Source of the DNA: Escherichia phage phiP4
Sequence record: PP993145.1
Strand: one strand, 5' to 3'
DNA: 64,000 nucleotides
Part shown: positions 1 to 64,000 of the stretch, one piece after another
Numbering within the stretch: position 1 is the stretch's first letter
Layout of the letters: every line of letters starts with the position of its first letter
Position numbers and translations under genes: made by a program
Notes under the pieces: model-generated
Told to the model about the DNA's origin: nothing
Database searches by the model: none
What the model saw: the letters and a program-made list of their open reading frames with translations, nothing else

Positions 1-22
1 AGCGGCTAAAAAAGCACCGTTC

Positions 23-256
23 ATGATCAAAGGTTATATCGATACGCCGATTGGTCGCGTAGTAATCGCTAACCTGCTGAGTGTAGCGGTTGACCAGTAC
101 GCCCCGAGTAACCAGAAAGCGAAAGCGGTAGCGGGGGCGGCTATGGAAGCGGCAATGTTGGAAATGGTGCAAAGTTTTAACATCGCTGAGATGATCGATG
201 AAATGGTAAAAGGTATCGATATTTCTACTTTTACCAATAACACCGAAAACGAGTAA
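23..256 (+). CDS. hypothetical protein (77 aa)
   Basis: ORF track; upstream end of window, no recognisable motif. Confidence 0.4.
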   Translation: MIKGYIDTPIGRVVIANLLSVAVDQYAPSNQKAKAVAGAAMEAAMLEMVQSFNIAEMIDEMVKGIDISTFTNNTENE

Positions 257-376
257 TAACTAGCCCATTGTAAAGTTTTGTAAAGGCCGCCTTTTATGGT
301 GGCCTTTTTTGTTATAATGCCTTTACACCGTTTGAGGACGGTTGAAAATTTTCCCAAAAAATTTTGGAGGCTTAAA

Positions 377-607
377 ATGGTTGCTTTTTCTTCTTCTGAC
401 GCTCTTTTCACTGGAAAAGGCTGGGTATCAAATCGCTGGATTATTCAGGAAATGGTGCAAGAGTACGGCATTGCTAAAACTTATACTACCATTCAGGCGC
501 TTTATGATAATGATCAAATCGATCAGCAAACGGCGGGCTTTTTACTGGATACCCTGAAGGCGGAACACTGTACCAAAAAACAAGCCGCTAAAATTGTTTT
601 AATGTAA
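377..607 (+). CDS. hypothetical protein (about 76 aa; internal start of track ORF 296..607)
   Basis: GGAGG-type RBS a few nt upstream of ATG at 377. Confidence 0.4.
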   Translation: MVAFSSSDALFTGKGWVSNRWIIQEMVQEYGIAKTYTTIQALYDNDQIDQQTAGFLLDTLKAEHCTKKQAAKIVLM

Positions 608-656
608 TTAATAACGGGGCGAAAGTATCGCCCCACTAACTAGGGGAGTATCACAA

Positions 657-839
657 ATGATTATTTTTCGAGCTTTTTTAGCGGGTATCTTGGGAGCTAT
701 TTTGACCCTTTTCGCCACCGCTTACGGTATTCAGGATTCCTATTGCGGTTTGGTAAACACAAAACCTATGGTTACTATAGGCGCTGGTATCGCTGTATTT
801 TCTTATCTGCTGGGCTGCATGAATAGTAAAGGAGAATAA
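657..839 (+). CDS. small hydrophobic membrane protein (60 aa)
   Basis: ORF track; hydrophobic composition. Confidence 0.4.
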   Translation: MIIFRAFLAGILGAILTLFATAYGIQDSYCGLVNTKPMVTIGAGIAVFSYLLGCMNSKGE

Positions 840-841
840 AA

Positions 842-1054
842 ATGATCCGCAACGTTTCTCTTGCACGTTCGAAAGGTTTTAAGCTGGTGGACGCTAACAC
901 GTTCGAGCGTCCAGATTGCAAGATCGAATATGTAGCACGTAATAAAAATGCCTTTCGTGTTACCGAGAAAAAATTTGATAAGCGCGGCAACGTGATCCTT
1001 GAAACGGTTAGGCACTTTGCCACCTTTTACGCTGCATTTCGTGGGGTACTATGA
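842..1054 (+). CDS. hypothetical protein (70 aa)
   Basis: ORF track; tightly packed after previous ORF. Confidence 0.4.
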   Translation: MIRNVSLARSKGFKLVDANTFERPDCKIEYVARNKNAFRVTEKKFDKRGNVILETVRHFATFYAAFRGVL

Positions 1055-1290
1055 AAAGCGTTATTGTTGTTATCCTTGCAATGGCTGGCGGTTTTATCGC
1101 CACCTTATTTAAGAATGATCCCACTTCGTTGGGTATCTTTATGCTTTTATCGGGCTATCTGATCGGGAGGTTGTCAAATGATAGCGCAAATTAAAACGGC
1201 TTTTCGTTTTTGGGGCGTCCTGCCTTCAATTGGTTTTATTCTGATAATCATTAGTCAGCTAATGATTATCGTTGGCGTTATCTGGGAGCT

Positions 1291-1641
1291 ATGCAAATGA
1301 TCATTTACGAGGGCAATCGCTTTGTTGCTAATTGCCGCCCGGCATTGTTAGCAAACTATTTAAACCAGCTTTCACCAGCTTATAAGGGCGTTATTAATAT
1401 TTACGAGGGCAAGGCGCATTATAAAATCAATGCGGTCGTTGCCCGTGAACTAGCGTTTCAATTTTTAACCTTTGCATCTTGCGACGTTCAGGTTATGGGT
1501 GAGGCGTTAATTGCAGAAAATGAAGACGATTTTATTAATATTTTCCGTAAGGTATGCACCGAGCGCCTGATAATCAAAGGCGCATATATTCAATCCACGG
1601 CTGATAGTATTGAAACAGCGTTTCGAAAGGTGGCGCAATGA
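1291..1641 (+). CDS. hypothetical protein (116 aa)
   Basis: ORF track. Confidence 0.45.
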   Translation: MQMIIYEGNRFVANCRPALLANYLNQLSPAYKGVINIYEGKAHYKINAVVARELAFQFLTFASCDVQVMGEALIAENEDDFINIFRKVCTERLIIKGAYIQSTADSIETAFRKVAQ

Positions 1642-2017
1642 AACGATGGTTTAATCACTGGTACAAGCGGTTTTTAGTACGCCGTCGCAAGTCTAGGCAT
1701 CAAGATGAGTGGCGGGAGTGGGCAAAGCGTAACGGTTGCCCACTAATATAATAATCACGGGGCGCAACTATCAGGGAGTGCCCCCAATTTTCAAATGATA
1801 ATCATTCTCATTTGACCGCGCCCGCGATGGTTAGCCTGCTAATGGTTCGGGTGTTACGTGTCGCCTTGTGTGATCGTTAGCTCGCTAACTAATTTTCAAG
1901 CCTCCTCCAATTTTGCCCTTGTTTTAGTATCCCCACCAAAATTAAACGCGTTAGAATGCGTTTGAGAGCGTTTTAACGCTATATTAGAATTATTCGCTGC
2001 GTAGGAATACTGTATAT

Positions 2018-2117
2018 TTATCCAGTAGGATAAGCTGTGGATAAGTCTGTTAATAACGCCTCAAAATGGCTAGGGTTTTGTCAAGTCAAATCGTGCTGTT
2101 AATAAGTCTGTGGATAA
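2018..2117. promoter_or_regulatory. DnaA-box cluster: two perfect TGTGGATAA boxes (2036..2044, 2109..2117) plus a near-box TTATCCAGT (2018..2026)
   Basis: Exact 9-mer matches to the DnaA box consensus TTATCCACA (reverse complement) read directly. Confidence 0.6.
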
Positions 2118-2149
2118 CTTAAATAACAGTGTTTCTCACTTCCGTTCTT

Positions 2150-2350
2150 AAATGAGAATCATTATCATTTGTATTTCACTATCTAACTAATAATCATTCC
2201 ACTATCTAACTAATAATCATTCCACTTTCTAAATGAGAATCATTCCGCTTTTTAAATGAGAATCATTTCACTTTTTAAATGAGATTGATTCTCATTTCAC
2301 TTTCTAAATGCGAATTATTATCATTCTCATTCCGCTTTTTAAATGAGAAT
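2150..2350. repeat. cluster of palindromic iterons (AAATGAGAATCATT-type units, about 5 direct copies, plus tandem 24-bp units 2176..2223)
   Basis: Repeated units read directly; a related palindrome also at 1791..1813. Confidence 0.6.
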
Positions 2351-2400
2351 GATTCTTATTATCATTCGTATTTAGCGCAGAGCAATTGCTCTGCGCTTTT

Positions 2401-3000
2401 GTGCAAATCCGACATTGCTCCACGGGTGTTACGTGCGGGCGTGTATGTGCGAATCCGACAATTTTTGGTAGTGTGCAAATCCGACCCGAAAAATTTTTAT
2501 AGTGTGCAAATCCGACAATGAATTTTCCTAAAAACTCCAGCAATCCGATGCTGCGCATCAATCCTGTGGAATTAGCTAGAGTATGTGCAAATCCGACATG
2601 GGTTTATTTGTGCGAATCCGACAAGATTTTTGTGACTTCGATTGGAGGGTGTGTGATTGTGTGGGTTTGGGGAGAAGTTGAGAGAGCGAGAGAAAATAAG
2701 AGGAGAAGCTAGAGGGGCAGCAGTGGTGGCGTGCAACGCCTGATTTGCTGCGTTTTTGGGGAGAGTTGAAAAGATTTGGGTTAATTTGAGATTAGTGGAG
2801 ATAAAGTAAAATTTTATTAGCAAAATGGGGCAAAATAGCTTGACAAGTGAAAATTTCTGTGGCTCTAAAAACTCAGGCAATCACGGGCCTTCGGCCCGAA
2901 ATAATGCTGCCATTTTCAGGAGATTATATGTTCCTAAAAACTTAGGCAATTGTGCAAATCCGACCATAAATTTCTAGAAACACAATGTGCAAATCCGACA
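2401..3000 (+). repeat. eight same-orientation copies of the 14-bp motif GTGC(A/G)AATCCGACA at about 2401, 2448, 2474, 2504, 2585, 2600, 2953, 2987
   Basis: Motif copies read directly; irregular spacing of 15..350 bp; no ORF support. Confidence 0.6.
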
Positions 3001-3473
3001 GTAATTTCTGGAAATGTGTTTTCAAAAAATGTCTCCTAGAAATAACCGCCCTCCCCATAACCGCCCTGTATTAAACCGCCTAGTATATGTTCCTAGAAAC
3101 TTGGGAGAACCGCCCACTAGAAGCGTGAGATCTCGTGAGTATTTCGTGAGAACTCTGGAGTTTCTAGGAAAGTGTTGTGCCATCCTAGCAGATGAGCGGC
3201 AACCGGTGTATCATCTTGAATGTAAATTATGTGGTCAAAAGTTTTACCTTTAATTTAAGTATAAGATCCCCCAAGATTGGAAGAGATGCTCCACCCCTGG
3301 GATACGAATTGCGTGAGATGGTACAAAACTTCTTAAGATTTCCCTAGTCCTTCGACAAGCTACGGGGGAAATAGAAGTTTCCCATCCACCATCCGTATCC
3401 GGGTGGATCTCTTTATTCTATGTTATTTCATAGAGTTATTATAACATGCAGAAATCATAACGTCAAGTAGAGT

Positions 3474-4364
3474 TTATTCATCGAACATGAGATTTCCTTT
3501 CATCCCCATCTCCGCATACTCCATGAGTTCTTTGATGGATCTCACGGGGTAATCTACTTTACTAAAGTTATCATAGATCTTACATGAACTCTCATACAAC
3601 TCGTTAGGTATCTGCAATTTGTTATCTGTTAGCTTCTCATAACGTGCAGAAGAATTTGTACCGTCAAACAGAACTGCGATAACTGCGGCGATTTGTTTAG
3701 TAAGATCATCTGCTCCTAGAATTATTCTATTAATAGCAATCGTTACTTCATGCTTAGGTTTAGCAGGTGGAAGGATAGGTTTGAGATCCTTAGGTAAAGG
3801 TTCTGTTCCTAGGAATCCTTCTTTTGTGCGGAACCAATAATTATCTAGATCAGATATCGTCTTAGACTTATTCCAAATAGTGAAGCAGGGTTTATTTCCT
3901 TCACGATCTCTGTATTCACGAATTGGAAGGTAATGATCAGGGAATGAATTGAGTGCATCATGCATCGGTGAGCCTGTCTTTTTGAATGACAAACCATACA
4001 ACTCATTATAATTCATAACTTCATCTTCGTAAACATGGAAATCTTTATATGCTGGAAGATTAAACCATTCCTGAAGTGAATGAACTGCAAAACGTTGTGC
4101 CCAAGCATGCATCACTAGAACTCTGTATTCTTTTACTTCATCTTTTGGAGAAGTACCTTTAGCTGTTCTAGCTGAACGAATACAGAACATCTCAACAACA
4201 CGTTTCTCATTTAAAGAGAGTTCAGAATAACAACGTTCATGGCAACCTTCTAGCATTTCTAGAAGTTCACGTAGTTTCTCTACATCGACCGGTGGAAAAG
4301 GTCTTTCTTCAACTGCGAATTTACCAGTTACACCTTTTGGTTTTCTATTACTATAAAATCCCAT
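3474..4364 (-). CDS. hypothetical protein (296 aa)
   Basis: ORF track; first gene of the minus-strand block. Confidence 0.55.
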   Translation of the reverse strand: MGFYSNRKPKGVTGKFAVEERPFPPVDVEKLRELLEMLEGCHERCYSELSLNEKRVVEMFCIRSARTAKGTSPKDEVKEYRVLVMHAWAQRFAVHSLQEWFNLPAYKDFHVYEDEVMNYNELYGLSFKKTGSPMHDALNSFPDHYLPIREYRDREGNKPCFTIWNKSKTISDLDNYWFRTKEGFLGTEPLPKDLKPILPPAKPKHEVTIAINRIILGADDLTKQIAAVIAVLFDGTNSSARYEKLTDNKLQIPNELYESSCKIYDNFSKVDYPVRSIKELMEYAEMGMKGNLMFDE

Positions 4365-4966
4365 TAATTACCTCTCTTATCTTCATTAATAGCAGCTCCC
4401 AACGCTTCAAGGATAGCATCACTCATACTCCCAGGCTTAAGATTATTAAAGTGAGTAACATAAATGGGACTTCTAAAACCCTTAGCATCCGCAGGTGCTA
4501 CGCTTCGCATATCAGATTCAAAAGCTTCTTGAGTGTGTTTCAACTGTACAGAAGGGCCGTAATCTTCCCCAAACTTATATGACTGCGTACTACTTACCAC
4601 ACTCCCACAAGGAACATTGTGCAAATCCGGTGATTTATTTAGCATTGAGATTGTCCCTGACTGCCACGGATCTCTAATAGTCACTGGAGTACTAGGGCGG
4701 TTCACCTCAGTCTTCACAAGTTTATATCCTGCATCGATTAATACGTTAATTAGATTATCAGCTGGGATGCGAGCCTTACCAAAAATCTTACGAGCATCTT
4801 CGAGCTTATCCTCAAGATCTTTACACGCTCTAAGGTCAGTGTGTGCAAATGTTAGCTTCATGGATTTGAATTGTACAGTAGCAGTTAGATCTTTAAAGCT
4901 ATAATCCCATGTGTTCAGTTCATGGTCTGGTACTACTTGAATAGATTGTTGTACATTAAAAGTCAT
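4364..4966 (-). CDS. hypothetical protein (200 aa)
   Basis: ORF track; stop/start junction with neighbours. Confidence 0.55.
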   Translation of the reverse strand: MTFNVQQSIQVVPDHELNTWDYSFKDLTATVQFKSMKLTFAHTDLRACKDLEDKLEDARKIFGKARIPADNLINVLIDAGYKLVKTEVNRPSTPVTIRDPWQSGTISMLNKSPDLHNVPCGSVVSSTQSYKFGEDYGPSVQLKHTQEAFESDMRSVAPADAKGFRSPIYVTHFNNLKPGSMSDAILEALGAAINEDKRGN

Positions 4967-5151
4967 TATTTATTCTCCAGTTTGTCTAATAGCTTATGAG
5001 CTGCTAGATTATATTGTTTGAGTTCACGATTAAGGATTTGATTCTCACACTTTAGCTCTAGATTCTTATTATTAAGAATATTGCAGATTAGTAGAAGTGC
5101 TAATATTAGTAACAGAGAACCTACGAGCATTAAAAGAAAAAGAGTTTCCAT
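4966..5151 (-). CDS. small membrane protein (61 aa)
   Basis: ORF track; hydrophobic N-terminus. Confidence 0.45.
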   Translation of the reverse strand: METLFLLMLVGSLLLILALLLICNILNNKNLELKCENQILNRELKQYNLAAHKLLDKLENK

Positions 5152-5591
5152 TATTTTATCTCCATTCTTAACTTTGAAAACTTATTATACCAAACTATAT
5201 GATTATCGTCAATTACAAATTTATGATAACATGCTGGTACGGTATAAGTTCCATAATCTGTGACACGCTGCACAACCTTGTGTGCACACAGTCGACAACC
5301 ATGCCCTTCTAAATGAGATCTAGCAGTTTGCCAGTAATAACCATCATGATCTGGACAATAGATCTCGACTTGCTGTTGCATTGTTTTGTAATTTACACGC
5401 TCATATCCAAAGAAAGCTCCATGAACTGCAACAGCTTTCTTGATAAATATAAGGTTTAGTGCTTCTTGTTGAAAGTCGGGATGTAGCTGCTTAATCTTAG
5501 TTCTATTAATAGATCCATCCGATTTGATGAACCTATTTATTGGAAAGTTGTTAGCTTCCTCGATTAGTAATTCATTTACTTTTTCTCTCAT
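5151..5591 (-). CDS. hypothetical Cys/His-containing protein (track ORF 5151..5693; start moved to ATG at 5591)
   Basis: Track ORF overlaps the upstream ORF by 100 nt; internal ATG at 5589..5591 removes the overlap. Confidence 0.45.
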   Translation of the reverse strand: MREKVNELLIEEANNFPINRFIKSDGSINRTKIKQLHPDFQQEALNLIFIKKAVAVHGAFFGYERVNYKTMQQQVEIYCPDHDGYYWQTARSHLEGHGCRLCAHKVVQRVTDYGTYTVPACYHKFVIDDNHIVWYNKFSKLRMEIK

Positions 5592-5592
5592 A

Positions 5593-5817
5593 TTATATAC
5601 TCTCACAGCTAAGGTAAAAACATTCGTAAGCATCACCAGTAAACTCTTTATCTTGTAGTATACATTTAGCCTGGTCTTCTGGTACTCCGGCATCTAATAA
5701 TTGTTGTTTACTTGGCTTTTCAGCGAATACTTTTACAAAATATTCACCATCCTGATTATACTCATTTATATCTCTAGTAAGGACATATAATTGCATCTGA
5801 AGTTCCTTGAAACACAA
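5593..5817 (-). CDS. hypothetical protein (74 aa)
   Basis: ORF track. Confidence 0.4.
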   Translation of the reverse strand: MCFKELQMQLYVLTRDINEYNQDGEYFVKVFAEKPSKQQLLDAGVPEDQAKCILQDKEFTGDAYECFYLSCESI

Positions 5818-5850
5818 AAGGCCAGAACAATTAAGTCCTGGCCTCTAGAA

Positions 5851-6222
5851 TTAATGAAGTTGTTTACCACTTCTTAAAATAGTGGCCGTTTCCATAAGAT
5901 TTAACGTTGTATCACGCTTTTTGATTTGTTTGTCGAGTTCATCGGTACGTTTGCCAATGTAAGCGTTAATAGCCATATTCATAGCGGAGGCGAGATCTTC
6001 TTTGGTTATCTCTTCGTCATCTAAGGCTAATTTAGCCAAAGAATCGAAAGTACTAGAAAGTCCTATAAGATCAGAAGCTTCCCCAGCCAAAATAGGGTTA
6101 ACATTATCTATTGTTACTTCTAGCATAGAGTTAACAATATCTTCTCCGTCTACTAGACCAGATTCAATATTACTCTCCCATTCCTTCATCTGCTCCAGCA
6201 ATGGATTTTTCTTTTCTGTCAT
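5851..6222 (-). CDS. hypothetical acidic protein (123 aa)
   Basis: ORF track. Confidence 0.5.
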   Translation of the reverse strand: MTEKKNPLLEQMKEWESNIESGLVDGEDIVNSMLEVTIDNVNPILAGEASDLIGLSSTFDSLAKLALDDEEITKEDLASAMNMAINAYIGKRTDELDKQIKKRDTTLNLMETATILRSGKQLH

Positions 6223-6631
6223 GGTAGAGGTTTCCTGTGTCAGTTGGTAAGAAGGACGATTGAGCTTTAGGCGGATGTTGTTTAGTAATCCAGTTAAGAA
6301 TCAGTACACGACTAGGAACAATATCAGTGTTGCACCAAAAATCATGAACCCATTGACGAGCATCCTCAAACTTACCAAATTTATATGCTTTCTTAAATAA
6401 TTCAAACCCAAAACAATCTGGTGTAAAGTCTACTTCACGATATTGAATTACTTTAGAACCAGTTAGGTCTTGGATCGCTGCATTAATTTCTGTATGCGAG
6501 AATTTTGTTTCGTGAAACTTATTAAAGAATCGGTAGTTGAAGCGTCCGTTCGTTTCGACAAACAACTGGATGAAGAGATCGTTAAATTGGTTATCAAACC
6601 AGTAATTCTGTAGTTGTTGTAGTGCTGTCAT
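6170..6631 (-). CDS. hypothetical protein (153 aa)
   Basis: ORF track. Confidence 0.5.
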   Translation of the reverse strand: MTALQQLQNYWFDNQFNDLFIQLFVETNGRFNYRFFNKFHETKFSHTEINAAIQDLTGSKVIQYREVDFTPDCFGFELFKKAYKFGKFEDARQWVHDFWCNTDIVPSRVLILNWITKQHPPKAQSSFLPTDTGNLYHDRKEKSIAGADEGMGE

Positions 6632-6828
6632 TTACGAACTCCGTTAATTGCCACGATGATGCCTTCGTACATAAAAGGAAGTAGCCCAGAAGTATAGAAG
6701 ATATTTTCCGTTATTCCTAGATGTCGAAAAAGTATATTAAATAACGCTGTTAGAAATACAATCTGAGGCAGTAATACAAAATATTCAGTTACAATCTTTG
6801 GTGCCTGATAAACAAGACGTTTTATCAT
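6628..6828 (-). CDS. small membrane protein (66 aa)
   Basis: ORF track; hydrophobic. Confidence 0.4.
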   Translation of the reverse strand: MIKRLVYQAPKIVTEYFVLLPQIVFLTALFNILFRHLGITENIFYTSGLLPFMYEGIIVAINGVRK

Positions 6829-6927
6829 TGTTTTTAAGTCTCCTTATTACTTTGGCCTGCTCCACAATAATAAAAACTGCAAGCACTAATAGTGCTATTA
6901 GCCCAGCAGTAACTGGTACTAAATCAA

Positions 6928-7254
6928 TCATGGGAGACGCCACACGTAATTAGCTGTCTGTAGGATCTTAGTGGTATCATCATGGTACATTACTACAGAC
7001 TTTGGTGAATAGCTATCAGCTAGTTCTTTACGAATCATTTCACACTCTTCACCAGTATCAATATTTTTAACTATCACTTTCATATTAAGTGGTGTTAATA
7101 CAGAAAGTGGTTTCCAAGAGTCCTCAATTTCAATCCCTACCTTTTTCTCGATTAACATGAGGACTTCTAATGTATCGTCCGGAATACTAATATTATTATT
7201 CACAAACTGTAATATCTCATGTAAGGTATTTAATTCATTAAAATTAAGCTTCAT
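6928..7254 (-). CDS. hypothetical protein (108 aa)
   Basis: ORF track. Confidence 0.5.
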   Translation of the reverse strand: MKLNFNELNTLHEILQFVNNNISIPDDTLEVLMLIEKKVGIEIEDSWKPLSVLTPLNMKVIVKNIDTGEECEMIRKELADSYSPKSVVMYHDDTTKILQTANYVWRLP

Positions 7255-7489
7255 CTTTAAGAATATCCTCTACCATATCACAAGACTGTTGCAATTCATC
7301 CGCAATTCGTTTAATATCGGTTTTTGTTACTTTACCAACTAACATCACCAGTAACATAGAAAAGATAATAAGTGGAACTGGAATAACAAATAAAGCTACC
7401 TTAACAACATTCTTTGGTGCCCATGTGTGGTACTTAGTAACCAGTACACCAACCACAATTAGATAAAACGCTAGAATAAACATCATCAT
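7244..7489 (-). CDS. membrane protein (81 aa)
   Basis: ORF track; two hydrophobic segments. Confidence 0.45.
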   Translation of the reverse strand: MMMFILAFYLIVVGVLVTKYHTWAPKNVVKVALFVIPVPLIIFSMLLVMLVGKVTKTDIKRIADELQQSCDMVEDILKDEA

Positions 7490-7767
7490 TTTTTAATCTC
7501 CGTAATTATCTGTGCACGCATTACTTTATTAGGTAATTTTGTATTCCCAGCTATTGCTTCAATATTGTTTAGTTTTTCTTTTAGAATATCTGAGCGTCTT
7601 TGCGCTAGTTCAATATCTTGTTCTTGTTCTATTAAGCGACAGTGGAGTCCACTATTAGTAATAAGCATACTCTCCATGTTTTTTCGTATGCTTACAATAC
7701 CAATAACCCCACCAATCGCTGCTAGTGTCATAAGCACTAGCAATCCAATGAGAATTTCAATTAACAT
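7486..7767 (-). CDS. membrane protein with N-terminal TM segment (93 aa)
   Basis: ORF track. Confidence 0.45.
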   Translation of the reverse strand: MLIEILIGLLVLMTLAAIGGVIGIVSIRKNMESMLITNSGLHCRLIEQEQDIELAQRRSDILKEKLNNIEAIAGNTKLPNKVMRAQIITEIKK

Positions 7768-7930
7768 TAAATACCCCTACATTTTTCGTTATCCGGGACT
7801 AATTTACACATTTCTACATTTAACTCATGGAGAGATTTGTCTACCTCAGTTAAGTGTACGTTAAGAGCAACTATATTATATATTAGTGTTCCTATAAGGA
7901 ATGACAGTATTGAAATTGATACCCTTTCCA

Positions 7931-8200
7931 TTATTTCTTACCTTTCAGTTGCTTAACTTCACGCTCAAAAGATGCTGCACGACGTTCGGCAGTTGCCTGA
8001 TGTTCTTTCGCAAAACGTGCTTCCTGTTTTGCTAGGTTGAACGCCATAGCATTCTTATTCAGGGAATCATACATCTTTTTCATTGCCGGGATAGACATCT
8101 TCATGAGCTGGCCTTCAAAACCCTGCATGTCGAGGAGAATTGCCAGAACGTTAGCCATTTCATTTTTAGTCATGTTTTCCATTAGAATTTCCTCTCTCAT
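7931..8200 (-). CDS. hypothetical protein (89 aa)
   Basis: ORF track; promoter 8215..8243 immediately upstream. Confidence 0.5.
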   Translation of the reverse strand: MREEILMENMTKNEMANVLAILLDMQGFEGQLMKMSIPAMKKMYDSLNKNAMAFNLAKQEARFAKEHQATAERRAASFEREVKQLKGKK

Positions 8201-8214
8201 TAACTTATGAACTT

Positions 8215-8243
8215 ATTATACAGAATTTTAAGGCTTAAAGCAA
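8215..8243 (-). promoter_or_regulatory. sigma70-type early promoter (TTGCTT-N17-TATAAT on minus strand)
   Basis: -10 complement ATTATA at 8215..8220, -35 complement AAGCAA at 8238..8243, 17-nt spacer. Confidence 0.6.
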
Positions 8244-8260
8244 CTGAATTTTTTAATTAC

Positions 8261-8689
8261 TTACCAATCGTTAACGAAACCTGAGAACTCAGAAGCCAAT
8301 ACTTGCTCAAATTTTTCTGCAATTTCAGGATGATTTTTGCAAATCAGTTCAATGCACGCTTCTGGCGTCATCCCATCATCTTCAGGATTACCATAGTATT
8401 TATCCCAAAGATCATCAGGAATGATGCGTTCAGCGAGGTCTTGGAAATAAACTGCCTGATACCGTGGAGCCTCTTCAGCAAAAAGTTCTTCGATCTCTTC
8501 GTCTGCCTCACCTCTGTAATCTGCCATTAATAGGGCATCAGTTGCGTAACATTCCCAGACCATCAAGCGTTCAGAGATAGGGTTAGACTTATCCTGAACG
8601 TAGGACTGGAACAAGGTTCGGAAAGTTGCCTTAACTTGTTCAAACTTATCTGCTGCTGCGAAAACTAGAGCTTTATCAACTTTGTTCAT
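8261..8689 (-). CDS. hypothetical acidic protein (142 aa)
   Basis: ORF track; promoter 8720..8748 upstream. Confidence 0.5.
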   Translation of the reverse strand: MNKVDKALVFAAADKFEQVKATFRTLFQSYVQDKSNPISERLMVWECYATDALLMADYRGEADEEIEELFAEEAPRYQAVYFQDLAERIIPDDLWDKYYGNPEDDGMTPEACIELICKNHPEIAEKFEQVLASEFSGFVNDW

Positions 8690-8719
8690 TTTGATTCCTT
8701 CTAATCAATTTATAAAGTA

Positions 8720-8748
8720 ATTATACAGAAACTTAAGCATTTTAGCAA
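8720..8748 (-). promoter_or_regulatory. sigma70-type early promoter (TTGCTA-N17-TATAAT)
   Basis: Hexamers and 17-nt spacer read directly. Confidence 0.6.
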
Positions 8749-8856
8749 ATAAAACTTTTAATTAAAATGCCTAATCCCGTGCCAATAGCAATACAAATGA
8801 TTATAAGTATTGCTATCGCTTGTATGACTCGTTTAATAATAGCCTCAGCTATATAC

Positions 8857-9378
8857 TTAGACATTTAACATCCAGCTAGTTTTATCATGTGAGGTATACT
8901 TACCACTCATGATGTCTTCCAGACGTACTGGTGATTTTGCATATTCGACACAAACGTTAATATAACGAGGATCCCCCATTAGCTCAAAGTGAGTATGCCC
9001 ATGTAAATTCTTCTTACCTCTCAGCTCCCCATGGTGTATTGGAGCATGGGAAAGCCAGAAGTTTTTATACTTAACTAGTGATTGTACGTTATCTACAACC
9101 CCTATTAAGTCTTTGAAAGATAATCCTTCTCGTTCTAAGTCGTGGTTTCCCAAAACTAACGTAGTTCTAACATTGCCAAAGAGTTTTTCGAACTTTTCCA
9201 AACCATTTCTAGATACAAATGCGTCTCCTAAAATATAGAATACTGTACGCTTATCTTTCACGGATGTAATAGTATCCATAATAAATTCGTCATGCTCTTC
9301 CATAGTAGAGAAGATTGGTCTGAATTTAGTAATATTTGCATGCCCCAAGTGGAGATCACTCCAAAAACAAACTTTCAT
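8857..9378 (-). CDS. calcineurin-like metallophosphoesterase (173 aa)
   Basis: Motifs GDAF..., GNHD, GHTH typical of the metallophosphatase fold. Confidence 0.65.
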   Translation of the reverse strand: MKVCFWSDLHLGHANITKFRPIFSTMEEHDEFIMDTITSVKDKRTVFYILGDAFVSRNGLEKFEKLFGNVRTTLVLGNHDLEREGLSFKDLIGVVDNVQSLVKYKNFWLSHAPIHHGELRGKKNLHGHTHFELMGDPRYINVCVEYAKSPVRLEDIMSGKYTSHDKTSWMLNV

Positions 9379-10253
9379 TAAAGAACCCTCTGTACACCAC
9401 AGCTATCTTCCCGGAGTGTAGTAAATGTGGTGATTTTGCCCGTTTCATCGTTAACTTGCGCAACCGTCAACTGCCCGTTGAAAACACCGCCAGTATCAAG
9501 ATAAACACGGTTTTTATAGAGAAGTGGATAAGGAACCCCAGTATGTCCGTGAAACACGAAATCTACCCCTTTAACTTCTGGTACTTCTACCGTGTATTTT
9601 TCTTTAAATCCTGCGTAACGCTGGAAATATGGGTGTTCTTCTCCATTTTTGGACAAGTGGAAGCCTATTTCTTGGATTACATCTCGATCCCATAAATATG
9701 GCTCAACATGGTATCCAGGATGGTCATGTGGGTCTTCCTTAGCTGCTTCTACTTGCGCAATAAGATTATCCCATACTGGGGTTTCTACCTCATTACCACA
9801 TTCTTTGTATGTAAAAGGTACACCACCGTGAACAACACCAAATTTCTTACCACGATGTCTAACAGTTAGGAATATTGGCATTTTTTCAGCCATATCTTCG
9901 GCAATATTTTTAATGGTGTCTGCATCCAGCTCATTCATAGCCCACATACCACCGTTATACATCCAATTAGCCCAATCTCCCACAATCATAAATTGATCAT
10001 GATTACCACGGACACTGATAAAACGTGGATTATACAGGAATTTGGCTAAAACTTGTAGGTTTTGTGTGCCTCGGTCTATTAAGTCTCCGACACATACTAC
10101 GCAATCTTTTTTGCTATTATACCCAGCTAATTTCAACGCATCTTCTAGCAAATCATTGCATCCATGAATATCACCAACGAAAAACAAGTTGGCCTCATCC
10201 GGCACTACTAGAGTTTTATGTACATTAAATTCTTTTTTCATAATTATTCCCAA
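9378..10253 (-). CDS. serine/threonine protein phosphatase (PPP family, 291 aa)
   Basis: Motifs GDIHG, GDLIDRG, RGNHD match the PPP signature GDxHG / GDxxDRG / GNHE. Confidence 0.7.
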   Translation of the reverse strand: MGIIMKKEFNVHKTLVVPDEANLFFVGDIHGCNDLLEDALKLAGYNSKKDCVVCVGDLIDRGTQNLQVLAKFLYNPRFISVRGNHDQFMIVGDWANWMYNGGMWAMNELDADTIKNIAEDMAEKMPIFLTVRHRGKKFGVVHGGVPFTYKECGNEVETPVWDNLIAQVEAAKEDPHDHPGYHVEPYLWDRDVIQEIGFHLSKNGEEHPYFQRYAGFKEKYTVEVPEVKGVDFVFHGHTGVPYPLLYKNRVYLDTGGVFNGQLTVAQVNDETGKITTFTTLREDSCGVQRVL

Positions 10254-10517
10254 ATAACAGTTAAAATAGTTGTGCCATAGTCATTAGATAGTTGGAGAGT
10301 ATAACCCTCTTTATAGAGGGCTTTTATAGCTTCATAACTAATTTCATCACGATTAAACTGCACAAAAGAACCCCCCAATCCCCACAGAAGAAACTATTCT
10401 CTTTTTAACATACTTATATGGTTTCTTTCTGCTATTAAGAAGTGCAGCTCTATTTATCCTGGCTAAACGTTTTGCTTGTTCCGCTAACATTTAATCCTCC
10501 AATCAATTTATATAACT

Positions 10518-10546
10518 ATTATACCAAAATTTTTAGCAAAAAGCAA
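10518..10546 (-). promoter_or_regulatory. sigma70-type early promoter (TTGCTT-N17-TATAAT)
   Basis: Hexamers and spacer read directly; conserved leader element follows. Confidence 0.55.
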
Positions 10547-10587
10547 GTAAAATAAAAGCCTGATCAGCTAAGATCAGGCTTTGTTTA

Positions 10588-10878
10588 TTAGTCCTCTGGA
10601 TTATCATCCAGGAAATTTTTAATAGCTTCGTGCATAGTTTCTTTACGAAGCTGACGTCCAATCAGAATATGATTAGCTTCTACTCGACCATTGGGTAAAC
10701 GATCCGCCAGAACTACTACAGGAACTTGGCGCACACCAAATTTCTGCATTAATTCTGTATTATCAGTCTCTTTATGGATTTCCAAATTATAGTCACTGAC
10801 TACTTTATCAAATACTGGCTCAAACATTTTGCAAGGGTTGCAAGTGGAACCTTTCAATAGATATACTAATTTACTCAT
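10588..10878 (-). CDS. thioredoxin-fold protein with C-N-P-C motif (96 aa)
   Basis: CxxC motif near N-terminus in a thioredoxin/glutaredoxin-like context. Confidence 0.5.
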   Translation of the reverse strand: MSKLVYLLKGSTCNPCKMFEPVFDKVVSDYNLEIHKETDNTELMQKFGVRQVPVVVLADRLPNGRVEANHILIGRQLRKETMHEAIKNFLDDNPED

Positions 10879-11302
10879 AGTTATTAATGGCCTCTAAGAA
10901 GTTTTTCATAGTTTTTACGGTTGCGGTGCTTAGATCAAGATTTACACCCAAACACTCGGTTAATGCTTCCTGATAAGGAGCCTTCAATCTGCCTTCTGGG
11001 ACTTCTACCTTTTTATACTCTTTATTTTTGACCTTTTTAATCATAGTCTCTAGTACAAGAAGCGGTAATTTAGCACCTTCAATATCAGTACCCAAAAGTT
11101 CAGTTAAAATTTTATTAAGATCAAGACGAGTTAACTTTTTGCCCTTAGACATAGATGCACCTACCTTTGTATCAATAGATTTTTCCGCTTTCTTTTCGAG
11201 CTTTTTGTACTCAGGAGAGTCATGATCACGGAGTGCAATGTTTAGCTCGTAATGTGGTATACGAAAATGTTCCGCCATTTGAGTATAGAAACGATCAGAC
11301 AT
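10871..11302 (-). CDS. hypothetical protein (143 aa)
   Basis: ORF track. Confidence 0.5.
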   Translation of the reverse strand: MSDRFYTQMAEHFRIPHYELNIALRDHDSPEYKKLEKKAEKSIDTKVGASMSKGKKLTRLDLNKILTELLGTDIEGAKLPLLVLETMIKKVKNKEYKKVEVPEGRLKAPYQEALTECLGVNLDLSTATVKTMKNFLEAINNYE

Positions 11303-11377
11303 AATATATACCTCTCTTAACTAATTTATGTATATATTATATAATAACTAGGGCTAAAAGTCAACTACTTTTTTATC

Positions 11378-11794
11378 TTAATCTACTACATGTATAAATC
11401 TTTTCCTAACTAGATACATAGTTATTGGGTAAATTGAGTACATAAGTATCGGGGAGAAAAGGGTGAAATACGCTGTAACTCCCCCAGCTAACATCAAAGG
11501 TATTAATGCTAGAGTAAGGGCCATAAGAATCATGCCGAATGAAACAGCCAAAGCTATGGATATAGGATTCTCTAGTTCCATCCATAACCAACAATATTTC
11601 GTATCTCTATGGCAATTGCATTTACAAACGCCGAATGAACCCATAATTATATACTCTAGTCCGTGAATAACCTTTATTAATAAGCTATTTCGGGTAGTTA
11701 ATGCAAGGATAGTAAAGACTATCATTAAAACGAATACTACTAGACTTATTTTCCAGATACCTAGCAGCATCATAGTGAATAGTTCTGCAAACAT
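11378..11794 (-). CDS. integral membrane protein (138 aa)
   Basis: ORF track; multiple hydrophobic segments. Confidence 0.5.
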   Translation of the reverse strand: MFAELFTMMLLGIWKISLVVFVLMIVFTILALTTRNSLLIKVIHGLEYIIMGSFGVCKCNCHRDTKYCWLWMELENPISIALAVSFGMILMALTLALIPLMLAGGVTAYFTLFSPILMYSIYPITMYLVRKRFIHVVD

Positions 11795-11871
11795 GGCTTT
11801 CTCCTATCTTTAAAAATTATTAAAGCCCCCTTTGCCTAAAAAGGCGGGAATATTCCCGCCTCAGTTATTAA

Positions 11872-12285
11872 TTAAACTAGTTCGACATGACCGCCATCAT
11901 AGGTACCACGTTTTATTTCATCGTGGTAATCTCCCGAAGCATTCCAATCAGCACCAAAACGAAGTTTAATGCCTAGTTCTTTACCAGCTTGTTCAAAAGC
12001 CTTTTTAACTGCCCAAAATGCTTCTAAATCATTCCAATCAATTTTGCCATTAATGTATGGAGCAAAATCAAGGGCATCCCCAGTAATATGCTTGCTTTTA
12101 CTAGGATCTTTTAAAAATGAAGTACCATTAGCAATATTCTGGGCACTTTGTGCTACTGTACGAATACCCTGTACGATTGTGAAATCATATGGAGATAATT
12201 CTAAAGCTCTACGAGCTACTTTTTGTAGCTCTGGCTTAACGGTAGCTAATTGTTTTTCGCTATTTTTACCAAATTTAAAACTCAT
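11872..12285 (-). CDS. endolysin, L-alanyl-D-glutamate peptidase (M15-type zinc peptidase, 137 aa)
   Basis: His/Asp zinc-ligand motifs (HITGDALDF ... DGGHVE); size and position next to a holin-like gene. Confidence 0.65.
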   Translation of the reverse strand: MSFKFGKNSEKQLATVKPELQKVARRALELSPYDFTIVQGIRTVAQSAQNIANGTSFLKDPSKSKHITGDALDFAPYINGKIDWNDLEAFWAVKKAFEQAGKELGIKLRFGADWNASGDYHDEIKRGTYDGGHVELV

Positions 12286-12938
12286 ATTGATCTACCTAAA
12301 GATCTCTGTTGTGGGGAACAGAGCTTTGTTAAATACTCGTTAAATTTCTCAGAATCGGCTGCATCTACAGGATTATCTTTCCAAGCAATACCAATATATC
12401 CAGCATAGATATTGTTTAGATTGAAATACGGACAAGTGTATATGTAATTAAAAGTAACGTTCTTAAACGCAGGTATATTTAACCCCATATATTTATTTAC
12501 TTTTACACTTAAATCCGATGCGTAGTTAAAGCCTTCCAAGTGACGTCTATATAGCTCAGACGTTTTATTTACCGCTTTATCGGCCAAGTCAGCCCTATCT
12601 AATTGCGCATTGCTTTCCCATGCAATAATGTTAGAATAATCATTAATGGCATCGGGTTTATACTTGACGACAAAAACAGCATCCGCACCCGTTTGAGAAA
12701 AGAGTACCATGCTCTTTTCTCTAGCTACATTAGGAAAGTTATCTATCCTTTGAGTTTGAACATCCTGTAGAACCGCAGACGTGGAGAAAGTCTTTAAGAA
12801 TGACATCACCTCGCTAGTATTACTAACAAATAAGAAAATAATGACAGCAACTAAGATAGTTAGCAGACGTTTAAGAAGCGATGCTGGATCTTTCGCTTCT
12901 TGGAGCAGTACCGTTAATAATTGTAAGAACTTTTCCAA
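12282..12938 (-). CDS. holin-like membrane protein (218 aa)
   Basis: N-terminal TM segment; immediately upstream of endolysin, 4-nt overlap. Confidence 0.45.
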   Translation of the reverse strand: MEKFLQLLTVLLQEAKDPASLLKRLLTILVAVIIFLFVSNTSEVMSFLKTFSTSAVLQDVQTQRIDNFPNVAREKSMVLFSQTGADAVFVVKYKPDAINDYSNIIAWESNAQLDRADLADKAVNKTSELYRRHLEGFNYASDLSVKVNKYMGLNIPAFKNVTFNYIYTCPYFNLNNIYAGYIGIAWKDNPVDAADSEKFNEYLTKLCSPQQRSLGRSI

Positions 12939-13094
12939 TTGTAACCTCCTCTAACCAGTACCATTATACTAATTTTGGAGGAAAATTACAATGTGTTTTT
13001 AAAGATCACTTCTGGAGCATAAAATTTTGTCGTTGTCAAGAAGAATTTTAGATAAAAGAAAAGCCAGGGTCGTTAAACCCTGGCTTAAAACTAC

Positions 13095-13694
13095 TTACTC
13101 TTCTTTATGCTCCTCTGATTGAGGTAACTGGGCTTTATTATATTGCTCAGATCGATATTTTGCCAAGATTTCAATACGCTTATGGATTTCTTTGCTATCT
13201 AGATAGATATTTTTGTTGTCTTTTACCATCTCGTCGATTTCGTCTATTGAGAAGAACGGATAGTAGACATCTAGCATCATATCTTCTACGAACTTGTTGT
13301 AAGATTCATAGGCTTTCTTGATTTCTTGACCCTTCTCACAGAATCCGCCAGAGAACGTGTGTCCCATTAGCGTAGCATGTGGATGTACTACCCACCCATG
13401 GCAGGATAAGAAAATTGTGCAGTAAGCAGAAGCACTAGGACCAACCAGATGTCCTATAACTGTTCCACGGCAATTAGCAATTAAGTTAGATAACTGTGCA
13501 GCAGTATCAACATAACCACCCGGGCCATTAATCATCAGATTAATTTCGTCGTCCTCATGTGCCTGCATAAGTACCATTGATAAATCACGGTATTCATCAG
13601 GTGGACCTAATTCTTCATCAAAGAAAAAGGTATACTCATTAGATTGGCGAATGGAGTGAAACAGGTTAGTCTTTTCTTCTTTTTTATTAGTCAT
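13095..13694 (-). CDS. ClpP-like serine protease (199 aa)
   Basis: INGPGGYV and GPSASA motifs resemble ClpP INSPGG / catalytic Ser region. Confidence 0.55.
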   Translation of the reverse strand: MTNKKEEKTNLFHSIRQSNEYTFFFDEELGPPDEYRDLSMVLMQAHEDDEINLMINGPGGYVDTAAQLSNLIANCRGTVIGHLVGPSASAYCTIFLSCHGWVVHPHATLMGHTFSGGFCEKGQEIKKAYESYNKFVEDMMLDVYYPFFSIDEIDEMVKDNKNIYLDSKEIHKRIEILAKYRSEQYNKAQLPQSEEHKEE

Positions 13695-13706
13695 AGCGAT
13701 CCTTGA

Positions 13707-14459
13707 TTATCCAACTAGTGGTTCTAGCTCTAAGTCACAGAAGTTATAAACTTCTAGTTTAAGGTTATTGATACCATCGAATTTATTAACTAATTCGTGA
13801 GTAATATATTTTGCAGGAATACCACTTTCAGATGGATGATCTGATTTAATAGTGAACTTCTGCTCAGCGGGCACTACATTTACTATCAAAGAATCCATAT
13901 CTAAATGGTTTGTTTCTCTGAGTAACTCTCCTTCATTGGGGAATCTAACATCTGTTATTACGGCGACATCTGGGTCGTCTTTAGCGATGGATTGCTCCAG
14001 AATTATGAGCCAAATGCGTTCATGCACCAGCTGCCTTCCTAGCTCTGTCCCTACGAGCTGTAACATTTTTCTCGGAGAAATAAATAAACTATAAAGTCCG
14101 TCTTCTTTATTCTCTGAGATAAGTTGTTGAGGATTAAGGTATTTTTCCTCAAAAATAGGCCAAACGTACGAGAAGTCTTCAAACTTATCGATACCGTACT
14201 TAAACCATACATCTCTGGCTCGCTCCAATTGAGATTGTGTGACCGTAAACCATTGGTCAATCTCTTTTCCTCTGCGCTCTCCTAGAAACTCTGGAGTTAC
14301 ACCGAGGATTACGGATGCAAGTTCATAAACTGGCTTAGCAAAACTATAACGACGAGAAAAACACGTTGGATACGTGTCATTACACCAATCGATAATTAAT
14401 TTTGCAACGGTATCTTTTCCCGAACCAGCTTCACCATGTAAACCGACTAATACTGACAT
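13707..14459 (-). CDS. deoxynucleoside monophosphate kinase (P-loop, 250 aa)
   Basis: Walker A GEAGSGKDT at N-terminus; T5-like dNMP kinase size. Confidence 0.6.
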   Translation of the reverse strand: MSVLVGLHGEAGSGKDTVAKLIIDWCNDTYPTCFSRRYSFAKPVYELASVILGVTPEFLGERRGKEIDQWFTVTQSQLERARDVWFKYGIDKFEDFSYVWPIFEEKYLNPQQLISENKEDGLYSLFISPRKMLQLVGTELGRQLVHERIWLIILEQSIAKDDPDVAVITDVRFPNEGELLRETNHLDMDSLIVNVVPAEQKFTIKSDHPSESGIPAKYITHELVNKFDGINNLKLEVYNFCDLELEPLVG

Positions 14460-14812
14460 TAATCTTTCCTATTGTTAATTGGTGGATAATATACTAAACA
14501 ACGTTTTTCTTGCAAATCTTGACGATAGAAGCAAACCATACTTGTCAGTCGTGAAATATATGAATATTCTGCCTCACGGCATTTTGCCAACATATTCCAA
14601 TCTTTATATGGTACAACAACTACTACGCCATCTTCTCCATTTGTAGCTAATTTCTTTTCAAACTTAAAGTCAAAGCTACAAGGTTGAAGTCCTTTAGGCC
14701 AATCTACATGAGCTGTTGGTAACTCATGTGAGGGTTCTGACTCTATTTCTTGTGCACAGCCTGTGATTGTGATTGCGGCTGCGAGCAGTATTCCAAGTTT
14801 CCAGTTAAACAT
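14459..14812 (-). CDS. putative lipoprotein (117 aa)
   Basis: Signal peptide with lipobox-like ITGC. Confidence 0.5.
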   Translation of the reverse strand: MFNWKLGILLAAAITITGCAQEIESEPSHELPTAHVDWPKGLQPCSFDFKFEKKLATNGEDGVVVVVPYKDWNMLAKCREAEYSYISRLTSMVCFYRQDLQEKRCLVYYPPINNRKD

Positions 14813-15192
14813 GCTAATCTTTCCTCGAACTCTTTACTCTGCTTTTTAGCAATTAATGTTACCAATCCAGGCTTTGCAGCTATAATGTCTTGACGACTAA
14901 GTGCTTTATCAAGCTGACTAATTTTCTTATCTAAGTCTGCTTGAGAAATATTATTCATCGTGAAATACTGATTCATTCTAGTCTCACGAAGTTCACTTTC
15001 AGCTTTCACCTTATTAAGGGAAGTCTCTAGAGAAGAAATCTTTTTAGTAGCTACTGCAAGATCTCCCGCTAAAGTCTCCACTTTATCTACTAAGTGATAA
15101 GCACCGAATCCGATGCCTATCGCTAGACCTGCTCCCAGGATATACCACTTACCGTGCCATATTCCTGAAAGAAGTTTTTGTATCAAATCCAT
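14743..15192 (-). CDS. membrane-anchored coiled-coil protein (149 aa)
   Basis: ORF track; N-terminal TM segment. Confidence 0.4.
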   Translation of the reverse strand: MDLIQKLLSGIWHGKWYILGAGLAIGIGFGAYHLVDKVETLAGDLAVATKKISSLETSLNKVKAESELRETRMNQYFTMNNISQADLDKKISQLDKALSRQDIIAAKPGLVTLIAKKQSKEFEERLACLTGNLEYCSQPQSQSQAVHKK

Positions 15193-15847
15193 GCGCTGCT
15201 AACCTGTCTTTATCTGATACTTTAATCATATCAGGCTCACCAGTTCCTAGTACACCGAAGATATACTGTTCGAGAACTTGGTGTAAACGGTATAAGTTAC
15301 TTTCAATTTCCTGCCACGGAATACCTGACTGATGGAAACGAATGTTAGTCTGAATTACGAAGTTACGAACATCATCGTTATCGTTCTTTTTAATACCTTT
15401 CACATATGCAATCGGTACGCGCAGTTCGGATAAGATACGTTCTGCTTTAGGTTTTGCTTCAGCTAGCAGATCACGCATTGTTTCACGAACATCTCCACGA
15501 CTCTTATCCATTAAGTAAGAGCGAGCATGCAATCCCATCTCTTCCATTTTATCGAACATAGTGTCGAGATTAAACGTTTTGAAGCTAAATGCTGGATGCC
15601 AGCAGTACAGCTCGTGTAACCAGTAAACTTCACCTGCAACAAACAGTGGATTTACGAAGTATTCGAAATCACCACGGAAAGATAGTGAACCATCACGAAA
15701 TACCTGGCGAGTATGCACAATGTTCTTTTCTGCATCATCGGTTACTTTAACCAGCAACTCCTCAGTTTTACGTTCCCACACACGATCTGGGTCGAACAAA
15801 CTGTTCTGCAAATCATACACATCGGCGAACTTAGAAATAATCCTCAT
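15149..15847 (-). CDS. hypothetical protein (232 aa)
   Basis: ORF track; promoter 15879..15907 upstream. Confidence 0.55.
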   Translation of the reverse strand: MRIISKFADVYDLQNSLFDPDRVWERKTEELLVKVTDDAEKNIVHTRQVFRDGSLSFRGDFEYFVNPLFVAGEVYWLHELYCWHPAFSFKTFNLDTMFDKMEEMGLHARSYLMDKSRGDVRETMRDLLAEAKPKAERILSELRVPIAYVKGIKKNDNDDVRNFVIQTNIRFHQSGIPWQEIESNLYRLHQVLEQYIFGVLGTGEPDMIKVSDKDRLAAHGFDTKTSFRNMAR

Positions 15848-15878
15848 ATTTAATCCTCTTGCCTCAATCTATAAACAT

Positions 15879-15907
15879 ATTATACAAAAGTTTGGGCATC
15901 TAAGCAA
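15879..15907 (-). promoter_or_regulatory. sigma70-type early promoter (TTGCTT-N17-TATAAT)
   Basis: Hexamers and spacer read directly. Confidence 0.6.
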
Positions 15908-16001
15908 CTAAAATTTTATTATAAAAATAGCCCAGTCGCAAAAGTGCAGGCTGGGCTTTGTCATTATTTGCTTTTGCTAGTAAGTTGATTTAGTATCAAT
16001 C

Positions 16002-16382
16002 TTATGTAATATTAGTTTCTCTAGCTTTGCGTAGTACCCCTGCGTTTCTCCACAATTTGATGTCAGCAACTGTTTCTTTATATGGAGCAATGGTAGAACC
16101 AATTGGGCCAGCAACTAATAACCCAAAGAACCCTACAATACGCATGTAGAACAAGCATTCTTTGGCTGTCATATTATTTACTGCTTTTTTCTGCTTTTCA
16201 TCTTTAAACTTCTGTTCTTGATCATCAATACGTAGATACTTAATAAACCATTCAGCAGAATATTCGTCCAAATGTCTAATAATAGCTATCGCATATACAG
16301 CACCGATTAAAAACCAAGTTGTAACAAGAATTAGTAATATAGTCATATTATCTCCAGTTATGGCTAGCAGCCACCTCACCAC
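16002..16382 (-). CDS. membrane protein (126 aa)
   Basis: ORF track. Confidence 0.5.
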   Translation of the reverse strand: MVRWLLAITGDNMTILLILVTTWFLIGAVYAIAIIRHLDEYSAEWFIKYLRIDDQEQKFKDEKQKKAVNNMTAKECLFYMRIVGFFGLLVAGPIGSTIAPYKETVADIKLWRNAGVLRKARETNIT

Positions 16383-16456
16383 TTACCGCACTAAGGGGCA
16401 CGACTCCCTTATCCGTAACAGTTGCAGGTGACGCAACTCGGTCCTACGCGAGTTCT

Positions 16457-16741
16457 TTAAGTATTCTGCATTTCAGCTTTAAATTTTTTCATATTACGAG
16501 TTTTTCTATAAAAGAAAAACACAGATGTTGGGCCTAGAAGAATATCTACAATAAATATCATAGATCTAGCACATCTGAGTAATGTTTTATCATCAAGAGG
16601 TGGCAGATCTAACGGTCGAGTTTTATGTATAACGTATAATATTACATCTTTATTCTTAGAAATATACAGATCATCAACCAAGCTGTAAATAGCAACCACA
16701 GATCCAATGACGAACCAAAGAGCAAATGGAGAGATAATCAT
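16457..16741 (-). CDS. membrane protein (94 aa)
   Basis: ORF track. Confidence 0.45.
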   Translation of the reverse strand: MIISPFALWFVIGSVVAIYSLVDDLYISKNKDVILYVIHKTRPLDLPPLDDKTLLRCARSMIFIVDILLGPTSVFFFYRKTRNMKKFKAEMQNT

Positions 16742-17034
16742 TTCAGATCCTTTTCATTAATTAGAATATTAGTAAACAGTGGAGTAAATCCTAGACTCAT
16801 AGTGGGTCCAAAGGTTTTCATAGCTACCCATAACTGCAGGGTAATCATCCCATCTTTAATCTCTGGATCTTTATATTCACCAATACGTTTTTTGGCAAAG
16901 GCAACTACATCTGGGTTATTTTTATTTTCCTGAATATAGTCATGCCAAAACTGAGTATTCTCACTACGTAGGAATGTTAAAACATCCTTAGTTGCTGGGA
17001 TCTGCACTGTGCTGTTGATGTTTAGTCTTTTCAC
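16738..17034 (-). CDS. hypothetical protein (98 aa)
   Basis: ORF track. Confidence 0.5.
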   Translation of the reverse strand: MKRLNINSTVQIPATKDVLTFLRSENTQFWHDYIQENKNNPDVVAFAKKRIGEYKDPEIKDGMITLQLWVAMKTFGPTMSLGFTPLFTNILINEKDLK

Positions 17035-17431
17035 GTTCTTCTCTCCGACGTTTACTTTCTTTCATCATATGAGCTGCTACAACTTCATGGTAGTAGTCAT
17101 TAATGTTACCTTCTGGCAAGAAATGCTTAATAGTCTCTAACTGACAAATAACTCGATGAAGATGGTTATTTGGTAGACACAATTTTATACCTGCAACAAA
17201 TCCTGAGAAGCCTGGAATACTGAACATGGGTTTGGCTTCTACTCTACCTTCAGAGTTGATGTTAAGCTCAATTGAAATACCCATTTTCATGCTATAAAGC
17301 TGGCAATATTCTCCATTACCAGACCTTGACCAAACAGTGAAGTCCTCATCAATTTGATCTTGGATTTCTGTAATTGCAAATTTAATTCTAGGGTCTAAAT
17401 TATTCATCTTCACCTTCAAAGTCGCAATCAT
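16988..17431 (-). CDS. hypothetical protein (147 aa)
   Basis: ORF track. Confidence 0.5.
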   Translation of the reverse strand: MIATLKVKMNNLDPRIKFAITEIQDQIDEDFTVWSRSGNGEYCQLYSMKMGISIELNINSEGRVEAKPMFSIPGFSGFVAGIKLCLPNNHLHRVICQLETIKHFLPEGNINDYYHEVVAAHMMKESKRRREEREKTKHQQHSADPSN

Positions 17432-17786
17432 AACGACAAGTAAAAGAATCAGAACTATTAGTACGTTGAGTGGTTATTTCACCGCGTTTGCTAATAGTAA
17501 CGGCTGGAGTAGAGAAGTTTTTATTAGTATATATTTCTACTTTACCATTACGTTCCTTAACATCACGAACTTTACCATACTCGGTAATAATGCCGTTCTG
17601 TTGGACTTTAACATTACCATTTTTCATAGAAACTTTGGTAGACGCCAGAGAACCGAAACTAACTGCGGAGATCATCAGTGCAATAATAAACTTATTCATC
17701 TTCATCCTCCCCACTACAATCACGACATACATCATAATCGTTGAAAGAACGTTCGTGGGCTTCACACCACCAAGAACAAGAATCAC
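17400..17786 (-). CDS. secreted protein with signal peptide (128 aa)
   Basis: ORF track; signal-peptide-like N-terminus. Confidence 0.45.
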   Translation of the reverse strand: MILVLGGVKPTNVLSTIMMYVVIVVGRMKMNKFIIALMISAVSFGSLASTKVSMKNGNVKVQQNGIITEYGKVRDVKERNGKVEIYTNKNFSTPAVTISKRGEITTQRTNSSDSFTCRYDCDFEGEDE

Positions 17787-17973
17787 AGAGAAACATTTCG
17801 GTTTTCTCCAGTGCTTGACCTAAAAGATCATCAGCTTCCTCAGCAGTAATCTTCAATCCGCACACATCTGCCACACGTTCTTTAATTAAACGACCTGCTT
17901 CGTGGTAAGACATACAGGTTCCCGCAACATCATGTTCAAGAACATGAACAGCACAGTCTAGACGAGTTTTCAT
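17692..17973 (-). CDS. Cys-rich hypothetical protein (93 aa)
   Basis: ORF track; promoter 18004..18032 upstream. Confidence 0.5.
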   Translation of the reverse strand: MKTRLDCAVHVLEHDVAGTCMSYHEAGRLIKERVADVCGLKITAEEADDLLGQALEKTEMFLCDSCSWWCEAHERSFNDYDVCRDCSGEDEDE

Positions 17974-18003
17974 TTCAAACCTCTCTCATCAATTTATAAA
18001 CAT

Positions 18004-18032
18004 ATTATAGCAAGAAAAGAGAGGTTTAGCAA
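18004..18032 (-). promoter_or_regulatory. sigma70-type early promoter (TTGCTA-N17-TATAAT)
   Basis: Hexamers and spacer read directly. Confidence 0.6.
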
Positions 18033-18049
18033 ATGAATTATTTCAGAAT

Positions 18050-18397
18050 TTAGTCATAGCACCACCATAACCCACGTTTACGCATGTCATGATCGCGATT
18101 ATAATCATAATTTTCTGGATCTTTCATCACGCGGTGGAGTTCTTGACGATTCCCTTGACGAACCATTTTATTAGAATGCCACTTAACATTCTTACTAATA
18201 GAATTCCAGTTATAACCATCCTTTTTCTCATTACGAATGGTTGCTTCCTTCATTTCTTTTTTGATGTCGTCCCAGGATTTGGCATAAATAACACGAATCC
18301 AGTAGCCATTTTCTTTGAGGAAAGAATATTCTTGAGAGAATTGTTCTTTAGACTTCCACCACTGATCACCAGATTGTCTACGATAAGTACGGCTCAT
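18050..18397 (-). CDS. hypothetical protein (115 aa)
   Basis: ORF track. Confidence 0.5.
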   Translation of the reverse strand: MSRTYRRQSGDQWWKSKEQFSQEYSFLKENGYWIRVIYAKSWDDIKKEMKEATIRNEKKDGYNWNSISKNVKWHSNKMVRQGNRQELHRVMKDPENYDYNRDHDMRKRGLWWCYD

Positions 18398-18518
18398 ATT
18401 ACCTCCATTAAGTCTTTTAAATTAACCTAATGTGGATGAATTTTATTATACATATATTATGTACCTTTATACAGAAAAACCCCAGACTACTTATTCAATA
18501 GCTGGGGTTTGTTATTAA

Positions 18519-18824
18519 TTACAGATCGGGGCGTTCATCTTCGAACGCTACGAAGCCATCAAATTCATCATTTGAAATACCACCAGTATAGGTGATGTCC
18601 GCAATCATCGCTTCCATTTTCCTGATCTCCGAGGTTTTCATACCTGCTTTACTATTCTTATAATATTTGCGAGGGTTCCCACACATCCAACAAGAACAGA
18701 TGCAAGGAGTAGTAGTGATAATACCTAACCGCTTAGGGCTTTCTTCATGTGGAAAGACTGTCCAATACTTCTTACGGTTGTTCTTCACACGTTGCCGGTG
18801 ATGGCGTCTTAATGCTCGATCCAC
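18519..18824 (-). CDS. Cys-rich hypothetical protein (101 aa)
   Basis: ORF track. Confidence 0.5.
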   Translation of the reverse strand: MDRALRRHHRQRVKNNRKKYWTVFPHEESPKRLGIITTTPCICSCWMCGNPRKYYKNSKAGMKTSEIRKMEAMIADITYTGGISNDEFDGFVAFEDERPDL

Positions 18825-18905
18825 ACATTTCTCCTAAAACTTGGGAGATAAACGGAGTTTGCTCGACTACCTTGCGTAGCTGGGAGAAATCGTATCCAAA
18901 CCCCA

Positions 18906-19274
18906 TTACATCGCCTGAGTAAATGTACGACTAATAACGTCGTTCTGTTGTTCACGAGTCAGTGCATTAAATCGAACAGCGTAGCCAGAGACACGGATGG
19001 TCAACTGAGGATATTTTTCAGGATGTTTCTGCGCATCCAAAAGCTGATCACGGCTTAACACATTGACATTTAGGTGCTGACCACCTTCGATTTGAGGGAC
19101 GACTTCCACCTTAACTTCACGGAAGGATTCAGGATCGAATTGCGGTGTGATACCTTCTAGATCTTCAACTAGAACTTTCTGTTTAAGTTCACCGTTGTCG
19201 GAGTATAGCTGAATAATCTGATTTTCATGAACAAGGTTAATTACGCCAGATTTAAGATTTTGATATGCTTTCAT
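18906..19274 (-). CDS. GrcA/YfiD-like autonomous glycyl radical cofactor protein (122 aa)
   Basis: C-terminal half closely matches E. coli GrcA as recalled, including the glycyl radical motif RVSGYAV. Confidence 0.75.
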
Positions 19275-19316
19275 TAGATCTCCCCGATGTTAGAATTTGG
19301 CTCAGCTTTTTATTCT

Positions 19317-19511
19317 TTATACTTTTCCATAGTATACGGAAACTGTCTTACCAGTTTGGTTCATGACATATGCTACTTCATCTTCTTTTAAAAAGATGGC
19401 TTGGTCTACTCCAACTATAGCCAATCTTTTATTTCTAGGATTAAAGCTTACACTTTTGCCTGTATGAATCTGTTCCCCATTCTTGGCTGACATTATTTTA
19501 ATTGTTAACAT
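19317..19511 (-). CDS. hypothetical protein (64 aa)
   Basis: ORF track. Confidence 0.4.
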   Translation of the reverse strand: MLTIKIMSAKNGEQIHTGKSVSFNPRNKRLAIVGVDQAIFLKEDEVAYVMNQTGKTVSVYYGKV

Positions 19512-19548
19512 AGCTGCTCCTAAATTTAGCTATCTCTAGCTATTTTAA

Positions 19549-19624
19549 TGGTAGTTAGTAGTGGATTTGAACCACTGTAATCGCTCCGTATGAAGGAGGT
19601 GCATAACCGCTCTGCCAACTAACT
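19549..19624 (-). tRNA. tRNA-Met (anticodon CAT)
   Basis: Hand fold: 7-bp acceptor, T-arm, anticodon loop TTCATAC, encoded CCA. Confidence 0.65.
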
Positions 19625-19720
19625 ATTATGTTTTACTAGACTAAGTAAGTATTCTTTATACTCTTTAGTCCAATTAGCTTTTTTAAACTTTCCTGGACGC
19701 ATAGTCTTAATTCCTAAATT

Positions 19721-19797
19721 TGGTACTCCGGGAGGGATTTAAACCCCCGATCTCTCGGTTATCAGCCGAGTGCTTTAGATCGCTAAGCTACCGAAGT
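19721..19797 (-). tRNA. tRNA-Ile (anticodon GAT)
   Basis: Hand fold: acceptor with one G-U, anticodon loop CTGATAA, encoded CCA. Confidence 0.65.
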
Positions 19798-19798
19798 A

Positions 19799-20026
19799 TT
19801 AACATTTTACAGCAGAACGTTTGCCATTTCTAGGCGCACCTGGAAGTCGTGCACGTTCTGCCATTATTCGCTTAATCTTTGAGATATTTTCTAGTGTTTG
19901 TTTTTCAGGCTTAATACCTGAAACACTACACCACTGACTACCATCCCATGCGGTAATGATCATAACACCATTACTCATGATCTTTTCTGTGAAAGTAATC
20001 CTCATTATAGCAACTCGTCTAAGCAA
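19799..20026 (-). CDS. hypothetical protein (75 aa)
   Basis: ORF track. Confidence 0.4.
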   Translation of the reverse strand: MLRRVAIMRITFTEKIMSNGVMIITAWDGSQWCSVSGIKPEKQTLENISKIKRIMAERARLPGAPRNGKRSAVKC

Positions 20027-20298
20027 GAGGTATATTTAAGTTTACCATCTTTATCTACTTTGATTTCGACTTCCGCTCGTGGTACTTGACGAACTACACC
20101 ATGAATCATCTTATAGCGAATGCCTTTAGCTGGTTCATGCTCTTTTGGAAATACTTGCTTAACCGTTACTACCTTGAAACCCTCACGCGGTGTTAACACT
20201 ACTACTTGATCACCTTTTTTGATCTTCCAAGAGCTAGGAAATTCATAGGTATAGCGTTGACCACCAGTTTGGAACACAACAGAAAGATAACGTTTCAT
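20005..20298 (-). CDS. hypothetical protein (97 aa)
   Basis: ORF track; promoter 20329..20357 upstream. Confidence 0.5.
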   Translation of the reverse strand: MKRYLSVVFQTGGQRYTYEFPSSWKIKKGDQVVVLTPREGFKVVTVKQVFPKEHEPAKGIRYKMIHGVVRQVPRAEVEIKVDKDGKLKYTSCLDELL

Positions 20299-20328
20299 TT
20301 GGTTTCCCTCTCATTAATTTATATAAAT

Positions 20329-20357
20329 ATTATAACAAGAAATAAGAGAGAAAGCAA
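20329..20357 (-). promoter_or_regulatory. sigma70-type early promoter (TTGCTT-N17-TATAAT)
   Basis: Hexamers and spacer read directly. Confidence 0.6.
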
Positions 20358-20365
20358 ATGAATTT

Positions 20366-20533
20366 TTAATAGAGTTTAGTCACTTCATAAACTATACTAC
20401 GAGATTCTTTATTACGTTCTATTAAATTAGCGTATGCTTTTTCAGCTTCGTTTTTAGTATTAAAGTCTATAACGTGGGAGGTATTAGCTCTGTTTGATTG
20501 ACTATACCAGATAACTACTAGGAGTTTAAACAT
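20366..20533 (-). CDS. hypothetical small protein (track ORF 20366..20560 trimmed to an internal ATG)
   Basis: Track start would overlap the tRNA at 20548..20634. Confidence 0.35.
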   Translation of the reverse strand: MFKLLVVIWYSQSNRANTSHVIDFNTKNEAEKAYANLIERNKESRSIVYEVTKLY

Positions 20534-20547
20534 ACTAGTCCTTAAAT

Positions 20548-20634
20548 TGGTGCTGGGCACAGGATTCGAACCTGCAGTGGGATTACTCCTCCTGATTACA
20601 AATCAGGTGCATTCAACCATTCTGCCAACCCAGC
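20548..20634 (-). tRNA. tRNA with long variable arm; anticodon loop TTTGTAA, formally anticodon TGT (Thr)
   Basis: Hand fold: 7-bp acceptor, CCA, 3-bp D-stem, 15-nt variable arm; identity ambiguous. Confidence 0.5.
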
Positions 20635-20642
20635 AGAACCCG

Positions 20643-20807
20643 TTATTTCAACGGGATTTCTTTTTCAATAACAGGAGACTTATCAGTCATAACTGTCATT
20701 GCCATTTGTTGTAGAAATTCAAAGGTGAAGGCTACACGTTCTTCACCAATCTCTACTTCTACACGTTTCTTTTGTTTATCGATCTTGACTTTTAGGTTAT
20801 CAGCCAT
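20643..20807 (-). CDS. small hypothetical protein (about 54 aa, below track threshold)
   Basis: Hand-translated ORF between two tRNAs, overlapping the stop of 20800..21021. Confidence 0.35.
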   Translation of the reverse strand: MADNLKVKIDKQKKRVEVEIGEERVAFTFEFLQQMAMTVMTDKSPVIEKEIPLK

Positions 20808-21021
20808 CTTCGGGTTCTCGTTGCTGTGCTACTTCTAGCCAGTCTGGTAGAAGAAACTTTGTACGAAATTCTTCGTAAGTTTCTTTGGGATAAAAGCTAA
20901 AACCTCCTTTCTCATCATTCAGGATAACAGAGCCGTCCGTTTGTTCGTATGCTCGGTATGTTTCTCCAATAACAATAACTCGTTTATCGGTACTTTTATT
21001 ACGAAACTCAAAAACGTGCAT
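20800..21021 (-). CDS. hypothetical protein (73 aa)
   Basis: ORF track. Confidence 0.45.
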   Translation of the reverse strand: MHVFEFRNKSTDKRVIVIGETYRAYEQTDGSVILNDEKGGFSFYPKETYEEFRTKFLLPDWLEVAQQREPEDG

Positions 21022-21037
21022 AACGTTTCCTTAAAGT

Positions 21038-21113
21038 TGGAGCGGCTAGAGGGAATCGAACCCTACTCAGCGAGGCTTGGAAGGCCTGCGACACAACCCG
21101 TGTGCTTAACCGC
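21038..21113 (-). tRNA. tRNA-Gly (anticodon TCC)
   Basis: Hand fold: acceptor GCGGTTA/TAGCCGC, anticodon loop CTTCCAA, CCA. Confidence 0.6.
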
Positions 21114-21121
21114 TTATTATT

Positions 21122-21197
21122 TGGCTGGAGAAGGAGGAATCGAACCTACCATTAACGGAGTCAAAGGCCGTTGTGCTAACCGTTACACTACTCTCCA
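21122..21197 (-). tRNA. tRNA-Gln (anticodon TTG)
   Basis: Hand fold: anticodon loop CTTTGAC, CCA. Confidence 0.6.
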
Positions 21198-21203
21198 ATT
21201 GTT

Positions 21204-21279
21204 TGGCTGGGATGCCACGGATCGAACGTGGAACCTTCGGAGTCAGAGGCCGACGATCTGCCAATTGATCTACATCCCA
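21204..21279 (-). tRNA. tRNA-Gln (anticodon CTG)
   Basis: Hand fold: paralogous to previous tRNA, anticodon loop CTCTGAC, CCA. Confidence 0.6.
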
Positions 21280-21288
21280 AGAATGCTA

Positions 21289-21525
21289 TTAGCTAGATGC
21301 TGTTTCTACTGGCTGAGAAACAGCAGGCTGTTCTAACGTATCTGGTGCTGATACAGAGAAAAGAGCTTGTAATGCTGCAATATCACGCTCGTAAGTATCA
21401 ATACGAGTAGTAAGAGTATCTACCATCTGTTTATGGTAGGATAAGTTATTCTGAGATTCATCTCGAAGAGTTTGCAGTTCTGCAAGACGTGTTAACATAA
21501 TTTCACTAATTAAAGCATTACTCAT
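21289..21525 (-). CDS. hypothetical protein (78 aa)
   Basis: ORF track. Confidence 0.5.
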   Translation of the reverse strand: MSNALISEIMLTRLAELQTLRDESQNNLSYHKQMVDTLTTRIDTYERDIAALQALFSVSAPDTLEQPAVSQPVETASS

Positions 21526-21715
21526 TTGTTTCTCCTAAGTTTTCCTGTTCTTCTAAACGTTTGCCTTCATGATCTACTCGAATAACTCCGCATCCTTCGC
21601 AAATCACAACTGCACCATAACCTTCTTTGACCTCAGCTTCTGTAATCAAACCAGAAAGATCACCAGTATCTCTGCCCCACATATCAATGGAGCATTGTTT
21701 GCAGAAATCAGCCAT
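21518..21715 (-). CDS. hypothetical Cys-containing protein (65 aa)
   Basis: ORF track. Confidence 0.5.
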   Translation of the reverse strand: MADFCKQCSIDMWGRDTGDLSGLITEAEVKEGYGAVVICEGCGVIRVDHEGKRLEEQENLGETNE

Positions 21716-21740
21716 ATTTTATTTCCTATTTAAGTTAATT

Positions 21741-21817
21741 TGGGGTGGCTAGTGGAATTCGAATCCACATAGGCCTGATTCACAATCAGGATCATTAACC
21801 AATTATGATATAGCCAC
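21741..21817 (-). tRNA. tRNA-His (anticodon GTG)
   Basis: Hand fold: perfect acceptor GTGGCTA/TAGCCAC, anticodon loop TTGTGAA, CCA. Confidence 0.7.
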
Positions 21818-22186
21818 AATTGAAAACTCGCAGGGTTAGCGAAACCTTCCTCAATTAGCATGTTCTAGAATACTAATCAAGTTATCTCCTATTGCACGCA
21901 GCTCAAGACGAGTACGAATTTTCAATTGTGGCGGCTCTCAGAAACTCTTCTACTCTAGCTTTAGCAGCTTACTCCCGAACGCATGTCGGGGAAGTCTTAC
22001 CAAGAGCATCAAATAGCACCGTTACACTTTGAGCCATAGATGTATCAAGAAGCAGAAGGATTTGAACCTTCACGAGATAGACCAGTTATCTCAGCCGCTT
22101 TATGAGGTATGTTGCAGGGAGTGGATGTTCCCTATAAACCTTTTAGGCAGCCCCGTCTACCGATTCCGGCATACTTCAAGAATTTT

Positions 22187-22360
22187 TTATAAACCAGCAG
22201 AAGCCTCATTTAAAGCATCAACAATAGCTTCACGTTGGGTCATTCCATACCCGGTGGAATCTAGGTGTGGCAAATAAGCCATCCATCCCTTATCTGTTTC
22301 ATGAAGACATGCTTTAAATTTTTTACCATCCTTCATTGTTACAGTAACTGTTTTGCTCAT
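22187..22360 (-). CDS. small protein (57 aa) with HicB-like antitoxin fold signature
   Basis: Hand-translated MSKTVTVTMKDGKKFKACLHETDKGWMAYLPHLDSTGYGMTQREAIVDALNEASAGL; AAGGAA-type RBS. Confidence 0.4.
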   Translation of the reverse strand: MSKTVTVTMKDGKKFKACLHETDKGWMAYLPHLDSTGYGMTQREAIVDALNEASAGL

Positions 22361-22380
22361 AAGATTTCCTTATAGTTAAT

Positions 22381-22470
22381 TGGCAGAAGATAATGGAGTC
22401 GAACCATCACCGTATCGCTACAGCGGGCTGGTTTTCAAGACCAGTTACGTACCACTACGTCCTATCTTCT
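22381..22470 (-). tRNA. tRNA-Ser (anticodon TGA)
   Basis: Hand fold: class II, long variable arm, anticodon loop CTTGAAA, CCA. Confidence 0.65.
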
Positions 22471-22483
22471 AGTATTTATTATA

Positions 22484-22831
22484 CTAATAGTCACTCGTAC
22501 TAGTGAAGTTTTCTACTTTTCCACAGATTTTACAAGTCCTACGATGATAGTAGGTAATTTTTACTTTAGACCAGCCATCGTGATCATTACCTAGGTTTTC
22601 TGTTACTCCCCAAGTATGAGAACACTCATTTTCAATTTGCTTAGTAAGAGCGTTATAGCGAGTATAAAACTCCTCCTGAGCAATAGCAAATTCTTTCTGT
22701 AGTTTATCACGAGCAATAATAGCACGTTCCAGATATGTTAAATCAGGCATTCCAGCTTTTTCAGCAACATCTATAATCTTATCTTCATCTAAAGATGCTA
22801 AAAACTCTAGAGCTTTATCTTTTGTTAGCAT
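22484..22831 (-). CDS. hypothetical protein (115 aa)
   Basis: ORF track. Confidence 0.5.
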   Translation of the reverse strand: MLTKDKALEFLASLDEDKIIDVAEKAGMPDLTYLERAIIARDKLQKEFAIAQEEFYTRYNALTKQIENECSHTWGVTENLGNDHDGWSKVKITYYHRRTCKICGKVENFTSTSDY

Positions 22832-22850
22832 TATTATTACCTCAAGTGTT

Positions 22851-22941
22851 TGGCGGAAGAGGAGAGATTTGAACTCTCAAGCCGTTTTACCAGTCAGCCA
22901 CTTTCCAAGCGGTTTTCGTCACCAATTCGATTTGCTCTTCC
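22851..22941 (-). tRNA. tRNA-Ser (anticodon GGA)
   Basis: Hand fold: class II, long variable arm, anticodon loop TTGGAAA, CCA. Confidence 0.6.
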
Positions 22942-22974
22942 AATAATAAGATGATGCCTCTATCACACCAGGCA

Positions 22975-23053
22975 GTTACGCCTCGCTGGGATTCGAACCC
23001 ATTAAAACAGCTCAACCGAGATAGTAGGTTTAATTTACTCTGACCATCAAATT
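22975..23053 (-). pseudogene. tRNA-like remnant: T-arm (GGGTTCGAATCCC) with 3-prime acceptor half but no pairing 5-prime half
   Basis: The 13-mer GGGATTCGAACCC is duplicated 79 nt apart; no complementary acceptor strand found. Confidence 0.3.
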
Positions 23054-23130
23054 TGGTGCGTGACAAGGGATTCGAACCCTCAAAACCCGACTTCTAAGGA
23101 CGGTATGTATGCCAATTCCATCAATCACGC
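23054..23130 (-). tRNA. tRNA with Leu-type anticodon TAG but class I (short variable loop) architecture
   Basis: Hand fold: 7-bp acceptor GCGTGAT/GTCACGC, discriminator A, CCA, anticodon loop CTTAGAA, 5-nt variable loop. Confidence 0.5.
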
Positions 23131-23135
23131 ATATT

Positions 23136-23214
23136 TGGTGGAGAATAACGGAATCGAACCGTTCTGATGTCCTCGGTGCAAGCGAGGTGTCCACTCCATG
23201 CAGACCCATTCCCC
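23136..23214 (-). tRNA. tRNA-Ala (anticodon TGC)
   Basis: Hand fold: acceptor with G3:U70 pair, anticodon loop CTTGCAC, CCA. Confidence 0.65.
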
Positions 23215-23452
23215 AAATTCTTTAGTTTACTAAGGCTATTAGCTCGGCGTAACTACAGCACCTTCGCTTCGAGCGGAAGGAACTGCGTCATCTCGCAAAC
23301 CCAATACACTATTCAGTTGCCGCTGAATCTAGTGGACCAATCTAGAACTTCTCCCGAATCAGGGGGATCGTGCTTTTTGGCAGCCAGTCCTAGGTCGAGC
23401 TAATACCTTAGTGAACTATGATGAGGATTTCTCCTCATCAATTTATATAAAT

Positions 23453-23481
23453 ATTATAACAAGAAATTAAGCATCAAGCAA
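23453..23481 (-). promoter_or_regulatory. sigma70-type early promoter (TTGCTT-N17-TATAAT) upstream of a tRNA sub-cluster
   Basis: Hexamers and spacer read directly. Confidence 0.6.
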
Positions 23482-23500
23482 CTGCGTTTTTTCTTGAAAT

Positions 23501-23579
23501 TGGTAGATCGCCTGGGACTCGAACCCAGAACCTTCCGATTAAAAGTCGGATGCTACTAAACCTATTGAGCTAGCGATCT
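23501..23579 (-). tRNA. tRNA-Lys (anticodon TTT)
   Basis: Hand fold: perfect acceptor AGATCGC/GCGATCT, anticodon loop CTTTTAA, CCA. Confidence 0.7.
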
Positions 23580-23580
23580 A

Positions 23581-23748
23581 TTAGTAACCATTATACACTT
23601 CTTTAATAGAGTGGACTTTTAAGTAAGGGTGATTAGTACTAAACTCTACCATTACTTCATCCCAATTTTTACCATAATGAGCAAGTAAGGATTTTGATGT
23701 ATTCTTACCTAATCGTTTATCACTTACTACTAATCGAAATACTTTCAT
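23581..23748 (-). CDS. small hypothetical protein (about 55 aa, below track threshold)
   Basis: Hand-translated ORF between tRNA-Lys and the next tRNA. Confidence 0.35.
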   Translation of the reverse strand: MKVFRLVVSDKRLGKNTSKSLLAHYGKNWDEVMVEFSTNHPYLKVHSIKEVYNGY

Positions 23749-23768
23749 TTCGAAATCCTCTATTAAAA

Positions 23769-23846
23769 TGGAAGCGGGTGCAGGAATCGAACCTACCTCT
23801 TTCTAGCTTATGAGACTAGCGATCTCTACCAGAGATCTAACCCGCG
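23769..23846 (-). tRNA. tRNA with anticodon CAT (Met, initiator-like or Ile2)
   Basis: Hand fold: anticodon loop CTCATAA; position 1:72 unpaired (C/U), as in initiator tRNAs; CCA. Confidence 0.55.
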
Positions 23847-23852
23847 ATTATT

Positions 23853-23929
23853 TGGTCAGTGCGGCAGGACTCGAACCTGCGACCCGAAGCATCCAAGGCT
23901 CCCACGCTACCAACTGCGCTACGCACTGT
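23853..23929 (-). tRNA. tRNA-Pro (anticodon TGG)
   Basis: Hand fold: perfect acceptor CAGTGCG/CGCACTG, anticodon loop CTTGGAT, CCA. Confidence 0.7.
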
Positions 23930-24138
23930 TAATTTTTGTTAACTCACTTTATAAGATATATTATACAGAGAATTAAGCAGAATAGCAAATGAATTTTTAA
24001 TAAATTTACTTATTGTGTAGGCCACCTAGAGGCTATGAACCCCACGGCTGACAAAGAAGTTTGCGAGACTTCTCTTAAATGCCAGAATAGACCCGCCGAT
24101 CTATCGGAACCTACATAATAAGTAAACTTTATAGTGTC

Positions 24139-24258
24139 ATTCTAGACAGGACTCGAACCTGTTATCACTTGTGCGGACTTACGAGAACCATTCTTTCACT
24201 CGAATCGAACGAGCTTCTGCCCTCGCCAAGCTGGTTTCCCCATCAACCACGCTAGAAT
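24139..24258 (-). other. composite tRNA-like element (120 nt) with two T-arm hairpins and a D-arm-like hairpin
   Basis: Outer 7-bp acceptor-like pairing ATTCTAG/CTAGAAT spans 120 nt; no canonical anticodon arm found by hand. Confidence 0.3.
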
Positions 24259-24380
24259 GTTTGATTGTTTTCAGTGCAAGAGTCCGAGTCTTGGACACGA
24301 CCGCTTCGCAAGTACATAGGCAGCTTATCATGAGTCAGCACTTCCGAATTGCTAGCTCCGTGTTCTGCACTGAAATTTTA

Positions 24381-24728
24381 TTAGTTTAACCGTAAAGTAT
24401 TATCTACTTCACCATTAATTGTTCGGCATTCTTCTGGGATTGCCGGGGTAGCCTTATATTCCCACCACTCAGCACCATCATATTCCCCACGTTCTAACCA
24501 AGTTCCATCGGCAAACCATACATTACCATAAAGTAATTGTCCACCGTATCCAGAATCATATTCAAAGTCTAGGTTATTAAGAAAATCCTCAATATCTTCT
24601 TCTGTATAACCTAAAGGTAATACCCAAACTTTTTTATCCCCATAATACCCGAATTCTATTTTAATACACTTAACTTCAGAATTAGTATTTTTTAAGGCAA
24701 GTAACAACTCTTCTTTAGCATTACGCAT
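24381..24728 (-). CDS. hypothetical protein (115 aa)
   Basis: ORF track. Confidence 0.5.
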   Translation of the reverse strand: MRNAKEELLLALKNTNSEVKCIKIEFGYYGDKKVWVLPLGYTEEDIEDFLNNLDFEYDSGYGGQLLYGNVWFADGTWLERGEYDGAEWWEYKATPAIPEECRTINGEVDNTLRLN

Positions 24729-24753
24729 AATATATTCTCATACTGAATTAATT

Positions 24754-24830
24754 TGGCGCGACCGATGGGATTCGAACCCACATTCTCTCCCGTGACAGGG
24801 GAGTACCATTACCAAGCCAGCCCCGGTCGC
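24754..24830 (-). tRNA. tRNA-Asp (anticodon GTC)
   Basis: Hand fold: perfect acceptor GCGACCG/CGGTCGC, anticodon loop CTGTCAC, CCA. Confidence 0.7.
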
Positions 24831-24839
24831 ATGATCTGT

Positions 24840-25025
24840 TTATTCAGCTTTGAGTTTTTCAATAGCTGCATTAAGTTCTTTAAGAAACTCTTTTCGTACA
24901 TTAAGACGATTGAGACTTACTAGTATATCATGTTTAAGTTCTTCGATGTATTTCTTCTCAACTTCAATATTGTTGATAGTGCTATCACGATGAACTTCTA
25001 ACTGTGCAATTACATTCTTGGACAT
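24840..25025 (-). CDS. hypothetical coiled-coil protein (61 aa)
   Basis: ORF track. Confidence 0.4.
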   Translation of the reverse strand: MSKNVIAQLEVHRDSTINNIEVEKKYIEELKHDILVSLNRLNVRKEFLKELNAAIEKLKAE

Positions 25026-25052
25026 GCTTATTTCCTCAGTTATTAATGAAAA

Positions 25053-25125
25053 TGGTATCTGTGGCTGAATTCGATGTCAGCAATGATAGCTGGTTGGCTA
25101 CCGGTTTACTTAACTCTACACAGAA
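25053..25125 (-). other. non-canonical tRNA-like element (no U33 in candidate anticodon loop, 8-nt T-loop)
   Basis: 6-bp acceptor with encoded CCA; anticodon loop CAACCAG lacks U33. Confidence 0.3.
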
Positions 25126-25127
25126 TT

Positions 25128-25210
25128 TGGCGGGCCGTGTAGGATTCGAACCTACGTTGTCTTTCGACATGGATTAACAGTCCACCGCCAAACCGCTTGG
25201 CTAACGACCC
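25128..25210 (-). tRNA. tRNA with 13-nt variable arm and anticodon GTT (Asn as read; Tyr-like architecture)
   Basis: Hand fold: acceptor GGGTCGT/ACGGCCC, 3-bp D-stem, anticodon loop CTGTTAA, CCA. Confidence 0.5.
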
Positions 25211-25362
25211 TAAATTTATATTGCTGACTAGGATTTTCACCTAGACGGAGTTAGCACCGTAGCGTGTAGCGGCATACCTCTCCAAACCGTGCCTCATCTT
25301 TCAATTACGGAGACAGTGTTCCTACGCGTGCCTGAATTGATTTAACAATTCTTTCAGCAAAT

Positions 25363-25438
25363 TGGACGACCGCATGAGATTTGAACTCACATAAAAAGGA
25401 TTTGCAATCCTTCGCCTAAGCCATTCAGCCAACGGTCG
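25363..25438 (-). tRNA. tRNA-Cys (anticodon GCA)
   Basis: Hand fold: perfect anticodon stem AAGGA/TCCTT, loop TTGCAAA, CCA. Confidence 0.7.
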
Positions 25439-25505
25439 ATTTATTATCTTTCATAACGTGCAGCTACATGGTCGGAACCACAACACTTAAATCTAACTAA
25501 TCGTT

Positions 25506-25748
25506 TCATTTAACACGCTCCGGTAGATCTTCTAGTTTATATTCAGTAGCCACATTAGCAGCATCTAAAAGTAATCCCATGTGTTTAAGGATTTTAGTGA
25601 TAGATTCGCCTTTGGCTTCTTCTACGAAAGAACGTAGATGAACAAAGTCAATTCCACCGTCCATACCAGAGAAAATATTTAGTAAGCGAAGCATTACCAG
25701 CTTACGTTCATTCAATTCTTGTTCTGTCATGTTGCTTCTCCAGTTCAA
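25506..25748 (-). CDS. hypothetical protein (80 aa)
   Basis: ORF track; promoter 25760..25788 upstream. Confidence 0.5.
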   Translation of the reverse strand: MNWRSNMTEQELNERKLVMLRLLNIFSGMDGGIDFVHLRSFVEEAKGESITKILKHMGLLLDAANVATEYKLEDLPERVK

Positions 25749-25759
25749 TTTATATAATT

Positions 25760-25788
25760 ATTATACAGAACTTTTGGAAACTAAGCAA
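25760..25788 (-). promoter_or_regulatory. sigma70-type early promoter (TTGCTT-N17-TATAAT)
   Basis: Hexamers and spacer read directly. Confidence 0.6.
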
Positions 25789-26068
25789 CTACATTTTTTA
25801 AGAATTTGATGCCTTTCTTTTTCTTCTTATATTTCCACGTTAAGGGATTCTGTCGATTATGAACGCTTGAGATCTTCGTCTCGTCAAAGTTCTTCAATAT
25901 CATGTAATCACAAGATAATTGTTCTAGTGGAATGTGATCACCGTCAAAAGCGTATACATAAGGCTGTTGACTAGCACGATAATGATAGACTTTGTTAATT
26001 CTACGTTTCAGCGACTTATCCGCGCAGTAAATAAAGAAGTTTTCAGGATGCATCAGCAGCTCCTTCAA
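25781..26068 (-). CDS. hypothetical protein (95 aa)
   Basis: ORF track. Confidence 0.45.
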   Translation of the reverse strand: MKELLMHPENFFIYCADKSLKRRINKVYHYRASQQPYVYAFDGDHIPLEQLSCDYMILKNFDETKISSVHNRQNPLTWKYKKKKKGIKFLKNVVA

Positions 26069-26070
26069 TT

Positions 26071-26145
26071 TGGTGCACCCTGTTCGTATCGAACGAACCT
26101 CTCAAGCTCTTCAGGCAAGCGCTAATCCATCTCAGCTAAAGGTGC
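26071..26145 (-). tRNA. tRNA-Phe (anticodon GAA), weakly paired anticodon stem
   Basis: Hand fold: good acceptor and perfect T-arm; anticodon stem has two U-U mismatches; CCA. Confidence 0.45.
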
Positions 26146-26152
26146 AAATTTT

Positions 26153-26197
26153 TGGCAAACCTACTAGGACTCGAACCTAGACCGTACGGTTTTGGAG
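26153..26197 (-). other. minihelix-like element: T-arm plus acceptor-like stem with encoded CCA, no D or anticodon arm
   Basis: T-arm CTAGG-TTCGAGT-CCTAG followed by TAGGTTT-G-CCA; only a 5-bp partner 45 nt upstream. Confidence 0.25.
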
Positions 26198-26237
26198 ACC
26201 GACATGCTGTCCAGTAACACTCTAGGAATGCAGGAAT

Positions 26238-26314
26238 TGGCGTCCTGTGAGGGGATCGAACCCGCAAATCCTACCTTGAAAGGGTAGTGACTTTACCAGT
26301 TTGTCTAACAGGAC
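26238..26314 (-). tRNA. tRNA-Glu (anticodon TTC)
   Basis: Hand fold: perfect acceptor GTCCTGT/ACAGGAC, anticodon loop CTTTCAA, CCA. Confidence 0.65.
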
Positions 26315-26320
26315 TTAAAT

Positions 26321-26408
26321 TGGTGGGGAAAGATGGAGTCGAACCACCCGAGTCGCAATGACAACTGATTTACAGTCAGCTCTGCTACCACTTACAGAAT
26401 ATTTCCCC
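26321..26408 (-). tRNA. tRNA-Tyr (anticodon GTA)
   Basis: Hand fold: class II, acceptor GGGGAAA/TTTCCCC, anticodon loop CTGTAAA, CCA. Confidence 0.7.
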
Positions 26409-26487
26409 ATATTTAGAAGTATTCAAAAAATTCTCATTTAAACACTTTTAAATATGTTTCCAAATTAGATAAATATTATATCAAGTT

Positions 26488-26526
26488 TTATAGCACTGAG
26501 CAAGTCAAATTTTAAAGAACTTGCTC
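26488..26526 (-). terminator. 13-bp perfect hairpin (GCACTGAGCAAGT ... ACTTGCTCAGTGC), terminator-like, downstream of 26540..26815
   Basis: Perfect inverted repeat followed by A/U-rich sequence; overlaps a promoter-like -35. Confidence 0.4.
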
Positions 26527-26539
26527 AGTGCTGTATTAG

Positions 26540-26815
26540 TTAGTCGAACTTAGGAGTGACAGTTAAGGAGAATGGAAGTTCGAAAACTTCTTCACCCTCA
26601 TCACTAACAGTAATTACACGACCTTTAAGTTCAGACATTGAAATATCAATATCAGCTTTTGCATCTGGAGCCATGCCAGCTTCAACACATTTAGCTTTAA
26701 TTTCCGGTAGAAGTTCTACATCGTAGAAATAAAGCCATTCAATCTCACCTTCCCAGCCTTCCCAGGATTTACAGATTGCACTTTCAATACCAGCTGCTAT
26801 AACACGATTTTGCAT
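26540..26815 (-). CDS. hypothetical acidic protein (91 aa)
   Basis: ORF track. Confidence 0.5.
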   Translation of the reverse strand: MQNRVIAAGIESAICKSWEGWEGEIEWLYFYDVELLPEIKAKCVEAGMAPDAKADIDISMSELKGRVITVSDEGEEVFELPFSLTVTPKFD

Positions 26816-26905
26816 TCGTTAACTCCTCCATCAATTTATATAACTATTATACCAGAAATTTAAAGCAAAAGGCAAGTACATTTTTAAAAATTCTGTTTGG
26901 AAGAG

Positions 26906-27112
26906 CTAAACTCCAGACTCTTCAGCCAAGTCTAGACTAATAAGAGATATAGCCATAATTGCTGCTCCATGTTCTTTTTCTCCAGTTTCTTTAGCTAGAG
27001 TTATAATATCAAGAAATTGCTTATGAAAATCTGCAACCTCTTGAGTTAAACCCGCCTCAGCAATCATACCTTTAAGCATGAAACGTTGTGCGGTAATTTC
27101 AGGATTAGCCAT
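26906..27112 (-). CDS. hypothetical protein (68 aa)
   Basis: ORF track. Confidence 0.45.
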   Translation of the reverse strand: MANPEITAQRFMLKGMIAEAGLTQEVADFHKQFLDIITLAKETGEKEHGAAIMAISLISLDLAEESGV

Positions 27113-27272
27113 GTTGTTTCTCCAGTTTCATCTTTAATAGTCTACAAATAAAATCAATGTCTTCATCCGTGCCTAGATCTCTATCTTCAAGAGTTGCCTT
27201 GAAGTTTTTAGTCAATTCCATGAGAATAACTTCTCTAGAACGACGTGTTGGCGGAGGTGGATGTCTATACAT
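27105..27272 (-). CDS. small hypothetical protein (about 55 aa, below track threshold)
   Basis: Hand-translated ORF with 8-nt overlap onto the start of 26906..27112. Confidence 0.35.
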   Translation of the reverse strand: MYRHPPPPTRRSREVILMELTKNFKATLEDRDLGTDEDIDFICRLLKMKLEKQHG

Positions 27273-27287
27273 CTTATTTCCTTAATT

Positions 27288-27364
27288 TGGTAGGGGTGGT
27301 GGGATTCGAACCCACAAAACCTGAATTTTAAGTCCAGTACCTATGCCAATTCGATTACACCCCC
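27288..27364 (-). tRNA. tRNA with Leu-type anticodon TAA but class I (short variable loop) architecture
   Basis: Hand fold: acceptor GGGGGTG/CACCCCT with G1-U72, discriminator A, CCA, anticodon loop CTTAAAA. Confidence 0.5.
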
Positions 27365-27465
27365 ATGTAATCAGTTTATTAGTTGATACATATTATAGCC
27401 TAGTGAAAATCCTACTACTAATCCCACAAACCAACCAATATAATAATCTTTTAGTTTCACAGGTA

Positions 27466-27651
27466 TTATCCTCGTTCAATATCTAGGGAAATACCGCAGT
27501 TAGGATTAATACCTGTACCATTGCAATTTGCGCAAACCCAGATATTGCAAAAAGTATCTCCTGCTTCTGCATCAGAACTTTCACCAATTCCCCTACACTC
27601 AGGGCAGGCACATTCCTCTAGCTCTTGCTTGAGTTCTTGAAACTTGGACAT
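27466..27651 (-). CDS. Cys-rich zinc-ribbon-like small protein (61 aa)
   Basis: Paired CxxC motifs (CPEC ... CANC). Confidence 0.45.
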   Translation of the reverse strand: MSKFQELKQELEECACPECRGIGESSDAEAGDTFCNIWVCANCNGTGINPNCGISLDIERG

Positions 27652-27659
27652 ATAGTCTC

Positions 27660-27848
27660 CTAGTTAATTACTTTTGAGGCTTCTAAAGCATTGACGTAGT
27701 AAACATCTTCTACATTATACATATAGTCTACTACTTTGTCCATAGCATGGAGTTCAGATGTAGCCTTTACTAGTCTGTACCCTTGCTTAAACTCGTCCGA
27801 ATGTTCTCTATCTTGTGCAAATTTAACAGAAACTATGAATAATTCCAT
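27660..27848 (-). CDS. hypothetical protein (62 aa)
   Basis: ORF track. Confidence 0.4.
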   Translation of the reverse strand: MELFIVSVKFAQDREHSDEFKQGYRLVKATSELHAMDKVVDYMYNVEDVYYVNALEASKVIN

Positions 27849-27867
27849 TAGTTGTCCTTATTTAATT

Positions 27868-27945
27868 TGGTGGCTCCCCGAGGATTCGAACCTACGTACC
27901 TTCCGGTTATGAGCCGGGTGCTCATACCATATGAGCTTGAGAACC
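27868..27945 (-). tRNA. tRNA with anticodon CAT (third CAT tRNA; Met or Ile2), imperfect T-stem
   Basis: Hand fold: acceptor GGTTCTC/GGGAGCC, D-arm GCTC/GAGC, anticodon loop CTCATAA, CCA. Confidence 0.5.
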
Positions 27946-27951
27946 AAAATC

Positions 27952-28040
27952 TGGCGGAAGAAGTGGGAATCGAACCCACAAGGCTATATTTCAAGCCGAC
28001 AGATTAGCAATCTGCTGCAATACCGTTATGCTATTCTTCC
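27952..28040 (-). tRNA. tRNA-Ser (anticodon GCT)
   Basis: Hand fold: class II, perfect acceptor GGAAGAA/TTCTTCC, anticodon loop TTGCTAA, CCA. Confidence 0.65.
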
Positions 28041-28061
28041 GAATTTATAAGATATATTATA

Positions 28062-28580
28062 TTAGAAATTTAGCTTCATAGCAAGAAAATTTTTCAAGTT
28101 TTCGGTAGACATCTCATCCACATCTACAGGAGAAACAAAGCCGTTTAATTTTCTAGCAAATTTTTCACCTGCAGGGTCATTATCCCCGACAGCTACCAAT
28201 TTAAAAGGTAATAATTTCAGTTGCTTTAATAACGCTTTTCCTGGAGAAGAACCCAACATTGCCAGGGCTGGATAACCAGCGTTATGTAACGCAACTGCCT
28301 TAAATACAGATTCAGCAATCAATACTACTTTTTCATCTCCATTGAGAGTTTCTAGTCCCCATACACACTGGATAGTAGAATAAGTAAAATATTTAGCTTC
28401 AAATGGGCACTTACCATGACCTTTTGGAGCAGAAGGATTATACGTCTGATAGCCTCTCAACATCCCAGAGAAGTCATACAACGGGACTGTTAGCCATCCT
28501 TCCGGACTTAACCAGCAATGATATTTATCTGTATCAAATCCTCTAGATAAGAGGTGCTGTGTTAGCTCATCAACATTCAT
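28062..28580 (-). CDS. hypothetical protein (track ORF 28062..28631; start moved to ATG at 28580)
   Basis: Promoter -10 at 28611..28616 lies inside the track ORF; ATG at 28580 has a GAGAGG RBS. Confidence 0.5.
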   Translation of the reverse strand: MNVDELTQHLLSRGFDTDKYHCWLSPEGWLTVPLYDFSGMLRGYQTYNPSAPKGHGKCPFEAKYFTYSTIQCVWGLETLNGDEKVVLIAESVFKAVALHNAGYPALAMLGSSPGKALLKQLKLLPFKLVAVGDNDPAGEKFARKLNGFVSPVDVDEMSTENLKNFLAMKLNF

Positions 28581-28610
28581 ATTTGGTTCCTCTCTCAAAT
28601 TTATAGATAT

Positions 28611-28639
28611 ATTATACAGAGAATTTAGCATTCAAGCAA
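28611..28639 (-). promoter_or_regulatory. sigma70-type early promoter (TTGCTT-N17-TATAAT)
   Basis: Hexamers and spacer read directly. Confidence 0.6.
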
Positions 28640-28755
28640 TCAAATTTTTTAACTTTTTAGAGGAAAATCATATGGCACTTAAGGGTAGCAGATAAGTGGT
28701 GAGGACCAAAATTTGTGACCCCACTAAAAATCCGGGGGTAATTTTTAAAGACCCC

Positions 28756-28784
28756 TTGACATTTTCTCGGGGGTAGTGTAAAGT
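28756..28784 (+). promoter_or_regulatory. promoter-like element (TTGACA-N17-TAAAGT) for the + strand island
   Basis: Perfect -35 TTGACA, 17-nt spacer, weaker -10. Confidence 0.4.
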
Positions 28785-28846
28785 ATACGTTATGGATGAG
28801 TGATCAAAGAGACACACATTTTCTATATACTAGGAGGTGTCAAAAA

Positions 28847-29833
28847 ATGACAGAAGAAGTAGCTAAGAGTCCTGAGACCGTCGCTAGCGTTGCAGCAGAA
28901 CTGCACCGTCACGAGGAATCGGATAAGAAAAAGTGGGAGAAGGTCAGAGCCTACGAAGAGAAACATCGCGAACACGACGATGAAGAAGATGACGATGATG
29001 AACATTGTCATAAATATGGAAAACATAAAATGCAAGAACCAGTAAACGTATTCACTAGTGGCTTCCCTGGCCTACTGGGTGGTTACCCAGCAAACGCAGG
29101 TGCTTTCGGTGGTGAAGGTATGGGACTATTCGGAGCTATCCTAATCGGTGCTCTATTAACAGGCGGATTCGGTGGTTTCGGTGGATTCGGTGGACGTGGT
29201 GTAGTTGGTGATGGTACCGCAGTTGATGCAGTACTTCAGAACCAAGATACCGCTAGTATTCTAGCAGCTATTAACACTACTCGTACAGAAGCTAACCAGG
29301 GTACTGGAGCTGTTTTAAGCGCAGTTAACAATGGTTTTAGCCAGACATCCCAAAACCAGAGCCGTGATACTCAGTCTGTACTAACTACGATCTATGGTAC
29401 AGGTGCTAATCTGTCTAATCAGATCTGCCAGGAAACTCGCAACGTTATTCAGGGTCAGTTCGATCTTTCTCGCCAGATTGATCAATCTTTCGCAGCTAAC
29501 CAGATAGCTCGTGCACAAGATAAGTTTGATTCTGCACAGATCGCTTTCCAGCAGACTTTACAAACTAATAACCAGTTTGCCGCTGTTCAGGCTCAGATGT
29601 GTGCTAACCAGAACTCTCTGGAACGTCAGATCGCTGAATGTTGCTGTGAACTTCAGACTGCGATCGCTGGTGTAACTACTGCGCGTATCCAGGATGAGTT
29701 AGACGCATGTCGCCTACGTGAAGCAATCGCTGCTGGTAGCGGTGCTAACGGTCAGGTAATTAATCAAATCGCTTTAAGTCTTGGTGCTATCACTCAGACT
29801 CTGGCTGGTCTGCAGGCTAAACTGCCGGCTTAA
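28847..29833 (+). CDS. low-complexity protein: acidic N-terminus, Gly-Phe repeat hydrophobic segment, Gln/Asn-rich body, Cys cluster (track ORF 28796..29833)
   Basis: AGGAGG RBS before ATG at 28847; GGFGGFGGFGG and ECCCE motifs read directly. Confidence 0.5.
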   Translation: MTEEVAKSPETVASVAAELHRHEESDKKKWEKVRAYEEKHREHDDEEDDDDEHCHKYGKHKMQEPVNVFTSGFPGLLGGYPANAGAFGGEGMGLFGAILIGALLTGGFGGFGGFGGRGVVGDGTAVDAVLQNQDTASILAAINTTRTEANQGTGAVLSAVNNGFSQTSQNQSRDTQSVLTTIYGTGANLSNQICQETRNVIQGQFDLSRQIDQSFAANQIARAQDKFDSAQIAFQQTLQTNNQFAAVQAQMCANQNSLERQIAECCCELQTAIAGVTTARIQDELDACRLREAIAAGSGANGQVINQIALSLGAITQTLAGLQAKLPA

Positions 29834-29854
29834 TATTAAGGGGAGGAGCCCATT

Positions 29855-30259
29855 ATGAGTAAATATGGTTTTGTAAATAACGGACTTAATCAAAGTATGG
29901 GCTCCCAGCAGCCCATGCCGGGTCTGGATAACCCCTACTTACAACAGTTGCAACAGCGTTTAGCAGAAGCGCAACAGATGCAGCAACAACTCCAGCAAAA
30001 CCCTGGAAGTGTGAGTCCTATGCAAATGATGCAGCAAATGAGCGGGCAGTCGCAAATGCCTCAACAAATGCAGCAACAGGTGCCGCAGCAGCAAACCCAA
30101 CAACCGCAGGTTTCTGCGGAAGGACAGGCAGTACTAGCCCTTTTCGAAGACTTCGCAAAGACAGAGGATGGGAAACAGCTTGTATCACTTATGGGTAAGT
30201 TTAATAGCTTCTGCCAAAGCCAAGTTGCAAAAGCTCAAAATGGTGGTAATAACTCCTAA
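29855..30259 (+). CDS. Gln/Met-rich low-complexity protein (134 aa)
   Basis: GGAGG RBS; polyQ-like composition. Confidence 0.5.
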   Translation: MSKYGFVNNGLNQSMGSQQPMPGLDNPYLQQLQQRLAEAQQMQQQLQQNPGSVSPMQMMQQMSGQSQMPQQMQQQVPQQQTQQPQVSAEGQAVLALFEDFAKTEDGKQLVSLMGKFNSFCQSQVAKAQNGGNNS

Positions 30260-30268
30260 GGAGGAATT

Positions 30269-30463
30269 ATGTGTTGCAGAAAATCTGTTTCGTGCTGCCC
30301 AATGCCTGTAACACGTTGTTGCTCTCCAGCAATGTTTACGCAAATACCGGCGTTCAATCCGTTTGCCTTTAAACCTATTCTTATCCTGCCCCCTAGAGTA
30401 GATTTTCAGTCAAGATTGGCCTCCCGTATGGGTGGTTGCTGTACACCGAGAGTGTGGTTCTAA
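30269..30463 (+). CDS. Cys-rich small protein (64 aa)
   Basis: AGGAGG RBS upstream; multiple CC pairs. Confidence 0.45.
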   Translation: MCCRKSVSCCPMPVTRCCSPAMFTQIPAFNPFAFKPILILPPRVDFQSRLASRMGGCCTPRVWF

Positions 30464-30477
30464 ACCAAAAAACAAAA

Positions 30478-30510
30478 GCCCCTGCCGAAAGGTAAGGGGC
30501 TTTTTCTTTT
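30478..30510 (+). terminator. rho-independent terminator (GCCCCT ... AGGGGC + T-run)
   Basis: GC stem followed by TTTTTCTTTT. Confidence 0.6.
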
Positions 30511-30518
30511 GCCTTAAA

Positions 30519-30554
30519 TACAGAAAAGCCCGCGCTCTCGGAGGAAACGCGGGC
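30519..30554 (-). terminator. rho-independent terminator for the minus-strand SPFH gene (GCCCGCG ... CGCGGGC + U-run)
   Basis: GC stem followed on minus strand by TTTTCTG. Confidence 0.6.
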
Positions 30555-30579
30555 TTGGTTCGAAGATTACGTGTAACTA

Positions 30580-31527
30580 TTACTTGTTACGCATATCCAT
30601 GATCATTTGACCATCGTAGCCAGTACCTACCACAGTCTGAGGCACACCACCTTGATACTTCTGAGCACGAATCATTTCAACTTCCAGTTGCTTCCAGCGA
30701 ATCATCTCAGGAGTAATGGTACGTTGCAATGCGGCGTTAGCTTCAGCTTCTTTTTTAGCTGCGTACAGTTTAGCATCTGCGTCACGTTCGTTAGCAATAG
30801 CCTGGTTATTACGGGCTTCACGGTCTGCTTCTGCCTGTTTAACTTTTTGCTGTGCTTCTTGTTCAACACGAGCCAACTCAGCTTTTGCAGCATTAACTTG
30901 CTCTTCACGAACTTTGGTATTCTGTACCTGTTCCATGATTACTGGTGGCAGAGTAATATCCTGAAGGAATACCTGCTTAACTGTGTAACCATATGGGCGT
31001 GCATACTCTTCAACTTCTTGTTGAATTGCAGTTTGCAATTGAGCCTGAATTTTAGCATCAAACAAATCTTGTGCTTTAGGTACAGACTTACCAAACTCAC
31101 GAATAGTAGACAGTAATTTTTCAGTTACATATTTGTCTAACGCTTGATCCTGAGTACCCGCATTAATACGGTTAATCGGTGCCTTAGAACCATCAAACTG
31201 CAACATAACAGTCAGGTCAACAGTGGATTTAAACTTATCCTGGCTAGGAACCTGAAGTTTATCTAATTTTACAGCAATATCTTTTGTACTAAAAGTATCG
31301 AAAGATGCAAATGGGTTTACAAGATGGAAACCCGGTAATACTGGGTTAGGATCTACTTTACCCAGAAATGTTTGGGTTTTAACCGTACCATCAGAAACAA
31401 TAGTATATGAATTAAAGGCTAGAATCAAGCCTGCTAAACCAACTACAGCACCAATACCCCAACGTTTAATAGTACGAATTACTTTCTGCTCAGAAGTCAG
31501 TTCTTTCATATTTTTAGTATTAAACAT
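30580..31527 (-). CDS. SPFH/band-7 (stomatin/prohibitin/HflK-C-like) membrane protein (315 aa)
   Basis: N-terminal TM segment, SPFH-like core, C-terminal Ala/Glu/Gln-rich coiled coil. Confidence 0.65.
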   Translation of the reverse strand: MFNTKNMKELTSEQKVIRTIKRWGIGAVVGLAGLILAFNSYTIVSDGTVKTQTFLGKVDPNPVLPGFHLVNPFASFDTFSTKDIAVKLDKLQVPSQDKFKSTVDLTVMLQFDGSKAPINRINAGTQDQALDKYVTEKLLSTIREFGKSVPKAQDLFDAKIQAQLQTAIQQEVEEYARPYGYTVKQVFLQDITLPPVIMEQVQNTKVREEQVNAAKAELARVEQEAQQKVKQAEADREARNNQAIANERDADAKLYAAKKEAEANAALQRTITPEMIRWKQLEVEMIRAQKYQGGVPQTVVGTGYDGQMIMDMRNK

Positions 31528-31561
31528 ATATTTCCTTTGTTTTAGTTACAGTTAATAAAAT

Positions 31562-31636
31562 TGGCCGAGGTGACAGGATTCGAACCTGCATAAAGGAATT
31601 TAGAAGACTCCTGCCTCTCCCTTAGACTACACCCCG
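31562..31636 (-). tRNA. tRNA-Arg (anticodon TCT)
   Basis: Hand fold: acceptor CGGGGTG/CACCTCG, anticodon loop CTTCTAA, CCA. Confidence 0.65.
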
Positions 31637-32138
31637 TTTAAGTATTTTTAAGAACTCTCGTAAAAACTCTTAAAAATACAGACGATACCGGGAGAGTCAT
31701 AAGTCTCACTCATTAAGTATTTCAAGACAAAATACAGTAACGTCTATTATTTTCCAGTTTAAGTCAAGGTGACTTAGTGGTTATGTCCTGCGGTATATTG
31801 AGGACTCGGTTAGGCTTGGGGTCATGACTTCCCGCCTTTTGCTGCTACTCAACAGGAGTTATCGCGAATTACCTGTGCTATTGTGCACCATTAGTGACAT
31901 CTCTCATGTCAGCATTTCCCACTTTGTGGATAGCTTGAAAAACTACTCCGATATGGAGAAAGAACTTCACTATCCTAGAATACCTTCTAAAGTTCTTCTT
32001 TAGCCTGGACATAGTTAAATCGTAATAAAACTATTCAGCAGACTGGTTGGTTAGTCTGGAACCAACTACCGCGTGGTTTAGGCAGTGCGCAACTAACCTC
32101 GGAAGCTTTTACGTTAAAAGCATCAGTTATCCAGTTCT

Positions 32139-32210
32139 TACCGACCGTAGGATTCGAACCTACATCTTCCACCAGTTACGGCTTGATAATACCAATTATA
32201 CTAGGACGGC
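32139..32210 (-). other. tRNA-like element with acceptor and perfect T-arm but no recognisable anticodon arm
   Basis: T-arm GTAGG-TTCGAAT-CCTAC; acceptor 6/7 paired; no CCA. Confidence 0.3.
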
Positions 32211-32470
32211 AGTGTTACTACATAAGTGATTTCCACACCCCACTATTTATAAATTAGAGAAGAGTTTAAGGGAGAGGTTTCAGACGCCTCATTTTACACG
32301 TTCTAGCCACTAACCGGGATTGCCGCCCCCTGTGTACTAGTTTTACAACTAACCCACCGACTCTATTCAATGCGCTCCGGTTGGGATTCTGCACTCAGCG
32401 TAATCGGCTCGCTGTTCCCTAATTTATGAATATATTATACATAATTTATAAGCATTTAGCAAATGAATTT

Positions 32471-32905
32471 TTAGAAAAATTCACTAGCAATCAAAGCAGT
32501 TGTTTTACCGTCATAACGTCCAGGAAATTCTGCCTTAATAGTTTTCATTAAAAGAGCTTTGGTAATTCCTGGATTTAATTTAACCAGTTCTGCAAAATAC
32601 TCACGAATTTCAGTTTCAGTCAGTTGACTTGGCTGATACTCTTGCAGCATGGAATAAAGCAGTTGCTCATAGTCTACATCAGTAGGAACTTTCATACCAA
32701 CTTTAATAGCGCGCTGTTTTGCATTTTCTAGAGCCTTAATCTGAGCTTTCAGATAGGCTACGAACTCGGTTCGAGTAACAATGTCTTTATCAATACGTTG
32801 CAGATCACCAATCATGGTCTGAAGATTAAGTGCCCGCTCTTTATCACCGTGAGTACGTGCTAGACTAAGCAGTCCACGAAGGGTCATTAGGATATTTTCA
32901 CCCAT
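32471..32905 (-). CDS. hypothetical protein (144 aa)
   Basis: ORF track. Confidence 0.5.
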   Translation of the reverse strand: MGENILMTLRGLLSLARTHGDKERALNLQTMIGDLQRIDKDIVTRTEFVAYLKAQIKALENAKQRAIKVGMKVPTDVDYEQLLYSMLQEYQPSQLTETEIREYFAELVKLNPGITKALLMKTIKAEFPGRYDGKTTALIASEFF

Positions 32906-33075
32906 TATTTCATCCCCAATGCTTGGTTAAAAGATTGTTCTGTCATAACTGCTGAGACTTTGGCGAAATCAAACTTTTTAGGGTTCGTAGTGATTTCAGC
33001 AACGTTAGAAGTTTTAACAGTTTTCGTAGTACGAATACCGCGAGTGTTAACACCAATAATTACAACTGATTTCAT
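32905..33075 (-). CDS. small hypothetical protein (about 56 aa, below track threshold)
   Basis: Hand-translated ORF with GAGAGG RBS, promoter at 33107 upstream, ATGA overlap with next gene. Confidence 0.4.
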   Translation of the reverse strand: MKSVVIIGVNTRGIRTTKTVKTSNVAEITTNPKKFDFAKVSAVMTEQSFNQALGMK

Positions 33076-33143
33076 ATTTCGCTTCCTCTCATTAATTTAT
33101 GAAAGTATTATACAGAAATTTAAGTAGTTAAGCAAGTAAATTT

Positions 33144-33611
33144 TTAAGTTTTAGTGACAACAGGTTTATAGAATGTATGTCCCTTAATCTTAGTTGTTTT
33201 CTTAAATTTCTTTGTCCAGTAAGGTTTATCTTTACCACTATGGAAGTATAGTGCTCCATGTGTAGGATCTTGTGGTAAATCAACGTAGTATATCACTCTA
33301 GCTAAATTCTTAGCTGTTTGCCAAGCCTCATCAGTTTTATCAACTTTTGGTCTCTTAGATACCCAAGAGAACTGGTTAGACTGATATACTACTTTACAGT
33401 AGGAATCTGGGAATTTACCGGAGTTTACACGGTTTTTAGTAACATGTGCAATCGCCGTCATTCCCTTTATGCCCTCACCACGACTTTCGAAATAGATATT
33501 TTTAGCAATGCAATCTATTTCTTTTGCATCGTGCGATGCCTGACTACTAAAGCTGAAGGTAAGGGCAGCTACTAAAAGCAAAGCTGCCTTCATTCTTTTT
33601 ACTCCTGCCAA
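33144..33611 (-). CDS. secreted cell-wall hydrolase (SleB/CwlJ-like Hydrolase_2 domain) (155 aa)
   Basis: Signal peptide plus conserved block NIYFESRGEG ... AIAHVTKNR. Confidence 0.55.
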   Translation of the reverse strand: MAGVKRMKAALLLVAALTFSFSSQASHDAKEIDCIAKNIYFESRGEGIKGMTAIAHVTKNRVNSGKFPDSYCKVVYQSNQFSWVSKRPKVDKTDEAWQTAKNLARVIYYVDLPQDPTHGALYFHSGKDKPYWTKKFKKTTKIKGHTFYKPVVTKT

Positions 33612-33916
33612 TCATATTCAACACGATTGGGATTTTCTTTATACCCTAAGTCAAGCAAATCATTACGCATATTTTGCTTAGCTACTGGGTTCGAGGTTAC
33701 TAGTACCACTTTCTTTGGTCTCTGCCCAAATTCTAAGAGTAAACGAAGAATTTGATAACCTTCCATACCATCTACAGCCAAGTCATTATCCATATAAACG
33801 AAATGGCCTGTGGTATCAGTTTTATTCAGAAACTCTACAGCGGCTTCTGGGGTTCGAATGATAATGTCCATTCCGTGAAGATTACGCACATCATCAATCA
33901 AAATATGAAAAGTCAT
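33599..33916 (-). CDS. hypothetical protein (105 aa), possible receiver-like fold
   Basis: ORF track; weak resemblance only. Confidence 0.4.
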   Translation of the reverse strand: MTFHILIDDVRNLHGMDIIIRTPEAAVEFLNKTDTTGHFVYMDNDLAVDGMEGYQILRLLLEFGQRPKKVVLVTSNPVAKQNMRNDLLDLGYKENPNRVEYDWQE

Positions 33917-34358
33917 AATAGCCTCGTTTCATCAATTTAAAAATATATTATACAGATAACTTAGTAAATTAGCAAATACATTTTTAAATTGTGAAACTAG
34001 TAAACCGATAAACAGCCTAGAGGCGCCACAGGCCATATCTTATGAGCCATGTACCTTTGATCTAGGGTTTGAATCATCAACGAATACTTTGCATCTTTTA
34101 GCTTTAGAAGTTTAGAAGTTTGAGTTCTTTAAACTTTTCAGCTTTCATACTTAAATGTTGATCTTTGAAGTTGTGTCGGTAATATCAACGACGCTTTGTT
34201 TTTACGTGTCAGATTAAATGTCTGATGTAATAAACATAATCTCCAATAGATTATACTTTATAGTATGGTCAGCGGTCTTATTTAACCTCGTATTTCAACC
34301 GCTGCTGCGAGGTAAGATGCTTGGGCTTTCGTCTACCGATTTACTAGCTTTTAAATTA

Positions 34359-34997
34359 TTACTCTACTTCAATGAAGGTAGAGGCGTTAGACTCGGACAG
34401 AACAAAGTCAACATTTGTTGCAAAGTCCTGGTATTCCTCGTCATGCTGCTTAATCAGCTTCTCCAGTTCCAGCGGATCAATCAAGAATGGAGTATTCTTG
34501 AGTTCCAGCAGATTGAGCTGCATTTTAACTTCATCTTCGGAAGTTTTCTTATCGCGGGTAGCCATGCTATCCTGCAAACGCTCATATTTAGCATCAAACT
34601 GTGCTTTCTGCGTATTAAACTTAACCGTAGCGGCATGGAACTGCTTACGCATGTTAGCCAGCAGTTGAGCTTTAAGCTCCATAGAACGCTTAGCTTCAAT
34701 TGCTTCCGCAACAGTCATTTTACGAGAACCGATCTCAACGATTGTTTCTGCATTGCTCTTAATCAGAGCAGACTTGATACGATCACGCTGAGACATCATA
34801 TCCAGCAGAGATTGGAAATCAGTCTTAATACGAGTAGACAGGTCATCTACTTCGATTGCAGCTCCAACTACAACCTGGTTTTTATCCTTACCTTCACCAA
34901 CAGCAATCAGAAGCTGCTGTTCAGTAGCTTTACGGATTTTAGCTTCCAGAGATTTGATAGTTGCCAGAGCGCGAGTTTTAGAGATACGAGTAGTCAT
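34359..34997 (-). CDS. coiled-coil protein (212 aa)
   Basis: ORF track; the overlapping + strand ORF 34218..35030 is rejected. Confidence 0.5.
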   Translation of the reverse strand: MTTRISKTRALATIKSLEAKIRKATEQQLLIAVGEGKDKNQVVVGAAIEVDDLSTRIKTDFQSLLDMMSQRDRIKSALIKSNAETIVEIGSRKMTVAEAIEAKRSMELKAQLLANMRKQFHAATVKFNTQKAQFDAKYERLQDSMATRDKKTSEDEVKMQLNLLELKNTPFLIDPLELEKLIKQHDEEYQDFATNVDFVLSESNASTFIEVE

Positions 34998-35050
34998 TAT
35001 TTGCTTCCTTATATGAAGTTTGAGATTTGAATTTATTTAAAGTTGGTCTA

Positions 35051-35245
35051 TTACAGACCAATTGCCAGCAGAGTGCGCAGAACAGTATCGTTACTGTTAT
35101 CAATTTTAGGATTAGCACGATTTAGCAGATCAAAGATTTTCTGGACACCTGATTGACGTTCAGCCATACGACGGATACCCAGATTACGAGTAGCTTTCTT
35201 ACCATTTTTACGAACATTTTTACGAACATTTTTAGATACTGGCAT
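35051..35245 (-). CDS. small basic protein (64 aa)
   Basis: ORF track. Confidence 0.4.
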   Translation of the reverse strand: MPVSKNVRKNVRKNGKKATRNLGIRRMAERQSGVQKIFDLLNRANPKIDNSNDTVLRTLLAIGL

Positions 35246-35315
35246 ATTTGTTTTCCTTTTATTGTTTTCTCAAATTTATGAATATATTATACAGAATTTT
35301 GGAGCCGGAAGCAAA

Positions 35316-36017
35316 TCAAATTTTCATTTTTTCGATCATAGCTGCAACACAATAGCTCTCAACTAAGGCATCGAATGCTGGATCATGCTTAACTGGATAG
35401 ATTCCATAACGAATAGTGTCCATTTTCTCCATTTTAGCGGTTGCCCAGCTAATACCTTCAGCCTCTAGCTCTTTGTAACTATATCCAGCTTGCATCCAGA
35501 GATTACGAAGAGATCGAACATTGCCCAAATTCCAGAATTTCCACGGAACTACCTCTTCATTGGTTCCAGCATGGAAAGTGTTTGCAGAGTAGATAGTCAT
35601 ATCAAACTCTGGGCCATTGCCATAATACAAAGCATTATCGCCTAGAGCCAACTCCATAATATTTTGAGCCATAGAGTAGGCAGCATAGTTAGAGCCGAGT
35701 TTATTAGTACAATGATGTTTACCGTTTTGGAATGCAATCAGCTTTGGATTACGCTCGTTCATAGCTTGCATAATGTGGATAGCAGACGGGCTGTCTTTAG
35801 CTTGATCCATCCAGAATGCTAGAGTAGATGCTGTAACTTTAGCACCAGAGTTAAGCTGATCTTGTACATCCAAAGTAACAAATACTAGATCAGGGTCTTT
35901 ATCAATTCCATGCATAGCCACAAAAGCGAAAGAAGGCATTGCGATATGAGTAGTACCACAATCTCCTGGAGTTCCTAGAGATTCAATATCTAGCATACCA
36001 AATGGTTTTACTTTCAT
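35316..36017 (-). CDS. DEDDh-type 3-prime to 5-prime exonuclease-like protein (233 aa)
   Basis: Motif I LDIESLG, motif II GPEFD, motif III HDPAFDA resemble DnaQ-like Exo I/II/III. Confidence 0.45.
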   Translation of the reverse strand: MKVKPFGMLDIESLGTPGDCGTTHIAMPSFAFVAMHGIDKDPDLVFVTLDVQDQLNSGAKVTASTLAFWMDQAKDSPSAIHIMQAMNERNPKLIAFQNGKHHCTNKLGSNYAAYSMAQNIMELALGDNALYYGNGPEFDMTIYSANTFHAGTNEEVVPWKFWNLGNVRSLRNLWMQAGYSYKELEAEGISWATAKMEKMDTIRYGIYPVKHDPAFDALVESYCVAAMIEKMKI

Positions 36018-36045
36018 AACTTATCCTTTATTGTGTAGAAAACTA

Positions 36046-36282
36046 TTAAAGAGCTGTCTCTTTAATAGACTCCCACTTCTTGGGGTCTTTAAAACCAGGA
36101 AGCATATCCTCACTGACATCCCAGTTCTCTTCCATAGAGAAGTCGGGCCATTCATTCCAGCTACCTTCCAGCTCTTCATAACAGGTGTCCATTACCTCAT
36201 GACTAGAAAGTCGTGTATAATCCCTAGCTGACTTATGGGTGCTAGCACGGTTAAAATCATTCTTTGCCACAAAATTACGCAT
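36046..36282 (-). CDS. hypothetical acidic protein (78 aa)
   Basis: ORF track. Confidence 0.4.
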   Translation of the reverse strand: MRNFVAKNDFNRASTHKSARDYTRLSSHEVMDTCYEELEGSWNEWPDFSMEENWDVSEDMLPGFKDPKKWESIKETAL

Positions 36283-36288
36283 AGTTTC

Positions 36289-36313
36289 TCCAAATAAGAG
36301 GGGCTTTCGCCCC
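36289..36313 (-). terminator. hairpin GGGGC-TTTC-GCCCC with U-rich tail on minus strand
   Basis: Read directly; lies downstream of 36324..36539. Confidence 0.45.
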
Positions 36314-36323
36314 CTGATTTAAA

Positions 36324-36539
36324 TCACTTGCCCAGCAGTTTAAAGATATTTTCCATAATAGTTTGGGCAGATTTTTCACTCTTGTTGGTTTCAGCCAACT
36401 TTAAAGCGAGTTCTTCCTGCTGTTTCTGAATATCAGCTGCGATTTTTTGATCAGCCTCAATACGAGCTTGAAGCTCATCAGTGATAGTGGTAAAGGAAGC
36501 AACGATTTCAGTAACGGAACGTGGTTTCTTAGAGAACAT
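36324..36539 (-). CDS. hypothetical protein (71 aa)
   Basis: ORF track. Confidence 0.4.
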   Translation of the reverse strand: MFSKKPRSVTEIVASFTTITDELQARIEADQKIAADIQKQQEELALKLAETNKSEKSAQTIMENIFKLLGK

Positions 36540-36602
36540 AAAAATATCCTTGATTAGTTAGAGAATTAGTAGATTGTAGGGGCTTCTGCCCCTATTTATC
36601 TA

Positions 36603-37118
36603 TTACTTCGCTTTACGCTTGCTAGCTGGTTTAGCAGATTTACGAGCAGAATCACCCGTGAACTTAATGCCTACACCGTAACACAGAGCGCGAACGTTAT
36701 CTTTACTATACTCTACGCCAAAGATATTTGGCTTAACAGAACCAAACTGTCCACGAGCATCACGTAGTACGTCTGCCGTTGGTTTACGCTTCTGGTTAAC
36801 TGCTTTCTCATAGTCTTTCATAGCCATACCATTACGAGAGAACAATTCAGCCCCAGCGTTGAAGCTCAGGGAAACTGGGGCAGATTTGTGGCCGTAATTT
36901 TCTACATACATAACCATTTTGTAGGATTTACGGGTGGCATTTTTAGCTTTAGGCTTCTGACGAATCGGAGCCGGATTATTCAGTGCTTGTGCAGCCTGAG
37001 CATCGGTAGGATGCTTACGCAGGTGGCGTTCCAGACGAGCTTTGCGATTAGCTTCGGTCTGCGGGAAAGTTTTAACTGCCGGAGCTGCTTGAGTTTTTGC
37101 GTTTTTCTGTTTAGCCAT
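36603..37118 (-). CDS. Lys/Ala-rich basic protein, possible DNA-binding (171 aa)
   Basis: Strongly basic termini (AKQKNAKTQAAPAVK ... KPASKRKAK). Confidence 0.5.
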   Translation of the reverse strand: MAKQKNAKTQAAPAVKTFPQTEANRKARLERHLRKHPTDAQAAQALNNPAPIRQKPKAKNATRKSYKMVMYVENYGHKSAPVSLSFNAGAELFSRNGMAMKDYEKAVNQKRKPTADVLRDARGQFGSVKPNIFGVEYSKDNVRALCYGVGIKFTGDSARKSAKPASKRKAK

Positions 37119-37193
37119 TATTTGTTTTCCTTTTTGTTTATCAATTTATGAAGTATATTATACGAGAATTTGAAGCGTTTAGCAAATGAATTT

Positions 37194-37643
37194 TTAATTT
37201 ATTAACTGTAAGCTTCTTTTAATTTCAGACCTTACCTGCATCAAAAGAACTCCTAAAGTATTATCCCCGATGCCTCGGCAAACACCCCAATATGTATCTC
37301 CCCAGGTATTTCCTTCGATCAAAGTTGCATTTTTTGTTGCTAACAGTTTGTCTCTCAAATCAGGGATTGCAAACTTTAACCGTAAAAGCTCTAGCATTAC
37401 ATCATCTTTTACCTTATCCCAGTCAGAGCGCAGAGTTAATTTACGTCCTCTACGTTTGGCAACACCTGCATTTAGGGAGCGCAGTACATGAGCTACATCA
37501 TCTTTTTGGTCGGATTTCATAGCCTGAAAAGCGTGTTCTACAGTATCAGCATGCCATATTTCATTTAGATATTCGAAAGTAATTGGTGATAAATAAAAGT
37601 TTGATAAGAAACTATAAGCACCTTTAAATTCAGTAATCTTCAT
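37194..37643 (-). CDS. NADAR (YbiA-like, DUF1768) domain protein (149 aa)
   Basis: Motif FLSNFY ... EHAFQAMK typical of the NADAR family. Confidence 0.55.
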   Translation of the reverse strand: MKITEFKGAYSFLSNFYLSPITFEYLNEIWHADTVEHAFQAMKSDQKDDVAHVLRSLNAGVAKRRGRKLTLRSDWDKVKDDVMLELLRLKFAIPDLRDKLLATKNATLIEGNTWGDTYWGVCRGIGDNTLGVLLMQVRSEIKRSLQLIN

Positions 37644-37924
37644 TTTTTACGCCCCGCATCTTTAGCCTCTTCGGCTGTATAGATATACTGATAAGCCCCT
37701 TTGGAGTAGGCTGGAGCAGTACACATTTTCTTACGCTCAATCTCTTCTTGAGCTTTTCTTTCGCGTTCAGCTAATTCTTCGTCCAGATAAACTAAACGTT
37801 GTTCTGGAGGGGGTGGAAGACGTGTTTCTGGCTCACCAATATTAGCCTTTCTTATTTGACGAGGTGATTGTGCACGTTTTCTCAATGGTTTAAATCCTAA
37901 TGAATTTGAGTTATAAATCCGCAT
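37640..37924 (-). CDS. hypothetical protein (94 aa)
   Basis: ORF track. Confidence 0.45.
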   Translation of the reverse strand: MRIYNSNSLGFKPLRKRAQSPRQIRKANIGEPETRLPPPPEQRLVYLDEELAERERKAQEEIERKKMCTAPAYSKGAYQYIYTAEEAKDAGRKK

Positions 37925-38001
37925 AAAGCCCTCCTCACTTTCAATACGAATATTATACTAAATTAGAGGGCTTTAAGCAAGAGAATTTTTTAATTTATTT
38001 A

Positions 38002-38490
38002 TCACATCTCAGCCATTTCAGCTTCAGTAATAACTGTATTACATAAGGCATCTACAGCTTCATTACCACTAATACCAGAATGTCCTTTAACCTTAATAAA
38101 GGTAGGGTTAGTATTATGAAAGTTGATATACTGCTGTGTTAATTTAAATGCTTCCTGCCAAAGTTCTAGATTAAGAGGAACTTCACCATCTGCTTTCTTC
38201 CAGCCTTTCCTTTGCCAAGAAAACATCCAACTTTCCATGCCATTTTTGCAATAAGCAGAGTCAGTATAGATAGCAATTGGTCTATTATCTTTTTTAACAG
38301 ACCAACGTAGAGCTTCTACAATAGCTGTGAGTTCCATCTCATTATTTGTAGTTTTAGGACTATAACCAGATTTAGAGCCTAAACGATCGTCGTTATCATC
38401 ATAGACAATAAAACCCCAAGCACCTGGACCCGGGTTAGCCTTACAAGCACCATCTGTGTAAATGTGGAAAACCGACATTATACCTCCCAA
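38002..38490 (-). CDS. ribonuclease H (RNase HI-like, 162 aa)
   Basis: Catalytic signature IYTDGAC ... YTDS ... GHSG..GNEAVDAL. Confidence 0.7.
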   Translation of the reverse strand: MGGIMSVFHIYTDGACKANPGPGAWGFIVYDDNDDRLGSKSGYSPKTTNNEMELTAIVEALRWSVKKDNRPIAIYTDSAYCKNGMESWMFSWQRKGWKKADGEVPLNLELWQEAFKLTQQYINFHNTNPTFIKVKGHSGISGNEAVDALCNTVITEAEMAEM

Positions 38491-38759
38491 CTAATTTTAA
38501 GACCCATGTCTACAAAGGCGGCTTCTCGGTAGTATTGTGAGAGATGATACCCCTTATCCGATAAGGTTTTTAGTACCGATTTAGCTGCTCCTGGCATTTC
38601 TCTAGGATTATATAGCCACCTAGCGTAAGGATTATCTCGAATAATTACTTCTGTATTTCCAGACTTAGCAGCTTCTACAATCTTTTCTTCTATAAACTTT
38701 AGAAGTGCGGGGACTTCTGTTAATCCTGCAAGTTCTTGAGCTTCTTTGGCTGAAATCAT
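38478..38759 (-). CDS. hypothetical protein (93 aa)
   Basis: ORF track. Confidence 0.45.
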   Translation of the reverse strand: MISAKEAQELAGLTEVPALLKFIEEKIVEAAKSGNTEVIIRDNPYARWLYNPREMPGAAKSVLKTLSDKGYHLSQYYREAAFVDMGLKISWEV

Positions 38760-38775
38760 GGCTTTTCACCTTCTG

Positions 38776-38958
38776 CTACACTTCTAGTTTTTGATGGAAT
38801 GGGGGGTTAGGTTTTATAGCCTCTAATTCTCTATCTAAGAATTCCTCTATTGCTCTATCTACAAAGTAGTCATAGGGTAAATGATAATATTCTGATAGAG
38901 TAAGAAGTTTGTGTTCTTGCCCTTCTGTTAAATAAACTTTCTTTCTAAAGAGTCCCAT
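38776..38958 (-). CDS. hypothetical protein (60 aa)
   Basis: ORF track. Confidence 0.4.
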   Translation of the reverse strand: MGLFRKKVYLTEGQEHKLLTLSEYYHLPYDYFVDRAIEEFLDRELEAIKPNPPFHQKLEV

Positions 38959-39052
38959 ATGTGTATCTCCAATTTATAAAATATATTATATTTAAATTTC
39001 ACTAAATAAGCAAATGAAATTTAAATATAATAGCCCCGAAGGGCTACTTAAG

Positions 39053-39892
39053 TTAAGAGGACATTTTAGCTTTAAGAGCTGGATGTGGGTCATATCCTTC
39101 AAGGTGGAAGGACCAAGCCGCAGTATTATTCTCTAATAAATCATAGAGATCTACAAATTCTGGCATTACTAGAGTTGGCAAAGGACGTGGTTTACGTTTC
39201 ATTTGCTCCTCTACTTGCTCTATATGATCACTGTAAATATGTGTATCTCCACCACTAAAGATGAGATAACGAGGTTTTAATCCAGTCAATTTTGCTAGGA
39301 TATGTGTTAATAAAGCATAACTAGCAATATTGAAAGGTAGGCCTAGAAAACAGTCTACAGAACGTTGTGTCCATTTAAGATCTAAGTATCCATCATTACT
39401 TACGTAACACTGGAAACCATAGTGACATGGTGGTAATGCCATCTTATCTAGTTCGGCAACGTTCCATGCAGATACTAGGTGTCTACGACCATGTGGATTA
39501 TTCTTGAGACCCTCAATGAGTTCTAGGATCTGATCTCGTCCACCAAAGTTGCGCCATTGTTTACCATATACTGGTCCTAGATTACCGTTGTCATAGCCCA
39601 TACTTATAGCTTGGTCTTCATAATTTGGAGTCCAGATAGTCCACTGTCCTTCGTCACGCCCAAATGTGAATACTCGCAGATCATGGAGATTTGTAGATCC
39701 AGATAAAAACCACAGGAGTTCTCCAACTACTGATTTCCAAGCTAGACGTTTAGTGGTTACGGCGGGGAATCCCTCACGTAGGTCGAACTTAGCATAGGAA
39801 TCAAAAATTGAAACTGTGCCTGTTCCTGTACGATCGTTACGTGGTTCACCCAGTAAAATTACATCTGTTAGAATTTTTAAATATTGTTGCAT
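39053..39892 (-). CDS. thyA: thymidylate synthase (279 aa)
   Basis: Conserved ThyA blocks including active-site region PPCH and RR...W motifs. Confidence 0.8.
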   Translation of the reverse strand: MQQYLKILTDVILLGEPRNDRTGTGTVSIFDSYAKFDLREGFPAVTTKRLAWKSVVGELLWFLSGSTNLHDLRVFTFGRDEGQWTIWTPNYEDQAISMGYDNGNLGPVYGKQWRNFGGRDQILELIEGLKNNPHGRRHLVSAWNVAELDKMALPPCHYGFQCYVSNDGYLDLKWTQRSVDCFLGLPFNIASYALLTHILAKLTGLKPRYLIFSGGDTHIYSDHIEQVEEQMKRKPRPLPTLVMPEFVDLYDLLENNTAAWSFHLEGYDPHPALKAKMSS

Positions 39893-40425
39893 TAATAAGT
39901 AACCAATTCCTGTACAAATCGCAGGCTGTTATCACTGTTTGCGCCAGTTGCGTAAACTAAACGAGTAGATTCATAGTTGTAATCTAGAATCGTATTATCT
40001 AGATGTACATCTGCCTCTAGTTTTTGATCACTAAAGATTGTGGATACAAAAGCACTTTCAATATGTCCATGAATATACATTTCGTACAGTAATGTTGCAC
40101 CACCTAAAACCACTGTCTGTTGATCTTTCAGAAATGTAGGTAAAGCATCCCCAATCTTAGAAATTGGAGTGTAAATATCATGTGTAATATCGTCTGGTAG
40201 TGGACGATCAGCACGAATAAATAGGTCAGAAGCTCCAATCATACGTTCCCTAACGGCGTATGGAAGAGCTAAATAAGTACCCGCACCAATGATGATGTTA
40301 TCTGGATTCAACACGTCCAGTTGAGAATAGAAAGCATCTAGTTCTTCTTTGAAGGAACCCCATGGAAGTTTACCGCGGAGGCCGAACTCCCCATTCGGCC
40401 CAACTGCATACATTGCTGTAATCAT
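39892..40425 (-). CDS. dihydrofolate reductase (177 aa)
   Basis: N-terminal DHFR signature (GPNGEFG..GKLPW); adjacent to thymidylate synthase. Confidence 0.75.
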   Translation of the reverse strand: MITAMYAVGPNGEFGLRGKLPWGSFKEELDAFYSQLDVLNPDNIIIGAGTYLALPYAVRERMIGASDLFIRADRPLPDDITHDIYTPISKIGDALPTFLKDQQTVVLGGATLLYEMYIHGHIESAFVSTIFSDQKLEADVHLDNTILDYNYESTRLVYATGANSDNSLRFVQELVTY

Positions 40426-41567
40426 AAGAAATCTCCAAATTCATTACCCAGATCTTTCAGAGTATCAGTAGAGGTCTCAGTTACCTGACCTACACGGTAA
40501 GCTGCACCAATCTGGATTTCTTGCGGAGCAGGCTGTAGAGAAGTAGTATCCAACCAGTTCATGATCCACGGAATAGGGTTTTTGGTGATTACTGGTAAGT
40601 GACTAGGCCATTCTACACCGATGTGCATAAATGCATTACGCCCCACAAAGTACAGATATTCTTCTAGAAGTTCTGCATTCAAGCCAATCAGACTACGACC
40701 TTTGAAAATGAAATGACCCCATTCAATTTCAGTTTTCAGAGTTTTCAGGAGCTGTGCTGGTGCTTTAGCCACTGCTTCATCTACCAGATCTTTGTCAAAC
40801 TGCTGGAACATAATCTGGATGATTGCTTTAGACATCTGAGTGTGTAGAGCTTCATCTTTAGCAATTAATTGTAGGTTTTTAGCAATACCTTGCAGAATAT
40901 CGTTCTCTGCTAATGCAAAGGTACATGCAAAGGATGCATAAAACTGCATTGCTTCCAGACCATAGATCGCAAAGTAAGCGTCTAATAGTTTAGCCTGAGT
41001 TTCACGTTTAACTTCAGGGAACTCAGTTTCTGGATATGTATTGTCGCCACGATGATCGCGTACTGCGATGAAATACTGACCTAACTGGTACAGTTCATCG
41101 AATAGTTCAACAGAATCAGCGATGCGTGCGAATGCTTCTTGGTTTTTGGTTACAGAATCAATAAATTCTGCTGGATCAGTTAGCACATTACGAATAATAT
41201 TGCTATAAGCACGACTATGCAGATCTTCGAAGTAGCTCCACTGCTTGAGCATACCTTCCAATTCTGGACGACTTACAAGCGGCATAATAGCTGCTTCAGG
41301 AGCACGACTGATAAAGGAATCTGTTTGAGTTTGCCATGCTAAGTTCAGGAGTGTAATTTCCTGAATTTCCCGTGGGAGATTAGGCCATTGTTTCTTATCT
41401 GCTTCCAGACTGATTTCAGTTTCAGTCCAAAATTGAGAGCGTTGCAGAAGTGCCAGACGTTCTAGTTCTGGATGTGCTACACGTACATAATCTGCGATAC
41501 CGAGAGAATCGCCCAGGAAAAGATCAGCGTTAGTATGGTCCCAATTCAGGTTTAGTAAAGTAGTCAT
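40422..41567 (-). CDS. nrdB: ribonucleotide reductase class Ia small subunit (381 aa)
   Basis: Ferritin-like di-iron protein downstream of the large subunit; C-terminal FGDFL-type tail. Confidence 0.8.
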   Translation of the reverse strand: MTTLLNLNWDHTNADLFLGDSLGIADYVRVAHPELERLALLQRSQFWTETEISLEADKKQWPNLPREIQEITLLNLAWQTQTDSFISRAPEAAIMPLVSRPELEGMLKQWSYFEDLHSRAYSNIIRNVLTDPAEFIDSVTKNQEAFARIADSVELFDELYQLGQYFIAVRDHRGDNTYPETEFPEVKRETQAKLLDAYFAIYGLEAMQFYASFACTFALAENDILQGIAKNLQLIAKDEALHTQMSKAIIQIMFQQFDKDLVDEAVAKAPAQLLKTLKTEIEWGHFIFKGRSLIGLNAELLEEYLYFVGRNAFMHIGVEWPSHLPVITKNPIPWIMNWLDTTSLQPAPQEIQIGAAYRVGQVTETSTDTLKDLGNEFGDFL

Positions 41568-41673
41568 TGATTTTCCTCTTTCTCACTATTTCAGGAATAT
41601 TATAGCAAATCTGGTAGCGATTAGCAAGTAAAATTTCAAAGAAAAAGGAGACCCGAAGATCTCCTTGTTTTTA

Positions 41674-44003
41674 TTAAATAGTACAACCACCGGATGCACA
41701 ACCTGCTGCTTCTTCTCCAGCACCTCCACCATTTGCAGTATTGAAGTTAGCATAGTAGAAAGTTTTCCACCCATACTTAACAGCAGTCATGAAATCACGA
41801 ACTACTACTGGGCCAGGAATGATTTCATTCTCAAACTTGGTGTAGTCATAGTACATATTCGTACTGATAGACTGGCTGAAGAATTTCTGCATAGTTGCTA
41901 CCCACTTGATCCACTCGATACGATCTACATCATAAGCCAGTTTATAGCTCATTAACGTTTCCCAATCGGTTGCACCTGGAGCAATTGCAATTACTTTATT
42001 CACTGCACTACCCTTGATAGATACAATCTTACGAGGCGGTTCAATAGAGTTAGTAACACCTAACAGAACAGAAGAACTTTCTCCTGGCATCTGAGCAGTC
42101 AGAACAGAGTTACGCATACCATATTTCAGAATATCTGCACGCAGAGACTCCCAATCCATTTCTAGACCTACGGATACCAGTTCATCAACAGTTTTCTTGT
42201 AAGTGTCGATTACCAGAATTCCTTTAGATGGTTTAGTACGATCAAACCACTCACATGCACCCTGTTCTTTAGCTAGGCGTACAGAGGCTTTATGCAGAAA
42301 GTAAGACAGTTTTTCAGCCTCACGGTGAATCCAGTTACGGGCTTCAATACCTTCATAAGCCAGACCTTCTGCTGCCATTGCACCTGCTGCGTTCATCAGG
42401 CCAATACCAACATTACGACGTTTCTTAGCCGTATATTCCATAGTTGGGAACGGATAATCCTGAATTTCAATAATTGTATCAACGAATTTCAGGAGGATGT
42501 AGCAAGTTTTTTCCCACTCAGCCAGAGATTCCATGCGTCCAAGTACAACACCACCTAAGTTACACAGAGATACTTCACCAATATCCTCCGGCTTCATTTG
42601 ATCAAGCTGCTCTTTTGTCTTATACAGCTCTGTGATATGATGGAACGGGCGTGTAGGCTGAGTAATTTCAACACAAAGGTTTGTCATACGGATCGGATCA
42701 AGGAAGTTACCGTGACGGTTAGATTCCCCGATGTGATGAGCGTACATACGTCCTGTTTCCATTCGGATACGTAGCCAAGTATCTAGGATTTCTTTTGCAG
42801 AGACTTTAGGAGCTGCAGGAACTGTTTTTCCTTCGTGGTCGATCTTTGTAAGAGATGCCACACGTTTCTCCGCTGCCACGTAGATTTCTTCAAATTTAGC
42901 CTCGTCATCACTATAAAACGCTTCATGAACTTCTGGAGCATAGAAGTATGACATTAGCGTAATATCTTCGTTTTTAAGATAACGTTTTAACAAAAGATTG
43001 TTAAAGCTCAGAGAATAATCCATCTTATCGATTTTATTCTCATCTGTAGCACGTTGTTGCTTAACCTGCATCAATTGAATGATTTCAGGGTCGAAGTACG
43101 GATAAGACACTGTGGCAGAACCACCACGAGTTTGCTGAGTATTGGCCTTTACTGAGCGGTCAATGTGTCGATAATATGGCAGTTTTCCGGAATGCGGGAA
43201 TGCCCCATTTCGCACCGGATCAGCAATTGATCGGCTTTCAAGATGATACCCGATTCCCGCTCTGGCTGCGACCATTTTGAAGACGATGTGCTCGGCGGTG
43301 TCGATTGAATCCAACGTGTCAGTGGAATCCACGAGGCAGCAACTAGCAAATCCACGGTCACTAGAGCGCAGACCAACCAGTGGCGGCGTAGGAACGTTGA
43401 TTTTGTGGAGTGACATTGCATTGTAGAGGTCGATTGCATCTAGAATTGTCCAGTTAGGTTGAGATAACATCGCCATTGCCATACCCATGTAGGCAAACTG
43501 CGGGGTTTCATAAATTTCACCAGTGGCTATGTTACGACGGGAATACTTATCAAAGAACTGTTTCAGCCCACCACTAGTAAAAAGACGGTCACGATCGTGG
43601 TCTATAACCTGATTCAGAGCTTCAAATTGCTCATCGGTAATCCATGCACTCATGTCTTCCCATGCACCTACGCTAACCATATGGTCATGGAAGAAGCGTA
43701 GAGAGGGTGGTTCGAAAGAATCATAAAGGCGTTTACGCATTTGCGCAAGACGTAATTCCTTTGCTGGCACATCGTATGCTGGATTATCTTTGATAAGACT
43801 TTCAGCAGCTTTAATTAATGCATCCATCAGAGTGTCGGAATCTACAACCCCTTTAGGCAGAGTTTTTTGAGCAGCCATAGTAATGGCTGACCAACTTACA
43901 TCAACTGTTTTGCAACCATACTCTGCCCAACCATTGAGTTTTTCAGGAGCAAAGTCTTCTACAGTACCGTCACGTTTAATTACTTTTTCAATGCGATGGC
44001 TCA
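41674..44003 (-). CDS. nrdA: ribonucleotide reductase class Ia large subunit (track ORF 41674..44109; start moved to ATG at 44003)
   Basis: ATP-cone start (MSHRIEKVIKRDGT) preceded by AAAGGAA RBS; catalytic core; C-terminal Cys pair. Confidence 0.8.
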
Positions 44004-44146
44004 TTTGGCTTTCCTTTTTATAGTTATCAGGATTTAAGGAATATTCTACTTTATTATCGGTCATTAGGCAAATAAAATTTTCTGATAGAAAAGGCCCGAG
44101 TATTTTCATACCCAGGCCCTGTATATTACCAGTCTAGCTTTTTAGC

Positions 44147-44368
44147 TTATTCAATTACTTTAGCTCTAGCTACTTCTTTTAATAGAATATCTATGGAGGT
44201 GCTCAGCTCGTTATAGTTGAATGGTTTATTTGGATTTGAGGTTACAATTTTCCACGCTAGGGTTGTCTTAGGACTTTCTTCCCCTTCCTTACGTGTAATC
44301 ATATTAGCAGCACTCAGTGAAGTACGATGTATTTTAGTTTTACGGCTCAGATGAACGACGTTTCCCAT
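44147..44368 (-). CDS. hypothetical protein (track ORF 44147..44437 trimmed to an internal ATG)
   Basis: Trim removes overlap with the PhoH gene. Confidence 0.4.
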   Translation of the reverse strand: MGNVVHLSRKTKIHRTSLSAANMITRKEGEESPKTTLAWKIVTSNPNKPFNYNELSTSIDILLKEVARAKVIE

Positions 44369-44369
44369 A

Positions 44370-45131
44370 TTACACCTTCCCCATGTCTTTAAAAATATCA
44401 TAGAATGCTTTAGACTCAACAGAACGAACGTTATCAATCAATTCGATCATTGAGAATGGGGCATTTTCGTATTTTTCATAGACTTCCATAAGGAGTGCTA
44501 GACCTGAGTCACCTTTAATGTCTTTCTGAGCTATATCTCCGCAGATAATTAAACGGCAGTCTTGTCCTACACGAGTTAGGAGACAAATCATTGCCTCAAC
44601 GGAAATATTCTGAGCTTCATCGACAATTACATAGGAGTTGTTGAAAGTTCTGCCACGAGCATGTTCGATAGCCAAAAATTTAATTTTCTGACGTTCGACA
44701 TATCCTTTATATGCATGATCGCCGATGGCCCATTTCATACCATCAGCTATTGGCTCCAACCAAGGCTCTAGCTTTTCCGCTAGATCACCAGGAAGCATAC
44801 CAAGAGACTTACCTAGAGGTTCATTAGGACGTACGAGAATCACTTGCTCAATATCTGAGTGAATGTCTACGAGTTCCTGAGCTGCAAGAACGGACGGAAT
44901 AAAGGTTTTACCAGTACCTGGCTCGCCGATACCCACAGTCACTGTGTTGTTCTTGATCATATTGATATATGATTTTTGCTCGCGGTTTTTACCTACTAGG
45001 GATTTAGCAACTGGGTTAGCGTAATCATTAGAAAAATCAGCCTGAATTACGTTGTTCTCATATTTGTTGCCACGCTTTCTTGAACCATTGCGGTTCTCTC
45101 TTTTTTGACGTGCTTTTCCCATAAATAACAC
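44370..45131 (-). CDS. phoH: PhoH-like ATPase (253 aa)
   Basis: Walker A GEPGTGKTF and Walker B-like ICGD, characteristic PhoH layout. Confidence 0.75.
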   Translation of the reverse strand: MLFMGKARQKRENRNGSRKRGNKYENNVIQADFSNDYANPVAKSLVGKNREQKSYINMIKNNTVTVGIGEPGTGKTFIPSVLAAQELVDIHSDIEQVILVRPNEPLGKSLGMLPGDLAEKLEPWLEPIADGMKWAIGDHAYKGYVERQKIKFLAIEHARGRTFNNSYVIVDEAQNISVEAMICLLTRVGQDCRLIICGDIAQKDIKGDSGLALLMEVYEKYENAPFSMIELIDNVRSVESKAFYDIFKDMGKV

Positions 45132-45416
45132 TCCTATAGTGTACTTCGCTAACAGAGGATCAACAAAAAGATCTTGTTTATCAACTTACAAATATATTAT
45201 ACCAATATATACAGTAAAAAGCAACTACAATTTTAAATAAGCCTATGATATTGCATTTAAATAAAAAATTTGCTTGCTTTTAACGTGAGATGTGTGATAC
45301 TAGATAATCATTTTATATCGCGTGCACGAGTGCGTGATTATACAATTTTTAATAGAGATTGGCAAATAAAATTTTTTGACTCAGATCATGTTACAGAACT
45401 TTATAGTAAAATATTG

Positions 45417-45445
45417 TTGACATCCGCCCTCGAATGAGTTATAAT
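45417..45445 (+). promoter_or_regulatory. sigma70 promoter TTGACA-N17-TATAAT upstream of nrdD
   Basis: Perfect consensus hexamers with 17-nt spacer. Confidence 0.65.
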
Positions 45446-45474
45446 AGTAGTCTTAGTTAGAGAAGGAGAGTATA

Positions 45475-47349
45475 ATGAATCGCAATGAAGAACTAAAGTA
45501 TAAAGAAATGCAGGCGTTAATTAGAAACTGCAAAGAGATTATCGAAGGGTCAGCAGATGAAGAGCTGCTGTTTAATAATGCTAATAAACCCTCAGAACGT
45601 TTCCCTACACAAAGGGATATGCTTGCAGGTGAGTTGAGTAAGTATCTGATTCTAGAAGAAATGCCAATTCAGATTCGAAATGCTCATATGATTGGGGATA
45701 TTCATTTCCATGATGCTGATTATGCTGCATTAGGCATGACTAACTGTTGCCTGGTAGCTCTGGAAGATATGTTAAAGAATGGTATGAAGGTTGGTAATGC
45801 TGAAATTAGCACTCCAAACTCTATCACTACTGCGGCGGCTATCACTGCTCAGATTATCACTCAAGTTAGCTCCCATCAGTATGGTGGTACTTCTGTAGAT
45901 CGCCTTGATGAAGTATTAGCCCCTTATGTTCGTAAATCCTATGACAAAAATCATGCGTTTGCAAAACGTTGGACTAAGGATGAAGCCAAAGCATCTGTAA
46001 TGGCTACGGAGATGACTGAAAAAGAAGTCTATGACGCTTGTCAGGGTTTAGAATATGAAATCAATACCATGTTTAACTCTAATGGTCAGAGTCCATTTAT
46101 TACCTTTGGTTTTGGTCTAGGAACTTCCTGGGAAGCACGTCTAGTACAGAAAGCAATACTGAAAGTACGCATGGATGGTTTAGGTATCAATAAACGTACA
46201 GCTATCTTCCCAAAACTGGTATTTGTACTTCGTGATGGCGTAAATATGAAACCAGGAGATGTTAATTATGACATCAAGAAGTTAGCTATGAAATGTACTG
46301 CTGAACGTATGTATCCAGATTATATCAGCTATGACAAAGTTGTAGAAGTTACTGGAGACTACAAAGTTTCTATGGGCTGCCGTTCATTCCTAGCTGCTAC
46401 AGAAGATGGTGAAACTGCCGGTCGTAATAACTTAGGTGTTGTTTCTGTAAACTTGCCTAGAATTGCTATCGAAGCTGAAGGAAATATTGACCTATTCTTT
46501 GATTTGCTTGAGCTACGTGTGGATACAGCATTAAAAGCGTTGGAGTGGAGAGTTGATCGCTTAAAATATATCCAAGCTAAAGCTGCACCCATCCTCTATA
46601 TGTCAGGAGCTTTTGGGTTACGCTTGGAGCCTGATGAATATGTATTCGATCATTTCTATAACCGTGCTTCTGTATCCCTAGGGTATATTGGTTGCCATGA
46701 AATGCTACAGTTCATGTTTGGCAAAGATGTAGACACAATGTCCGAGACCTGCATCAAGTTTGTTCAGCGTGTATTGCAGTACATGCGAGATAGGGTAGAT
46801 CAGAAGAAGGAAGAAACTAAGTTAGGTTATAGCCTATATGCTACACCATCGGAATCCCTATGCGATCGTTTTTGTCGTCTAGACCGTGAGTATTTCCCGG
46901 AGCATGAAGATATTCTGTCCAAAGGATACTACACTAACTCGCACCACCTTGATGTAGAACGTAAAGTTGCTCCTAACGTCAAATTTGATTATGAATCTAA
47001 CTTTACTCCGATTGCTTCTGGTGGGTGCATTTCCTATGTAGAACTACCAGATATGAAACGATTCCCAGATGCACTGGAATGGGTTATTAATTATGCCGCT
47101 AGTAAAGTTCATTACTTCGGTATCAATACTCCAGTGGATTCTTGTGGTAAATGTGGATTCTTAGGTGAAACAATAGCATCCGAGGATGGATTTAAGTGCC
47201 CTATCTGTGGTAATCATGACCCCGAAACTCTTGAAGTAACTCGTCGAGTTTGTGGGTATCTTGGAAATCCGGGTGCTCGTCCCTTTAACCCCGGCAAACA
47301 GCACGAGGTGATGGGCAGAGTGAAACATCAGGATATTCGAGCTAAATAA
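45475..47349 (+). CDS. nrdD: anaerobic ribonucleoside-triphosphate reductase (class III RNR, 624 aa)
   Basis: C-terminal glycyl radical motif RVCGYLG and Cys-rich zinc site (CGKCG ... CPICG). Confidence 0.8.
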   Translation: MNRNEELKYKEMQALIRNCKEIIEGSADEELLFNNANKPSERFPTQRDMLAGELSKYLILEEMPIQIRNAHMIGDIHFHDADYAALGMTNCCLVALEDMLKNGMKVGNAEISTPNSITTAAAITAQIITQVSSHQYGGTSVDRLDEVLAPYVRKSYDKNHAFAKRWTKDEAKASVMATEMTEKEVYDACQGLEYEINTMFNSNGQSPFITFGFGLGTSWEARLVQKAILKVRMDGLGINKRTAIFPKLVFVLRDGVNMKPGDVNYDIKKLAMKCTAERMYPDYISYDKVVEVTGDYKVSMGCRSFLAATEDGETAGRNNLGVVSVNLPRIAIEAEGNIDLFFDLLELRVDTALKALEWRVDRLKYIQAKAAPILYMSGAFGLRLEPDEYVFDHFYNRASVSLGYIGCHEMLQFMFGKDVDTMSETCIKFVQRVLQYMRDRVDQKKEETKLGYSLYATPSESLCDRFCRLDREYFPEHEDILSKGYYTNSHHLDVERKVAPNVKFDYESNFTPIASGGCISYVELPDMKRFPDALEWVINYAASKVHYFGINTPVDSCGKCGFLGETIASEDGFKCPICGNHDPETLEVTRRVCGYLGNPGARPFNPGKQHEVMGRVKHQDIRAK

Positions 47350-47354
47350 GCTAA

Positions 47355-47400
47355 TCAGCCGGGTTGCTAGTCGACCTGGCTTTTATTTTATTTGCTTTCA
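47355..47400 (+). terminator. rho-independent terminator after nrdD (imperfect GC hairpin + TTTTATTTTATTT)
   Basis: Hairpin followed by T-run; overlaps the next promoter. Confidence 0.5.
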
Positions 47401-47420
47401 GCCAAAAATTTATATATAAT
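47392..47420 (+). promoter_or_regulatory. sigma70-type early promoter (TTGCTT-N17-TATAAT)
   Basis: Hexamers and spacer read directly; conserved leader follows. Confidence 0.6.
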
Positions 47421-47448
47421 AGATTTATAAATTTGATGAGAGAAAGAT

Positions 47449-47661
47449 ATGAGAGTTCACAAGGTAGATAAAGAACGTATCTATTTTATTATGGATTCTG
47501 GGGCGTATGGTTCCATTCTCCGTGGGGATATAACTAAATTATGTTTAGTAAATACTTGGATGAACGAAGGGAAGATTGATCCTAGGGTGGGATTGTGCTT
47601 ATCCGAACCCGCCCTTTCTATTGCTAATGCAGAAATTGAAATGTTTGAGGAACAAGAATGA
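47449..47661 (+). CDS. hypothetical protein (70 aa)
   Basis: ORF track. Confidence 0.5.
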   Translation: MRVHKVDKERIYFIMDSGAYGSILRGDITKLCLVNTWMNEGKIDPRVGLCLSEPALSIANAEIEMFEEQE

Positions 47662-47861
47662 AAAACGTAAAACATCTTAAATATCGCTTAATTTACAACG
47701 GACGTATGGAAACAGAAGATCTGGCCCAGTTAGCTATTAATTCTAATGAGGTTACAGTGCGTGCGCTGGCAATTGAAAAGTTGCGTGCCTCTTATGAAAA
47801 TCGTGTTATGGAACTAGAGGAGAAACTTTATGGCATTCTCGAAGCTGATGCTACCAGATAA
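47658..47861 (+). CDS. hypothetical protein (67 aa)
   Basis: ORF track; ATGA overlap with previous. Confidence 0.5.
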   Translation: MKNVKHLKYRLIYNGRMETEDLAQLAINSNEVTVRALAIEKLRASYENRVMELEEKLYGILEADATR

Positions 47862-48051
47862 GGGTTTAAACGACGCTTTGGAAAACGCATTAATGCAGCA
47901 GTGGGAAACTGGCTATAAGGATGGTGTTGAATCCTGTGCTACTATGCTAGAAGTTATTGCTAATACCTTAATGGAGAAAGGCAATAAAGAATTAGCTGAG
48001 CTATTAGACAGTATTGGGCAAAACTTCAGAGAACAGGTGAAAAATGCGTAG
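47830..48051 (+). CDS. hypothetical protein (73 aa)
   Basis: ORF track. Confidence 0.45.
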   Translation: MAFSKLMLPDKGLNDALENALMQQWETGYKDGVESCATMLEVIANTLMEKGNKELAELLDSIGQNFREQVKNA

Positions 48052-48859
48052 ATTAATTATTATTAGTGGTGCAGGTTTGAGTGTTGAAAGTGGTGTACGA
48101 GCTTTTCGTACTGATACTGCTAGTGGTAAAGCATTGTGGGATGATTATGATCTAGAAGAGGTATGTAATATTCATGCCTTTCGTGGTAATTTTTATCATA
48201 AAACCCATATGTTTTACAACAAGCGTCGTGAAGAGCTAAAAACTGTTGAACCCAATCTTGCGCATTTGCGTATTGGTGAATGGTATAAACAATATCCAGG
48301 CCAAGTAGTAAACTTGACTACCAACGTTGATGACCTTATTGAGCGTGCTGGCGTTCCACATAGTGACATTCTGCACATTCACGGATATTTAAAAGAGGTT
48401 GTTGTAGCTGATAGCTACAATAGTAGCAATAAACGGATTATTGATGTAGGGTACAATTCTATTGATCCAGACGATTATAAATGGGTTAAACCTAATGTAA
48501 TCTTTTTTGGGGAGCATGCTCCAGCGTACGCAGAAATGTACAATGTTTTTGATGGTATTACCAGTCAAGATATGATCGTTGTGGTTGGTTGCTCTAACCA
48601 AGTAATTAACTTCTACTGGGAATTATTTCCTGTTCTTAATTTGACTGCTGCCAAGCTAATGGTTGTTAACTACTATGATAGTGCCCTAGCGGCGGAACCG
48701 AGCTATCAAGGTATGACTCGTAGTGAGATGTACCAGCTGGAAGAACGCGGTATCCCTTACTGGAGTAAAGGTGCGGTAGATGCTTTCAGTGATCCTGATT
48801 TTATTGCTCGTGTAGAAGCTCATTTAGAGGGTAGACCTTATGTGTCAGGAAATAAGTAA
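48044..48859 (+). CDS. Sir2-family (sirtuin-like) NAD-dependent protein (271 aa)
   Basis: N-terminal GAGLSVESGVRAFR resembles the sirtuin NAD-binding motif GAGIS.ESGI..FR. Confidence 0.6.
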   Translation: MRRLIIISGAGLSVESGVRAFRTDTASGKALWDDYDLEEVCNIHAFRGNFYHKTHMFYNKRREELKTVEPNLAHLRIGEWYKQYPGQVVNLTTNVDDLIERAGVPHSDILHIHGYLKEVVVADSYNSSNKRIIDVGYNSIDPDDYKWVKPNVIFFGEHAPAYAEMYNVFDGITSQDMIVVVGCSNQVINFYWELFPVLNLTAAKLMVVNYYDSALAAEPSYQGMTRSEMYQLEERGIPYWSKGAVDAFSDPDFIARVEAHLEGRPYVSGNK

Positions 48860-49352
48860 TACTCCAATTATTTTTCTAGACATTGATGGGGTGCTCAATT
48901 CGAGCATCTCCCAATATCATGCGCCTGATGATGAAAAGATTTTCTTTGGAAGTGATTGGGTTTTCAAACCGCTTCTCAAGGCTTTTCAGGACTTTATTCG
49001 TCCTTCTCCAATAATGATTGTTGGAGTATCATCTTGGTTCTCTGTCAGAAATGAGATGGAGAACGTTCAGATTATGACCGGATTAGGTCTTATCGATCGT
49101 TTTCTTGGTACAACGGATTTTACTGGGGGTGGATTATCTAGGGGTAATTCTGTTCTTCGCTTCGTTGAAAAGCATAAGCTCAAACATTGGTGTGTGCTTG
49201 ATGATGCGGGTGCTATGATGTATCAGTATCCAACGGTTATAGTCAACGGTAGGACTGGAATAAATCTTCAAGATTTAAGAGCTGTTAGCTATATGTTAGA
49301 ATTTAGTCCGGATCTTGAAATGTGTAAATCCTTACAACAATTTAAGGTGTAA
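48840..49352 (+). CDS. HAD-superfamily phosphatase-like protein (170 aa)
   Basis: Motif I FLDIDGVLN near the N-terminus. Confidence 0.5.
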   Translation: MCQEISNTPIIFLDIDGVLNSSISQYHAPDDEKIFFGSDWVFKPLLKAFQDFIRPSPIMIVGVSSWFSVRNEMENVQIMTGLGLIDRFLGTTDFTGGGLSRGNSVLRFVEKHKLKHWCVLDDAGAMMYQYPTVIVNGRTGINLQDLRAVSYMLEFSPDLEMCKSLQQFKV

Positions 49353-49354
49353 AT

Positions 49355-49783
49355 ATGTTCAACAATGTATTCTCTAAAGAAGCTAACCCAATTTTGGTTA
49401 ACTTTTGGCGTACTCTCCCAGCTAGCCTGTATAATGAGACTATTAACTCTTTGAAAATATGGTGTGAGAATAACGAAATCTCCTTTGCTTTTAAAGATGA
49501 TATTGATGAGGCTCCCTGTATTGGTTTAATTGTTCAGGTAGAGGAGGGTCTTGAAGAGATTGTCGGCTGGAAAGAGTTAGATGAAATGGGCTTAGTTTTT
49601 GCATTAAACTATAAGCTGTTTATGCCTGCTAAGCATCGCCTCGTTGTTAACTATAAAACTAGTGAATCTCCTGGTTTTCAGGTTAATGAACGTTATGGTT
49701 GGTCTTACTCACCGGAAGAAGTAAATGAGGGGATTCAGAAACTTCGACGTTTCGGGTATATGATCCCAGGTTTAACTGCTTAA
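49355..49783 (+). CDS. hypothetical protein, tandem paralog A (142 aa)
   Basis: Shares blocks with the next ORF (DEAPCIG/DDPCVG, MGLVFALN/MGLIVALN, PGL C-terminus). Confidence 0.5.
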   Translation: MFNNVFSKEANPILVNFWRTLPASLYNETINSLKIWCENNEISFAFKDDIDEAPCIGLIVQVEEGLEEIVGWKELDEMGLVFALNYKLFMPAKHRLVVNYKTSESPGFQVNERYGWSYSPEEVNEGIQKLRRFGYMIPGLTA

Positions 49784-49792
49784 GGAGGCAGA

Positions 49793-50185
49793 ATGGAACA
49801 AGTATATTGGCGTCAGATTGATCCTAGTTTGGTGAAACGTGCGGAGAAGCTGCTACAACGTTGGTTGGGGGTAAGACAAGCCTCCTTCACTTTTCCGGAG
49901 CAGCAAATAGATGATCCCTGTGTTGGTGTTTTCCTATCCGGCTACGCGGGGGGATGGGAGTTGGATTGGAATGAATTGTCTGCTATGGGCTTGATTGTTG
50001 CCCTAAACTTCTCTTTGTTCCATCCACGTGGTTTGGCCATATGTCGTGTGCCGGATGATGGTTGTTCGCCATATCTTTTACAGGTGGAAGATGATATTTG
50101 GGAGTACACTCCAGATATTCTCGCAGAAGCTAAAGAACAATTAAATCGTGTTGGGATTTATGTTCCGGGCCTAAATGATGAATGA
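49793..50185 (+). CDS. hypothetical protein, tandem paralog B (130 aa)
   Basis: Paralogous to the previous ORF. Confidence 0.5.
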   Translation: MEQVYWRQIDPSLVKRAEKLLQRWLGVRQASFTFPEQQIDDPCVGVFLSGYAGGWELDWNELSAMGLIVALNFSLFHPRGLAICRVPDDGCSPYLLQVEDDIWEYTPDILAEAKEQLNRVGIYVPGLNDE

Positions 50186-50276
50186 TTTTTATTAGCTCAA
50201 CTCTGATTACCGAGTCATTTTGGCTCGGTTTTATCCGTACTCAAGACCAATGATAGCACCATCCGGAAAATTTTAC

Positions 50277-50305
50277 TTGCAGGATGCCCAAAATCTTGAT
50301 ATAAT
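50277..50305 (+). promoter_or_regulatory. sigma70-type promoter (TTGCAG-N17-TATAAT) about 500 nt upstream of the large ATPase gene
   Basis: Hexamers and spacer read directly. Confidence 0.5.
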
Positions 50306-50804
50306 ATTTATATTGAATTGAGAGACATTAGTAAAAATTGATTTTGCTAATTTTTCTTGTTTACAATCCGCGATACGGAACAGTTAGGCTGCCCCATTAA
50401 GGGTTGTTTTAACTGTTACGTGTTAGTTTTTAAACAAATAGTTAATAGAATACTTAGCGATCTACATCCCGTAGGAACCCTGGTAAGGCCTCGAAGCAAC
50501 CTAGTGTGAGGTGGTTGTGAAGTGAGACGGGAGGAGTGAAAAACTCCGAGAAGTGATGACGTAAGGTATACTGCATCTAGTATGAGCTAGTACATGAAGC
50601 ATTAGGTGAGCAAATCTGGCTTAGCGGCCATCCTCAAGGATTTGTGCGGTATAGTGAAGCGGCAGTGTAGCGTGAAAGTGGAAGTTGCCACCCCACTTCA
50701 GTATTTGCAATTAATTTGTTGAGAAATTGACAGTAACAGTTGTTCTATTCTTTCTGAATAGTCCTAAAGAAAACTTATTTCATTTCCAACACAGGAGTAT
50801 TGTT

Positions 50805-53594
50805 GTGTTCTCAATCCTACAAGGTCATGCAGGATTTCATCGCGACTTAGCCACAGGCATTTGGCGAGAAGTTAAAGCAGAAGACTATCTTTTTGCTAAA
50901 AGATTTTCCTCAAAGCATCCTGAAGGTAAACCAGCTTCAATGCCCTTCAAGTTTGATGTAATTGATGAAGTTGATCCTCAAACCCTAGTAGAAATGCTCC
51001 CTCTTATGAGACGTTTAACGTCTGACCCTCATATCGTTGCGGTACGAGGTCGATGTCTTGCACCTAAAAATAATGTGCGACGTAAGAAGGGCAACTTTAA
51101 TGTATCTAATCCAAGTCATATAATTGCAATGGATGTGGATGGTATTGTAGATACAGGTGGTTGTAACAAGTTTGATCTTGTTGGCATGGCTCGACATATT
51201 ATTAGAATGTTAAATAGTATTAGTGAGGATATGTTTCCTCTTGATGCAGGGTTTATCGCTCATGCATCGTCTTCGGCTGGGCTAAAACCAGGTATCCGAA
51301 TGCACTTAATACTAGAATCTAATGTTAAGGTAACTCAGGGTCAAATCAAGTTCTTATTTACATCTATCAACGAAAGTAGTAGACAAAAGTATGGCTTTGA
51401 TATTGCCGACTTAGCTTATTACTCTTCCGTACAGCTCCATTATTTCGCAGATCCGTTATTTACTGATGGTATAGTAGATCCGTTTAAAGCGGAGGGTGCT
51501 TCACGTCTGGTATTTGTTAAGGGTTCTAAAGTAAATTTACCAAATAATCTGGTTGACTATGAAACAACTAGAGGTGAGTTTAAGGAGGAGTTTTACTCTT
51601 TACTCGATCAAATTAAAGGTAAAAAAGCTGCCTCTGATAAAGTAGAGGAAACTATCAGCGAACTAGAAGAAGCTGAGGATGGAGTGTATCTACGTATCAT
51701 ACCTAAACTCTATCACAGAGCTTTAGAGGATGGTGTTGATTTTGCATGGCTAGAAAAAGAAATCCGTCCAGCCTTATCAGAATATATTGCAACTAAAGAT
51801 AATAGTCGTAATATTCAAGATTACTTTAATAATGGTCGTAAACAGGCTCTGAAGGCGTTTGTTAATAATTCTAAACGCGATATACCTGATGTTTTAAAAG
51901 GTATTCCACTTAAAAAGCTAGAAACTAATTCTCTAGAAACTGATAACTTCTTGAAATTAAATACTGTACCACCAGAAGGTTATATGACTTTTGTAAAAGC
52001 AAGTCTAGGTACAGGTAAAACTACGGCGGTTGTGCGTTGGTTAGATTCAGGAGTTATTAAAGGTAATTTCTTAGCAATTACCAACACTCGAGCACTGGTA
52101 TCTTCAAATGCTAAGAAATTTAGTGCAGGACAATATGATAAGTCTGTAGATATGCTTAATTTTAAGCGTGGCGCTATTGACCGTATGTCCACAACTATTC
52201 ACTCTTTGCATAAGTTCAAGAGTTTTATTGGTCAAATTGATGCAATCTTTATCGATGAATGTGATGCTGTAATGAATGACCTATTATTCGCCCCGGTTGT
52301 TAAACAACGTCGTGAATGTATTCAGGTTCTTCGGGATATTCTTGCAACTGCAAAAATTATTATATTATCTGATGGGGATATTAGTGCAGAAACAATTGAA
52401 GCATATGGTTCTTTGATTGAGTTCGATAAACCGGTTGCATTTTATAATCATCACCGTAAAATGCTATCAAAAGCTCATGCTTATGAGTTCCCGGATGAAT
52501 CCAGTATTTGGGTTGCACTTCAGACTTCTCTAGAAATGGGTGAGAAATCTATTCTGGTATCTGATTGTGGTCCTGATGAACTGAATGAGAAGGGTATGGC
52601 ACTGCGTCGTAATACGGGTGCATTAGTTAAGGAAATCCACTCAAACTCTACGTCTGATGTAGATATTCGACGTATTCTGGATTACACAACTAATGAGCTA
52701 ATTGACCAACAAATTGATTGCTTATTATGTAGTCCATCCGTAACGAGTGGTGTTGACTTCAACTACTTTGATAACGTATTCGTTATTACTAGAACTAGTA
52801 ATCAAGCGCCAAACATGCGTTTCCAAGCAATCAGGCGCGACCGTGGCGCTCAGAACATTTATTATTTTATTGATAAATCTACTAGTGGATTCTCTGCAGG
52901 TTCTGAACAATATAACATTGATGAAGGTTGGCTGGAGTTAGCACAGCAATTATACGCACGTCGTAGGGAGCTGGAGTCTAGGAACTATACTAGTACTTTA
53001 CGTTATTACTTGCTTGATCAGGGTGCAACTATTGATATTTTCAGTGAAAGCTGGGGAACTATCGAAGGTGCAGGAAAAGAGTATACGGAAGAGCGAATCA
53101 AAGCTATTTTGTATTCAACTCCTGATTATTGTGCTCCACGCCATGCAGATGCGTATGAAGCTAAACTACTTCTTGTTCGCTATTATCATCTTGAGTCTAT
53201 TAAAGATGTAACAGTTGAGCACGTTGAACAATATATCAAGGATAAACCGAATGATCGAGCGGCATTCTTCCATAAAATGCACGAGATGTTCTGGGAAGAT
53301 ATTAAGAAGTGTTCAAATGTCACTATCAAACCATTCATAGAAGCTCTGAAAGGTAAGAAGAAAGATTTCTTCCTTAAAACAGGCCAGAGTGCTAACCCAA
53401 AATATGCAAGAATGTATCTTGGTATGATGGGTATTGGTAAGGATATGAACACGGAGAATATTGTAGACTGGTACAGAACCTATTGTAAAATCGAGTGTAT
53501 GCCAATCCCGTATAAGTTTATGACTGATGAGGAGAAACATATGCATGATGAAGCAATGGCAGAGCTAGGTGCTAGAAATGACAGTGAAGAATAA
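50805..53594 (+). CDS. large P-loop NTPase, putative replication helicase or origin-binding protein (track ORF 50727..53594; GTG start at 50805)
   Basis: Walker A SLGTGKTT, Walker B-like FIDECD; AGGAG RBS before GTG. Confidence 0.6.
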   Translation: MFSILQGHAGFHRDLATGIWREVKAEDYLFAKRFSSKHPEGKPASMPFKFDVIDEVDPQTLVEMLPLMRRLTSDPHIVAVRGRCLAPKNNVRRKKGNFNVSNPSHIIAMDVDGIVDTGGCNKFDLVGMARHIIRMLNSISEDMFPLDAGFIAHASSSAGLKPGIRMHLILESNVKVTQGQIKFLFTSINESSRQKYGFDIADLAYYSSVQLHYFADPLFTDGIVDPFKAEGASRLVFVKGSKVNLPNNLVDYETTRGEFKEEFYSLLDQIKGKKAASDKVEETISELEEAEDGVYLRIIPKLYHRALEDGVDFAWLEKEIRPALSEYIATKDNSRNIQDYFNNGRKQALKAFVNNSKRDIPDVLKGIPLKKLETNSLETDNFLKLNTVPPEGYMTFVKASLGTGKTTAVVRWLDSGVIKGNFLAITNTRALVSSNAKKFSAGQYDKSVDMLNFKRGAIDRMSTTIHSLHKFKSFIGQIDAIFIDECDAVMNDLLFAPVVKQRRECIQVLRDILATAKIIILSDGDISAETIEAYGSLIEFDKPVAFYNHHRKMLSKAHAYEFPDESSIWVALQTSLEMGEKSILVSDCGPDELNEKGMALRRNTGALVKEIHSNSTSDVDIRRILDYTTNELIDQQIDCLLCSPSVTSGVDFNYFDNVFVITRTSNQAPNMRFQAIRRDRGAQNIYYFIDKSTSGFSAGSEQYNIDEGWLELAQQLYARRRELESRNYTSTLRYYLLDQGATIDIFSESWGTIEGAGKEYTEERIKAILYSTPDYCAPRHADAYEAKLLLVRYYHLESIKDVTVEHVEQYIKDKPNDRAAFFHKMHEMFWEDIKKCSNVTIKPFIEALKGKKKDFFLKTGQSANPKYARMYLGMMGIGKDMNTENIVDWYRTYCKIECMPIPYKFMTDEEKHMHDEAMAELGARNDSEE

Positions 53595-53811
53595 AAAATG
53601 GGAAACAAGGAAGTTCCCAGTAAAAGAGCGTAAAGTTCCTGTTTACGACACTTCGGAAAAGCTATGTAGGGTGGTACCACATAGATTAGCTGGCATCCCT
53701 AACATATCCGAGTGGTTACTTAAACAACGGAAAACAAACGTGTCTCTTCGCATCGGCTTTGAGTTAGATAAAGTCTATGCTGAACTTGCTTCTTTGCTCA
53801 AGGAATCGTAA
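53569..53811 (+). CDS. hypothetical basic protein (80 aa)
   Basis: ORF track; overlaps the 3-prime end of the ATPase gene. Confidence 0.35.
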   Translation: MLEMTVKNKKWETRKFPVKERKVPVYDTSEKLCRVVPHRLAGIPNISEWLLKQRKTNVSLRIGFELDKVYAELASLLKES

Positions 53812-53819
53812 AAATTTAT

Positions 53820-53848
53820 TTGCTTTCAGGAAAATTTTTCTGTATAAT
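53820..53848 (+). promoter_or_regulatory. PN25-like strong early promoter (TTGCTT-N17-TATAAT) with leader ATTCATAAATTTGAGAGAGGAGTT
   Basis: Near-exact match to the phage T5 PN25 promoter and leader as recalled. Confidence 0.75.
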
Positions 53849-53879
53849 AGATTCATAAATTTGAGAGAGGAGTTTAAAT

Positions 53880-54584
53880 ATGGCTGGTTCTCGTAGAAAG
53901 AAACACATTCATGAAATCCCGGATGAGGTCTTTAAAAAGGTTATAGAGCATCTGGAGAACGGGGGCACTAAGAAAGCAGCATGTGAAATGCTCGGCGTAT
54001 CATCCAATCCAACTATGGAAAGGATGATTGAAGAATGGCAAGACCGCCAGATTCAAGTTGCCGAAATGAAGAAAAAGAAACGTGGCACACTTATTGAGGG
54101 CATCGAGTTAGCTAACGTTATTGAGCAGTATTTATCTGGTGATTCTTTCGAAGAAATTGCCGATCGTAATTACCGCTCTGTAGCAATGGTTAAATCTGTT
54201 CTGGAACGATATGGTGCTCTACTTCGTTTGAACGATATTGTAGATCCATTGAATCCCCCAATTATTCCTGATGATGCTGTAGCAGAAGAATTTGCAGTTG
54301 GTGAGCTTGTTTGGGTTCCTGGATACCAGTGTATCGGTGAAATCAAAAAAGCAATGGATAATCCTGTTGGTTGTTACCGTGTATGGCTTCTATCGGAAGG
54401 CAAACAACAGAACGTCCATTATATGAATTACGAGCTGGCCTCTGTTAAACATCTGGAAAAGCTAGGGGTTGACGTAAAGTCTCTGGGATATAAATGGACT
54501 CGTGAAGAAATTATTACGTTGATTAACGAAGCTGTTAAGGCTGCCCTGAAACTTGATAAAGAAAAAGGAAAACGCCGTGAGTAG
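53880..54584 (+). CDS. early protein (234 aa) expressed from the PN25-like promoter
   Basis: ORF track; strong RBS GAGAGG. Confidence 0.6.
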   Translation: MAGSRRKKHIHEIPDEVFKKVIEHLENGGTKKAACEMLGVSSNPTMERMIEEWQDRQIQVAEMKKKKRGTLIEGIELANVIEQYLSGDSFEEIADRNYRSVAMVKSVLERYGALLRLNDIVDPLNPPIIPDDAVAEEFAVGELVWVPGYQCIGEIKKAMDNPVGCYRVWLLSEGKQQNVHYMNYELASVKHLEKLGVDVKSLGYKWTREEIITLINEAVKAALKLDKEKGKRRE

Positions 54585-54828
54585 GCTAACTGATTTGCTT
54601 AAAGATGGGGAAGTAAAAACTCTCTATCGTAGAAGCTGGGATAATGATAATAATGGCTTAGTATTACTAACTCTAGATGCTGACTCAGATGTAGTTACCC
54701 AACATACCTGGGTAGCTGGTAATTATCCCTATAGTGAGGTTGTTACGTTAACAGTATGCGAAGCTATTGCCGACGATTGGGAGGTTGCCAGCATCGATGA
54801 TATGCTCGCTGTTGGCCTGGTGGAGTAA
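54553..54828 (+). CDS. hypothetical protein (91 aa)
   Basis: ORF track. Confidence 0.5.
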   Translation: MIKKKENAVSRLTDLLKDGEVKTLYRRSWDNDNNGLVLLTLDADSDVVTQHTWVAGNYPYSEVVTLTVCEAIADDWEVASIDDMLAVGLVE

Positions 54829-54845
54829 CTACAGAAAAATTTCAG

Positions 54846-54874
54846 TTGCTTAATCCTATAATTCTTGATATAAT
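54846..54874 (+). promoter_or_regulatory. sigma70-type early promoter (TTGCTT-N17-TATAAT)
   Basis: Hexamers and spacer read directly. Confidence 0.55.
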
Positions 54875-54931
54875 ATTCTCATAGTTTGAAAGAACTATTC
54901 TGTTTAATTCTTAATTAAGGAAATATAAAAT

Positions 54932-55342
54932 ATGACTACTCCAACTCAGTGGACTGATGAACTGTTCGAAAAAATGTCTTCCGAATACGTTGCTCGTATG
55001 GAGCAATTCCCCGAGGATGAACGTCCGGGTGTTAGCATGGAAATTGTTAGCGAAATTGCCCAGGAAAATGGTGTAACTCCGAACGGTTTTCGTATGAAGC
55101 TGACTAAAGCAGGTTTGTATATCAAGAAAGCTGCTGGCTCCGCTTCTAAATCTAGCGCATCTACTGGAGAAAAAGCTTCTGGTGGTTCTCGTACTTCCAA
55201 AGCTCAAGCTCATGCCGATCTTCGTTCAGCATTCTCTGATGCTGGCCTAGCACCAGATTTTCTGGATGATGCAATTATCGACAAACTGACCGGTAAAGCG
55301 GCCGCTCATCTGGCAGAAGCAATCCGAGCTATCACTAAGTAA
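54932..55342 (+). CDS. hypothetical protein (136 aa)
   Basis: ORF track. Confidence 0.55.
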   Translation: MTTPTQWTDELFEKMSSEYVARMEQFPEDERPGVSMEIVSEIAQENGVTPNGFRMKLTKAGLYIKKAAGSASKSSASTGEKASGGSRTSKAQAHADLRSAFSDAGLAPDFLDDAIIDKLTGKAAAHLAEAIRAITK

Positions 55343-55379
55343 TTTTTAGATAAATCCACCAACAAAAGGAACTACAGTT

Positions 55380-55676
55380 ATGACCAAAGCTGAAATTATC
55401 GCACAATGTGAAAAATTTGGTGAGTTTTATCTTCATTACGAGAAACTTCGTCAGAAAGGAACCACGTACCTTCAGGGTACGATGGAATTTGATCCAGCCC
55501 AAGATAAATATCTGGCTGAGCGTATTAAACGTGAACGTATTCGTAAAGCGAAAGATGATGAGATCCTTGTCTTCTCTCGTACTAATGATAGCTTCCGTTT
55601 TATTCCTGTCGAGAAAGTCCGTCGTGTGACTAGCCTCCAATCAGAGTTAGATCGTGCTTCTCCAGTAGGCCGATAA
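55380..55676 (+). CDS. hypothetical protein (98 aa)
   Basis: ORF track. Confidence 0.5.
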   Translation: MTKAEIIAQCEKFGEFYLHYEKLRQKGTTYLQGTMEFDPAQDKYLAERIKRERIRKAKDDEILVFSRTNDSFRFIPVEKVRRVTSLQSELDRASPVGR

Positions 55677-55726
55677 GAAACCAATTAGCCCCTATATGGG
55701 GCTTTTTGTGTATTTGGGATATGTAA

Positions 55727-56035
55727 ATGAGCGAACAGGTAAATCAAAACTATGAAGGACACGTTGATGACCAGTCCATCATACTTTGGGAGAAGGAGGG
55801 AGAACAAGTAAGATTAACAGTATCTGAATTTCGTGGGAATCTATACATGGGTATTCGTTACTGGCTTCTTGATATTAATGATGAATGGTTTCCAACGAAA
55901 TCTGGCTTCTCTTTTCCTTACACCCTAGAAACAACATCACAGCTTTTCTACGCGTTTACACAGATTCTTAGCGAATCTGAGGTTTTGCATGAAGTACAGA
56001 AACGAGCTGAAGAACTCAAAGCCAAGAATGCCTAG
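55727..56035 (+). CDS. hypothetical protein (102 aa)
   Basis: ORF track. Confidence 0.5.
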   Translation: MSEQVNQNYEGHVDDQSIILWEKEGEQVRLTVSEFRGNLYMGIRYWLLDINDEWFPTKSGFSFPYTLETTSQLFYAFTQILSESEVLHEVQKRAEELKAKNA

Positions 56036-56062
56036 TTCTTGGCTTTTTCTTTATAAATGTAT

Positions 56063-56091
56063 TTGCTTTCAACTCAGTTTTGTTATATAAT
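56063..56091 (+). promoter_or_regulatory. sigma70-type early promoter (TTGCTT-N17-TATAAT)
   Basis: Hexamers and spacer read directly. Confidence 0.6.
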
Positions 56092-56122
56092 ATTTATATA
56101 AATTAATGAGAGATATAAATAA

Positions 56123-57094
56123 ATGACTAATGTAAAAGAATTTATTAAACGCTGTCAAGAAGCATATTATCAAGGCATGTCTTTAATCTCTGATGAAGAA
56201 TATGATCGTCTTATTAAAAGATTCCCACTAGAGGAAGAGATTGGGCCTAAGGGTGATATTCCACATCTGTATCGTATGTATTCTTTACAGAAAGTTTATT
56301 ATAATCGTGGAGATAAACCTCCGTTTAACCCATTAGGTCAGGTAGAAACTGATAAGTTAGATGGTTGTGCGATTTCTCTGCTATATATTAATGGAGAATT
56401 TGTTCAAGCATTAACTCGTGGTAATGGTATTCTAGGGAATGATGTCACAAGCAACGTAAGATTGCTGAACATCCCTAAAAAGATCTCCCAAAAAGTACCT
56501 ACTCAAATCACTGGTGAAGTTCTAATTACAAAAGAAGTAGAAAATAAACGTAACTTTGCCTCTGGTGCTATTAACCTCAAAGATAGTGATGATTTCGTAC
56601 AACGTATCGGAGAAGGTGGTTTAATCTTCGTTGCATACGGTATCCAGTGTTCTGCTGAATCTGTAGGTATTACAGAAGCATATTTAAAAGATATGCTTTG
56701 GCTGGAGAATGAGAACTTCTTAACAGTTGTTAATGTGCGTTCCTTCTTTAAATGGATTCCGACGGACGGTAAAGTTGTTCGTATTAATGATAACAACAAA
56801 TTCTTTCGTGAAGGCTGGACTAATAAATTTCCTCGTGGCGCATTCGCTATTAAAGAAGATGAAGAAGGCGAAATTACAACTCTTACTAAAGTTGAATGGC
56901 AGGTAGGGGCTTCTGGTAAAGTAACTCCAGTTGGTTATTTCGAACCGGTAATTATTGATGATGCTACAATTGTTAAAGCGACTCTTAATAACGTTGATTA
57001 TATTAACTCTCTTGATCTAGAGATCGGTTGCCAGATTCGAGTAATTCGTGCTGGTGGTGTAATCCCGTGTATAGTAGAGCGAGTATACGATTAA
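56123..57094 (+). CDS. NAD-dependent DNA ligase, N-terminal adenylation/OB part of a split enzyme (323 aa)
   Basis: LigA-like Ia domain and KxDG adenylation motif (DKLDG). Confidence 0.75.
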   Translation: MTNVKEFIKRCQEAYYQGMSLISDEEYDRLIKRFPLEEEIGPKGDIPHLYRMYSLQKVYYNRGDKPPFNPLGQVETDKLDGCAISLLYINGEFVQALTRGNGILGNDVTSNVRLLNIPKKISQKVPTQITGEVLITKEVENKRNFASGAINLKDSDDFVQRIGEGGLIFVAYGIQCSAESVGITEAYLKDMLWLENENFLTVVNVRSFFKWIPTDGKVVRINDNNKFFREGWTNKFPRGAFAIKEDEEGEITTLTKVEWQVGASGKVTPVGYFEPVIIDDATIVKATLNNVDYINSLDLEIGCQIRVIRAGGVIPCIVERVYD

Positions 57095-57237
57095 TACATA
57101 ACCCTTTGCTACCCATCTACCATATCGGAATTATAAAGTGGTTATTGACATTTTCGCCGCTTAGGTATATACTATTATCATTCAGTTGAGGGATAGAAAG
57201 TTATGGCGAGGGTAAGCAAAGTTAGTTAAAATTGTAG

Positions 57238-57266
57238 TTGCTAAATGCTTAAATACTTGCTATAAT
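57238..57266 (+). promoter_or_regulatory. sigma70-type early promoter (TTGCTA-N17-TATAAT) between the two ligase halves
   Basis: Hexamers and spacer read directly. Confidence 0.6.
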
Positions 57267-57293
57267 ATTTATATAAATTGATAAGGAAGAAAT

Positions 57294-58067
57294 TTGATGA
57301 AAATCGAAATTCCAACACAATGTCCCTCTTGTGGTTCTAAGCTAGATCTTGTCAACGGACAATTATTCTGTCGGAATAAGTCCAACTGTCCAGCGCAATC
57401 AAGTAAGTTAATTGAGAACTTCTGTACAAAAATGAAGTTAAAGGGCTTTGGTCCGAAAACTATTGAGAAGCTGGAGCTGACGAAGATTTCAGAACTATTT
57501 TACCTAACCGAAGAAGATTTGGTTAGAGCCGTGGGTAGCAAGGTTGCCGCTAAGTTAATTAGCGAATTAAATACTAAAGTTCGCGGAGACATTGACTTTG
57601 GTTCAGTTCTCGGTTCTTTAGGAATCCCTCTAATCGGAGAGGTTGCAGCAAAGAAATTATCCCAAAATTGCACTAGCTTCCACGATGTGAAGGCTGACGG
57701 CAAGGCTGGAGAAAACTACAAAGCCTGGCTAAATTCCCCACAAGGCAAGGATGTTATCGAACTACCGTGGAAATTCTCAACTGGTGCTAAAGCTAAAACC
57801 GTCGTTACTGATGATTTAGTTGCCCAGCCAAATGGAATCGTGGTATGTATTACCGGATCTTTGCAAGATTTTGCAAATCGAACGGATGCAACAAACTATT
57901 TAGAAAGTCTAGGATATACGGTTAAGAAATCCGTTACCAAAGACGTCAAATACCTAATCTGTGAGGATGAATCAAAACGTTCCTCCTCATCTTATAAGAA
58001 AGCCGAAACGAATGGGATAGAAATCCTGTCGATTAAAGAACTATTGGAGAAAAATAATAATGTCTAA
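57294..58067 (+). CDS. NAD-dependent DNA ligase, C-terminal zinc-finger/HhH/BRCT part of a split enzyme (257 aa)
   Basis: Cys4 zinc finger CPSCGSKL ... CRNKSNCPAQ followed by HhH-like and BRCT-like regions. Confidence 0.7.
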   Translation: MMKIEIPTQCPSCGSKLDLVNGQLFCRNKSNCPAQSSKLIENFCTKMKLKGFGPKTIEKLELTKISELFYLTEEDLVRAVGSKVAAKLISELNTKVRGDIDFGSVLGSLGIPLIGEVAAKKLSQNCTSFHDVKADGKAGENYKAWLNSPQGKDVIELPWKFSTGAKAKTVVTDDLVAQPNGIVVCITGSLQDFANRTDATNYLESLGYTVKKSVTKDVKYLICEDESKRSSSSYKKAETNGIEILSIKELLEKNNNV

Positions 58068-58827
58068 ACTGAACTGGAACGTAGAAGGTGTAACCGAGTC
58101 TCTGAAAGCAAAAGCCACTGCTCTGGGTGTTGCTGTAATCTCTCAAGAACAAGTAGCTGCTATCGCTGCTGAACTGGCCGCTGAAACTGGCAAAGATGTT
58201 ACCGCTCGCTCTGTTGGCTCTAAACTGCGTAAAGAAGGTTTTGAAGTACAGAAAGCTAATGAAGTACAGAAATCTCCGTGGACTCCTGAGCAGGAAGCTG
58301 AACTGGTTGATTTCCTGAACGCTCATGCTGGTCAGTATACCTATGCTGAAATCGCTGCTGCTGTAGCTGGTGGTCAGTTCGGTGCTAAGCAGGTACAGGG
58401 TAAGATCCTGAGTCTGGAAATGACCGCTTCTGTTAAGCCAACCGAAAAAGCTGCTGCTGTTCGTTCCTTCACTCCGGATGAAGAAACTGATTTTGTTAAT
58501 CAGGTTGTTGCCGGTGCTACTATTGAAGCTATCGCTGCTCACTTCGGTCGCAATATTAAGCAGATCCGTGGTAAAGCTCTGAGCCTGCTTCGTGAAGGTC
58601 GTATCGCTGCTATGCCGGTACAGGAAACTTCAAGTGCTAAAACTCGTGAAGATCTGTTAGAAGGTCTGGATCTGGTTAACATGACTGTTGCTGAGATCGC
58701 TGAGAAAACTGGTAAGTCTGAGCGTGGTGTTAAATCTATGCTGTCTCGTCGTGGTCTGGTTGCTAAGGACTATGATGGTGCCGCTAAGCGTGCTAAACTG
58801 GATGCAAAAGCTGCGGCTGCTGAATAA
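58060..58827 (+). CDS. Ala-rich abundant early protein, possible DNA-binding protein (255 aa)
   Basis: Codon usage shifts to high-expression codons (GCT, CGT, CTG, GAA). Confidence 0.5.
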   Translation: MSKLNWNVEGVTESLKAKATALGVAVISQEQVAAIAAELAAETGKDVTARSVGSKLRKEGFEVQKANEVQKSPWTPEQEAELVDFLNAHAGQYTYAEIAAAVAGGQFGAKQVQGKILSLEMTASVKPTEKAAAVRSFTPDEETDFVNQVVAGATIEAIAAHFGRNIKQIRGKALSLLREGRIAAMPVQETSSAKTREDLLEGLDLVNMTVAEIAEKTGKSERGVKSMLSRRGLVAKDYDGAAKRAKLDAKAAAAE

Positions 58828-58858
58828 TCTGGTAAATTAAACCTAAGGGGAGGGGGCT

Positions 58859-60382
58859 ATGCTCCTTCCCCTTTTTGCATTTAGAAGGCACGAAAGCGTG
58901 CAAAGGAGAATGACCTTGTTTAACGTGCAAGCTGTAGTGTTGAAGATGCTTCTAGCTTCCGAACAGAAGCAAATAGCATTGGAAACATTCTCAAAACTGC
59001 ATAAAGATCATTTTAATGACGCTTTCTCCTCAATTTACCAAGCCGTCCAGAATTATTATAAAAAATATAACACAATGCCGTCCATTGACGCACTTATGCT
59101 TGAAGCTAATAGGAACGCCCGCCTTTCTCAAGCCCTAGTCGTCTTAGCTAACACTCAAATTCCAGAAGTGAGCATGGAACAGGCACTTGAAGTCCTAGAG
59201 GCCGAATATACACAGGATTTATTCCTGAAGCTTCTAGAAACAGACGTGCTTCAAGATTTAACAATGCTGGATCAGGGAGAAATTCTCAACCGAGTTGCCT
59301 CCCTTCACTTAAAATTAGAAGAGAAAGTAACGAATACTGGAAAAGTATTCAACGCAGATAACATGCGTATTTTCCAGAGAGAAGAAGATACCAAACTGAA
59401 CTTAATCGCTCTTGGTATTTGTAATGAGTTCGACGCTCAAATTGGTTTAGCTCGCACAGAAACGTTACTGCTTGGTGGTTGGCGTGGTACTGGTAAATCC
59501 ATTATCTGTTCAAACATACAGGTTCAGCAATATTTGAATGGGGATATTGCTCCATACTTCTCAATTGAGATGAAAGAACATGAAGTATTTAGACGTAATC
59601 TAGCCATGTTAGCTGGTGTATCAGCATTAGCAATGCGTAATAATACTCTAGAAGGTGCAGCTCTATTGAGATTAGCCAGAACTAGAGCTAGAATGTTTAA
59701 TGGGGGTGAAGAGCTTTTCGATAACTTCGTTAAACAGTATACAATGGCTAAGATGAGTGATTTCTACGATATGGAGAGTAAGCTAATAGAAGGGTATGAG
59801 CTACATACTCCTATGATTATTGTTTATGACCCTGAGCTGTCTATTACAACAGTTGACGTAGAATTAAATAAATTAGTTGCTAGATATGGAGATAAAGTTA
59901 CAGTAGCTTTACTGGACTATATTAACCAAACCCGACTTCCAGACTCTAAAACCATTGATATGTATGACTGGAAAGAACAGATGGTTGTTAGCTCGTCTTT
60001 CAAATCTATCTGCCAGAAACATAACGTGGCTGGTGTAGCTCCTTACCAGATCGATCAAGATGGTAGAACACGTATGTCAAAGGGGATTCTTGATTCCGCA
60101 GACATGGCTGCTAATCTTAATGCTGCAAAAGCTGATAATGGTCAAGGTGCCATTATGTTTGACTTCGTTAAGACTCGTTCTTCTGATAGCGTGAAGTTTA
60201 TGCCTAAAATGAACTGGGAAACTCTGCGAATGGATAACACTACCAACCTAGCAATGGAAGATATATCTCAAATGGAAGCTGAGTTCGTTATCCCTATTGA
60301 GAAGGATAAGCCGGCTCAACCTAAACGTGCTAAGAAAGACAAAACTGAAAATTCAACAGGTGAACAGGCCAGCGATATATGA
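58859..60382 (+). CDS. DnaB-like replicative helicase (507 aa)
   Basis: Walker A GWRGTGKS; GGAGG RBS; position upstream of primase. Confidence 0.6.
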   Translation: MLLPLFAFRRHESVQRRMTLFNVQAVVLKMLLASEQKQIALETFSKLHKDHFNDAFSSIYQAVQNYYKKYNTMPSIDALMLEANRNARLSQALVVLANTQIPEVSMEQALEVLEAEYTQDLFLKLLETDVLQDLTMLDQGEILNRVASLHLKLEEKVTNTGKVFNADNMRIFQREEDTKLNLIALGICNEFDAQIGLARTETLLLGGWRGTGKSIICSNIQVQQYLNGDIAPYFSIEMKEHEVFRRNLAMLAGVSALAMRNNTLEGAALLRLARTRARMFNGGEELFDNFVKQYTMAKMSDFYDMESKLIEGYELHTPMIIVYDPELSITTVDVELNKLVARYGDKVTVALLDYINQTRLPDSKTIDMYDWKEQMVVSSSFKSICQKHNVAGVAPYQIDQDGRTRMSKGILDSADMAANLNAAKADNGQGAIMFDFVKTRSSDSVKFMPKMNWETLRMDNTTNLAMEDISQMEAEFVIPIEKDKPAQPKRAKKDKTENSTGEQASDI

Positions 60383-61269
60383 GTAGAATAACAGAACTAC
60401 TTGATCTGAAAGGCATTGAATATAAAGACACAGGTGGGGACATCCTCATCTGTTGTCTCAATCCAGATCATGACGATAAACACCCAAGTTTGCGTATTGA
60501 TCCTGAAACAGGTATTATGCACTGCTTGAGTTGTGGCTTCGGTAAAGGTATACCGAGCATTTACCATTATTTTAATGAGACTCAGTACCGACAGTCTCCA
60601 AGACTATCGCAGGTACGTAAAAAGATTTCAGAGATTAGGAATGGATCTACGAATCTTGCAATTCCTGAATCTGCTTACCTTTTCGAAGGTGATTTCCGAG
60701 GTATAAGTTCTAAGACCTTGAAGAAATATTTTGCTTTCCAACATCAAGCAGACTGGGAAGGCAGAATTGTATTCCCAATCACAGATGCTGTTGGACGCAA
60801 TATCCTATTTTTGGGTCGTTCTATAAACAGTTCTGCCCCTCCTAAATACTTAGTAAAACCAAAACAAGTTTCACCACCGATTTTCCCTGTACGATATAAT
60901 ACTCCAGTTCTTATTCTAGTTGAAGGTATCTTTGATATGCTGAACCTAGAGGATAATGGTATAGACTATGCTTCTTGCTGCTTTGGTACACATCAGTTTA
61001 CTTCGGATAACATTGCAGATAAGTTCAGTCCTTATATTATTGCTGGTGTAAAAGTTGTTGTTATCTTACTAGATAATGATGCTTCTGGTAATAAAGCTGC
61101 ACAAGCATTGGCCAAGTTAATTCGTACAAAAACGCGTTTAACACCTGTAGTTGCTAACTTTCTTCTGCCCGAAGGCAAAGATCCTGGTGATTTAAACAAA
61201 GATGAAATTGATATGTTAGCAAAACGTATTGAAATTTTAGTTGCTGAATCGCTTAAAGATTTGGTATAA
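60379..61269 (+). CDS. DNA primase (zinc-binding + TOPRIM, 296 aa)
   Basis: Zinc motif CCLNPDHDDKHPS...CLSCG and TOPRIM-like LVEG ... LLDNDASG. Confidence 0.7.
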   Translation: MSRITELLDLKGIEYKDTGGDILICCLNPDHDDKHPSLRIDPETGIMHCLSCGFGKGIPSIYHYFNETQYRQSPRLSQVRKKISEIRNGSTNLAIPESAYLFEGDFRGISSKTLKKYFAFQHQADWEGRIVFPITDAVGRNILFLGRSINSSAPPKYLVKPKQVSPPIFPVRYNTPVLILVEGIFDMLNLEDNGIDYASCCFGTHQFTSDNIADKFSPYIIAGVKVVVILLDNDASGNKAAQALAKLIRTKTRLTPVVANFLLPEGKDPGDLNKDEIDMLAKRIEILVAESLKDLV

Positions 61270-61331
61270 TATATTGGTAAGTTAGAGAAGAAACACTGAA
61301 GTTATACTTACTTACCAAGAGGAGATTAAAT

Positions 61332-63899
61332 TTGAAAATCGCAGTAGTTGATAAAGCTCTAAATAACACTCGTTACGATAAACATTTCCAGCTATACGGC
61401 GAGGAAGTTGATGTATTCCATATGTGTAATGAGAAGTTATCCGGTCGTTTGCTCAAAAAGCATATTACTATCGGGACTCCGGAAAACCCATTTGATCCGA
61501 ATGATTATGATTTTGTTATACTGGTAGGTGCCGAACCTTTCCTGTACTTTGCTGGTAAGAAAGGCATTGGTGACTATACTGGTAAACGTGTAGAGTATAA
61601 TGGATATGCTAACTGGATTGCGAGCATCAGCCCAGCCCAGTTACACTTCAAACCTGAAATGAAACCAGTTTTCGATGCAACAGTAGAGAATATCCACGAT
61701 ATTATCAATGGTCGTGAGAAGATTGCAAAAGCTGGTGATTACCGTCCTATTACTGACCCTGACGAGGCGGAAGAATATATCAAGATGGTGTATAATATGG
61801 TTATCGGACCTGTAGCATTTGACTCCGAAACCTCAGCACTATACTGTCGAGATGGTTATCTGCTTGGTGTTTCTATGTCTCACCAAGAATATCAGGGTGT
61901 ATATATCGATTCTGATTGTCTCACAGAGGTTGCAGTATATTATCTCCAGAAAATTCTGGATAGTGAAAACCACACTATTGTTTTTCACAACCTGAAGTTT
62001 GATATGCACTTTTATAAGTACCATCTGGGACTTACTTTTGATAAAGCACATAAAGAACGCAGGCTCCATGATACAATGTTGCAGCATTATGTTCTAGATG
62101 AGCGTCGTGGTACTCATGGCTTGAAATCTCTAGCAATGAAGTATACCGATATGGGTGACTATGATTTTGAACTAGATAAGTTCAAGGAGGATTATTGCAA
62201 AGCACATAAAATCAAGAAAGAAGATTTCACCTATGATTTAATTCCGTTTGATATTATGTGGCCTTACGCTGCAAAAGATACCGATGCCACCATACGTTTG
62301 CACAACTTCTTCTTACCAAAAATTGAGAAGAATGAAAAACTTTGCAGTCTGTATTATGATGTTCTAATGCCTGGTTGCGTGTTCCTGCAACGTGTTGAGG
62401 ATCGTGGTGTACCTATTTCTATTGATCGTTTAAAAGAAGCTCAGTACCAGTTAACCCATAATCTGAATAAAGCTCGTGAGAAACTGTATACTTATCCAGA
62501 AGTCGTTCAGCTAGAGAAAGACCAGAACGAAGCGTTTAACCCAAACTCTGTTAAGCAGCTACGTGTTCTTCTGTTTGATTATGTTGGGTTAACTCCAACA
62601 GGTAAATTGACAGATACTGGAGCGGACTCTACAGATGCAGAAGCTCTGAACGAATTGTCTACGCAGCATCCAATTGCTAAGACCCTACTAGAGATTCGTA
62701 AGCTGACTAAGCTGATCTCTACTTACGTTGAGAAGATTCTTCTGAGCATTGATGCTGATGGTTGCATTCGTACTGGCTTCCATGAGCATATGACTACTTC
62801 TGGTCGTCTGAGTTCTTCTGGTAAACTGAACCTGCAACAGTTACCTCGTGATGAATCCATTATCAAGGGTTGTGTAGTAGCCCCTGTAGGATACCGTGTA
62901 ATTGCATGGGACTTAACAACTGCGGAAGTTTATTATGCTGCTGTTCTATCTGGTGATAGAAATATGCAACAGGTATTTATCAACATGAGAAATGAACCTG
63001 ATAAATACCCTGACTTCCACTCTAACATCGCACACATGGTGTTTAAACTCCAATGCGAGCCTCGTGATGTTAAAAAGTTATTCCCAGCTCTGCGTCAGGC
63101 TGCTAAGGCAATTACCTTCGGTATTTTGTATGGTTCTGGCCCGGCTAAAGTAGCTCATTCTGTTAATGAAGCTCTTCTGGAACAAGCTGCTAAGACAGGT
63201 GAACCGTTTGTAGAGTGTACTGTTGCAGATGCTAAAGAGTACATTGAAACTTACTTCGGTCAGTTCCCGCAGCTTAAGCGTTGGATTGATAAATGTCATG
63301 ACCAGATCAAGAATCATGGGTTTATCTATAGTCACTTTGGTCGTAAACGTCGTCTGCATAATATCCATTCCGAAGACCGTGGTGTTCAGGGTGAAGAAAT
63401 CCGTTCTGGATTTAACGCAATCATTCAGTCTGCTTCTTCTGACAGTCTCCTTTTAGGTGCTGTAGATGCAGATAATGAGATCATTTCTCTTGGCCTAGAA
63501 CAAGAGATGAAGATTGTTATGCTGGTTCATGACTCCGTAGTTGCTATTGTTCGTGAGGATTTGATCGACCAATACAATGAAATCCTGATTCGTAATATCC
63601 AAAAAGACCGTGGTATCAGTATTCCTGGCTGTCCGATTGGTATTGATTCAGATTCTGAAGCCGGAGGTTCTCGTGACTATTCTTGTGGTAAGATGAAGAA
63701 ACAGCACCCATCAATCGCTTGTATTGATGATGATGAATATACTCGTTATGTCAAGGGTGTATTACTTGATGCAGAGTTCGAGTATAAGAAACTAGCTGCA
63801 ATGGATAAAGAGCATCCAGATCATAGCAAATACAAGGATGATAAGTTTATTGCTGTATGTAAAGATTTGGATAACGTGAGAAGGATTCTCGGTGCTTGA
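61332..63899 (+). CDS. DNA polymerase, family A, with 3-prime to 5-prime exonuclease domain (855 aa)
   Basis: Exo motifs (FDSETSALY, YAAKD) and Pol A motifs (FGILYG, VHDS); length matches T5 DNA polymerase. Confidence 0.85.
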   Translation: MKIAVVDKALNNTRYDKHFQLYGEEVDVFHMCNEKLSGRLLKKHITIGTPENPFDPNDYDFVILVGAEPFLYFAGKKGIGDYTGKRVEYNGYANWIASISPAQLHFKPEMKPVFDATVENIHDIINGREKIAKAGDYRPITDPDEAEEYIKMVYNMVIGPVAFDSETSALYCRDGYLLGVSMSHQEYQGVYIDSDCLTEVAVYYLQKILDSENHTIVFHNLKFDMHFYKYHLGLTFDKAHKERRLHDTMLQHYVLDERRGTHGLKSLAMKYTDMGDYDFELDKFKEDYCKAHKIKKEDFTYDLIPFDIMWPYAAKDTDATIRLHNFFLPKIEKNEKLCSLYYDVLMPGCVFLQRVEDRGVPISIDRLKEAQYQLTHNLNKAREKLYTYPEVVQLEKDQNEAFNPNSVKQLRVLLFDYVGLTPTGKLTDTGADSTDAEALNELSTQHPIAKTLLEIRKLTKLISTYVEKILLSIDADGCIRTGFHEHMTTSGRLSSSGKLNLQQLPRDESIIKGCVVAPVGYRVIAWDLTTAEVYYAAVLSGDRNMQQVFINMRNEPDKYPDFHSNIAHMVFKLQCEPRDVKKLFPALRQAAKAITFGILYGSGPAKVAHSVNEALLEQAAKTGEPFVECTVADAKEYIETYFGQFPQLKRWIDKCHDQIKNHGFIYSHFGRKRRLHNIHSEDRGVQGEEIRSGFNAIIQSASSDSLLLGAVDADNEIISLGLEQEMKIVMLVHDSVVAIVREDLIDQYNEILIRNIQKDRGISIPGCPIGIDSDSEAGGSRDYSCGKMKKQHPSIACIDDDEYTRYVKGVLLDAEFEYKKLAAMDKEHPDHSKYKDDKFIAVCKDLDNVRRILGA

Positions 63900-64000
63900 T
63901 TTCAAATTGCCCGTATATGCTTTACGGGCGTTTGTATCAATTGAGCAAGAAGGTGATTATTCCGTAATTACAACAAGGTATAATAAATATGTGCTAGATA

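What the first reader, a model, noticed from the sequence alone, without database searches (positions are those of the whole stretch)
50306..50804. 500-nt purine-rich untranslated leader upstream of the large P-loop ATPase
Between the promoter at 50277..50305 and the GTG start at 50805 there is no ORF. The segment 50500..50720 is conspicuously G/A-rich with repeated GTGA/AGTGA units, unlike the AT-rich surroundings, suggesting a structured regulatory RNA, a protein-binding array or an origin-like element.
Basis: seen in the sequence. Interest (0 to 1): 0.6.

Follow-up and report, generated by a model that had tools for sequence, protein, structure and literature searches.

The report
Conserved structured leader RNA before T5 helicase
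The "empty" 500 bases in front of the phage T5-type replication helicase gene (D2, the herpes-UL9-like "origin-binding protein") encode a large folded RNA that is kept across T5-like phages by compensating mutations, matches no catalogued RNA family and has no known function.

Summary
The window is a T5-like phage (Tequintavirus). Window 50306-50804 is the untranslated 5' leader of the early mRNA for D2, the UL9-like "replication origin binding" SF2 helicase. An extended -10 promoter lies at 50277-50305. There is no conserved ORF. The middle is G/A-rich (58% purine) and GTGA occurs 8 times against 1.4 expected.

The leader holds a conserved structured RNA:
- a 5' stem-loop;
- a conserved motif (50372-50397);
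- a roughly 40-bp long-range helix (50409-50451 with 50702-50742);
- a 243-nt multi-helix core (50459-50701) carrying an invariant loop, CUUAGCGG.

Covariation is strong. On a sequence-only alignment 94% of cells pair, and 32 of 72 pairs show double changes, against 2-8 in slid controls. G.U pairs outnumber A.C by 92 to 7, so the + strand is the folded one. A covariance model finds it once in the window, and at the same place in Klebsiella-phage loci, in Pectobacterium phage My1 and, weakly, in T5.

Rfam gives no match, and the T5 reference records annotate nothing here. There are no iterons, DnaA boxes, antisense promoter, terminator or tRNA-like fold. I read it as a new structured leader or processed ncRNA. 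The mechanism (RNase III-type processing, factor binding, or a role at the origin) is inferred, not shown.

The parts
50209..50234 (+). Intrinsic terminator hairpin plus T-run that ends the upstream operon (Sir2 / HAD_SAK_2 / DUF7415 genes).
   Evidence: Sequence ACCGAGTCATTTTGGCTCGGTTTTAT. Conserved in relatives. T5 record AY543070 annotates a rho-independent terminator at the homologous place.
50277..50305 (+). Early sigma-70 promoter: TTGCAG, 17 nt, then extended -10 TGaTATAAT. Inferred transcription start near 50312.
   Evidence: invariant. A promoter is annotated at the homologous position in AY543070 and AY692264. The start site is inferred, not mapped.
50319..50359 (+). 5'-proximal stem-loop of the leader (GAGAGAcAUUAGUAAAA / UUUUGCUAAUuUUUCUU).
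   Evidence: MFE fold. A hairpin of different sequence sits at the same place in the Klebsiella-phage, Providencia-phage, L065 and My1 loci (sequences).
50372..50397 (+). Conserved leader motif GAUACGGAACAGUUAGGCUGCCCCAU.
   Evidence: Invariant in both sequence types of Tequintavirus and Epseptimavirus, and near-identical in L065, My1 and the Klebsiella-phage loci. The pattern search of IMG/VR returns only T5-like contigs plus 3 chance coding hits.
50409..50451 (+). 5' arm of the long-range closing helix.
   Evidence: RNAduplex of the core's flanks gives -32.2 kcal/mol against -14.4 +/- 3.5 for shuffles. Equally strong arms of different sequence occur in T5, L065 and My1; they are weaker in L081 and the Klebsiella-phage locus. 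Compensatory AACUGUUAC/GUAACAGUU to AACUAUUAC/GUAAUAGUU. Inverted repeats I1 and I7.
50459..50701 (+). 243-nt multi-helix core (14 helices, 72 pairs). P1 is 50462-50467 with 50665-50670.
   Evidence: RNAalifold. Model R1 gives 283 bits and is the only hit in the 64-kb window. Covariation counts. Strand asymmetry.
50548..50555 (+). Junction GAGAAGUG; AGAnGUG is unpaired and conserved in five lineages.
   Evidence: Invariant columns AGA and GUG of the model alignment A4.
50611..50644 (+). Hairpin P3b: a covarying stem (CAAAUCU / GGAUUUG) closing a loop that begins GGCUUAGCGGCC (50618-50629). CUUAGCGG is invariant.
   Evidence: Helix 12: all 7 pairs show double changes. CUUAGCGG is invariant in alignment A4 and in type B. 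It is also a hairpin loop in the Providencia, Proteus and Aeromonas phage loci.
50676..50698 (+). 3' hairpin AAGUGG[AAGUUGCCACC]CCACUU, with loop consensus ..U..CCA.C.
   Evidence: Helix 14: 5 pairs show double changes. AAGGGG/CCCCUU variants.
50702..50742 (+). 3' arm of the long-range closing helix.
50745..50761 (+). Small hairpin CUAUUC-UUUCU-GAAUAG directly after the closing helix.
   Evidence: Conserved in types A and B. A hairpin of different sequence lies at the same place in the Klebsiella-phage locus, L065 and L081 (sequences).
50793..50807 (+). Shine-Dalgarno AGGAG and the GTG start of D2.
   Evidence: Annotated RBS and CDS start in relatives.
50805..53594 (+). D2 / 'replication origin binding protein', a UL9-like SF2 helicase of 929 aa.
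   Evidence: Pfam PF02399 over residues 394-533. PHROG 3712. PDB herpesvirus OBP chains. AY692264 names the gene D2. Wong et al. 2013, PMC3632103.

Best explanation
Window 50312-50804 is the 5' leader of the early D2 (UL9-like origin-binding helicase) mRNA of a T5-like phage. It carries a conserved structured RNA that has not been annotated.

Anatomy (shown). A 5' stem-loop is followed by a sequence-conserved motif. A roughly 40-bp long-range helix then encloses a 243-nt, 14-helix core with an invariant loop, CUUAGCGG. After the helix come a small hairpin and an unstructured A/U-rich stretch that leads to the Shine-Dalgarno sequence and GTG.

How it most likely works (inferred). It acts as RNA, on or from the D2 transcript.
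1. The long near-continuous duplex is the kind of substrate RNase III cuts, as at the rRNA precursor stems and the T7 early-mRNA sites. It would excise or insulate the core and define a mature D2 mRNA.
2. The 5' end of that mature mRNA would be protected by the conserved small hairpin.
3. The core, through its invariant loop and junction, would bind a factor that sets how much D2 is made. The candidates are a protein (possibly D2 itself) or a small ligand.

It would also make this long untranslated leader a poor Rho substrate.
For: Identity and context:
- T5-like phage: 523 phage records match.
- The downstream gene is D2/OBP.
- The promoter and terminator are annotated in T5, with nothing annotated in the gap.

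Structure:
- RNAalifold on 9 sequences gives 72 pairs, 32 of them with compensatory changes.
- On that MAFFT-only alignment 94.2% of cells pair, and 32 pairs show double changes against 2-8 for slid partners and 8.8 for shuffles.
- With 18 distinct sequences, 49 of 72 pairs show double changes, against 9-18 slid.
- The T5/Eps7 type independently shows 6 double changes and a single broken cell.
- G.U cells number 92 against 7 A.C, so the + strand folds: 94% paired against 81% for the minus strand.

Homology:
- Model R1 hits the window once.
- It finds the Klebsiella-phage loci full-length at E about 1e-7, a metagenomic relative at 129 bits, and T5-type loci full-length at the homologous place at E 0.0025-0.05.

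Long helix:
- -32 kcal/mol against -14 for shuffles, and present with different sequence in every lineage.

Leader architecture:
- No terminator lies between promoter and D2.
- The leader is 16% C and 24% G.

Distribution:
- In the loci examined the element lies directly upstream of the D2 gene and on the same strand.
Against: Nothing here shows processing, factor binding or regulation.
- No alternative pairing that would sequester the Shine-Dalgarno sequence or form a terminator is conserved. The one mutually exclusive hairpin (50375-50386 with 50410-21) is weakened in most type B phages and absent in L065.
- The structured part ends about 30 nt before the Shine-Dalgarno sequence, unlike classical translational operators.
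- In Proteus phage Stubb a consensus-like promoter lies between the RNA region and D2.
- In Aeromonas phage TS3 a strong terminator lies between a 1.3-kb non-coding stretch carrying the same loop motif and the obp gene. If these are true homologues, the RNA does not need to be part of the D2 mRNA.
- The single-sequence fold z-score is only about -3.
Confidence: 0.5

Rival explanations
1. Stand-alone, trans-acting ncRNA. The leader is only a delivery vehicle. The core, cut out at the long helix, accumulates as a stable RNA of about 250-340 nt that binds a host or phage factor. This could be a decoy for a defence or RNA-metabolism protein, or a cofactor of a phage enzyme. D2 expression is not its target.
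For: - The size and complexity (14 helices, an invariant loop and junction) resemble orphan large ncRNAs more than operators.
- An rRNA-like flanking helix is present.
- In Aeromonas phage TS3 the non-coding stretch with CUUAGCGG hairpins ends in a strong terminator before obp.
- In Stubb and L065, promoter-like sequences overlap the 3' end of the RNA.
- The core is exchanged between lineages as a cassette: core identity to T5 is 0.64, while D2 is 0.86 and the flanks 0.85-0.91.
Against: - In the loci examined it stays glued to the D2 gene in the same orientation, which suggests a cis relationship.
- No terminator follows it in Tequintavirus.
- Homology of the TS3 and Stubb regions rests on short motifs; model scores there are at noise level.
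Confidence: 0.2
2. Replication-origin element. Transcription from the early promoter through this G-rich region activates or primes an origin next to the initiator gene, as a ColE1 RNA II-like or T4/T7-like primer or R-loop. Alternatively the unwound + strand DNA folds into hairpins recognised by the D2 helicase or the primase, like herpes OriS* bound by UL9 or the single-strand initiation signals of plasmids.
For: - It lies directly upstream of the UL9-like origin-binding helicase gene.
- GC skew in the core is positive, up to 0.48, and its flanks are AT-rich (29-34% GC).
- T5 is reported to use multiple internal origins (cited in PMC3632103).
- An invariant loop in a covarying stem is also the pattern of hairpin-type origins (my own knowledge).
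- Type A and type B cassettes could be specificity variants.
Against: - No iterons and no DnaA boxes in the leader.
- No antisense promoter.
- The cumulative GC-skew minimum is at 45243, the point where transcription diverges, not here.
- Fourteen nested helices with long-range pairs 200-330 nt apart, and 14% G.U cells, fit RNA better than transient ssDNA.
- A translated gene follows at once.
Confidence: 0.15
3. Metabolite- or ion-sensing riboswitch that tunes helicase synthesis to the cell's state, for example the nucleotide pool.
For: It sits in a 5' leader. It has a covarying multi-helix fold with invariant unpaired nucleotides in junctions and loops.
Against: - No Rfam riboswitch matches even at E <= 10.
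- No conserved expression platform was found.
- The core is swapped for a very different sequence version in sister phages, which is unusual for a ligand pocket.
- It is very large.
Confidence: 0.08
4. A DNA-level protein-binding array (GTGA units as binding sites), or a missed small protein gene.
For: GTGA is enriched, 8 against 1.4 expected. Short ORFs exist, and some records annotate 'hypothetical proteins' here.
Against: - No direct-repeat family.
- The GTGA units lie in stems, loops and junctions of the fold. I did not count GTGA in type B, but by eye its alignment shows no comparable run of GTGA units.
- The ORFs differ in frame, length and presence between lineages, and similarity tracks only the conserved nucleotide motif.
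- Substitutions come in compensating pairs rather than at third codon positions.
Confidence: 0.03

Closest known systems
RNase III processing stems: rRNA precursor helices flanking 16S/23S, and phage T7 early-mRNA sites such as R0.3 ahead of gene 0.3 (my own knowledge)
   Same: A long, nearly continuous duplex is formed by sequences that flank a structured RNA or sit in an early-promoter leader just ahead of the first gene. The duplex is kept by covariation, here at -29 to -41 kcal/mol across six lineages.
   Different: Cleavage is not shown. The enclosed RNA is neither rRNA nor tRNA. The T7 leaders are not known to hold a conserved 240-nt fold.
Large orphan structured ncRNAs, some of them phage-borne: GOLLD, ROOL, OLE, raiA, HEARO
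   Same: Several hundred nucleotides, many helices, strong covariation, phage context and unknown biochemical role.
   Different: No Rfam model matches. This one is embedded in an mRNA leader. Among the collections searched it was found only in T5-like phages (Demerecviridae), always next to one gene.
ColE1 RNA II pre-primer and other transcript-activated origins (T4 oriF/oriG, T7 primary origin)
   Same: A roughly 500-nt structured, G-rich transcript from a strong sigma-70 promoter, next to replication functions, whose structure is kept while the sequence drifts into distinct types.
   Different: There is no antisense RNA I-type promoter. No origin has been mapped here. A translated gene follows. 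The GC-skew minimum is elsewhere.
Translational operators of phage replication genes (T4 gene 32 pseudoknot, T4 gene 43 hairpin)
   Same: A structured element in the leader of a replication-protein mRNA, followed by an unstructured A/U-rich stretch up to the ribosome binding site.
   Different: It is ten times larger. It does not overlap the ribosome binding site. Binding by the gene product is untested.
Riboswitch aptamers
   Same: Position in a leader, a closing helix, and invariant junction and loop nucleotides.
   Different: No expression platform was found, there is no known ligand, no family matches, and the version is replaced like a cassette between sister phages.

Membership tests
Any Rfam 15 family | Covariance-model score at or above the family's gathering threshold | tested here: not met
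   In the whole window only the tRNAs pass. Permissive scans of 50100-50900 and 50440-50720 give only chance-level hits of 17 bits or less, to snoRNA and TMV models.
Riboswitch | Conserved aptamer fold supported by covariation | tested here: met
   72 pairs, of which 32-49 show double changes.
Riboswitch | Expression platform: a conserved alternative pairing that forms a terminator or hides the ribosome binding site | tested here: not met
   No terminator in the leader. The ribosome binding site lies in an unpaired A/U-rich stretch. The only competing hairpin (I2) is not conserved.
Riboswitch | Specific ligand binding | not testable with these tools
   Needs in-line probing or ITC.
ColE1-type RNA II / transcript-primed origin | Long structured transcript from a constitutive promoter | tested here: met
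   Promoter at 50277-50305 and a structured leader of about 490 nt.
ColE1-type RNA II / transcript-primed origin | Antisense regulator RNA promoter inside the 5' part | tested here: not met
   No minus-strand promoter-like site within 50186-50810 at the scanner's threshold.
ColE1-type RNA II / transcript-primed origin | Persistent RNA-DNA hybrid, RNase H cut and DNA start at the 3' end | not testable with these tools
   Needs DRIP-seq or origin mapping. The GC-skew minimum lies at 45243, not here, which is weak evidence against.
Iteron-type origin / protein-binding array | Three or more direct repeats of a binding site | tested here: not met
   No direct-repeat families in 50186-50810. GTGA is enriched as a 4-mer only.
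Iteron-type origin / protein-binding array | DnaA boxes or an AT-rich unwinding element | tested here: inconclusive
   No DnaA-box match in the leader. The flanks are AT-rich (29-34% GC), but they form the RNA's closing helix.
RNase III processing site | At least about 20 bp of near-continuous double-stranded RNA | tested here: met
   Blocks of 10, 11, 11 and 5 bp separated by 1- to 4-nt bulges.
RNase III processing site | RNase III-dependent cleavage in vivo or in vitro | not testable with these tools
   Needs end mapping in wild-type and rnc hosts.
tRNA / tmRNA-like element | Cloverleaf detectable by ARAGORN or the Rfam tRNA model | tested here: not met
   All 22 tRNAs lie at 19.5-31.6 kb and none is near 50 kb.
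Small protein gene | ORF conserved in frame, with a start codon and a ribosome binding site | tested here: not met
   ORFs of 20-50 aa differ between lineages. The one overlapping the conserved motif is 50 aa here, 21 aa in T5, and has no start codon in that frame in L065 (read from the sequence; one search lists only other-frame ORFs there). There is no Shine-Dalgarno sequence before it.
Autogenous translational operator (T4 gene 32/43 type) | Operator overlaps or abuts the ribosome binding site and is bound by the gene product | tested here: inconclusive
   The structured part ends at 50761, 32 nt before the Shine-Dalgarno sequence. Binding cannot be tested here.

The most novel reading that the evidence does not exclude
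The core is a new class of large structured RNA that takes part in starting T5 DNA replication. It would be made from the leader of the initiator gene and recognised, through the invariant CUUAGCGG loop, by the UL9-like D2 helicase. It would serve as an RNA cofactor, loading platform or primer precursor. Its two very different sequence versions (type A here, type B in T5) would be interchangeable specificity cassettes exchanged between co-infecting phages.
Probability: 0.12. Interest if true: 0.9.

Novelty: new variant of a known kind. Interest (0 to 1): 0.62.

Why it matters
T5 is a classical model phage. How its replication starts is still unknown, and so is how its UL9-like helicase is controlled. 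The gap before D2 holds no annotated feature beyond the promoter in the two T5 reference records, and most relatives listed have none or only 'hypothetical proteins'.

A folded RNA of about 340 nt, or about 440 nt with its flanking elements, supported by covariation and tied to that gene across several genera, gives a concrete handle that can be tested by mutation. The possible outcomes are a new regulatory or processing module for a replication initiator, a new phage ncRNA class, or an RNA-linked origin.

It also shows cassette-like exchange of a non-coding RNA between otherwise 85-90% identical phages.

For annotation, the 'hypothetical proteins' called in this gap in some records are probably spurious.

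Tried and rejected
**Known RNA families.** Rfam at gathering and at permissive thresholds gave nothing. ARAGORN found no tRNA-like fold.

**Origin features.**
- No direct repeats or iterons.
- No DnaA boxes in the leader.
- The cumulative GC-skew minimum is at 45243, where transcription diverges, so it gives no support for an origin at 50.5 kb.

**Antisense promoter and terminators.** Neither was found in the leader. The one + strand promoter-like hit (50338-50367) lies inside the 5' stem-loop and is at chance frequency.

**Small ORFs.** None is conserved.

**Antiterminator idea.** Hairpin 50375-50386/50410-50421 competes with the closing helix. I rejected it as a conserved switch because most type B phages carry a C.A mismatch in it while compensating in the closing helix, and L065 lacks it.

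**Alternative pairings.**
- Kissing or pseudoknot pairing of the 3' hairpin loop GUUGCC with GCAAC: rejected, since GCAACC pairs locally with covariation (helix 6).
- Pairing of junction GAAGUG with the 3' hairpin: not conserved.

**Leads from memory.**
- Resemblance of ACAUCCCGUAGG to the NAD+ (nadA) riboswitch core: no Rfam support.
- Resemblance of AGCGGCCAA to a class II tRNA D-loop: not tested further.

**Sites complementary to the loop.** These lie at 57547 and 58781, in ligB and a Myb-like factor gene. Both encode Ala-Ala-Lys in stretches 100% identical to T5, so they are uninformative and probably chance.

**T5 nick sites.** The nicks are in the minus strand (PMC10644984), and no positions were available.

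**Database reach.**
- The metagenome scan by D2 protein gave only 10 loci, one of them a new lineage.
- The 5.8-billion-protein search for the D2 N-terminus gave only 2 fragments, so I attempted no structure prediction of that domain.

**Literature.** Full-text searches found no paper on this leader, no T5 transcriptome map and no mapped T5 origin. Bourguignon 1976 is not held.

Full report
**What the window is**

The 64-kb window carries 22 tRNA genes at 19.5-31.6 kb. The query region matches 523 phage records at 80-99% identity, mostly from Salmonella, Escherichia and Klebsiella phages, with T5-like phages (Tequintavirus) as the best matches.

The gene that starts with GTG at 50805 has three lines of identification:
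- a Herpes_ori_bp (PF02399) match over residues 394-533;
- a full-length match to PHROG 3712, 'replication origin binding';
- matches to solved herpesvirus origin-binding proteins.

T5 record AY692264 names it D2. Wong et al. 2013 characterised D2 as a bipolar SF2 helicase with PF02399 at residues 392-532 and suggested a role in initiation (PMC3632103).

The upstream operon encodes Sir2, a HAD_SAK_2 domain protein and two DUF7415 proteins. It ends at 50185 and is followed by a terminator hairpin at 50209-50234.

**Checking the observation**

- The promoter is TTGCAG, 17 nt, then TG-n-TATAAT at 50277-50305. It is invariant in relatives and is annotated as a promoter in both T5 records. The simple scanner missed it because the -35 matches only 3 of 6.
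- Between the promoter and the GTG there are only ORFs of 20-50 aa.
- Window 50500-50720 is 57.9% purine (96.6th percentile of the window) and 46% GC, against 29-34% GC on either side.
- GTGA occurs 8 times against 1.4 expected.

The GTGA units do not form a repeat family.

**Conservation pattern**

Aligning the gap with Lindwurm, Eps7, DT571/2 and Shivani showed near-invariant flanks (roughly 50306-50430 and 50733-50804). The middle exists in two very different versions:
- type A: this phage, Lindwurm and others;
- type B: T5, Eps7 and DT57-like phages.

The middle contains invariant islands such as GGCUUAGCGGCC.

I fetched 32 loci from IMG/VR with the D2 protein and three further lineages with an alignment of D2 proteins. 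A metagenome scan added 10 loci. These brought in Klebsiella-phage loci (73% D2 identity), two unnamed lineages (L065 and L081, 70%), Pectobacterium phage My1 (67%), Proteus phage Stubb (64%) and Providencia phages (about 60%).

**Covariation**

Compensating changes were visible by eye:
- P1: CUACAU/GUGUAG, CUGCGU/GCGCAG and CUGUGU/GCACAG;
- closing helix: AACUGUUAC/GUAACAGUU and AACUAUUAC/GUAAUAGUU;
- 3' hairpin: AAGUGG/CCACUU and AAGGGG/CCCCUU.

The counts are as follows.

| Alignment | Pairs with both sides changed | Cells paired | Controls |
|---|---|---|---|
| 9 type A, L065 and My1 sequences, MAFFT only (A3, window 50459-50701) | 32 of 72 | 94.2% | 2-8 pairs and 37-45% paired with slid partners; 8.8 pairs in shuffles |
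| 18 distinct sequences aligned to the model (A4) | 49 of 72 | 95.1% | 9-18 pairs with slid partners |
| Type B alone, T5-like against Eps7-like (A5) | 6 | one broken cell | nearly every substitution in the core is half of a compensating pair |

G.U cells outnumber A.C cells 92 to 7. The strand with the sense of the promoter and of D2 is therefore the folded one: 94% paired, against 81% for the complement.

**Homology search with the model**

Covariance model R1 (243 positions) gave these results:

| Target | Result |
|---|---|
| The 64-kb window | one hit, 283 bits |
| L065 / My1 / L081 | 162 / 156 / 129 bits |
| Klebsiella-phage loci | full length, 28-30 bits, E about 1e-7 |
| T5 and other type B loci, filters off | full length at the homologous place, 10-14 bits, E 0.0025-0.05 |

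Types A and B share the same topology:
- P1;
- a 5' multi-hairpin domain;
- a purine-rich junction;
- a long P3 stem with two hairpins, the second presenting GGCUUAGCGGCC;
- a 3' hairpin.

**Anatomy in window coordinates**

| Coordinates | Element |
|---|---|
| about 50312 | inferred transcription start |
| 50319-50359 | 5' stem-loop |
| 50372-50397 | conserved motif GAUACGGAACAGUUAGGCUGCCCCAU |
| 50409-50451 with 50702-50742 | closing helix |
| 50459-50701 | core |
| 50548-50555 | junction GAGAAGUG |
| 50611-50644 | P3b hairpin, invariant CUUAGCGG at 50620-50627 |
| 50676-50698 | 3' hairpin |
| 50745-50761 | small hairpin |
| 50793-50797 | Shine-Dalgarno sequence |
| 50805 | GTG start |

The closing helix scores -32.2 kcal/mol against -14.4 +/- 3.5 for shuffled arms. 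It is -36 in T5, -41 in L065 and -40 in My1, and weaker relative to shuffles in L081 (-30) and the Klebsiella-phage locus (-29). The single-sequence MFE reproduces the closing helix and several hairpins, with z about -3.

**Distribution**

- The 5' motif pattern, searched across 2.9 million viral contigs, returned 32 T5-like contigs and three unrelated coding hits.
- A hairpin whose loop begins (G)CUUAGCGG also occurs upstream of the D2 homologue in Providencia phages and in Proteus phage Stubb, whose annotators noted an 'empty low gene density area' there.
- It occurs twice in a 1.6-kb non-coding stretch of Aeromonas phage TS3 (D2 identity only 25%), where a strong terminator separates that stretch from obp. 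Model scores for these three are at noise level, so their homology is only suggested.
- Two Vibrio phage loci lack the motif.

**Cassette-like behaviour**

| Comparison with this phage | 5' flank | Core | 3' flank | D2 (first 900 nt) |
|---|---|---|---|---|
| T5 | 0.91 | 0.64 | 0.85 | 0.86 |
| L065 | 0.71 | 0.73 | 0.63 | 0.71 |

Against L065 the core and D2 differ to a similar degree. The type A core scores far higher with the L065, My1 and L081 lineages than with T5, which is discordant with the helicase. So the core has either been exchanged between lineages or has evolved unusually fast while keeping its fold.

**What it is not**

- No Rfam family matches.
- No tRNA-like fold.
- No iterons and no DnaA boxes in the leader.
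- No antisense promoter and no terminator in the leader.
- No conserved small ORF.
- The cumulative GC-skew minimum lies at 45243, where transcription diverges, not at the element.
- Apart from the terminator and promoter, the two T5 reference records annotate nothing in the gap between the upstream gene and D2.
- Six full-text searches found no description of it.

**Mechanism**

What is shown: a conserved, strand-specific, multi-helix RNA fold sits in the leader of the D2 mRNA.

What is inferred:
1. The roughly 40-bp near-continuous closing helix is the kind of duplex that RNase III cuts at rRNA precursor stems and T7 early-mRNA sites.
2. The small hairpin kept immediately downstream in several lineages would then cap and protect the new 5' end of the D2 mRNA.
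3. The invariant loop and junction are likely contact points for a factor.
4. The C-poor composition (16% C, 24% G) fits a long untranslated leader that must escape Rho.

Three things cannot be decided here: whether the core regulates D2 in cis, acts in trans after excision, or serves replication initiation. The rival explanations give my weights.

The lack of a conserved expression platform counts against a simple riboswitch or operator. So do the promoter in Stubb and the terminator in TS3, both of which lie between the RNA region and the gene. The strict linkage to D2 counts against a purely independent ncRNA.

**Verdict**

The finding is real. Its 'structured RNA' reading is well supported, and the 'array' reading is not. 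The 'origin' reading stays open. The element appears to be an undescribed RNA family of T5-like phages, in a classical model phage.

Noticed in passing
window 2036-2117 (- strand): Four DnaA-box-like 9-mers lie within 82 bp. Two are perfect (TTATCCACA at 2036 and 2109) and are interleaved with TTATTAACA at 2048 and 2097, which looks like a duplicated unit. This may be the repeat and DnaA-box region near the T5 injection-stop signal (my own recollection).
   Followed up: no
L003 (DT571/2) 1074-1171; also L006, L026, L035; insertion point = window 50358/50359: A 98-nt insertion with its own inverted repeat (TTTACGG...CCGTAAA) sits directly after the 5' stem-loop of the leader. It occurs in some phages of both RNA types (A and B), so it looks like a small mobile or recombining insert.
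   Followed up: partly
L004 (Shivani) 502-954 and about 980-1030; also L011, L016, L023: An HNH homing-endonuclease gene is inserted between the upstream gene and the leader. It brings its own T5-type promoter and a duplicate of the leader's 5' stem-loop sequence. The structured RNA downstream is untouched.
   Followed up: partly
L073 (Aeromonas phage vB_AdhS_TS3) 219-1808: A 1.6-kb stretch with no annotated gene lies between the divergent nrdD gene and obp. It holds two hairpins presenting (G)CUUAGCGG in the loop (698, 942), a GUUGCCUCC motif, and a strong intrinsic terminator at about 1683-1725, just before obp. It may be a much larger stand-alone relative of the T5 leader RNA.
   Followed up: partly
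L068/L084 (Proteus phage Stubb) 1680-2500: An 820-nt low-gene-density region upstream of obp carries only dubious small ORFs. It contains a CCUUAGCGGG hairpin loop at 2091 and a consensus-like promoter (TTGACA-17-TATAAT) directly before the obp ribosome binding site.
   Followed up: partly
window 45131-45475: A divergent intergenic region: minus-strand genes end at 45131 and plus-strand genes begin at 45475. It coincides with the minimum of cumulative GC skew (45243). It is a candidate for a replication or transcription switch point, separate from the finding.
   Followed up: no
window 57547-57554 and 58781-58788 (+ strand): Two sites in the ligB and Myb-like transcription-factor genes are complementary to 9-10 nt of the invariant loop (GCCGCUAAG). 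Both encode Ala-Ala-Lys and lie in stretches identical to T5, so this is probably chance.
   Followed up: yes
window 48044-50185: The operon ending just before the leader encodes a Sir2-family protein, a HAD domain of the 'Swiss Army Knife' RNA-repair type, and two DUF7415 proteins. This is an RNA-repair and NAD-related neighbourhood next to a large ncRNA.
   Followed up: no
phage records PP892525, NC_103213, OR515477, PP554578 and others at the homologous gap: Several public records annotate two to four 'hypothetical proteins' inside this leader. Given the covariation pattern and the lack of ORF conservation, these calls are probably spurious.
   Followed up: partly

What the first reader, a model, noticed from the sequence alone, without database searches (positions are those of the whole stretch)
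53820..53880. Family of at least 25 near-identical promoters with a conserved transcribed leader; one matches T5 PN25
The unit TTGCTT/TTGCTA-N17-TATAAT followed by a leader of type ATTCATAAATTTGAGAGAGG and then ATG recurs before most transcription units on both strands. The copy at 53820..53880 matches the T5 PN25 promoter and leader as I recall it. The conserved leader may act in translation initiation or RNA stability, not only as promoter sequence.
Basis: partly seen in the sequence, partly recalled or inferred. Interest (0 to 1): 0.55.

Follow-up and report, generated by a model that had tools for sequence, protein, structure and literature searches.

The report
Known T5-type early promoter family

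Summary
TTGCTW-N17-TATAAT occurs exactly 25 times (0.04 expected), always pointing along the genes: 20 copies on the minus strand and 5 on the plus strand. The window is a Tequintavirus. The copy at 53820 is base-for-base the 'promoter P-N 25' feature of T5 (AY543070), and all 25 copies correspond to promoters annotated there (24 by sequence match, one by position).

Conservation, measured only at positions not used to select the sites, runs from -47 to +18. It comprises an A-tract, the -35, part of the spacer, the -10, an A/T discriminator, ATAAATTGA starting at +1, and a purine tract.

The 'leader' has two parts:
- **ATAAATT core.** It is locked to the -10 and survives before tRNA/stable-RNA genes and in long leaders.
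- **GAGAGG tract.** It is the Shine-Dalgarno of the first gene and moves with the ATG.

Published N25 work shows the transcribed region controls promoter escape. 'Near-identical' is overstated: mean pairwise identity is 58%.

Small additions here:
- The -10/ITS module is absent from the T5 late and pre-early promoters I inspected.
- It co-varies with the TTGC-type -35.
- It is kept in Klebsiella, Proteus and Vibrio relatives.

Novelty: already known.

The parts
53806..53819 (+). PN25 copy: A/T block upstream of the -35 (GTAAAAATTTAT), resembling a proximal UP element
   Evidence: positions -45..-37 carry 0.7-1.4 bits each; Hsu & Han 2025 describe an UP element in N25
53820..53825 (+). PN25 copy: -35 hexamer TTGCTT
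53843..53848 (+). PN25 copy: -10 hexamer TATAAT (17-bp spacer at 53826-53842)
53849..53854 (+). PN25 copy: discriminator AGATTC (-6..-1), not transcribed
   Evidence: numbering from Klimuk 2020
53855..53864 (+). PN25 copy: initial transcribed sequence ATAAATTTGA; +1 = 53855
53863..53872 (+). PN25 copy: Shine-Dalgarno tract GAGAGAGGAG for the D2-homologue gene (ATG at 53880, 234 codons)
   Evidence: best duplex AGAGGAGU, -8.6 kcal/mol, 6 nt from the ATG
8200..8243 (-). family member (-35 to +9); matches T5 promoter feature 16245-16319
8705..8748 (-). family member; matches T5 P-F30
10503..10546 (-). family member; matches T5 18550-18624; abuts an upstream terminator hairpin
15864..15907 (-). 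family member; matches T5 24443-24517
17989..18032 (-). family member; matches T5 26722-26796
20314..20357 (-). family member; matches T5 P11
23438..23481 (-). family member; matches T5 P13b; no ORF follows (T5 annotates stable RNA 2H, then tRNA-Ala and tRNA-Leu); strong hairpin at +7..+28
23945..23988 (-). family member; matches T5 P13a; tRNA-Pro begins 25 nt after +1; core kept (TATAAAG), no Shine-Dalgarno
25745..25788 (-). family member; matches T5 P14b
28041..28084 (-). family member; matches T5 P15b; tRNA-Ser begins 9 nt after +1; core kept (TATAAATT), no Shine-Dalgarno
28596..28639 (-). family member; matches T5 P15a, which was validated as an early promoter in vivo by primer extension in T5
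32419..32462 (-). family member; matches T5 P16-17; drives the region T5 annotates as stable RNA X; core ATAAATT kept, no Shine-Dalgarno
33092..33135 (-). family member; matches T5 P-D/E33
33932..33975 (-). family member; matches T5 43067-43141
35271..35314 (-). family member; matches T5 44393-44467; 34-nt leader: the core stays at +1 and the Shine-Dalgarno moves to +20
37142..37185 (-). family member; matches T5 P-H207; 32-nt leader
37937..37980 (-). family member with a divergent initial transcribed sequence (ATTGAAAGTG); matches T5 46337-46411
38970..39013 (-). family member; corresponds by position only to T5 46937-47011 (no sequence match at the E-value cut-off used)
41584..41627 (-). family member with a divergent initial transcribed sequence (GAAATAGTG); matches T5 50061-50135 (nrdA promoter)
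45181..45224 (-). family member; matches T5 53638-53712; 67-nt leader
47392..47435 (+). family member; matches T5 55708-55782; abuts an upstream terminator
54846..54889 (+). family member; matches T5 P-N26 (D3 gene); variant sequence ATAGTTTGA; 51-nt leader with a 5'-terminal hairpin
56063..56106 (+). family member; matches T5 65284-65358 (ligA)
57238..57281 (+). family member; matches T5 P-K28a (ligB)
11321..11364 (-). relaxed member (TTGACT -35, exact ATAAATT core); matches T5 19368-19442
26460..26503 (-). relaxed member (TTGCTC); matches T5 P14a
26831..26875 (-). relaxed member (TTGCCT, 18-bp spacer, exact ATAAATT core); matches T5 P15c
50277..50320 (+). relaxed member (TTGCAG); matches T5 58999-59073
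61241..61285 (+). relaxed member (TTGCTG, 18-bp spacer, GTAAGTTAG); matches T5 70987-71061 upstream of the DNA polymerase gene. I equate it with the 'Ppol' early promoter that Klimuk validated by primer extension; the paper's text does not give coordinates.
5169..5212 (-). borderline member (TTGACG -35, weak core, 16 bits); matches T5 13212-13286

Best explanation
The units are the host sigma-70 'early-class' promoters of a T5-like phage (genus Tequintavirus). Each one heads an early transcription unit.

Proposed mechanism:
1. RNA polymerase is captured by an A-tract at -45..-37 (resembling an UP element), a TTGCTW -35, a 17-bp A/T-rich spacer and a perfect TATAAT.
2. The next ~15 bp are kept in fixed register with the -10. 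They are an A/T discriminator (ATATTt) and the first transcribed bases (ATAAATTGA, +1 = A). They belong to the promoter in the kinetic sense. They set how the very tightly bound polymerase starts RNA, cycles abortively and escapes.
3. These same bases are a signature of the early class.
4. The purine-rich tract further downstream (GAGAGG type) is a separate element: the ribosome-binding site of the first gene.

Shown: the sequences, their register, their identity with annotated and partly mapped T5 promoters, and the dependence of N25 output on +3..+20 (published).

Inferred: that the family-wide core works like the N25 one.
For: **Statistics.** 25 matches against 0.04 expected. Information content spans -47..+18 at positions not used for selection. 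Members score 28-63 bits against about 12 for random sequence.

**Identity.** The window is a Tequintavirus. The 53820 copy equals the T5 'promoter P-N 25' feature. All 25 copies correspond to promoter features of AY543070: 24 by sequence, one by position.

**In vivo support in T5.** 11 of 19 known promoters, plus 4 new ones, gave primer-extension products. P15A and Ppol behaved as early promoters (PMC7472727).

**The core is tied to the -10, not to translation.**
- Offset 0 in 19 of 23 copies and +1 in 4, against 19-67 nt to the ATG.
- Retained before tRNA and stable-RNA genes.
- Among all TATAAT occurrences, ATAAATT (at least 6 of 7 bases) sits at offset 6 in 19 cases and at offset 7 in 4, with at most 2 at any other offset from 0 to 20.

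**Class specificity.**
- Absent from the T5 late promoters P-G25 and P-J5 and the pre-early promoter P-H22.
- In T5 75-112 kb the only exact hits are the early promoters P31A, P31B and the lpp promoter.
- It co-varies with the TTGC-type -35: 27 of 30 against 2 of 6, p = 0.008.

**Selection.** The same register-locked module occurs 8 times each in the Klebsiella, Vibrio and Proteus relatives, whose DNA polymerase is 78-58% identical in protein sequence. The promoter upstream of the D2-type gene keeps TATAATAG.T.CATAAATT from E. coli to Vibrio phage while the spacer has diverged.

**Function of the N25 transcribed region.** Replacing +3..+20 lowers productive RNA about 10-fold and slows escape. 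The authors conclude that the native sequence evolved for fast escape (PMC12464699, citing Kammerer 1986). The first ~10 bp dominate escape kinetics in general (PMC5961368).
Against: - No transcript mapping exists for this particular phage.
- Only N25 has had its transcribed region dissected; the family-wide inference is by analogy.
- General rules from other promoters do not predict ATAAATTGA as fast-escaping. T-rich first 7 bp, TG near +6/+7, low duplex stability and -10-like sequences in +2..+10 all correlated with slow escape on lambda PR, deoB and lacUV5 (PMC5961368). The conserved core may therefore be tuned for something other than maximal escape.
- In orthologous promoter pairs with the Klebsiella phage the core is only moderately better conserved than the spacer (66% against 54%).
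- Class specificity fits a regulatory role equally well.
Confidence: 0.8

Rival explanations
1. The discriminator plus initial transcribed sequence is mainly a class code for timing. A phage factor, or phage-modified RNA polymerase (for example the RNAP-binding protein gpT5.026), reads it to shut early promoters down when late transcription starts.
For: - The module is confined to early-class promoters and absent from the late and pre-early ones checked.
- It co-varies with a distinct -35 type.
- It is conserved across the family. Klimuk et al. report that gpT5.026 is also conserved across Demerecviridae (their Fig. S4).
- gpT5.026 lowers RNAP binding to the N25 -12/+2 non-template oligonucleotide 8-fold.
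- A phage lacking gene 026 makes more early and less late RNA.
- The authors single out the ATATT discriminator of early promoters (PMC7472727).
- How T5 switches class with one sigma factor is stated to be unknown.
Against: - gpT5.026 effects in vitro were two-fold or less.
- No sequence-specific factor for this motif is known.
- The discriminator itself is not well conserved in the Vibrio phage (AGTTCC, AGTTTC, TGTTTT); only the +1..+7 core is.
- A kinetic role and a class-code role are not mutually exclusive.
Confidence: 0.2
2. The conserved +1..+9 acts at the RNA level. It would be an A/U-rich 5' end that enhances ribosome loading (S1-type enhancer) or sets mRNA half-life.
For: - Leaders are short and uniform (median 24 nt) and unstructured, with the A/U-rich segment directly upstream of the Shine-Dalgarno.
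- A/U-rich leaders are known translation enhancers (established knowledge).
Against: - The core keeps its register to the -10, not to the Shine-Dalgarno or ATG: in leaders of 32-67 nt it stays at +1.
- It is retained in four copies that drive tRNA or stable-RNA genes.
- The conservation also covers the untranscribed discriminator.
- No protective 5' hairpin is present: mean MFE -3.1 against -2.5 kcal/mol for shuffles.
- No Rfam family matches the leaders.
Confidence: 0.12
3. The units are related by descent and act as portable promoter cassettes, or recombination linkers, that border exchangeable gene modules. This would resemble the early-promoter cassettes described for T4-type phages. Their similarity would then partly reflect spread and gene conversion rather than independent constraint on each base.
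For: - Arbitrary-looking features travel together: the TTGCT -35, the spacer pattern gCTTAAATTTCTG, ATATTT and ATAAATTGA.
- 14 of 60 alignment-block ends between this phage and T5 fall within 12 nt of a promoter unit, against about 3 expected for uniform placement.
- In T5 a homing endonuclease gene (hegH) sits directly after one such promoter and is absent from the window.
Against: - Promoters lie in intergenic DNA, where module borders fall anyway, and this bias was not controlled for.
- Retention in Vibrio and Proteus phages, whose DNA polymerases are only 58-68% identical, requires purifying selection whatever the origin.
- Mean identity between copies is only 58%.
Confidence: 0.1
4. The core contains a -10-like element (TAAATT at +2..+7) and a YG step (TG at +7/+8 or +8/+9). 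These would programme a pause in initial transcription, or a sigma-70-dependent promoter-proximal pause, used as a checkpoint.
For: - TAAATT has the key A2 and T6 of the -10 hexamer (read directly from the sequence).
- TTGA is present at +6..+10 in 15 of 25 copies (read).
- -10-like sequences in +2..+10 and TG near +6 slow escape through pausing on other promoters (PMC5961368).
Against: - The N25 passages I read do not report such a pause.
- The native N25 sequence escapes faster than its replacement.
- The match to the elemental pause consensus at about +17 is poor (my reading of the consensus).
Confidence: 0.05

Closest known systems
Bacteriophage T5 early promoters (P-N25, P-N26, P-K28a, P-H207, P-D/E33, P-F30, P11, P13a/b, P14b, P15a/b, P16-17), as annotated in GenBank AY543070 and first described by Gentz & Bujard 1985
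   Same: - Same genomic positions and strands.
- 92-100% sequence identity for 24 of the 25 units.
- PN25 is identical from the -35 through GAGGAGTT.
- Same architecture: A-tract, TTGCTW, 17 bp, TATAAT, ATATT discriminator.
   Different: - The window is another Tequintavirus isolate, not T5. Alignment blocks are 77-97% identical, with insertions and deletions.
- A few units differ by 1-6 bases.
- In the T5 unit matching 15907 the -35 is TTGCAT.
T5 N25 initial transcribed sequence, called the 'downstream sequence region' (Kammerer et al. 1986; Hsu laboratory)
   Same: The PN25 copy carries exactly the studied +1..+20 sequence (ATAAATTTGAGAGAGGAGTT). Published work shows that this segment sets the abortive/productive ratio and the escape rate.
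   Different: That work concerns one promoter. Here the first ~9 bases are shown to be a register-locked consensus of about 30 promoters and of relatives infecting Klebsiella, Proteus and Vibrio. Whether every member behaves like N25 is untested.
UP element / A-tract upstream of strong sigma-70 promoters (rrnB P1 type)
   Same: AAAAA at -45..-41, followed by TT, matches the position and composition of the proximal UP subsite (consensus from established knowledge). Hsu & Han describe UP elements in N25.
   Different: Contact with the alpha subunit C-terminal domain was not and cannot be tested here. In five copies the block merges with the T-run of an upstream terminator.
T4-type early promoter cassettes (PeSL), proposed to mediate modular shuffling
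   Same: Repeated early promoter units border variable gene modules. Breakpoints relative to T5 are enriched at unit edges.
   Different: There is no general stem-loop partner. The enrichment was not controlled for intergenic bias. Different phage family. My knowledge of PeSL is from memory.
Lambda PR' and lacUV5 sigma-70-dependent promoter-proximal pause elements
   Same: A -10-like hexamer lies within the first transcribed bases (TAAATT at +2..+7).
   Different: No pause has been shown for these promoters. This is a resemblance by sequence only.

Membership tests
T5 early-class sigma-70 promoters | TATAAT -10 and TTGCT-type -35 separated by 17 bp | tested here: met
   25 exact sites against 0.04 expected; six more with one deviation or an 18-bp spacer
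T5 early-class sigma-70 promoters | Positional and sequence correspondence to promoters annotated or mapped in T5 | tested here: met
   24 of 25 match AY543070 promoter features at 92-100% identity, and the 25th matches by position; PN25 is 100% identical over 65 nt
T5 early-class sigma-70 promoters | A-rich block around -43 | tested here: met
   Positions -45..-42 are A in 21-24 of 25 copies
T5 early-class sigma-70 promoters | A/T discriminator of ATATT type (Klimuk 2020) | tested here: met
   -6 is A in 24/25, -5 T in 18/25, -3 T in 21/25, -1 a pyrimidine in 25/25. PN25 itself reads AGATTC.
T5 early-class sigma-70 promoters | Homology in the first transcribed bases (ATAAATTGA around +1..+9) | tested here: met
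   7.1 bits over +1..+9; offset-specific enrichment of 19 at offset 6 against at most 2 at other offsets apart from 7. That Gentz & Bujard already reported a '+7' homology is my recollection; the paper is not held in the library.
T5 early-class sigma-70 promoters | Transcription actually starts at the predicted +1 and follows early kinetics | not testable with these tools
   Known for T5 N25 (+1 numbering) and for P15A and Ppol by primer extension in vivo. No data exist for this isolate.
Shine-Dalgarno ribosome-binding site (3' half of the leader) | Complementarity to the 16S rRNA 3' end, 4-9 nt upstream of a start codon that opens a real ORF | tested here: met
   21 coding copies. Best duplex is -5.6 to -12.2 kcal/mol in 19 of them and -2.9 in two. 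Spacing is 4-9 nt. The downstream ORFs are 45-381 codons.
Structured 5' leader or known cis-regulatory RNA | Conserved secondary structure, or a match to an Rfam family | tested here: not met
   MFE is close to that of shuffles. Rfam returns only tRNAs.
Sigma-70-dependent promoter-proximal pause element | A -10-like hexamer in the initial transcribed region plus a demonstrated pause | tested here: inconclusive
   TAAATT at +2..+7 has the key A2 and T6. Pausing cannot be tested here.
Mobile or recombinogenic promoter cassette (T4 PeSL-like) | Mosaic junctions concentrated at cassette edges beyond what intergenic location alone would give | tested here: inconclusive
   14 of 60 block ends lie at units against about 3 expected for uniform placement, with no intergenic control.

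The most novel reading that the evidence does not exclude
The register-locked discriminator/+1..+9 module (ATATTt-ATAAATTGA) co-varies with the TTGC-type -35. It is conserved from E. coli to Vibrio phages of the Demerecviridae. The most novel reading is that this module is the cis-acting 'early-class code': the handle by which a phage factor or phage-modified host polymerase selectively silences early promoters. That could work through a programmed step in initial transcription. If so, it would explain how T5 runs three temporal classes with a single sigma factor.
Probability: 0.2. Interest if true: 0.5.

Novelty: already known. Interest (0 to 1): 0.15.

Why it matters
T5 early promoters are among the tightest known binders of E. 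coli RNA polymerase. By my recollection PN25 is the basis of widely used expression vectors, and published work makes it the standard model for abortive initiation and promoter escape.

Finding them in a T5-like genome is expected and adds nothing new by itself. Two modest gains come from this check.

First, the analysis separates the leader into two parts: a promoter-locked core and a gene-locked ribosome site.

Second, it shows that the core is class-specific and conserved across distant Demerecviridae. This sharpens a still open question: how these phages time early and late transcription with one sigma factor. It also points to a simple swap experiment that could answer it.

Tried and rejected
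- **Generic sigma-70 scan.** It found 40 sites against 43 expected. It also misses TTGCTT copies, which match only 3 of 6 bases of TTGACA. It is uninformative, so the family-specific pattern is what carries the signal.
- **Rfam on the whole window.** Only tRNAs were found; nothing matched the leaders.
- **Leader folding.** No shared structure, so a structured-leader or 5'-hairpin stability model was dropped.
- **Reading the primary papers.** Gentz & Bujard 1985 and Kammerer 1986 are not held in the library. Their content is cited through later papers or marked as memory.
- **Searches for a T5 transcription-start or RNA-seq map.** Nothing usable turned up. One search failed on a term that was too short.
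- **PWM hit at 20299(+).** Rejected as the reverse-strand shadow of the A/T-rich unit at 20357(-).
- **Exact core hit in the T5 first-step-transfer region (L003 6075-6093).** It has no convincing -35 and was not counted as a member.
- **Scan of viral contigs for the full 19-base pattern.** Most hits are in 100-128 kb contigs, the size typical of T5-like phages. The few contigs of other lengths were not followed up, so occurrence outside the family is untested.
- **An apparent data problem.** For a while I believed loci L004, L006 and L007 were missing from the Python data folder. They were stored inside multi-record files. The analyses were then repeated on them.
Full report
**1. What is there**

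The finding's 60 bases read TTGCTT, then 17 bp, then TATAAT, AGATTC, ATAAATTTGAGAGAGGAGTTTAAAT and ATG.

Twenty matches are on the minus strand between 8.2 and 45.2 kb. Five are on the plus strand between 47.4 and 57.2 kb. This follows the switch in GC skew and gene direction near 46 kb.

I aligned the 25 copies on their hexamers and measured information only at positions that were not part of the search pattern:
- about 10.5 bits in an A-tract block at -47..-36 (ttAAAAATTcat)
- weaker signal in the spacer (gCttAAAtTTcTG)
- about 4.3 bits in the discriminator (-6..-1, ATATTt)
- about 7.1 bits at +1..+9 (ATAAATTGA)
- about 4.2 bits at +10..+18 (purines, GAGAGG)
- nothing beyond -54 or +20

A weight matrix built from the 25 copies scores them at 28-63 bits in leave-one-out tests. 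Random sequence reaches about 12 bits at most. The matrix finds six more relaxed members with the same orientation rule, plus one reverse-strand shadow that I discarded.

'Near-identical' is too strong: mean pairwise identity over -50..+20 is 58%.

**2. What genome this is**

A 3-kb segment around the site is 97-98% identical to many Salmonella and Escherichia T5-like phages. The DNA polymerase encoded at 61332-63899 is up to 99.8% identical to that of Tequintavirus isolates.

Against phage T5 itself (AY543070) the window is colinear. Alignment blocks are 77-97% identical, with many insertions and deletions.

**3. The PN25 claim**

The T5 record annotates 'promoter P-N 25' at 63043-63117, upstream of gene D2. 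Its sequence is identical to the window from the -35 through GAGGAGTT, 100% over 65 nt. The only differences are two changes in the upstream A-tract and one extra T before the ATG.

Of the 25 copies, 24 match a promoter feature of that record at 92-100% identity. They include the historically named P-F30, P11, P13a/b, P14b, P15a/b, P16-17, P-D/E33, P-H207, P-N25, P-N26 and P-K28a. The copy at 39013 corresponds only by position to the feature at 46937-47011. The six relaxed members are also annotated there.

A few other annotated promoters in the interval have a TTGACA-type -35 and lack the downstream consensus. Examples are P12, P-K28b and the nrdD promoter.

The family is therefore already annotated in the reference genome.

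**4. Anatomy of the 'leader'**

For N25 the published numbering makes TATAATAGATTCAT equal to -12..+2 (PMC7472727).

The ATAAATT core starts at +1 in 19 copies and at +2 in 4, out of 23 copies with a recognisable core. Its distance to the start codon varies from 19 to 67 nt. In the long-leader copies (35314, 37185, 45224, 54846) the core stays next to the -10, while the Shine-Dalgarno moves with the ATG. Shine-Dalgarno to ATG spacing is 4-9 nt everywhere.

Four copies are followed by no ORF but by tRNA or stable-RNA genes:
- P13a: tRNA-Pro begins 25 nt after +1.
- P15b: tRNA-Ser begins 9 nt after +1.
- P13b: followed by stable RNA.
- P16-17: followed by stable RNA.

All four keep the core and lose the purine tract.

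An unbiased control took every TATAAT in the window and counted ATAAATT (at least 6 of 7 bases) at each offset from 0 to 20. It gave 19 at offset 6 and 4 at offset 7, with at most 2 anywhere else.

The leaders have no shared fold: mean MFE is -3.1 kcal/mol against -2.5 for shuffles. No Rfam family matches them.

Conclusion: the leader is bipartite. One part is a promoter-locked core. The other is a gene-locked ribosome-binding site.

**5. Class specificity and depth of conservation**

The T5 late promoters P-G25 and P-J5 and the pre-early promoter P-H22 lack the core. In T5 75-112 kb the only exact TATAAT-N6-ATAAATT hits are P31A, P31B (early genes D11-D15) and the lpp promoter. There are none on the coding strand of the roughly 28-kb late block.

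Within the window the core goes with the TTGC-type -35: 27 of 30 against 2 of 6, Fisher p = 0.008.

The same module occurs in three relatives:

| Phage | DNA polymerase identity (protein) | Evidence |
|---|---|---|
| Klebsiella phage Roth49 | 78% | 8 hits at offset 6 |
| Proteus phage PL1 | 68% | 8 hits at offset 6 |
| Vibrio phage phi 3 | 58% | 8 hits at offset 6; 13 sites with at most 2 mismatches against 2.2 expected |

In all three the hits follow gene direction.

The promoter upstream of the D2-type gene keeps TTGCT and TATAATAG.T.CATAAATT in all four phages, while the spacer has diverged. Across paired promoters with the Klebsiella phage, identity is 54% in the spacer, 70% in the discriminator, 66% at +1..+9 and 49% at +10..+20.

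The core is thus under selection at the consensus level across the family. The ATATT discriminator is less deeply conserved than the core.

**6. Mechanism**

The best-supported reading is that these are host sigma-70 early promoters, and that the conserved downstream block is part of the promoter in the kinetic sense.

For N25, replacing +3..+20 (the N25anti variant) makes productive synthesis about 10-fold lower and escape much slower. The authors conclude that the native sequence evolved for fast escape from an escape-limited, very tightly bound promoter (PMC12464699, citing Kammerer et al. 1986). In large-scale assays the first ~10 transcribed bases dominate escape kinetics (PMC5961368).

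A caution applies. The general trends in that second study associate slow escape with T-rich starts, TG near +6, low duplex stability and -10-like sequences. These trends would not have predicted ATAAATTGA as optimal. So the family core may be tuned for something more specific than maximal escape.

The main rival, which is not exclusive, is a class code for timing. gpT5.026 binds RNA polymerase and weakens its hold on the N25 -12/+2 non-template strand 8-fold. It is also needed for a normal early-to-late switch, and Klimuk et al. point to the early-specific discriminator.

An RNA-level role for the core in translation or stability is not excluded. It is disfavoured by the register and tRNA tests above.

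**7. Verdict**

The promoter/PN25 interpretation is correct. The translation/stability idea holds only for the Shine-Dalgarno half.

The feature is already known: it appears in the GenBank annotation, in Gentz & Bujard 1985, in Klimuk 2020 and in the N25 escape literature. The additions made here are the register and tRNA tests, the co-variation with the -35 type, and conservation in Klebsiella, Proteus and Vibrio relatives. They are incremental.

Interest is low (0.15). The residual novel reading, a class code read by a phage factor, has perhaps a 0.2 probability.

Noticed in passing
window 5160, 20369, 23500, 23944, 25716, 26452, 32416, 37195, 38977, 41597, 47440: Breaks in the alignment between this phage and T5 often fall at the edges of promoter units. 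14 of 60 block ends do so, against about 3 expected if placement were uniform. At 41597, T5 carries a homing endonuclease gene (hegH) directly after the promoter, and this phage lacks it. This suggests promoter units border exchangeable modules. The intergenic-location bias was not controlled for.
   Followed up: partly
window 54881-54898 (+): The P-N26 copy (upstream of D3) has a variant start, ATAGTTTGAAAGAACTAT. It can form a hairpin at the very 5' end of a 51-nt leader. The Klebsiella phage orthologue (L005, promoter at 32630) keeps ATAGTTTGAAAC..AAACT and can also pair. This could be a 5'-end stabiliser specific to this mRNA.
   Followed up: partly
window 23419-23440 (-): The transcript from the P13b copy has a strong hairpin at +7..+28 (GAUGAGGAGAAAUCCUCAUC, about -13.8 kcal/mol). 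It lies ahead of a stable-RNA/tRNA cluster rather than an ORF.
   Followed up: no
window 10547-10580 (-), 39014-39045 (-), 41628-41660 (-), 47357-47391 (+), 56018-56062 (+): Several promoters sit directly against an upstream terminator hairpin. The terminator's T-run merges into the A/T block upstream of the -35, giving compact terminator-promoter junctions.
   Followed up: partly
window, leaders of the copies at 8243, 18032, 20357, 23481, 33135, 33975, 47392, 56063: Eight of the 25 leaders contain an ATG at +9 or +10 inside the purine tract (..TTGATGAGAGAGG / ..TTAATGAGAGG). Whether this is anything more than part of the consensus is unknown.
   Followed up: no
window 27871-27945 (-) and 32139-32210 (-): Rfam reports two tRNA-like matches (40.3 and 35.5 bits) that ARAGORN did not call. 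The first lines up with T5 tRNA-Ile2 (CAU). The second lies inside the region T5 annotates as stable 'RNA X', downstream of P16-17.
   Followed up: no
L004 17005-17045 (-), T5 record 92013-92087 (late promoter P-G25), outside the window: The leader of the T5 late promoter P-G25 reads ATTAAAGAGGAGAAATTAACTATGAGA. As far as I recall this is the 'synthetic' RBSII of commercial T5-promoter expression vectors. It also shows that late leaders lack the ATAAATT core.
   Followed up: no
L003 6075-6093 (+), T5 first-step-transfer region, outside the window: There is one exact TATAAT-N6-ATAAATT hit in the pre-early terminal repeat, in the divergent intergenic region. It has no convincing -35 and is not annotated as a promoter.
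   Followed up: partly
window 53850 (PN25), 47422 and 10516: Only 3 of the 25 copies, including PN25, have G at -5 in the discriminator; the family consensus there is T. Hsu & Han link that G to a long-lived open complex. So the best-studied member is atypical at this position.
   Followed up: no

What the first reader, a model, noticed from the sequence alone, without database searches (positions are those of the whole stretch)
56123..58067. NAD-dependent DNA ligase split into two genes with a promoter in between
The adenylation/OB part (56123..57094) and the zinc-finger/HhH/BRCT part (57294..58067) are separate ORFs divided by 200 nt that carries its own consensus promoter (57238..57266). 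The intervening sequence may be a remnant of an inserted element.
Basis: partly seen in the sequence, partly recalled or inferred. Interest (0 to 1): 0.55.

Follow-up and report, generated by a model that had tools for sequence, protein, structure and literature searches.

The report
T5-type two-gene NAD-dependent DNA ligase
This is the standard two-subunit NAD-dependent DNA ligase of T5-like phages, a real and ancient gene split that is already annotated and has a solved structure in a related phage, so it is ordinary for this virus family.

Summary
The window is a T5-like phage (Tequintavirus, about 98% identical to many isolates). One ORF (56123..57094) encodes the Ia, adenylation and OB domains of a LigA-type ligase. 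A second ORF encodes the zinc finger, HhH and BRCT domains; its best start is the ATG at 57297, and it ends at 58067. The ~200-nt gap holds two strong sigma-70 promoters (57145..57173 and 57238..57266), not one.

It is not a sequencing error. The two ORFs are in different frames with at least four stops per frame between them. The break lies at the same OB/Zn linker position in every cultured Demerecviridae sampled, down to about 50% protein identity.

It is not new. T5 annotates dnlj1/dnlj2 with promoters T5P36 and T5P37, many records say "subunit A/B", and PDB 9HU3 is the "PR1 phage heterodimeric DNA ligase" on nicked DNA.

The "remnant of an inserted element" idea is not supported here: there is no intron and no endonuclease remnant. 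Two relatives do carry a GIY-YIG gene at this site.

One modest addition: single-gene (fused) orthologues of 555-578 aa exist on metagenomic contigs, two of which have the same gene order, which points to an old fission.

Verdict: already known; low interest.

The parts
56018..56046 (+). Terminator-like hairpin plus T-run that ends the upstream PC4-like gene (55727..56035)
   Evidence: Scan. The corresponding terminator is annotated in AKFV33 and T5. PC4 Pfam hit.
56063..56092 (+). Early promoter of ligA (equivalent to T5P35): TTGCTT-17-TATAAT, followed by the shared motif TATAATATTTATATAAATT
   Evidence: Read from the sequence. Exact copy of the 19-nt motif at 56086..56104. Annotated promoter at the homologous place in AKFV33 and T5.
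56123..57094 (+). Ligase subunit A (323 aa): domain Ia, nucleotidyltransferase and OB fold. Lys78 is the KxDG adenylation lysine.
   Evidence: Pfam. phrog_3359 full length, 3e-176. 9HU3_A, 6e-104. Alignment to E. coli LigA residues 1-393.
57095..57296 (+). Intergenic gap (202 nt to the ATG), with stops in all three frames and no ORF of note
   Evidence: No Rfam family. No similarity to the ORFs inserted in relatives.
57145..57173 (+). Distal promoter for ligB (equivalent to T5P36): TTGACA-17-TATACT
   Evidence: 11 of 12 matches. T5 annotation. Conserved in five genera. 86% identity to the Klebsiella phage in 57150..57199, among the highest in the locus.
57238..57266 (+).
   Evidence: Similarity extends to Vibrio phages.
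57283..57289 (+). Shine-Dalgarno sequence AAGGAAG of ligB, 7 nt before the ATG
   Evidence: Read from the sequence.
57297..58067 (+). Ligase subunit B (256 aa): Cys4 zinc finger, HhH domain and BRCT
   Evidence: Pfam. phrog_3498 full length, 2e-136. 9HU3_B, 2e-81. AlphaFold model with pLDDT 92 that matches 9HU3_B and the C-terminal half of 2OWO.
58060..58827 (+). D5-like transcriptional regulator. Its ATG lies 8 nt inside the end of ligB, so it is co-transcribed and probably translationally coupled with ligB.
   Evidence: phrog_323, 2e-72.
58845..58873 (+). Strong terminator-like hairpin that ends the ligB-D5 unit
   Evidence: 13 pairs, 8 of them G-C. A terminator is annotated at the homologous place in AKFV33.

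Best explanation
This is the heterodimeric NAD+-dependent DNA ligase typical of T5-like phages (Demerecviridae). An ancestral compact LigA gene has been cut at the linker between the OB fold and the zinc finger. Subunit A (Ia-NTase-OB) should react with NAD+ to form Lys78-AMP. Subunit B (Zn-HhH-BRCT) supplies the other half of the DNA clamp. The two proteins associate without a covalent link and encircle and seal nicks as single-chain LigA does. ligA is transcribed from its own early promoter. ligB and the overlapping D5 gene get two further tandem promoters in the gap. No terminator is detected after ligA, so they also receive read-through transcripts. Shown here: domain content, catalytic residues, promoter sequences and their conservation, universality of the split, and the existence of a solved heterodimer structure for an orthologue. 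Inferred: that this phage's two proteins form the same complex and are active, that both promoters fire, and that the split arose by fission of a fused ancestor.
For: The locus is 97-98% identical to many T5-like phages, where the genes are annotated as ligase subunits A and B. A and B match complementary halves of full-length models: phrog_3869 positions 9-381 and 388-654, TIGR00575 up to 378 and from 388. A ends opposite E. coli LigA residue 393 and B starts around residue 400. E. coli residues K115, D117, G118, R136, E173, R200, D285, K314 and the Ia residues D32, Y35, D36 are conserved, as is the Cys4 finger. The break is at the same position in Klebsiella, Proteus, Providencia and Vibrio phages. 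In the phage collection every hit at 37% identity or more to a fused orthologue is in at least two pieces. PDB 9HU3/9I5I contains both chains of the Providencia phage PR1 orthologue (about 55% identity). It is titled 'PR1 phage heterodimeric DNA ligase in complex with 21-mer nicked DNA containing phage nick sequence'. The tandem promoters are conserved in five genera. Published genome papers call them A and B subunits (PMC4319617; PMC3326045). Fused orthologues of 555-578 aa sit between PC4-like and D5-like genes, followed by DnaB and primase, on metagenomic contigs.
Against: No experiment on this phage's own proteins is available to me, and I could not find the paper behind 9HU3 in the library. 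Motif IV carries Arg220 where E. coli LigA has Lys290, and R208 and R277 have no counterpart. The enzyme is therefore divergent, and its activity is inferred from the orthologue. Neither half reaches the NCBIfam LigA cut-off. The direction of evolution is not settled: in a crude NJ tree the fused forms are scattered among the split ones.
Confidence: 0.93

Rival explanations
1. The split was created by a mobile element, a free-standing homing endonuclease gene that landed in the OB/Zn linker. The present gap would be what is left after the element was lost (a 'genes in pieces' origin).
For: A 213-aa GIY-YIG ORF (Pfam 2e-5) lies immediately after ligA, overlapping its stop, in Salmonella phages vB_Sen_SG_WM_RUS_R2 and SP3 only. 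This sporadic distribution is typical of such genes. The gap is a variable site in other relatives, holding 0 to 3 small ORFs.
Against: The window's gap has no similarity to the GIY-YIG gene or to any other inserted ORF. In RUS_R2 the insert lies upstream of the intact promoter block, so the window looks like an empty site, not a scar. None of the spacer ORFs tested in Proteus and Vibrio phages is an endonuclease. The split predates the divergence of all cultured genera, so the two recent insertions say nothing direct about its origin.
Confidence: 0.15
2. Subunit B has a role of its own beyond completing the ligase, for example binding or guarding T5's site-specific nicks or recruiting partners through its BRCT domain. 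This would explain why it has its own two conserved promoters and is coupled to D5.
For: ligB has two extra conserved promoters and no terminator is detected after ligA, so its transcription should exceed that of ligA. ligB overlaps D5. The PDB depositors used a 'phage nick sequence' substrate, which suggests that nick specificity is of interest.
Against: This is inference from promoter layout only. The promoters may simply serve D5, which overlaps the end of ligB. In fused orthologues the same domains are part of one chain. PR1 has an annotated terminator after ligA, so the read-through part is not general.
Confidence: 0.1
3. The split is an artefact or a pseudogene: a frameshift or sequencing error in one continuous ligase gene.
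For: None, beyond the general rarity of split LigA genes.
Against: A and B are in different frames, with at least 4 stops in each frame across 202 nt. The same layout is present in 430 of 441 matching records at 90-99% identity and in genera at about 50% protein identity. Both halves are conserved as proteins, and the orthologue has been solved as a heterodimer.
Confidence: 0.01
4. The two halves are joined at the RNA or translation level (intron splicing, trans-splicing or ribosomal bypass) to give one polypeptide.
For: An RNA starting after the distal promoter folds better than shuffled controls (z = -3.5).
Against: No Rfam intron or other family is found, even at E-value 10. No conserved pairs appear across five genera. 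B has its own Shine-Dalgarno sequence and ATG. The PDB entry contains two separate chains whose ends correspond to the ORF ends.
Confidence: 0.01

Closest known systems
Bacteriophage T5 DNA ligase genes dnlj1/dnlj2 (annotated elsewhere as NAD-dependent DNA ligase subunits A and B), with early promoters T5P35, T5P36 and T5P37
   Same: 98.8% DNA identity across the junction. Same two ORFs, same gap, same two promoters, and the same flanking PC4-like and D5 genes.
   Different: Nothing of substance. T5's ligB is annotated 9 nt longer at its 3' end.
Providencia phage PR1 heterodimeric DNA ligase, PDB 9HU3 and 9I5I (released 2026-01-14)
   Same: Orthologous two-chain enzyme from another Demerecviridae genus. 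Chain A aligns to the whole of A and chain B to residues 1-252 of B. Same break point and the same tandem-promoter layout in the gap.
   Different: About 55% identity. The PR1 record annotates a terminator after ligA, which the scan does not find in this window.
Bacterial LigA, e.g. E. coli LigA bound to nicked DNA-adenylate (PDB 2OWO)
   Same: Same domain order (Ia-NTase-OB-Zn-HhH-BRCT), the same catalytic lysine and most of the essential residues I listed from recall, and the Cys4 finger.
   Different: LigA is one 671-aa chain. The phage enzyme is two chains totalling 579 aa. It lacks about 8 linker residues at the break and has four deletions of about 13-18 aa in Ia/NTase and one in HhH. 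Motif IV has Arg instead of Lys290 throughout the phage clade.
Fused compact orthologues on metagenomic T5-like contigs (P0031, P0050, P0085, P0098, P0104; 555-578 aa)
   Same: 34-42% identity to both halves, the same deletions and the same motif IV Arg. For the two whose contigs were read (P0098 and P0104), the gene order is the same: PC4-like, ligase, D5-like, DnaB, primase.
   Different: A single ORF with a 5-20 residue linker where the window has a stop, 202 nt and a start. There is no room for a promoter before the D5-like gene.
'Genes in pieces' created by homing endonuclease insertion, e.g. the nrdA of Aeromonas phage Aeh1 split by mobE (recalled from the literature, not checked here)
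   Same: An essential enzyme split at a tolerated position into two adjacent genes whose products reassemble.
   Different: No endonuclease gene lies between the halves in this window. One is present only in two relatives.

Membership tests
NAD+-dependent DNA ligase (LigA family) | Nucleotidyltransferase domain with the motif I KxDG lysine and motifs III, IV and V | tested here: met
   K78-L-D-G aligns to E. coli K115; E132 to E173; D215 to D285; K244 to K314. Motif IV has Arg220 in place of Lys290. Pfam DNA_ligase_aden 2e-23.
NAD+-dependent DNA ligase (LigA family) | N-terminal domain Ia with the NMN-binding residues, which specifies NAD+ rather than ATP | tested here: met
   Y15/Y16, D24, Y27 and D28 align to E. 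coli (Y22)/H23, D32, Y35 and D36. The list of essential residues is from my own knowledge of the Shuman laboratory mutagenesis.
NAD+-dependent DNA ligase (LigA family) | OB fold, Cys4 zinc finger, HhH domain and BRCT domain, in that order | tested here: met
   OB Pfam 4e-22 in A. In B: Cys9/12/25/31, HhH and BRCT Pfam hits. The model matches 2OWO and 1DGS.
NAD+-dependent DNA ligase (LigA family) | All domains on one polypeptide | tested here: not met
   Stop at 57092..57094, 202 nt with stops in all frames, and a new start at 57297. Neither half reaches the NCBIfam LigA cut-offs.
NAD+-dependent DNA ligase (LigA family) | NAD+-dependent nick-sealing activity | not testable with these tools
   Inferred from conserved residues and from the orthologue crystallised on nicked DNA.
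T5-type heterodimeric ligase (subunits A and B of Demerecviridae) | Break at the OB/Zn linker into two adjacent same-strand genes | tested here: met
   Same alignment column as in Klebsiella, Proteus, Providencia and Vibrio phages. Full-length matches to the half-specific families phrog_3359 and phrog_3498.
T5-type heterodimeric ligase (subunits A and B of Demerecviridae) | Orthology to a biochemically or structurally characterised member | tested here: met
   9HU3_A 6e-104 and 9HU3_B 2e-81. Source phage identified as PR1 at 100% identity.
T5-type heterodimeric ligase (subunits A and B of Demerecviridae) | Position in the T5 replication module (PC4-like, ligA, ligB, D5, DnaB-like helicase, primase) | tested here: met
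Gene split by a homing endonuclease gene ('genes in pieces') | An endonuclease gene or its remnant between the two halves | tested here: not met
   No ORF and no similarity in the window's gap. Present in RUS_R2 and SP3 only.
Group I or group II intron, or another self-splicing element | A recognisable ribozyme structure between the exons | tested here: not met
   Rfam at E-value up to 10 gives only three chance microRNA/snoRNA matches. No conserved structure.

The most novel reading that the evidence does not exclude
The fission may not be neutral. The OB/Zn linker may have been opened to house strong promoters for the ligB-D5 unit. Fused orthologues leave no room for a promoter before D5. 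The result would be that the DNA-binding B subunit is made independently of, and in excess over, the catalytic A subunit. B could then have a role of its own at T5's site-specific nicks. The comparative data do not exclude this, but they do not show it either.
Probability: 0.1. Interest if true: 0.45.

Novelty: already known. Interest (0 to 1): 0.13.

Why it matters
It matters little as a discovery. The two-gene ligase is a long-annotated hallmark of T5-like phages and has recently been solved structurally in a relative. It remains a clean natural example of a multidomain DNA enzyme that works after being cut at a domain linker. The fused orthologues found here in the same gene order give a ready comparison for asking why the split is kept in all cultured members of the family.

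Tried and rejected
- **Intron or ribozyme in the gap:** Rfam at a permissive threshold found nothing relevant.
- **Regulatory RNA in the leader from the distal promoter:** the single sequence folds with z = -3.5. RNAalifold on five genera predicts no conserved pair, and conservation peaks at the promoters, not in the stem. Rejected as lineage-specific or chance.
- **Mini-ORF at 57204..57230** (8 codons, after a GAGGGA Shine-Dalgarno-like motif): length and sequence are not conserved in the Klebsiella, Providencia or Proteus phages. Not pursued.
- **Endonuclease remnant in the gap:** tblastx and blastn against the gaps of nine phages found only the shared promoter block.
- **Function of the spacer ORFs in Proteus and Vibrio phages:** no Pfam or PHROG assignment, except a DprA-like protein and one family of unknown function in Thalassa.
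- **The insertions behind the two-piece hits:** in the two records examined they lie upstream of ligA, not in the gap.
- **Literature search for a paper on the heterodimeric ligase or on 9HU3:** One hit on 'LigA' was only the word 'ligand'.
- **Counting fission events:** the NJ tree of B domains was too poorly resolved; fused forms are scattered in it.
- **Promoter-like sites inside the fused genes:** the counts are not above the shuffle expectation, so no conclusion was drawn.

Full report
**What is in the sequence**

ORF listing and direct reading confirm two same-strand ORFs.
- The first runs 56123..57094 (323 aa).
- The second runs to 58067. It can start at the TTG at 57294 or, more plausibly, at the ATG at 57297 (256 aa).
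- The ATG is preceded by AAGGAAG at 57283..57289. It is the start annotated in T5 and AKFV33, and it matches the N-terminus of the solved orthologue.
- The two ORFs are in different frames. Each frame of the 202-nt gap has at least four stop codons.

The first protein carries the NAD-ligase adenylation and OB domains. The second carries HhH and BRCT domains and a C-x2-C-x12-C-x5-C zinc finger.

**Where the window comes from**

The 2.2-kb locus matches 441 phage records, 430 of them over most of its length at 90-99% identity. Nearly all are Salmonella, Escherichia or Shigella T5-like phages. The junction region is 98.8% identical to T5 itself. The window also holds the T5-type tRNA cluster. It is therefore a Tequintavirus genome segment.

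**Domain and residue check**

A and B match complementary halves of full-length LigA models. On phrog_3869 they cover positions 9-381 and 388-654. On TIGR00575 they reach position 378 and start at 388. They also match half-specific phage families from end to end: phrog_3359 and phrog_3498.

I aligned the concatenated halves with E. coli LigA and five other Demerecviridae pairs.
- A ends opposite E. coli residue 393 and B begins around residue 400. This is the short linker between the OB fold and the zinc finger.
- The break is in the same place (within two alignment columns) in all six phage pairs.
- E. coli K115, D117, G118, R136, E173, R200, D285 and K314, and the domain Ia residues D32, Y35 and D36, all have identical counterparts.
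- Lys290 of motif IV is Arg220 here and in every member of the clade that I looked at.
- The phage enzyme is compact. It has several deletions of about 13-18 residues in Ia/NTase and one in HhH.

**The gap**

The scan finds two strong plus-strand promoters.
- TTGACA-17-TATACT at 57145..57173.
- TTGCTA-17-TATAAT with an extended -10 TG at 57238..57266.

T5 annotates them as early promoters T5P36 and T5P37, and AKFV33 annotates the proximal one. Both are kept, at the same spacing, in Tequintavirus, Epseptimavirus, and the Klebsiella, Providencia and Proteus phages, although the sequence around them diverges. The proximal promoter region is still recognisable in Vibrio phages. Against a Klebsiella phage, the two promoter blocks are among the best conserved 50-nt bins of the whole locus (84-86%), while the stretch between them is not (62%).

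The -10/initial-transcribed motif TATAATATTTATATAAATT is identical before ligA (56086) and before ligB (57261). With up to three mismatches it occurs 18 times in the window, against 0.19 expected.

No terminator-like site is detected between ligA and the promoters. The unit ends at a strong hairpin at 58845..58873, after D5, whose start lies 8 nt inside the end of ligB. So ligB-D5 should be transcribed from three promoters and ligA from one. This is an inference.

**What the gap is not**

- Rfam finds no intron or other family, even at E-value 10.
- An RNA from the distal promoter folds better than shuffled controls (z = -3.5), but no pair is conserved across five genera.
- An 8-codon mini-ORF after the distal promoter is not conserved.
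- The gap shares nothing but the promoter block with the gaps of nine relatives.

**Comparative picture**

The split is present in every cultured Demerecviridae examined. These include Klebsiella, Proteus, Providencia and three Vibrio lineages at about 50-72% protein identity.

I queried the phage collection with a fused orthologue. Every listed hit at 37% identity or more, whether in the spread sample or among the best 40 for a second fused orthologue, is in two or more pieces. Single-piece hits start only at about 30%, in jumbo phages with ordinary LigA.

The content of the gap varies between lineages.
- No gene in the T5-like, Klebsiella and Providencia phages examined.
- A roughly 59-aa ORF in S132.
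- One to three small ORFs in Proteus and Vibrio phages, including a DprA-like gene in Thalassa.
- A 213-aa GIY-YIG ORF immediately after ligA in RUS_R2 and SP3 only.

In RUS_R2 the insert lies upstream of an intact promoter block, so the window corresponds to the empty site.

**Fused relatives**

An exhaustive profile-free search with subunit B returned 150 best hits. About 100 are stand-alone B-size proteins (225-275 aa). Ten are proteins of 555-578 aa in which the match occupies the C-terminal half. Five of these were read: they have a continuous linker of 5-20 residues at the break and are 34-42% identical to both halves.

Two were located on contigs. Each sits between a PC4-like gene and a D5 orthologue (43-47% identity), followed by DnaB-type helicase and primase, exactly as in the window. 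They are single-member clusters from metagenomes.

This makes fission of a fused ancestor the simplest history. A crude NJ tree scatters the fused forms, so the number and direction of events is open.

**Is it known?**

Yes.
- The T5 record names dnlj1 and dnlj2 with both promoters.
- AKFV33 and many other records say "NAD-dependent DNA ligase subunit A/B".
[quoted passage not shown] Another lists ORF119 and ORF120 together as the ligase (PMC3326045).
- PDB 9HU3 and 9I5I contain both chains of the orthologue from Providencia phage PR1. The source was identified by a 100% tblastn match. The entry is titled [quoted passage not shown] and was released 2026-01-14.
- I could not find the accompanying paper in the held library.

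**Mechanism**

By homology with LigA and with the solved orthologue:
- A binds NAD+ through domain Ia and forms Lys78-AMP.
- B brings the zinc finger, HhH and BRCT modules that grip the duplex.
- The two assemble around a nick and seal it.

My AlphaFold model of B is confident (pLDDT 92) and matches 9HU3_B and the C-terminal half of E. coli LigA on DNA. Complex formation and activity for this particular phage are inferred, not shown.

**Rivals**

- A sequencing error or pseudogene is excluded by the frame and stop pattern and by the conservation.
- RNA-level or translational joining is contradicted by the absence of any ribozyme, by B's own ribosome-binding site, and by the two-chain crystal structure.
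- A homing-endonuclease origin is possible but has no support in this window.
- An independent role for B, or selection for a promoter site ahead of D5, is the most interesting reading not excluded. It rests only on promoter layout.

**Verdict**

It is, however, the textbook arrangement of this phage family and has been structurally characterised. The only modest additions here are three: the tandem promoters are conserved across genera, the gap is a recurrent insertion site, and fused orthologues survive in uncultured relatives.

Noticed in passing
window 19549..32210, minus strand: A cluster of about 24 tRNA genes. ARAGORN finds 22. Rfam adds 27871..27945 and 32139..32210. This is the usual T5-type tRNA region.
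   Followed up: partly
window 10505..57279 (18 sites): The motif TATAATATTTATATAAATT (-10 plus initial transcribed region of T5 early promoters; 'repeat b' in the T5 record) occurs 18 times against 0.19 expected. All copies up to 35.3 kb are on the minus strand and all from 47.4 kb onward are on the plus strand, marking divergent early transcription.
   Followed up: partly
window 57204..57230: An 8-codon mini-ORF (MARVSKVS) lies 9 nt after a GAGGGA Shine-Dalgarno-like motif in the leader of the distal promoter. An ATG is at the same aligned place in the Providencia phage PR1, but the peptide is not conserved.
   Followed up: partly
window 57180..57300: The leader RNA from the distal promoter folds into a long hairpin that pairs with the -10 region of the proximal promoter (z = -3.5). 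No pair is conserved in other genera.
   Followed up: yes
L010 1138..1779 (Salmonella phage vB_Sen_SG_WM_RUS_R2); also Salmonella phage SP3: A free-standing GIY-YIG endonuclease-like gene of 213 aa is inserted right after ligA, overlapping its stop. It is found in only these two phages (three records) of the 50,697-record collection.
   Followed up: yes
L011 about 1145..1335 (Salmonella phage S132): An extra 155 nt in the gap holds an unannotated ORF of about 59 aa (MLEALEKLFWNGPTKVWDM...) with no recognisable relatives among the other gaps.
   Followed up: partly
L008 4112..4672 (Vibrio phage Thalassa); L005 1869..2501 (Proteus phage PL1); Pectobacterium phage My1 and Pantoea phage AAS21: DprA-like (SLOG-type) genes recur next to or between the two ligase genes in distant Demerecviridae. 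This is a possible functional link that I did not explore.
   Followed up: no
L002 624..896 and L003 622..810: Some close relatives (Stokescottia, S124) carry an extra small ORF (90 or 62 aa) between the ligA promoter and ligA. It is absent from the window, so this is a second variable site in the locus.
   Followed up: partly
window 56123..57094, residue 220 of subunit A: Motif IV has Arg where E. coli LigA has Lys290. The substitution is shared by all split and fused members of the compact phage clade that I inspected.
   Followed up: partly
L014 6992..7020 and L013 7177..7205: The fused orthologues each contain one near-consensus promoter-like site (11 of 12 matches, with TG) inside the part homologous to subunit B. 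Overall counts are not above chance.
   Followed up: no
public records seen: Annotation oddities. The ligA of Proteus phage PL1 is labelled 'DprA-like'. 'Listeria phage LM 4-11-1' fragments are 100% identical to this subunit A, so they are probably T5-like contaminant contigs. In vB_Kpn_3 and INF11 subunit A matches in two pieces, probably because of frameshift errors.
   Followed up: no
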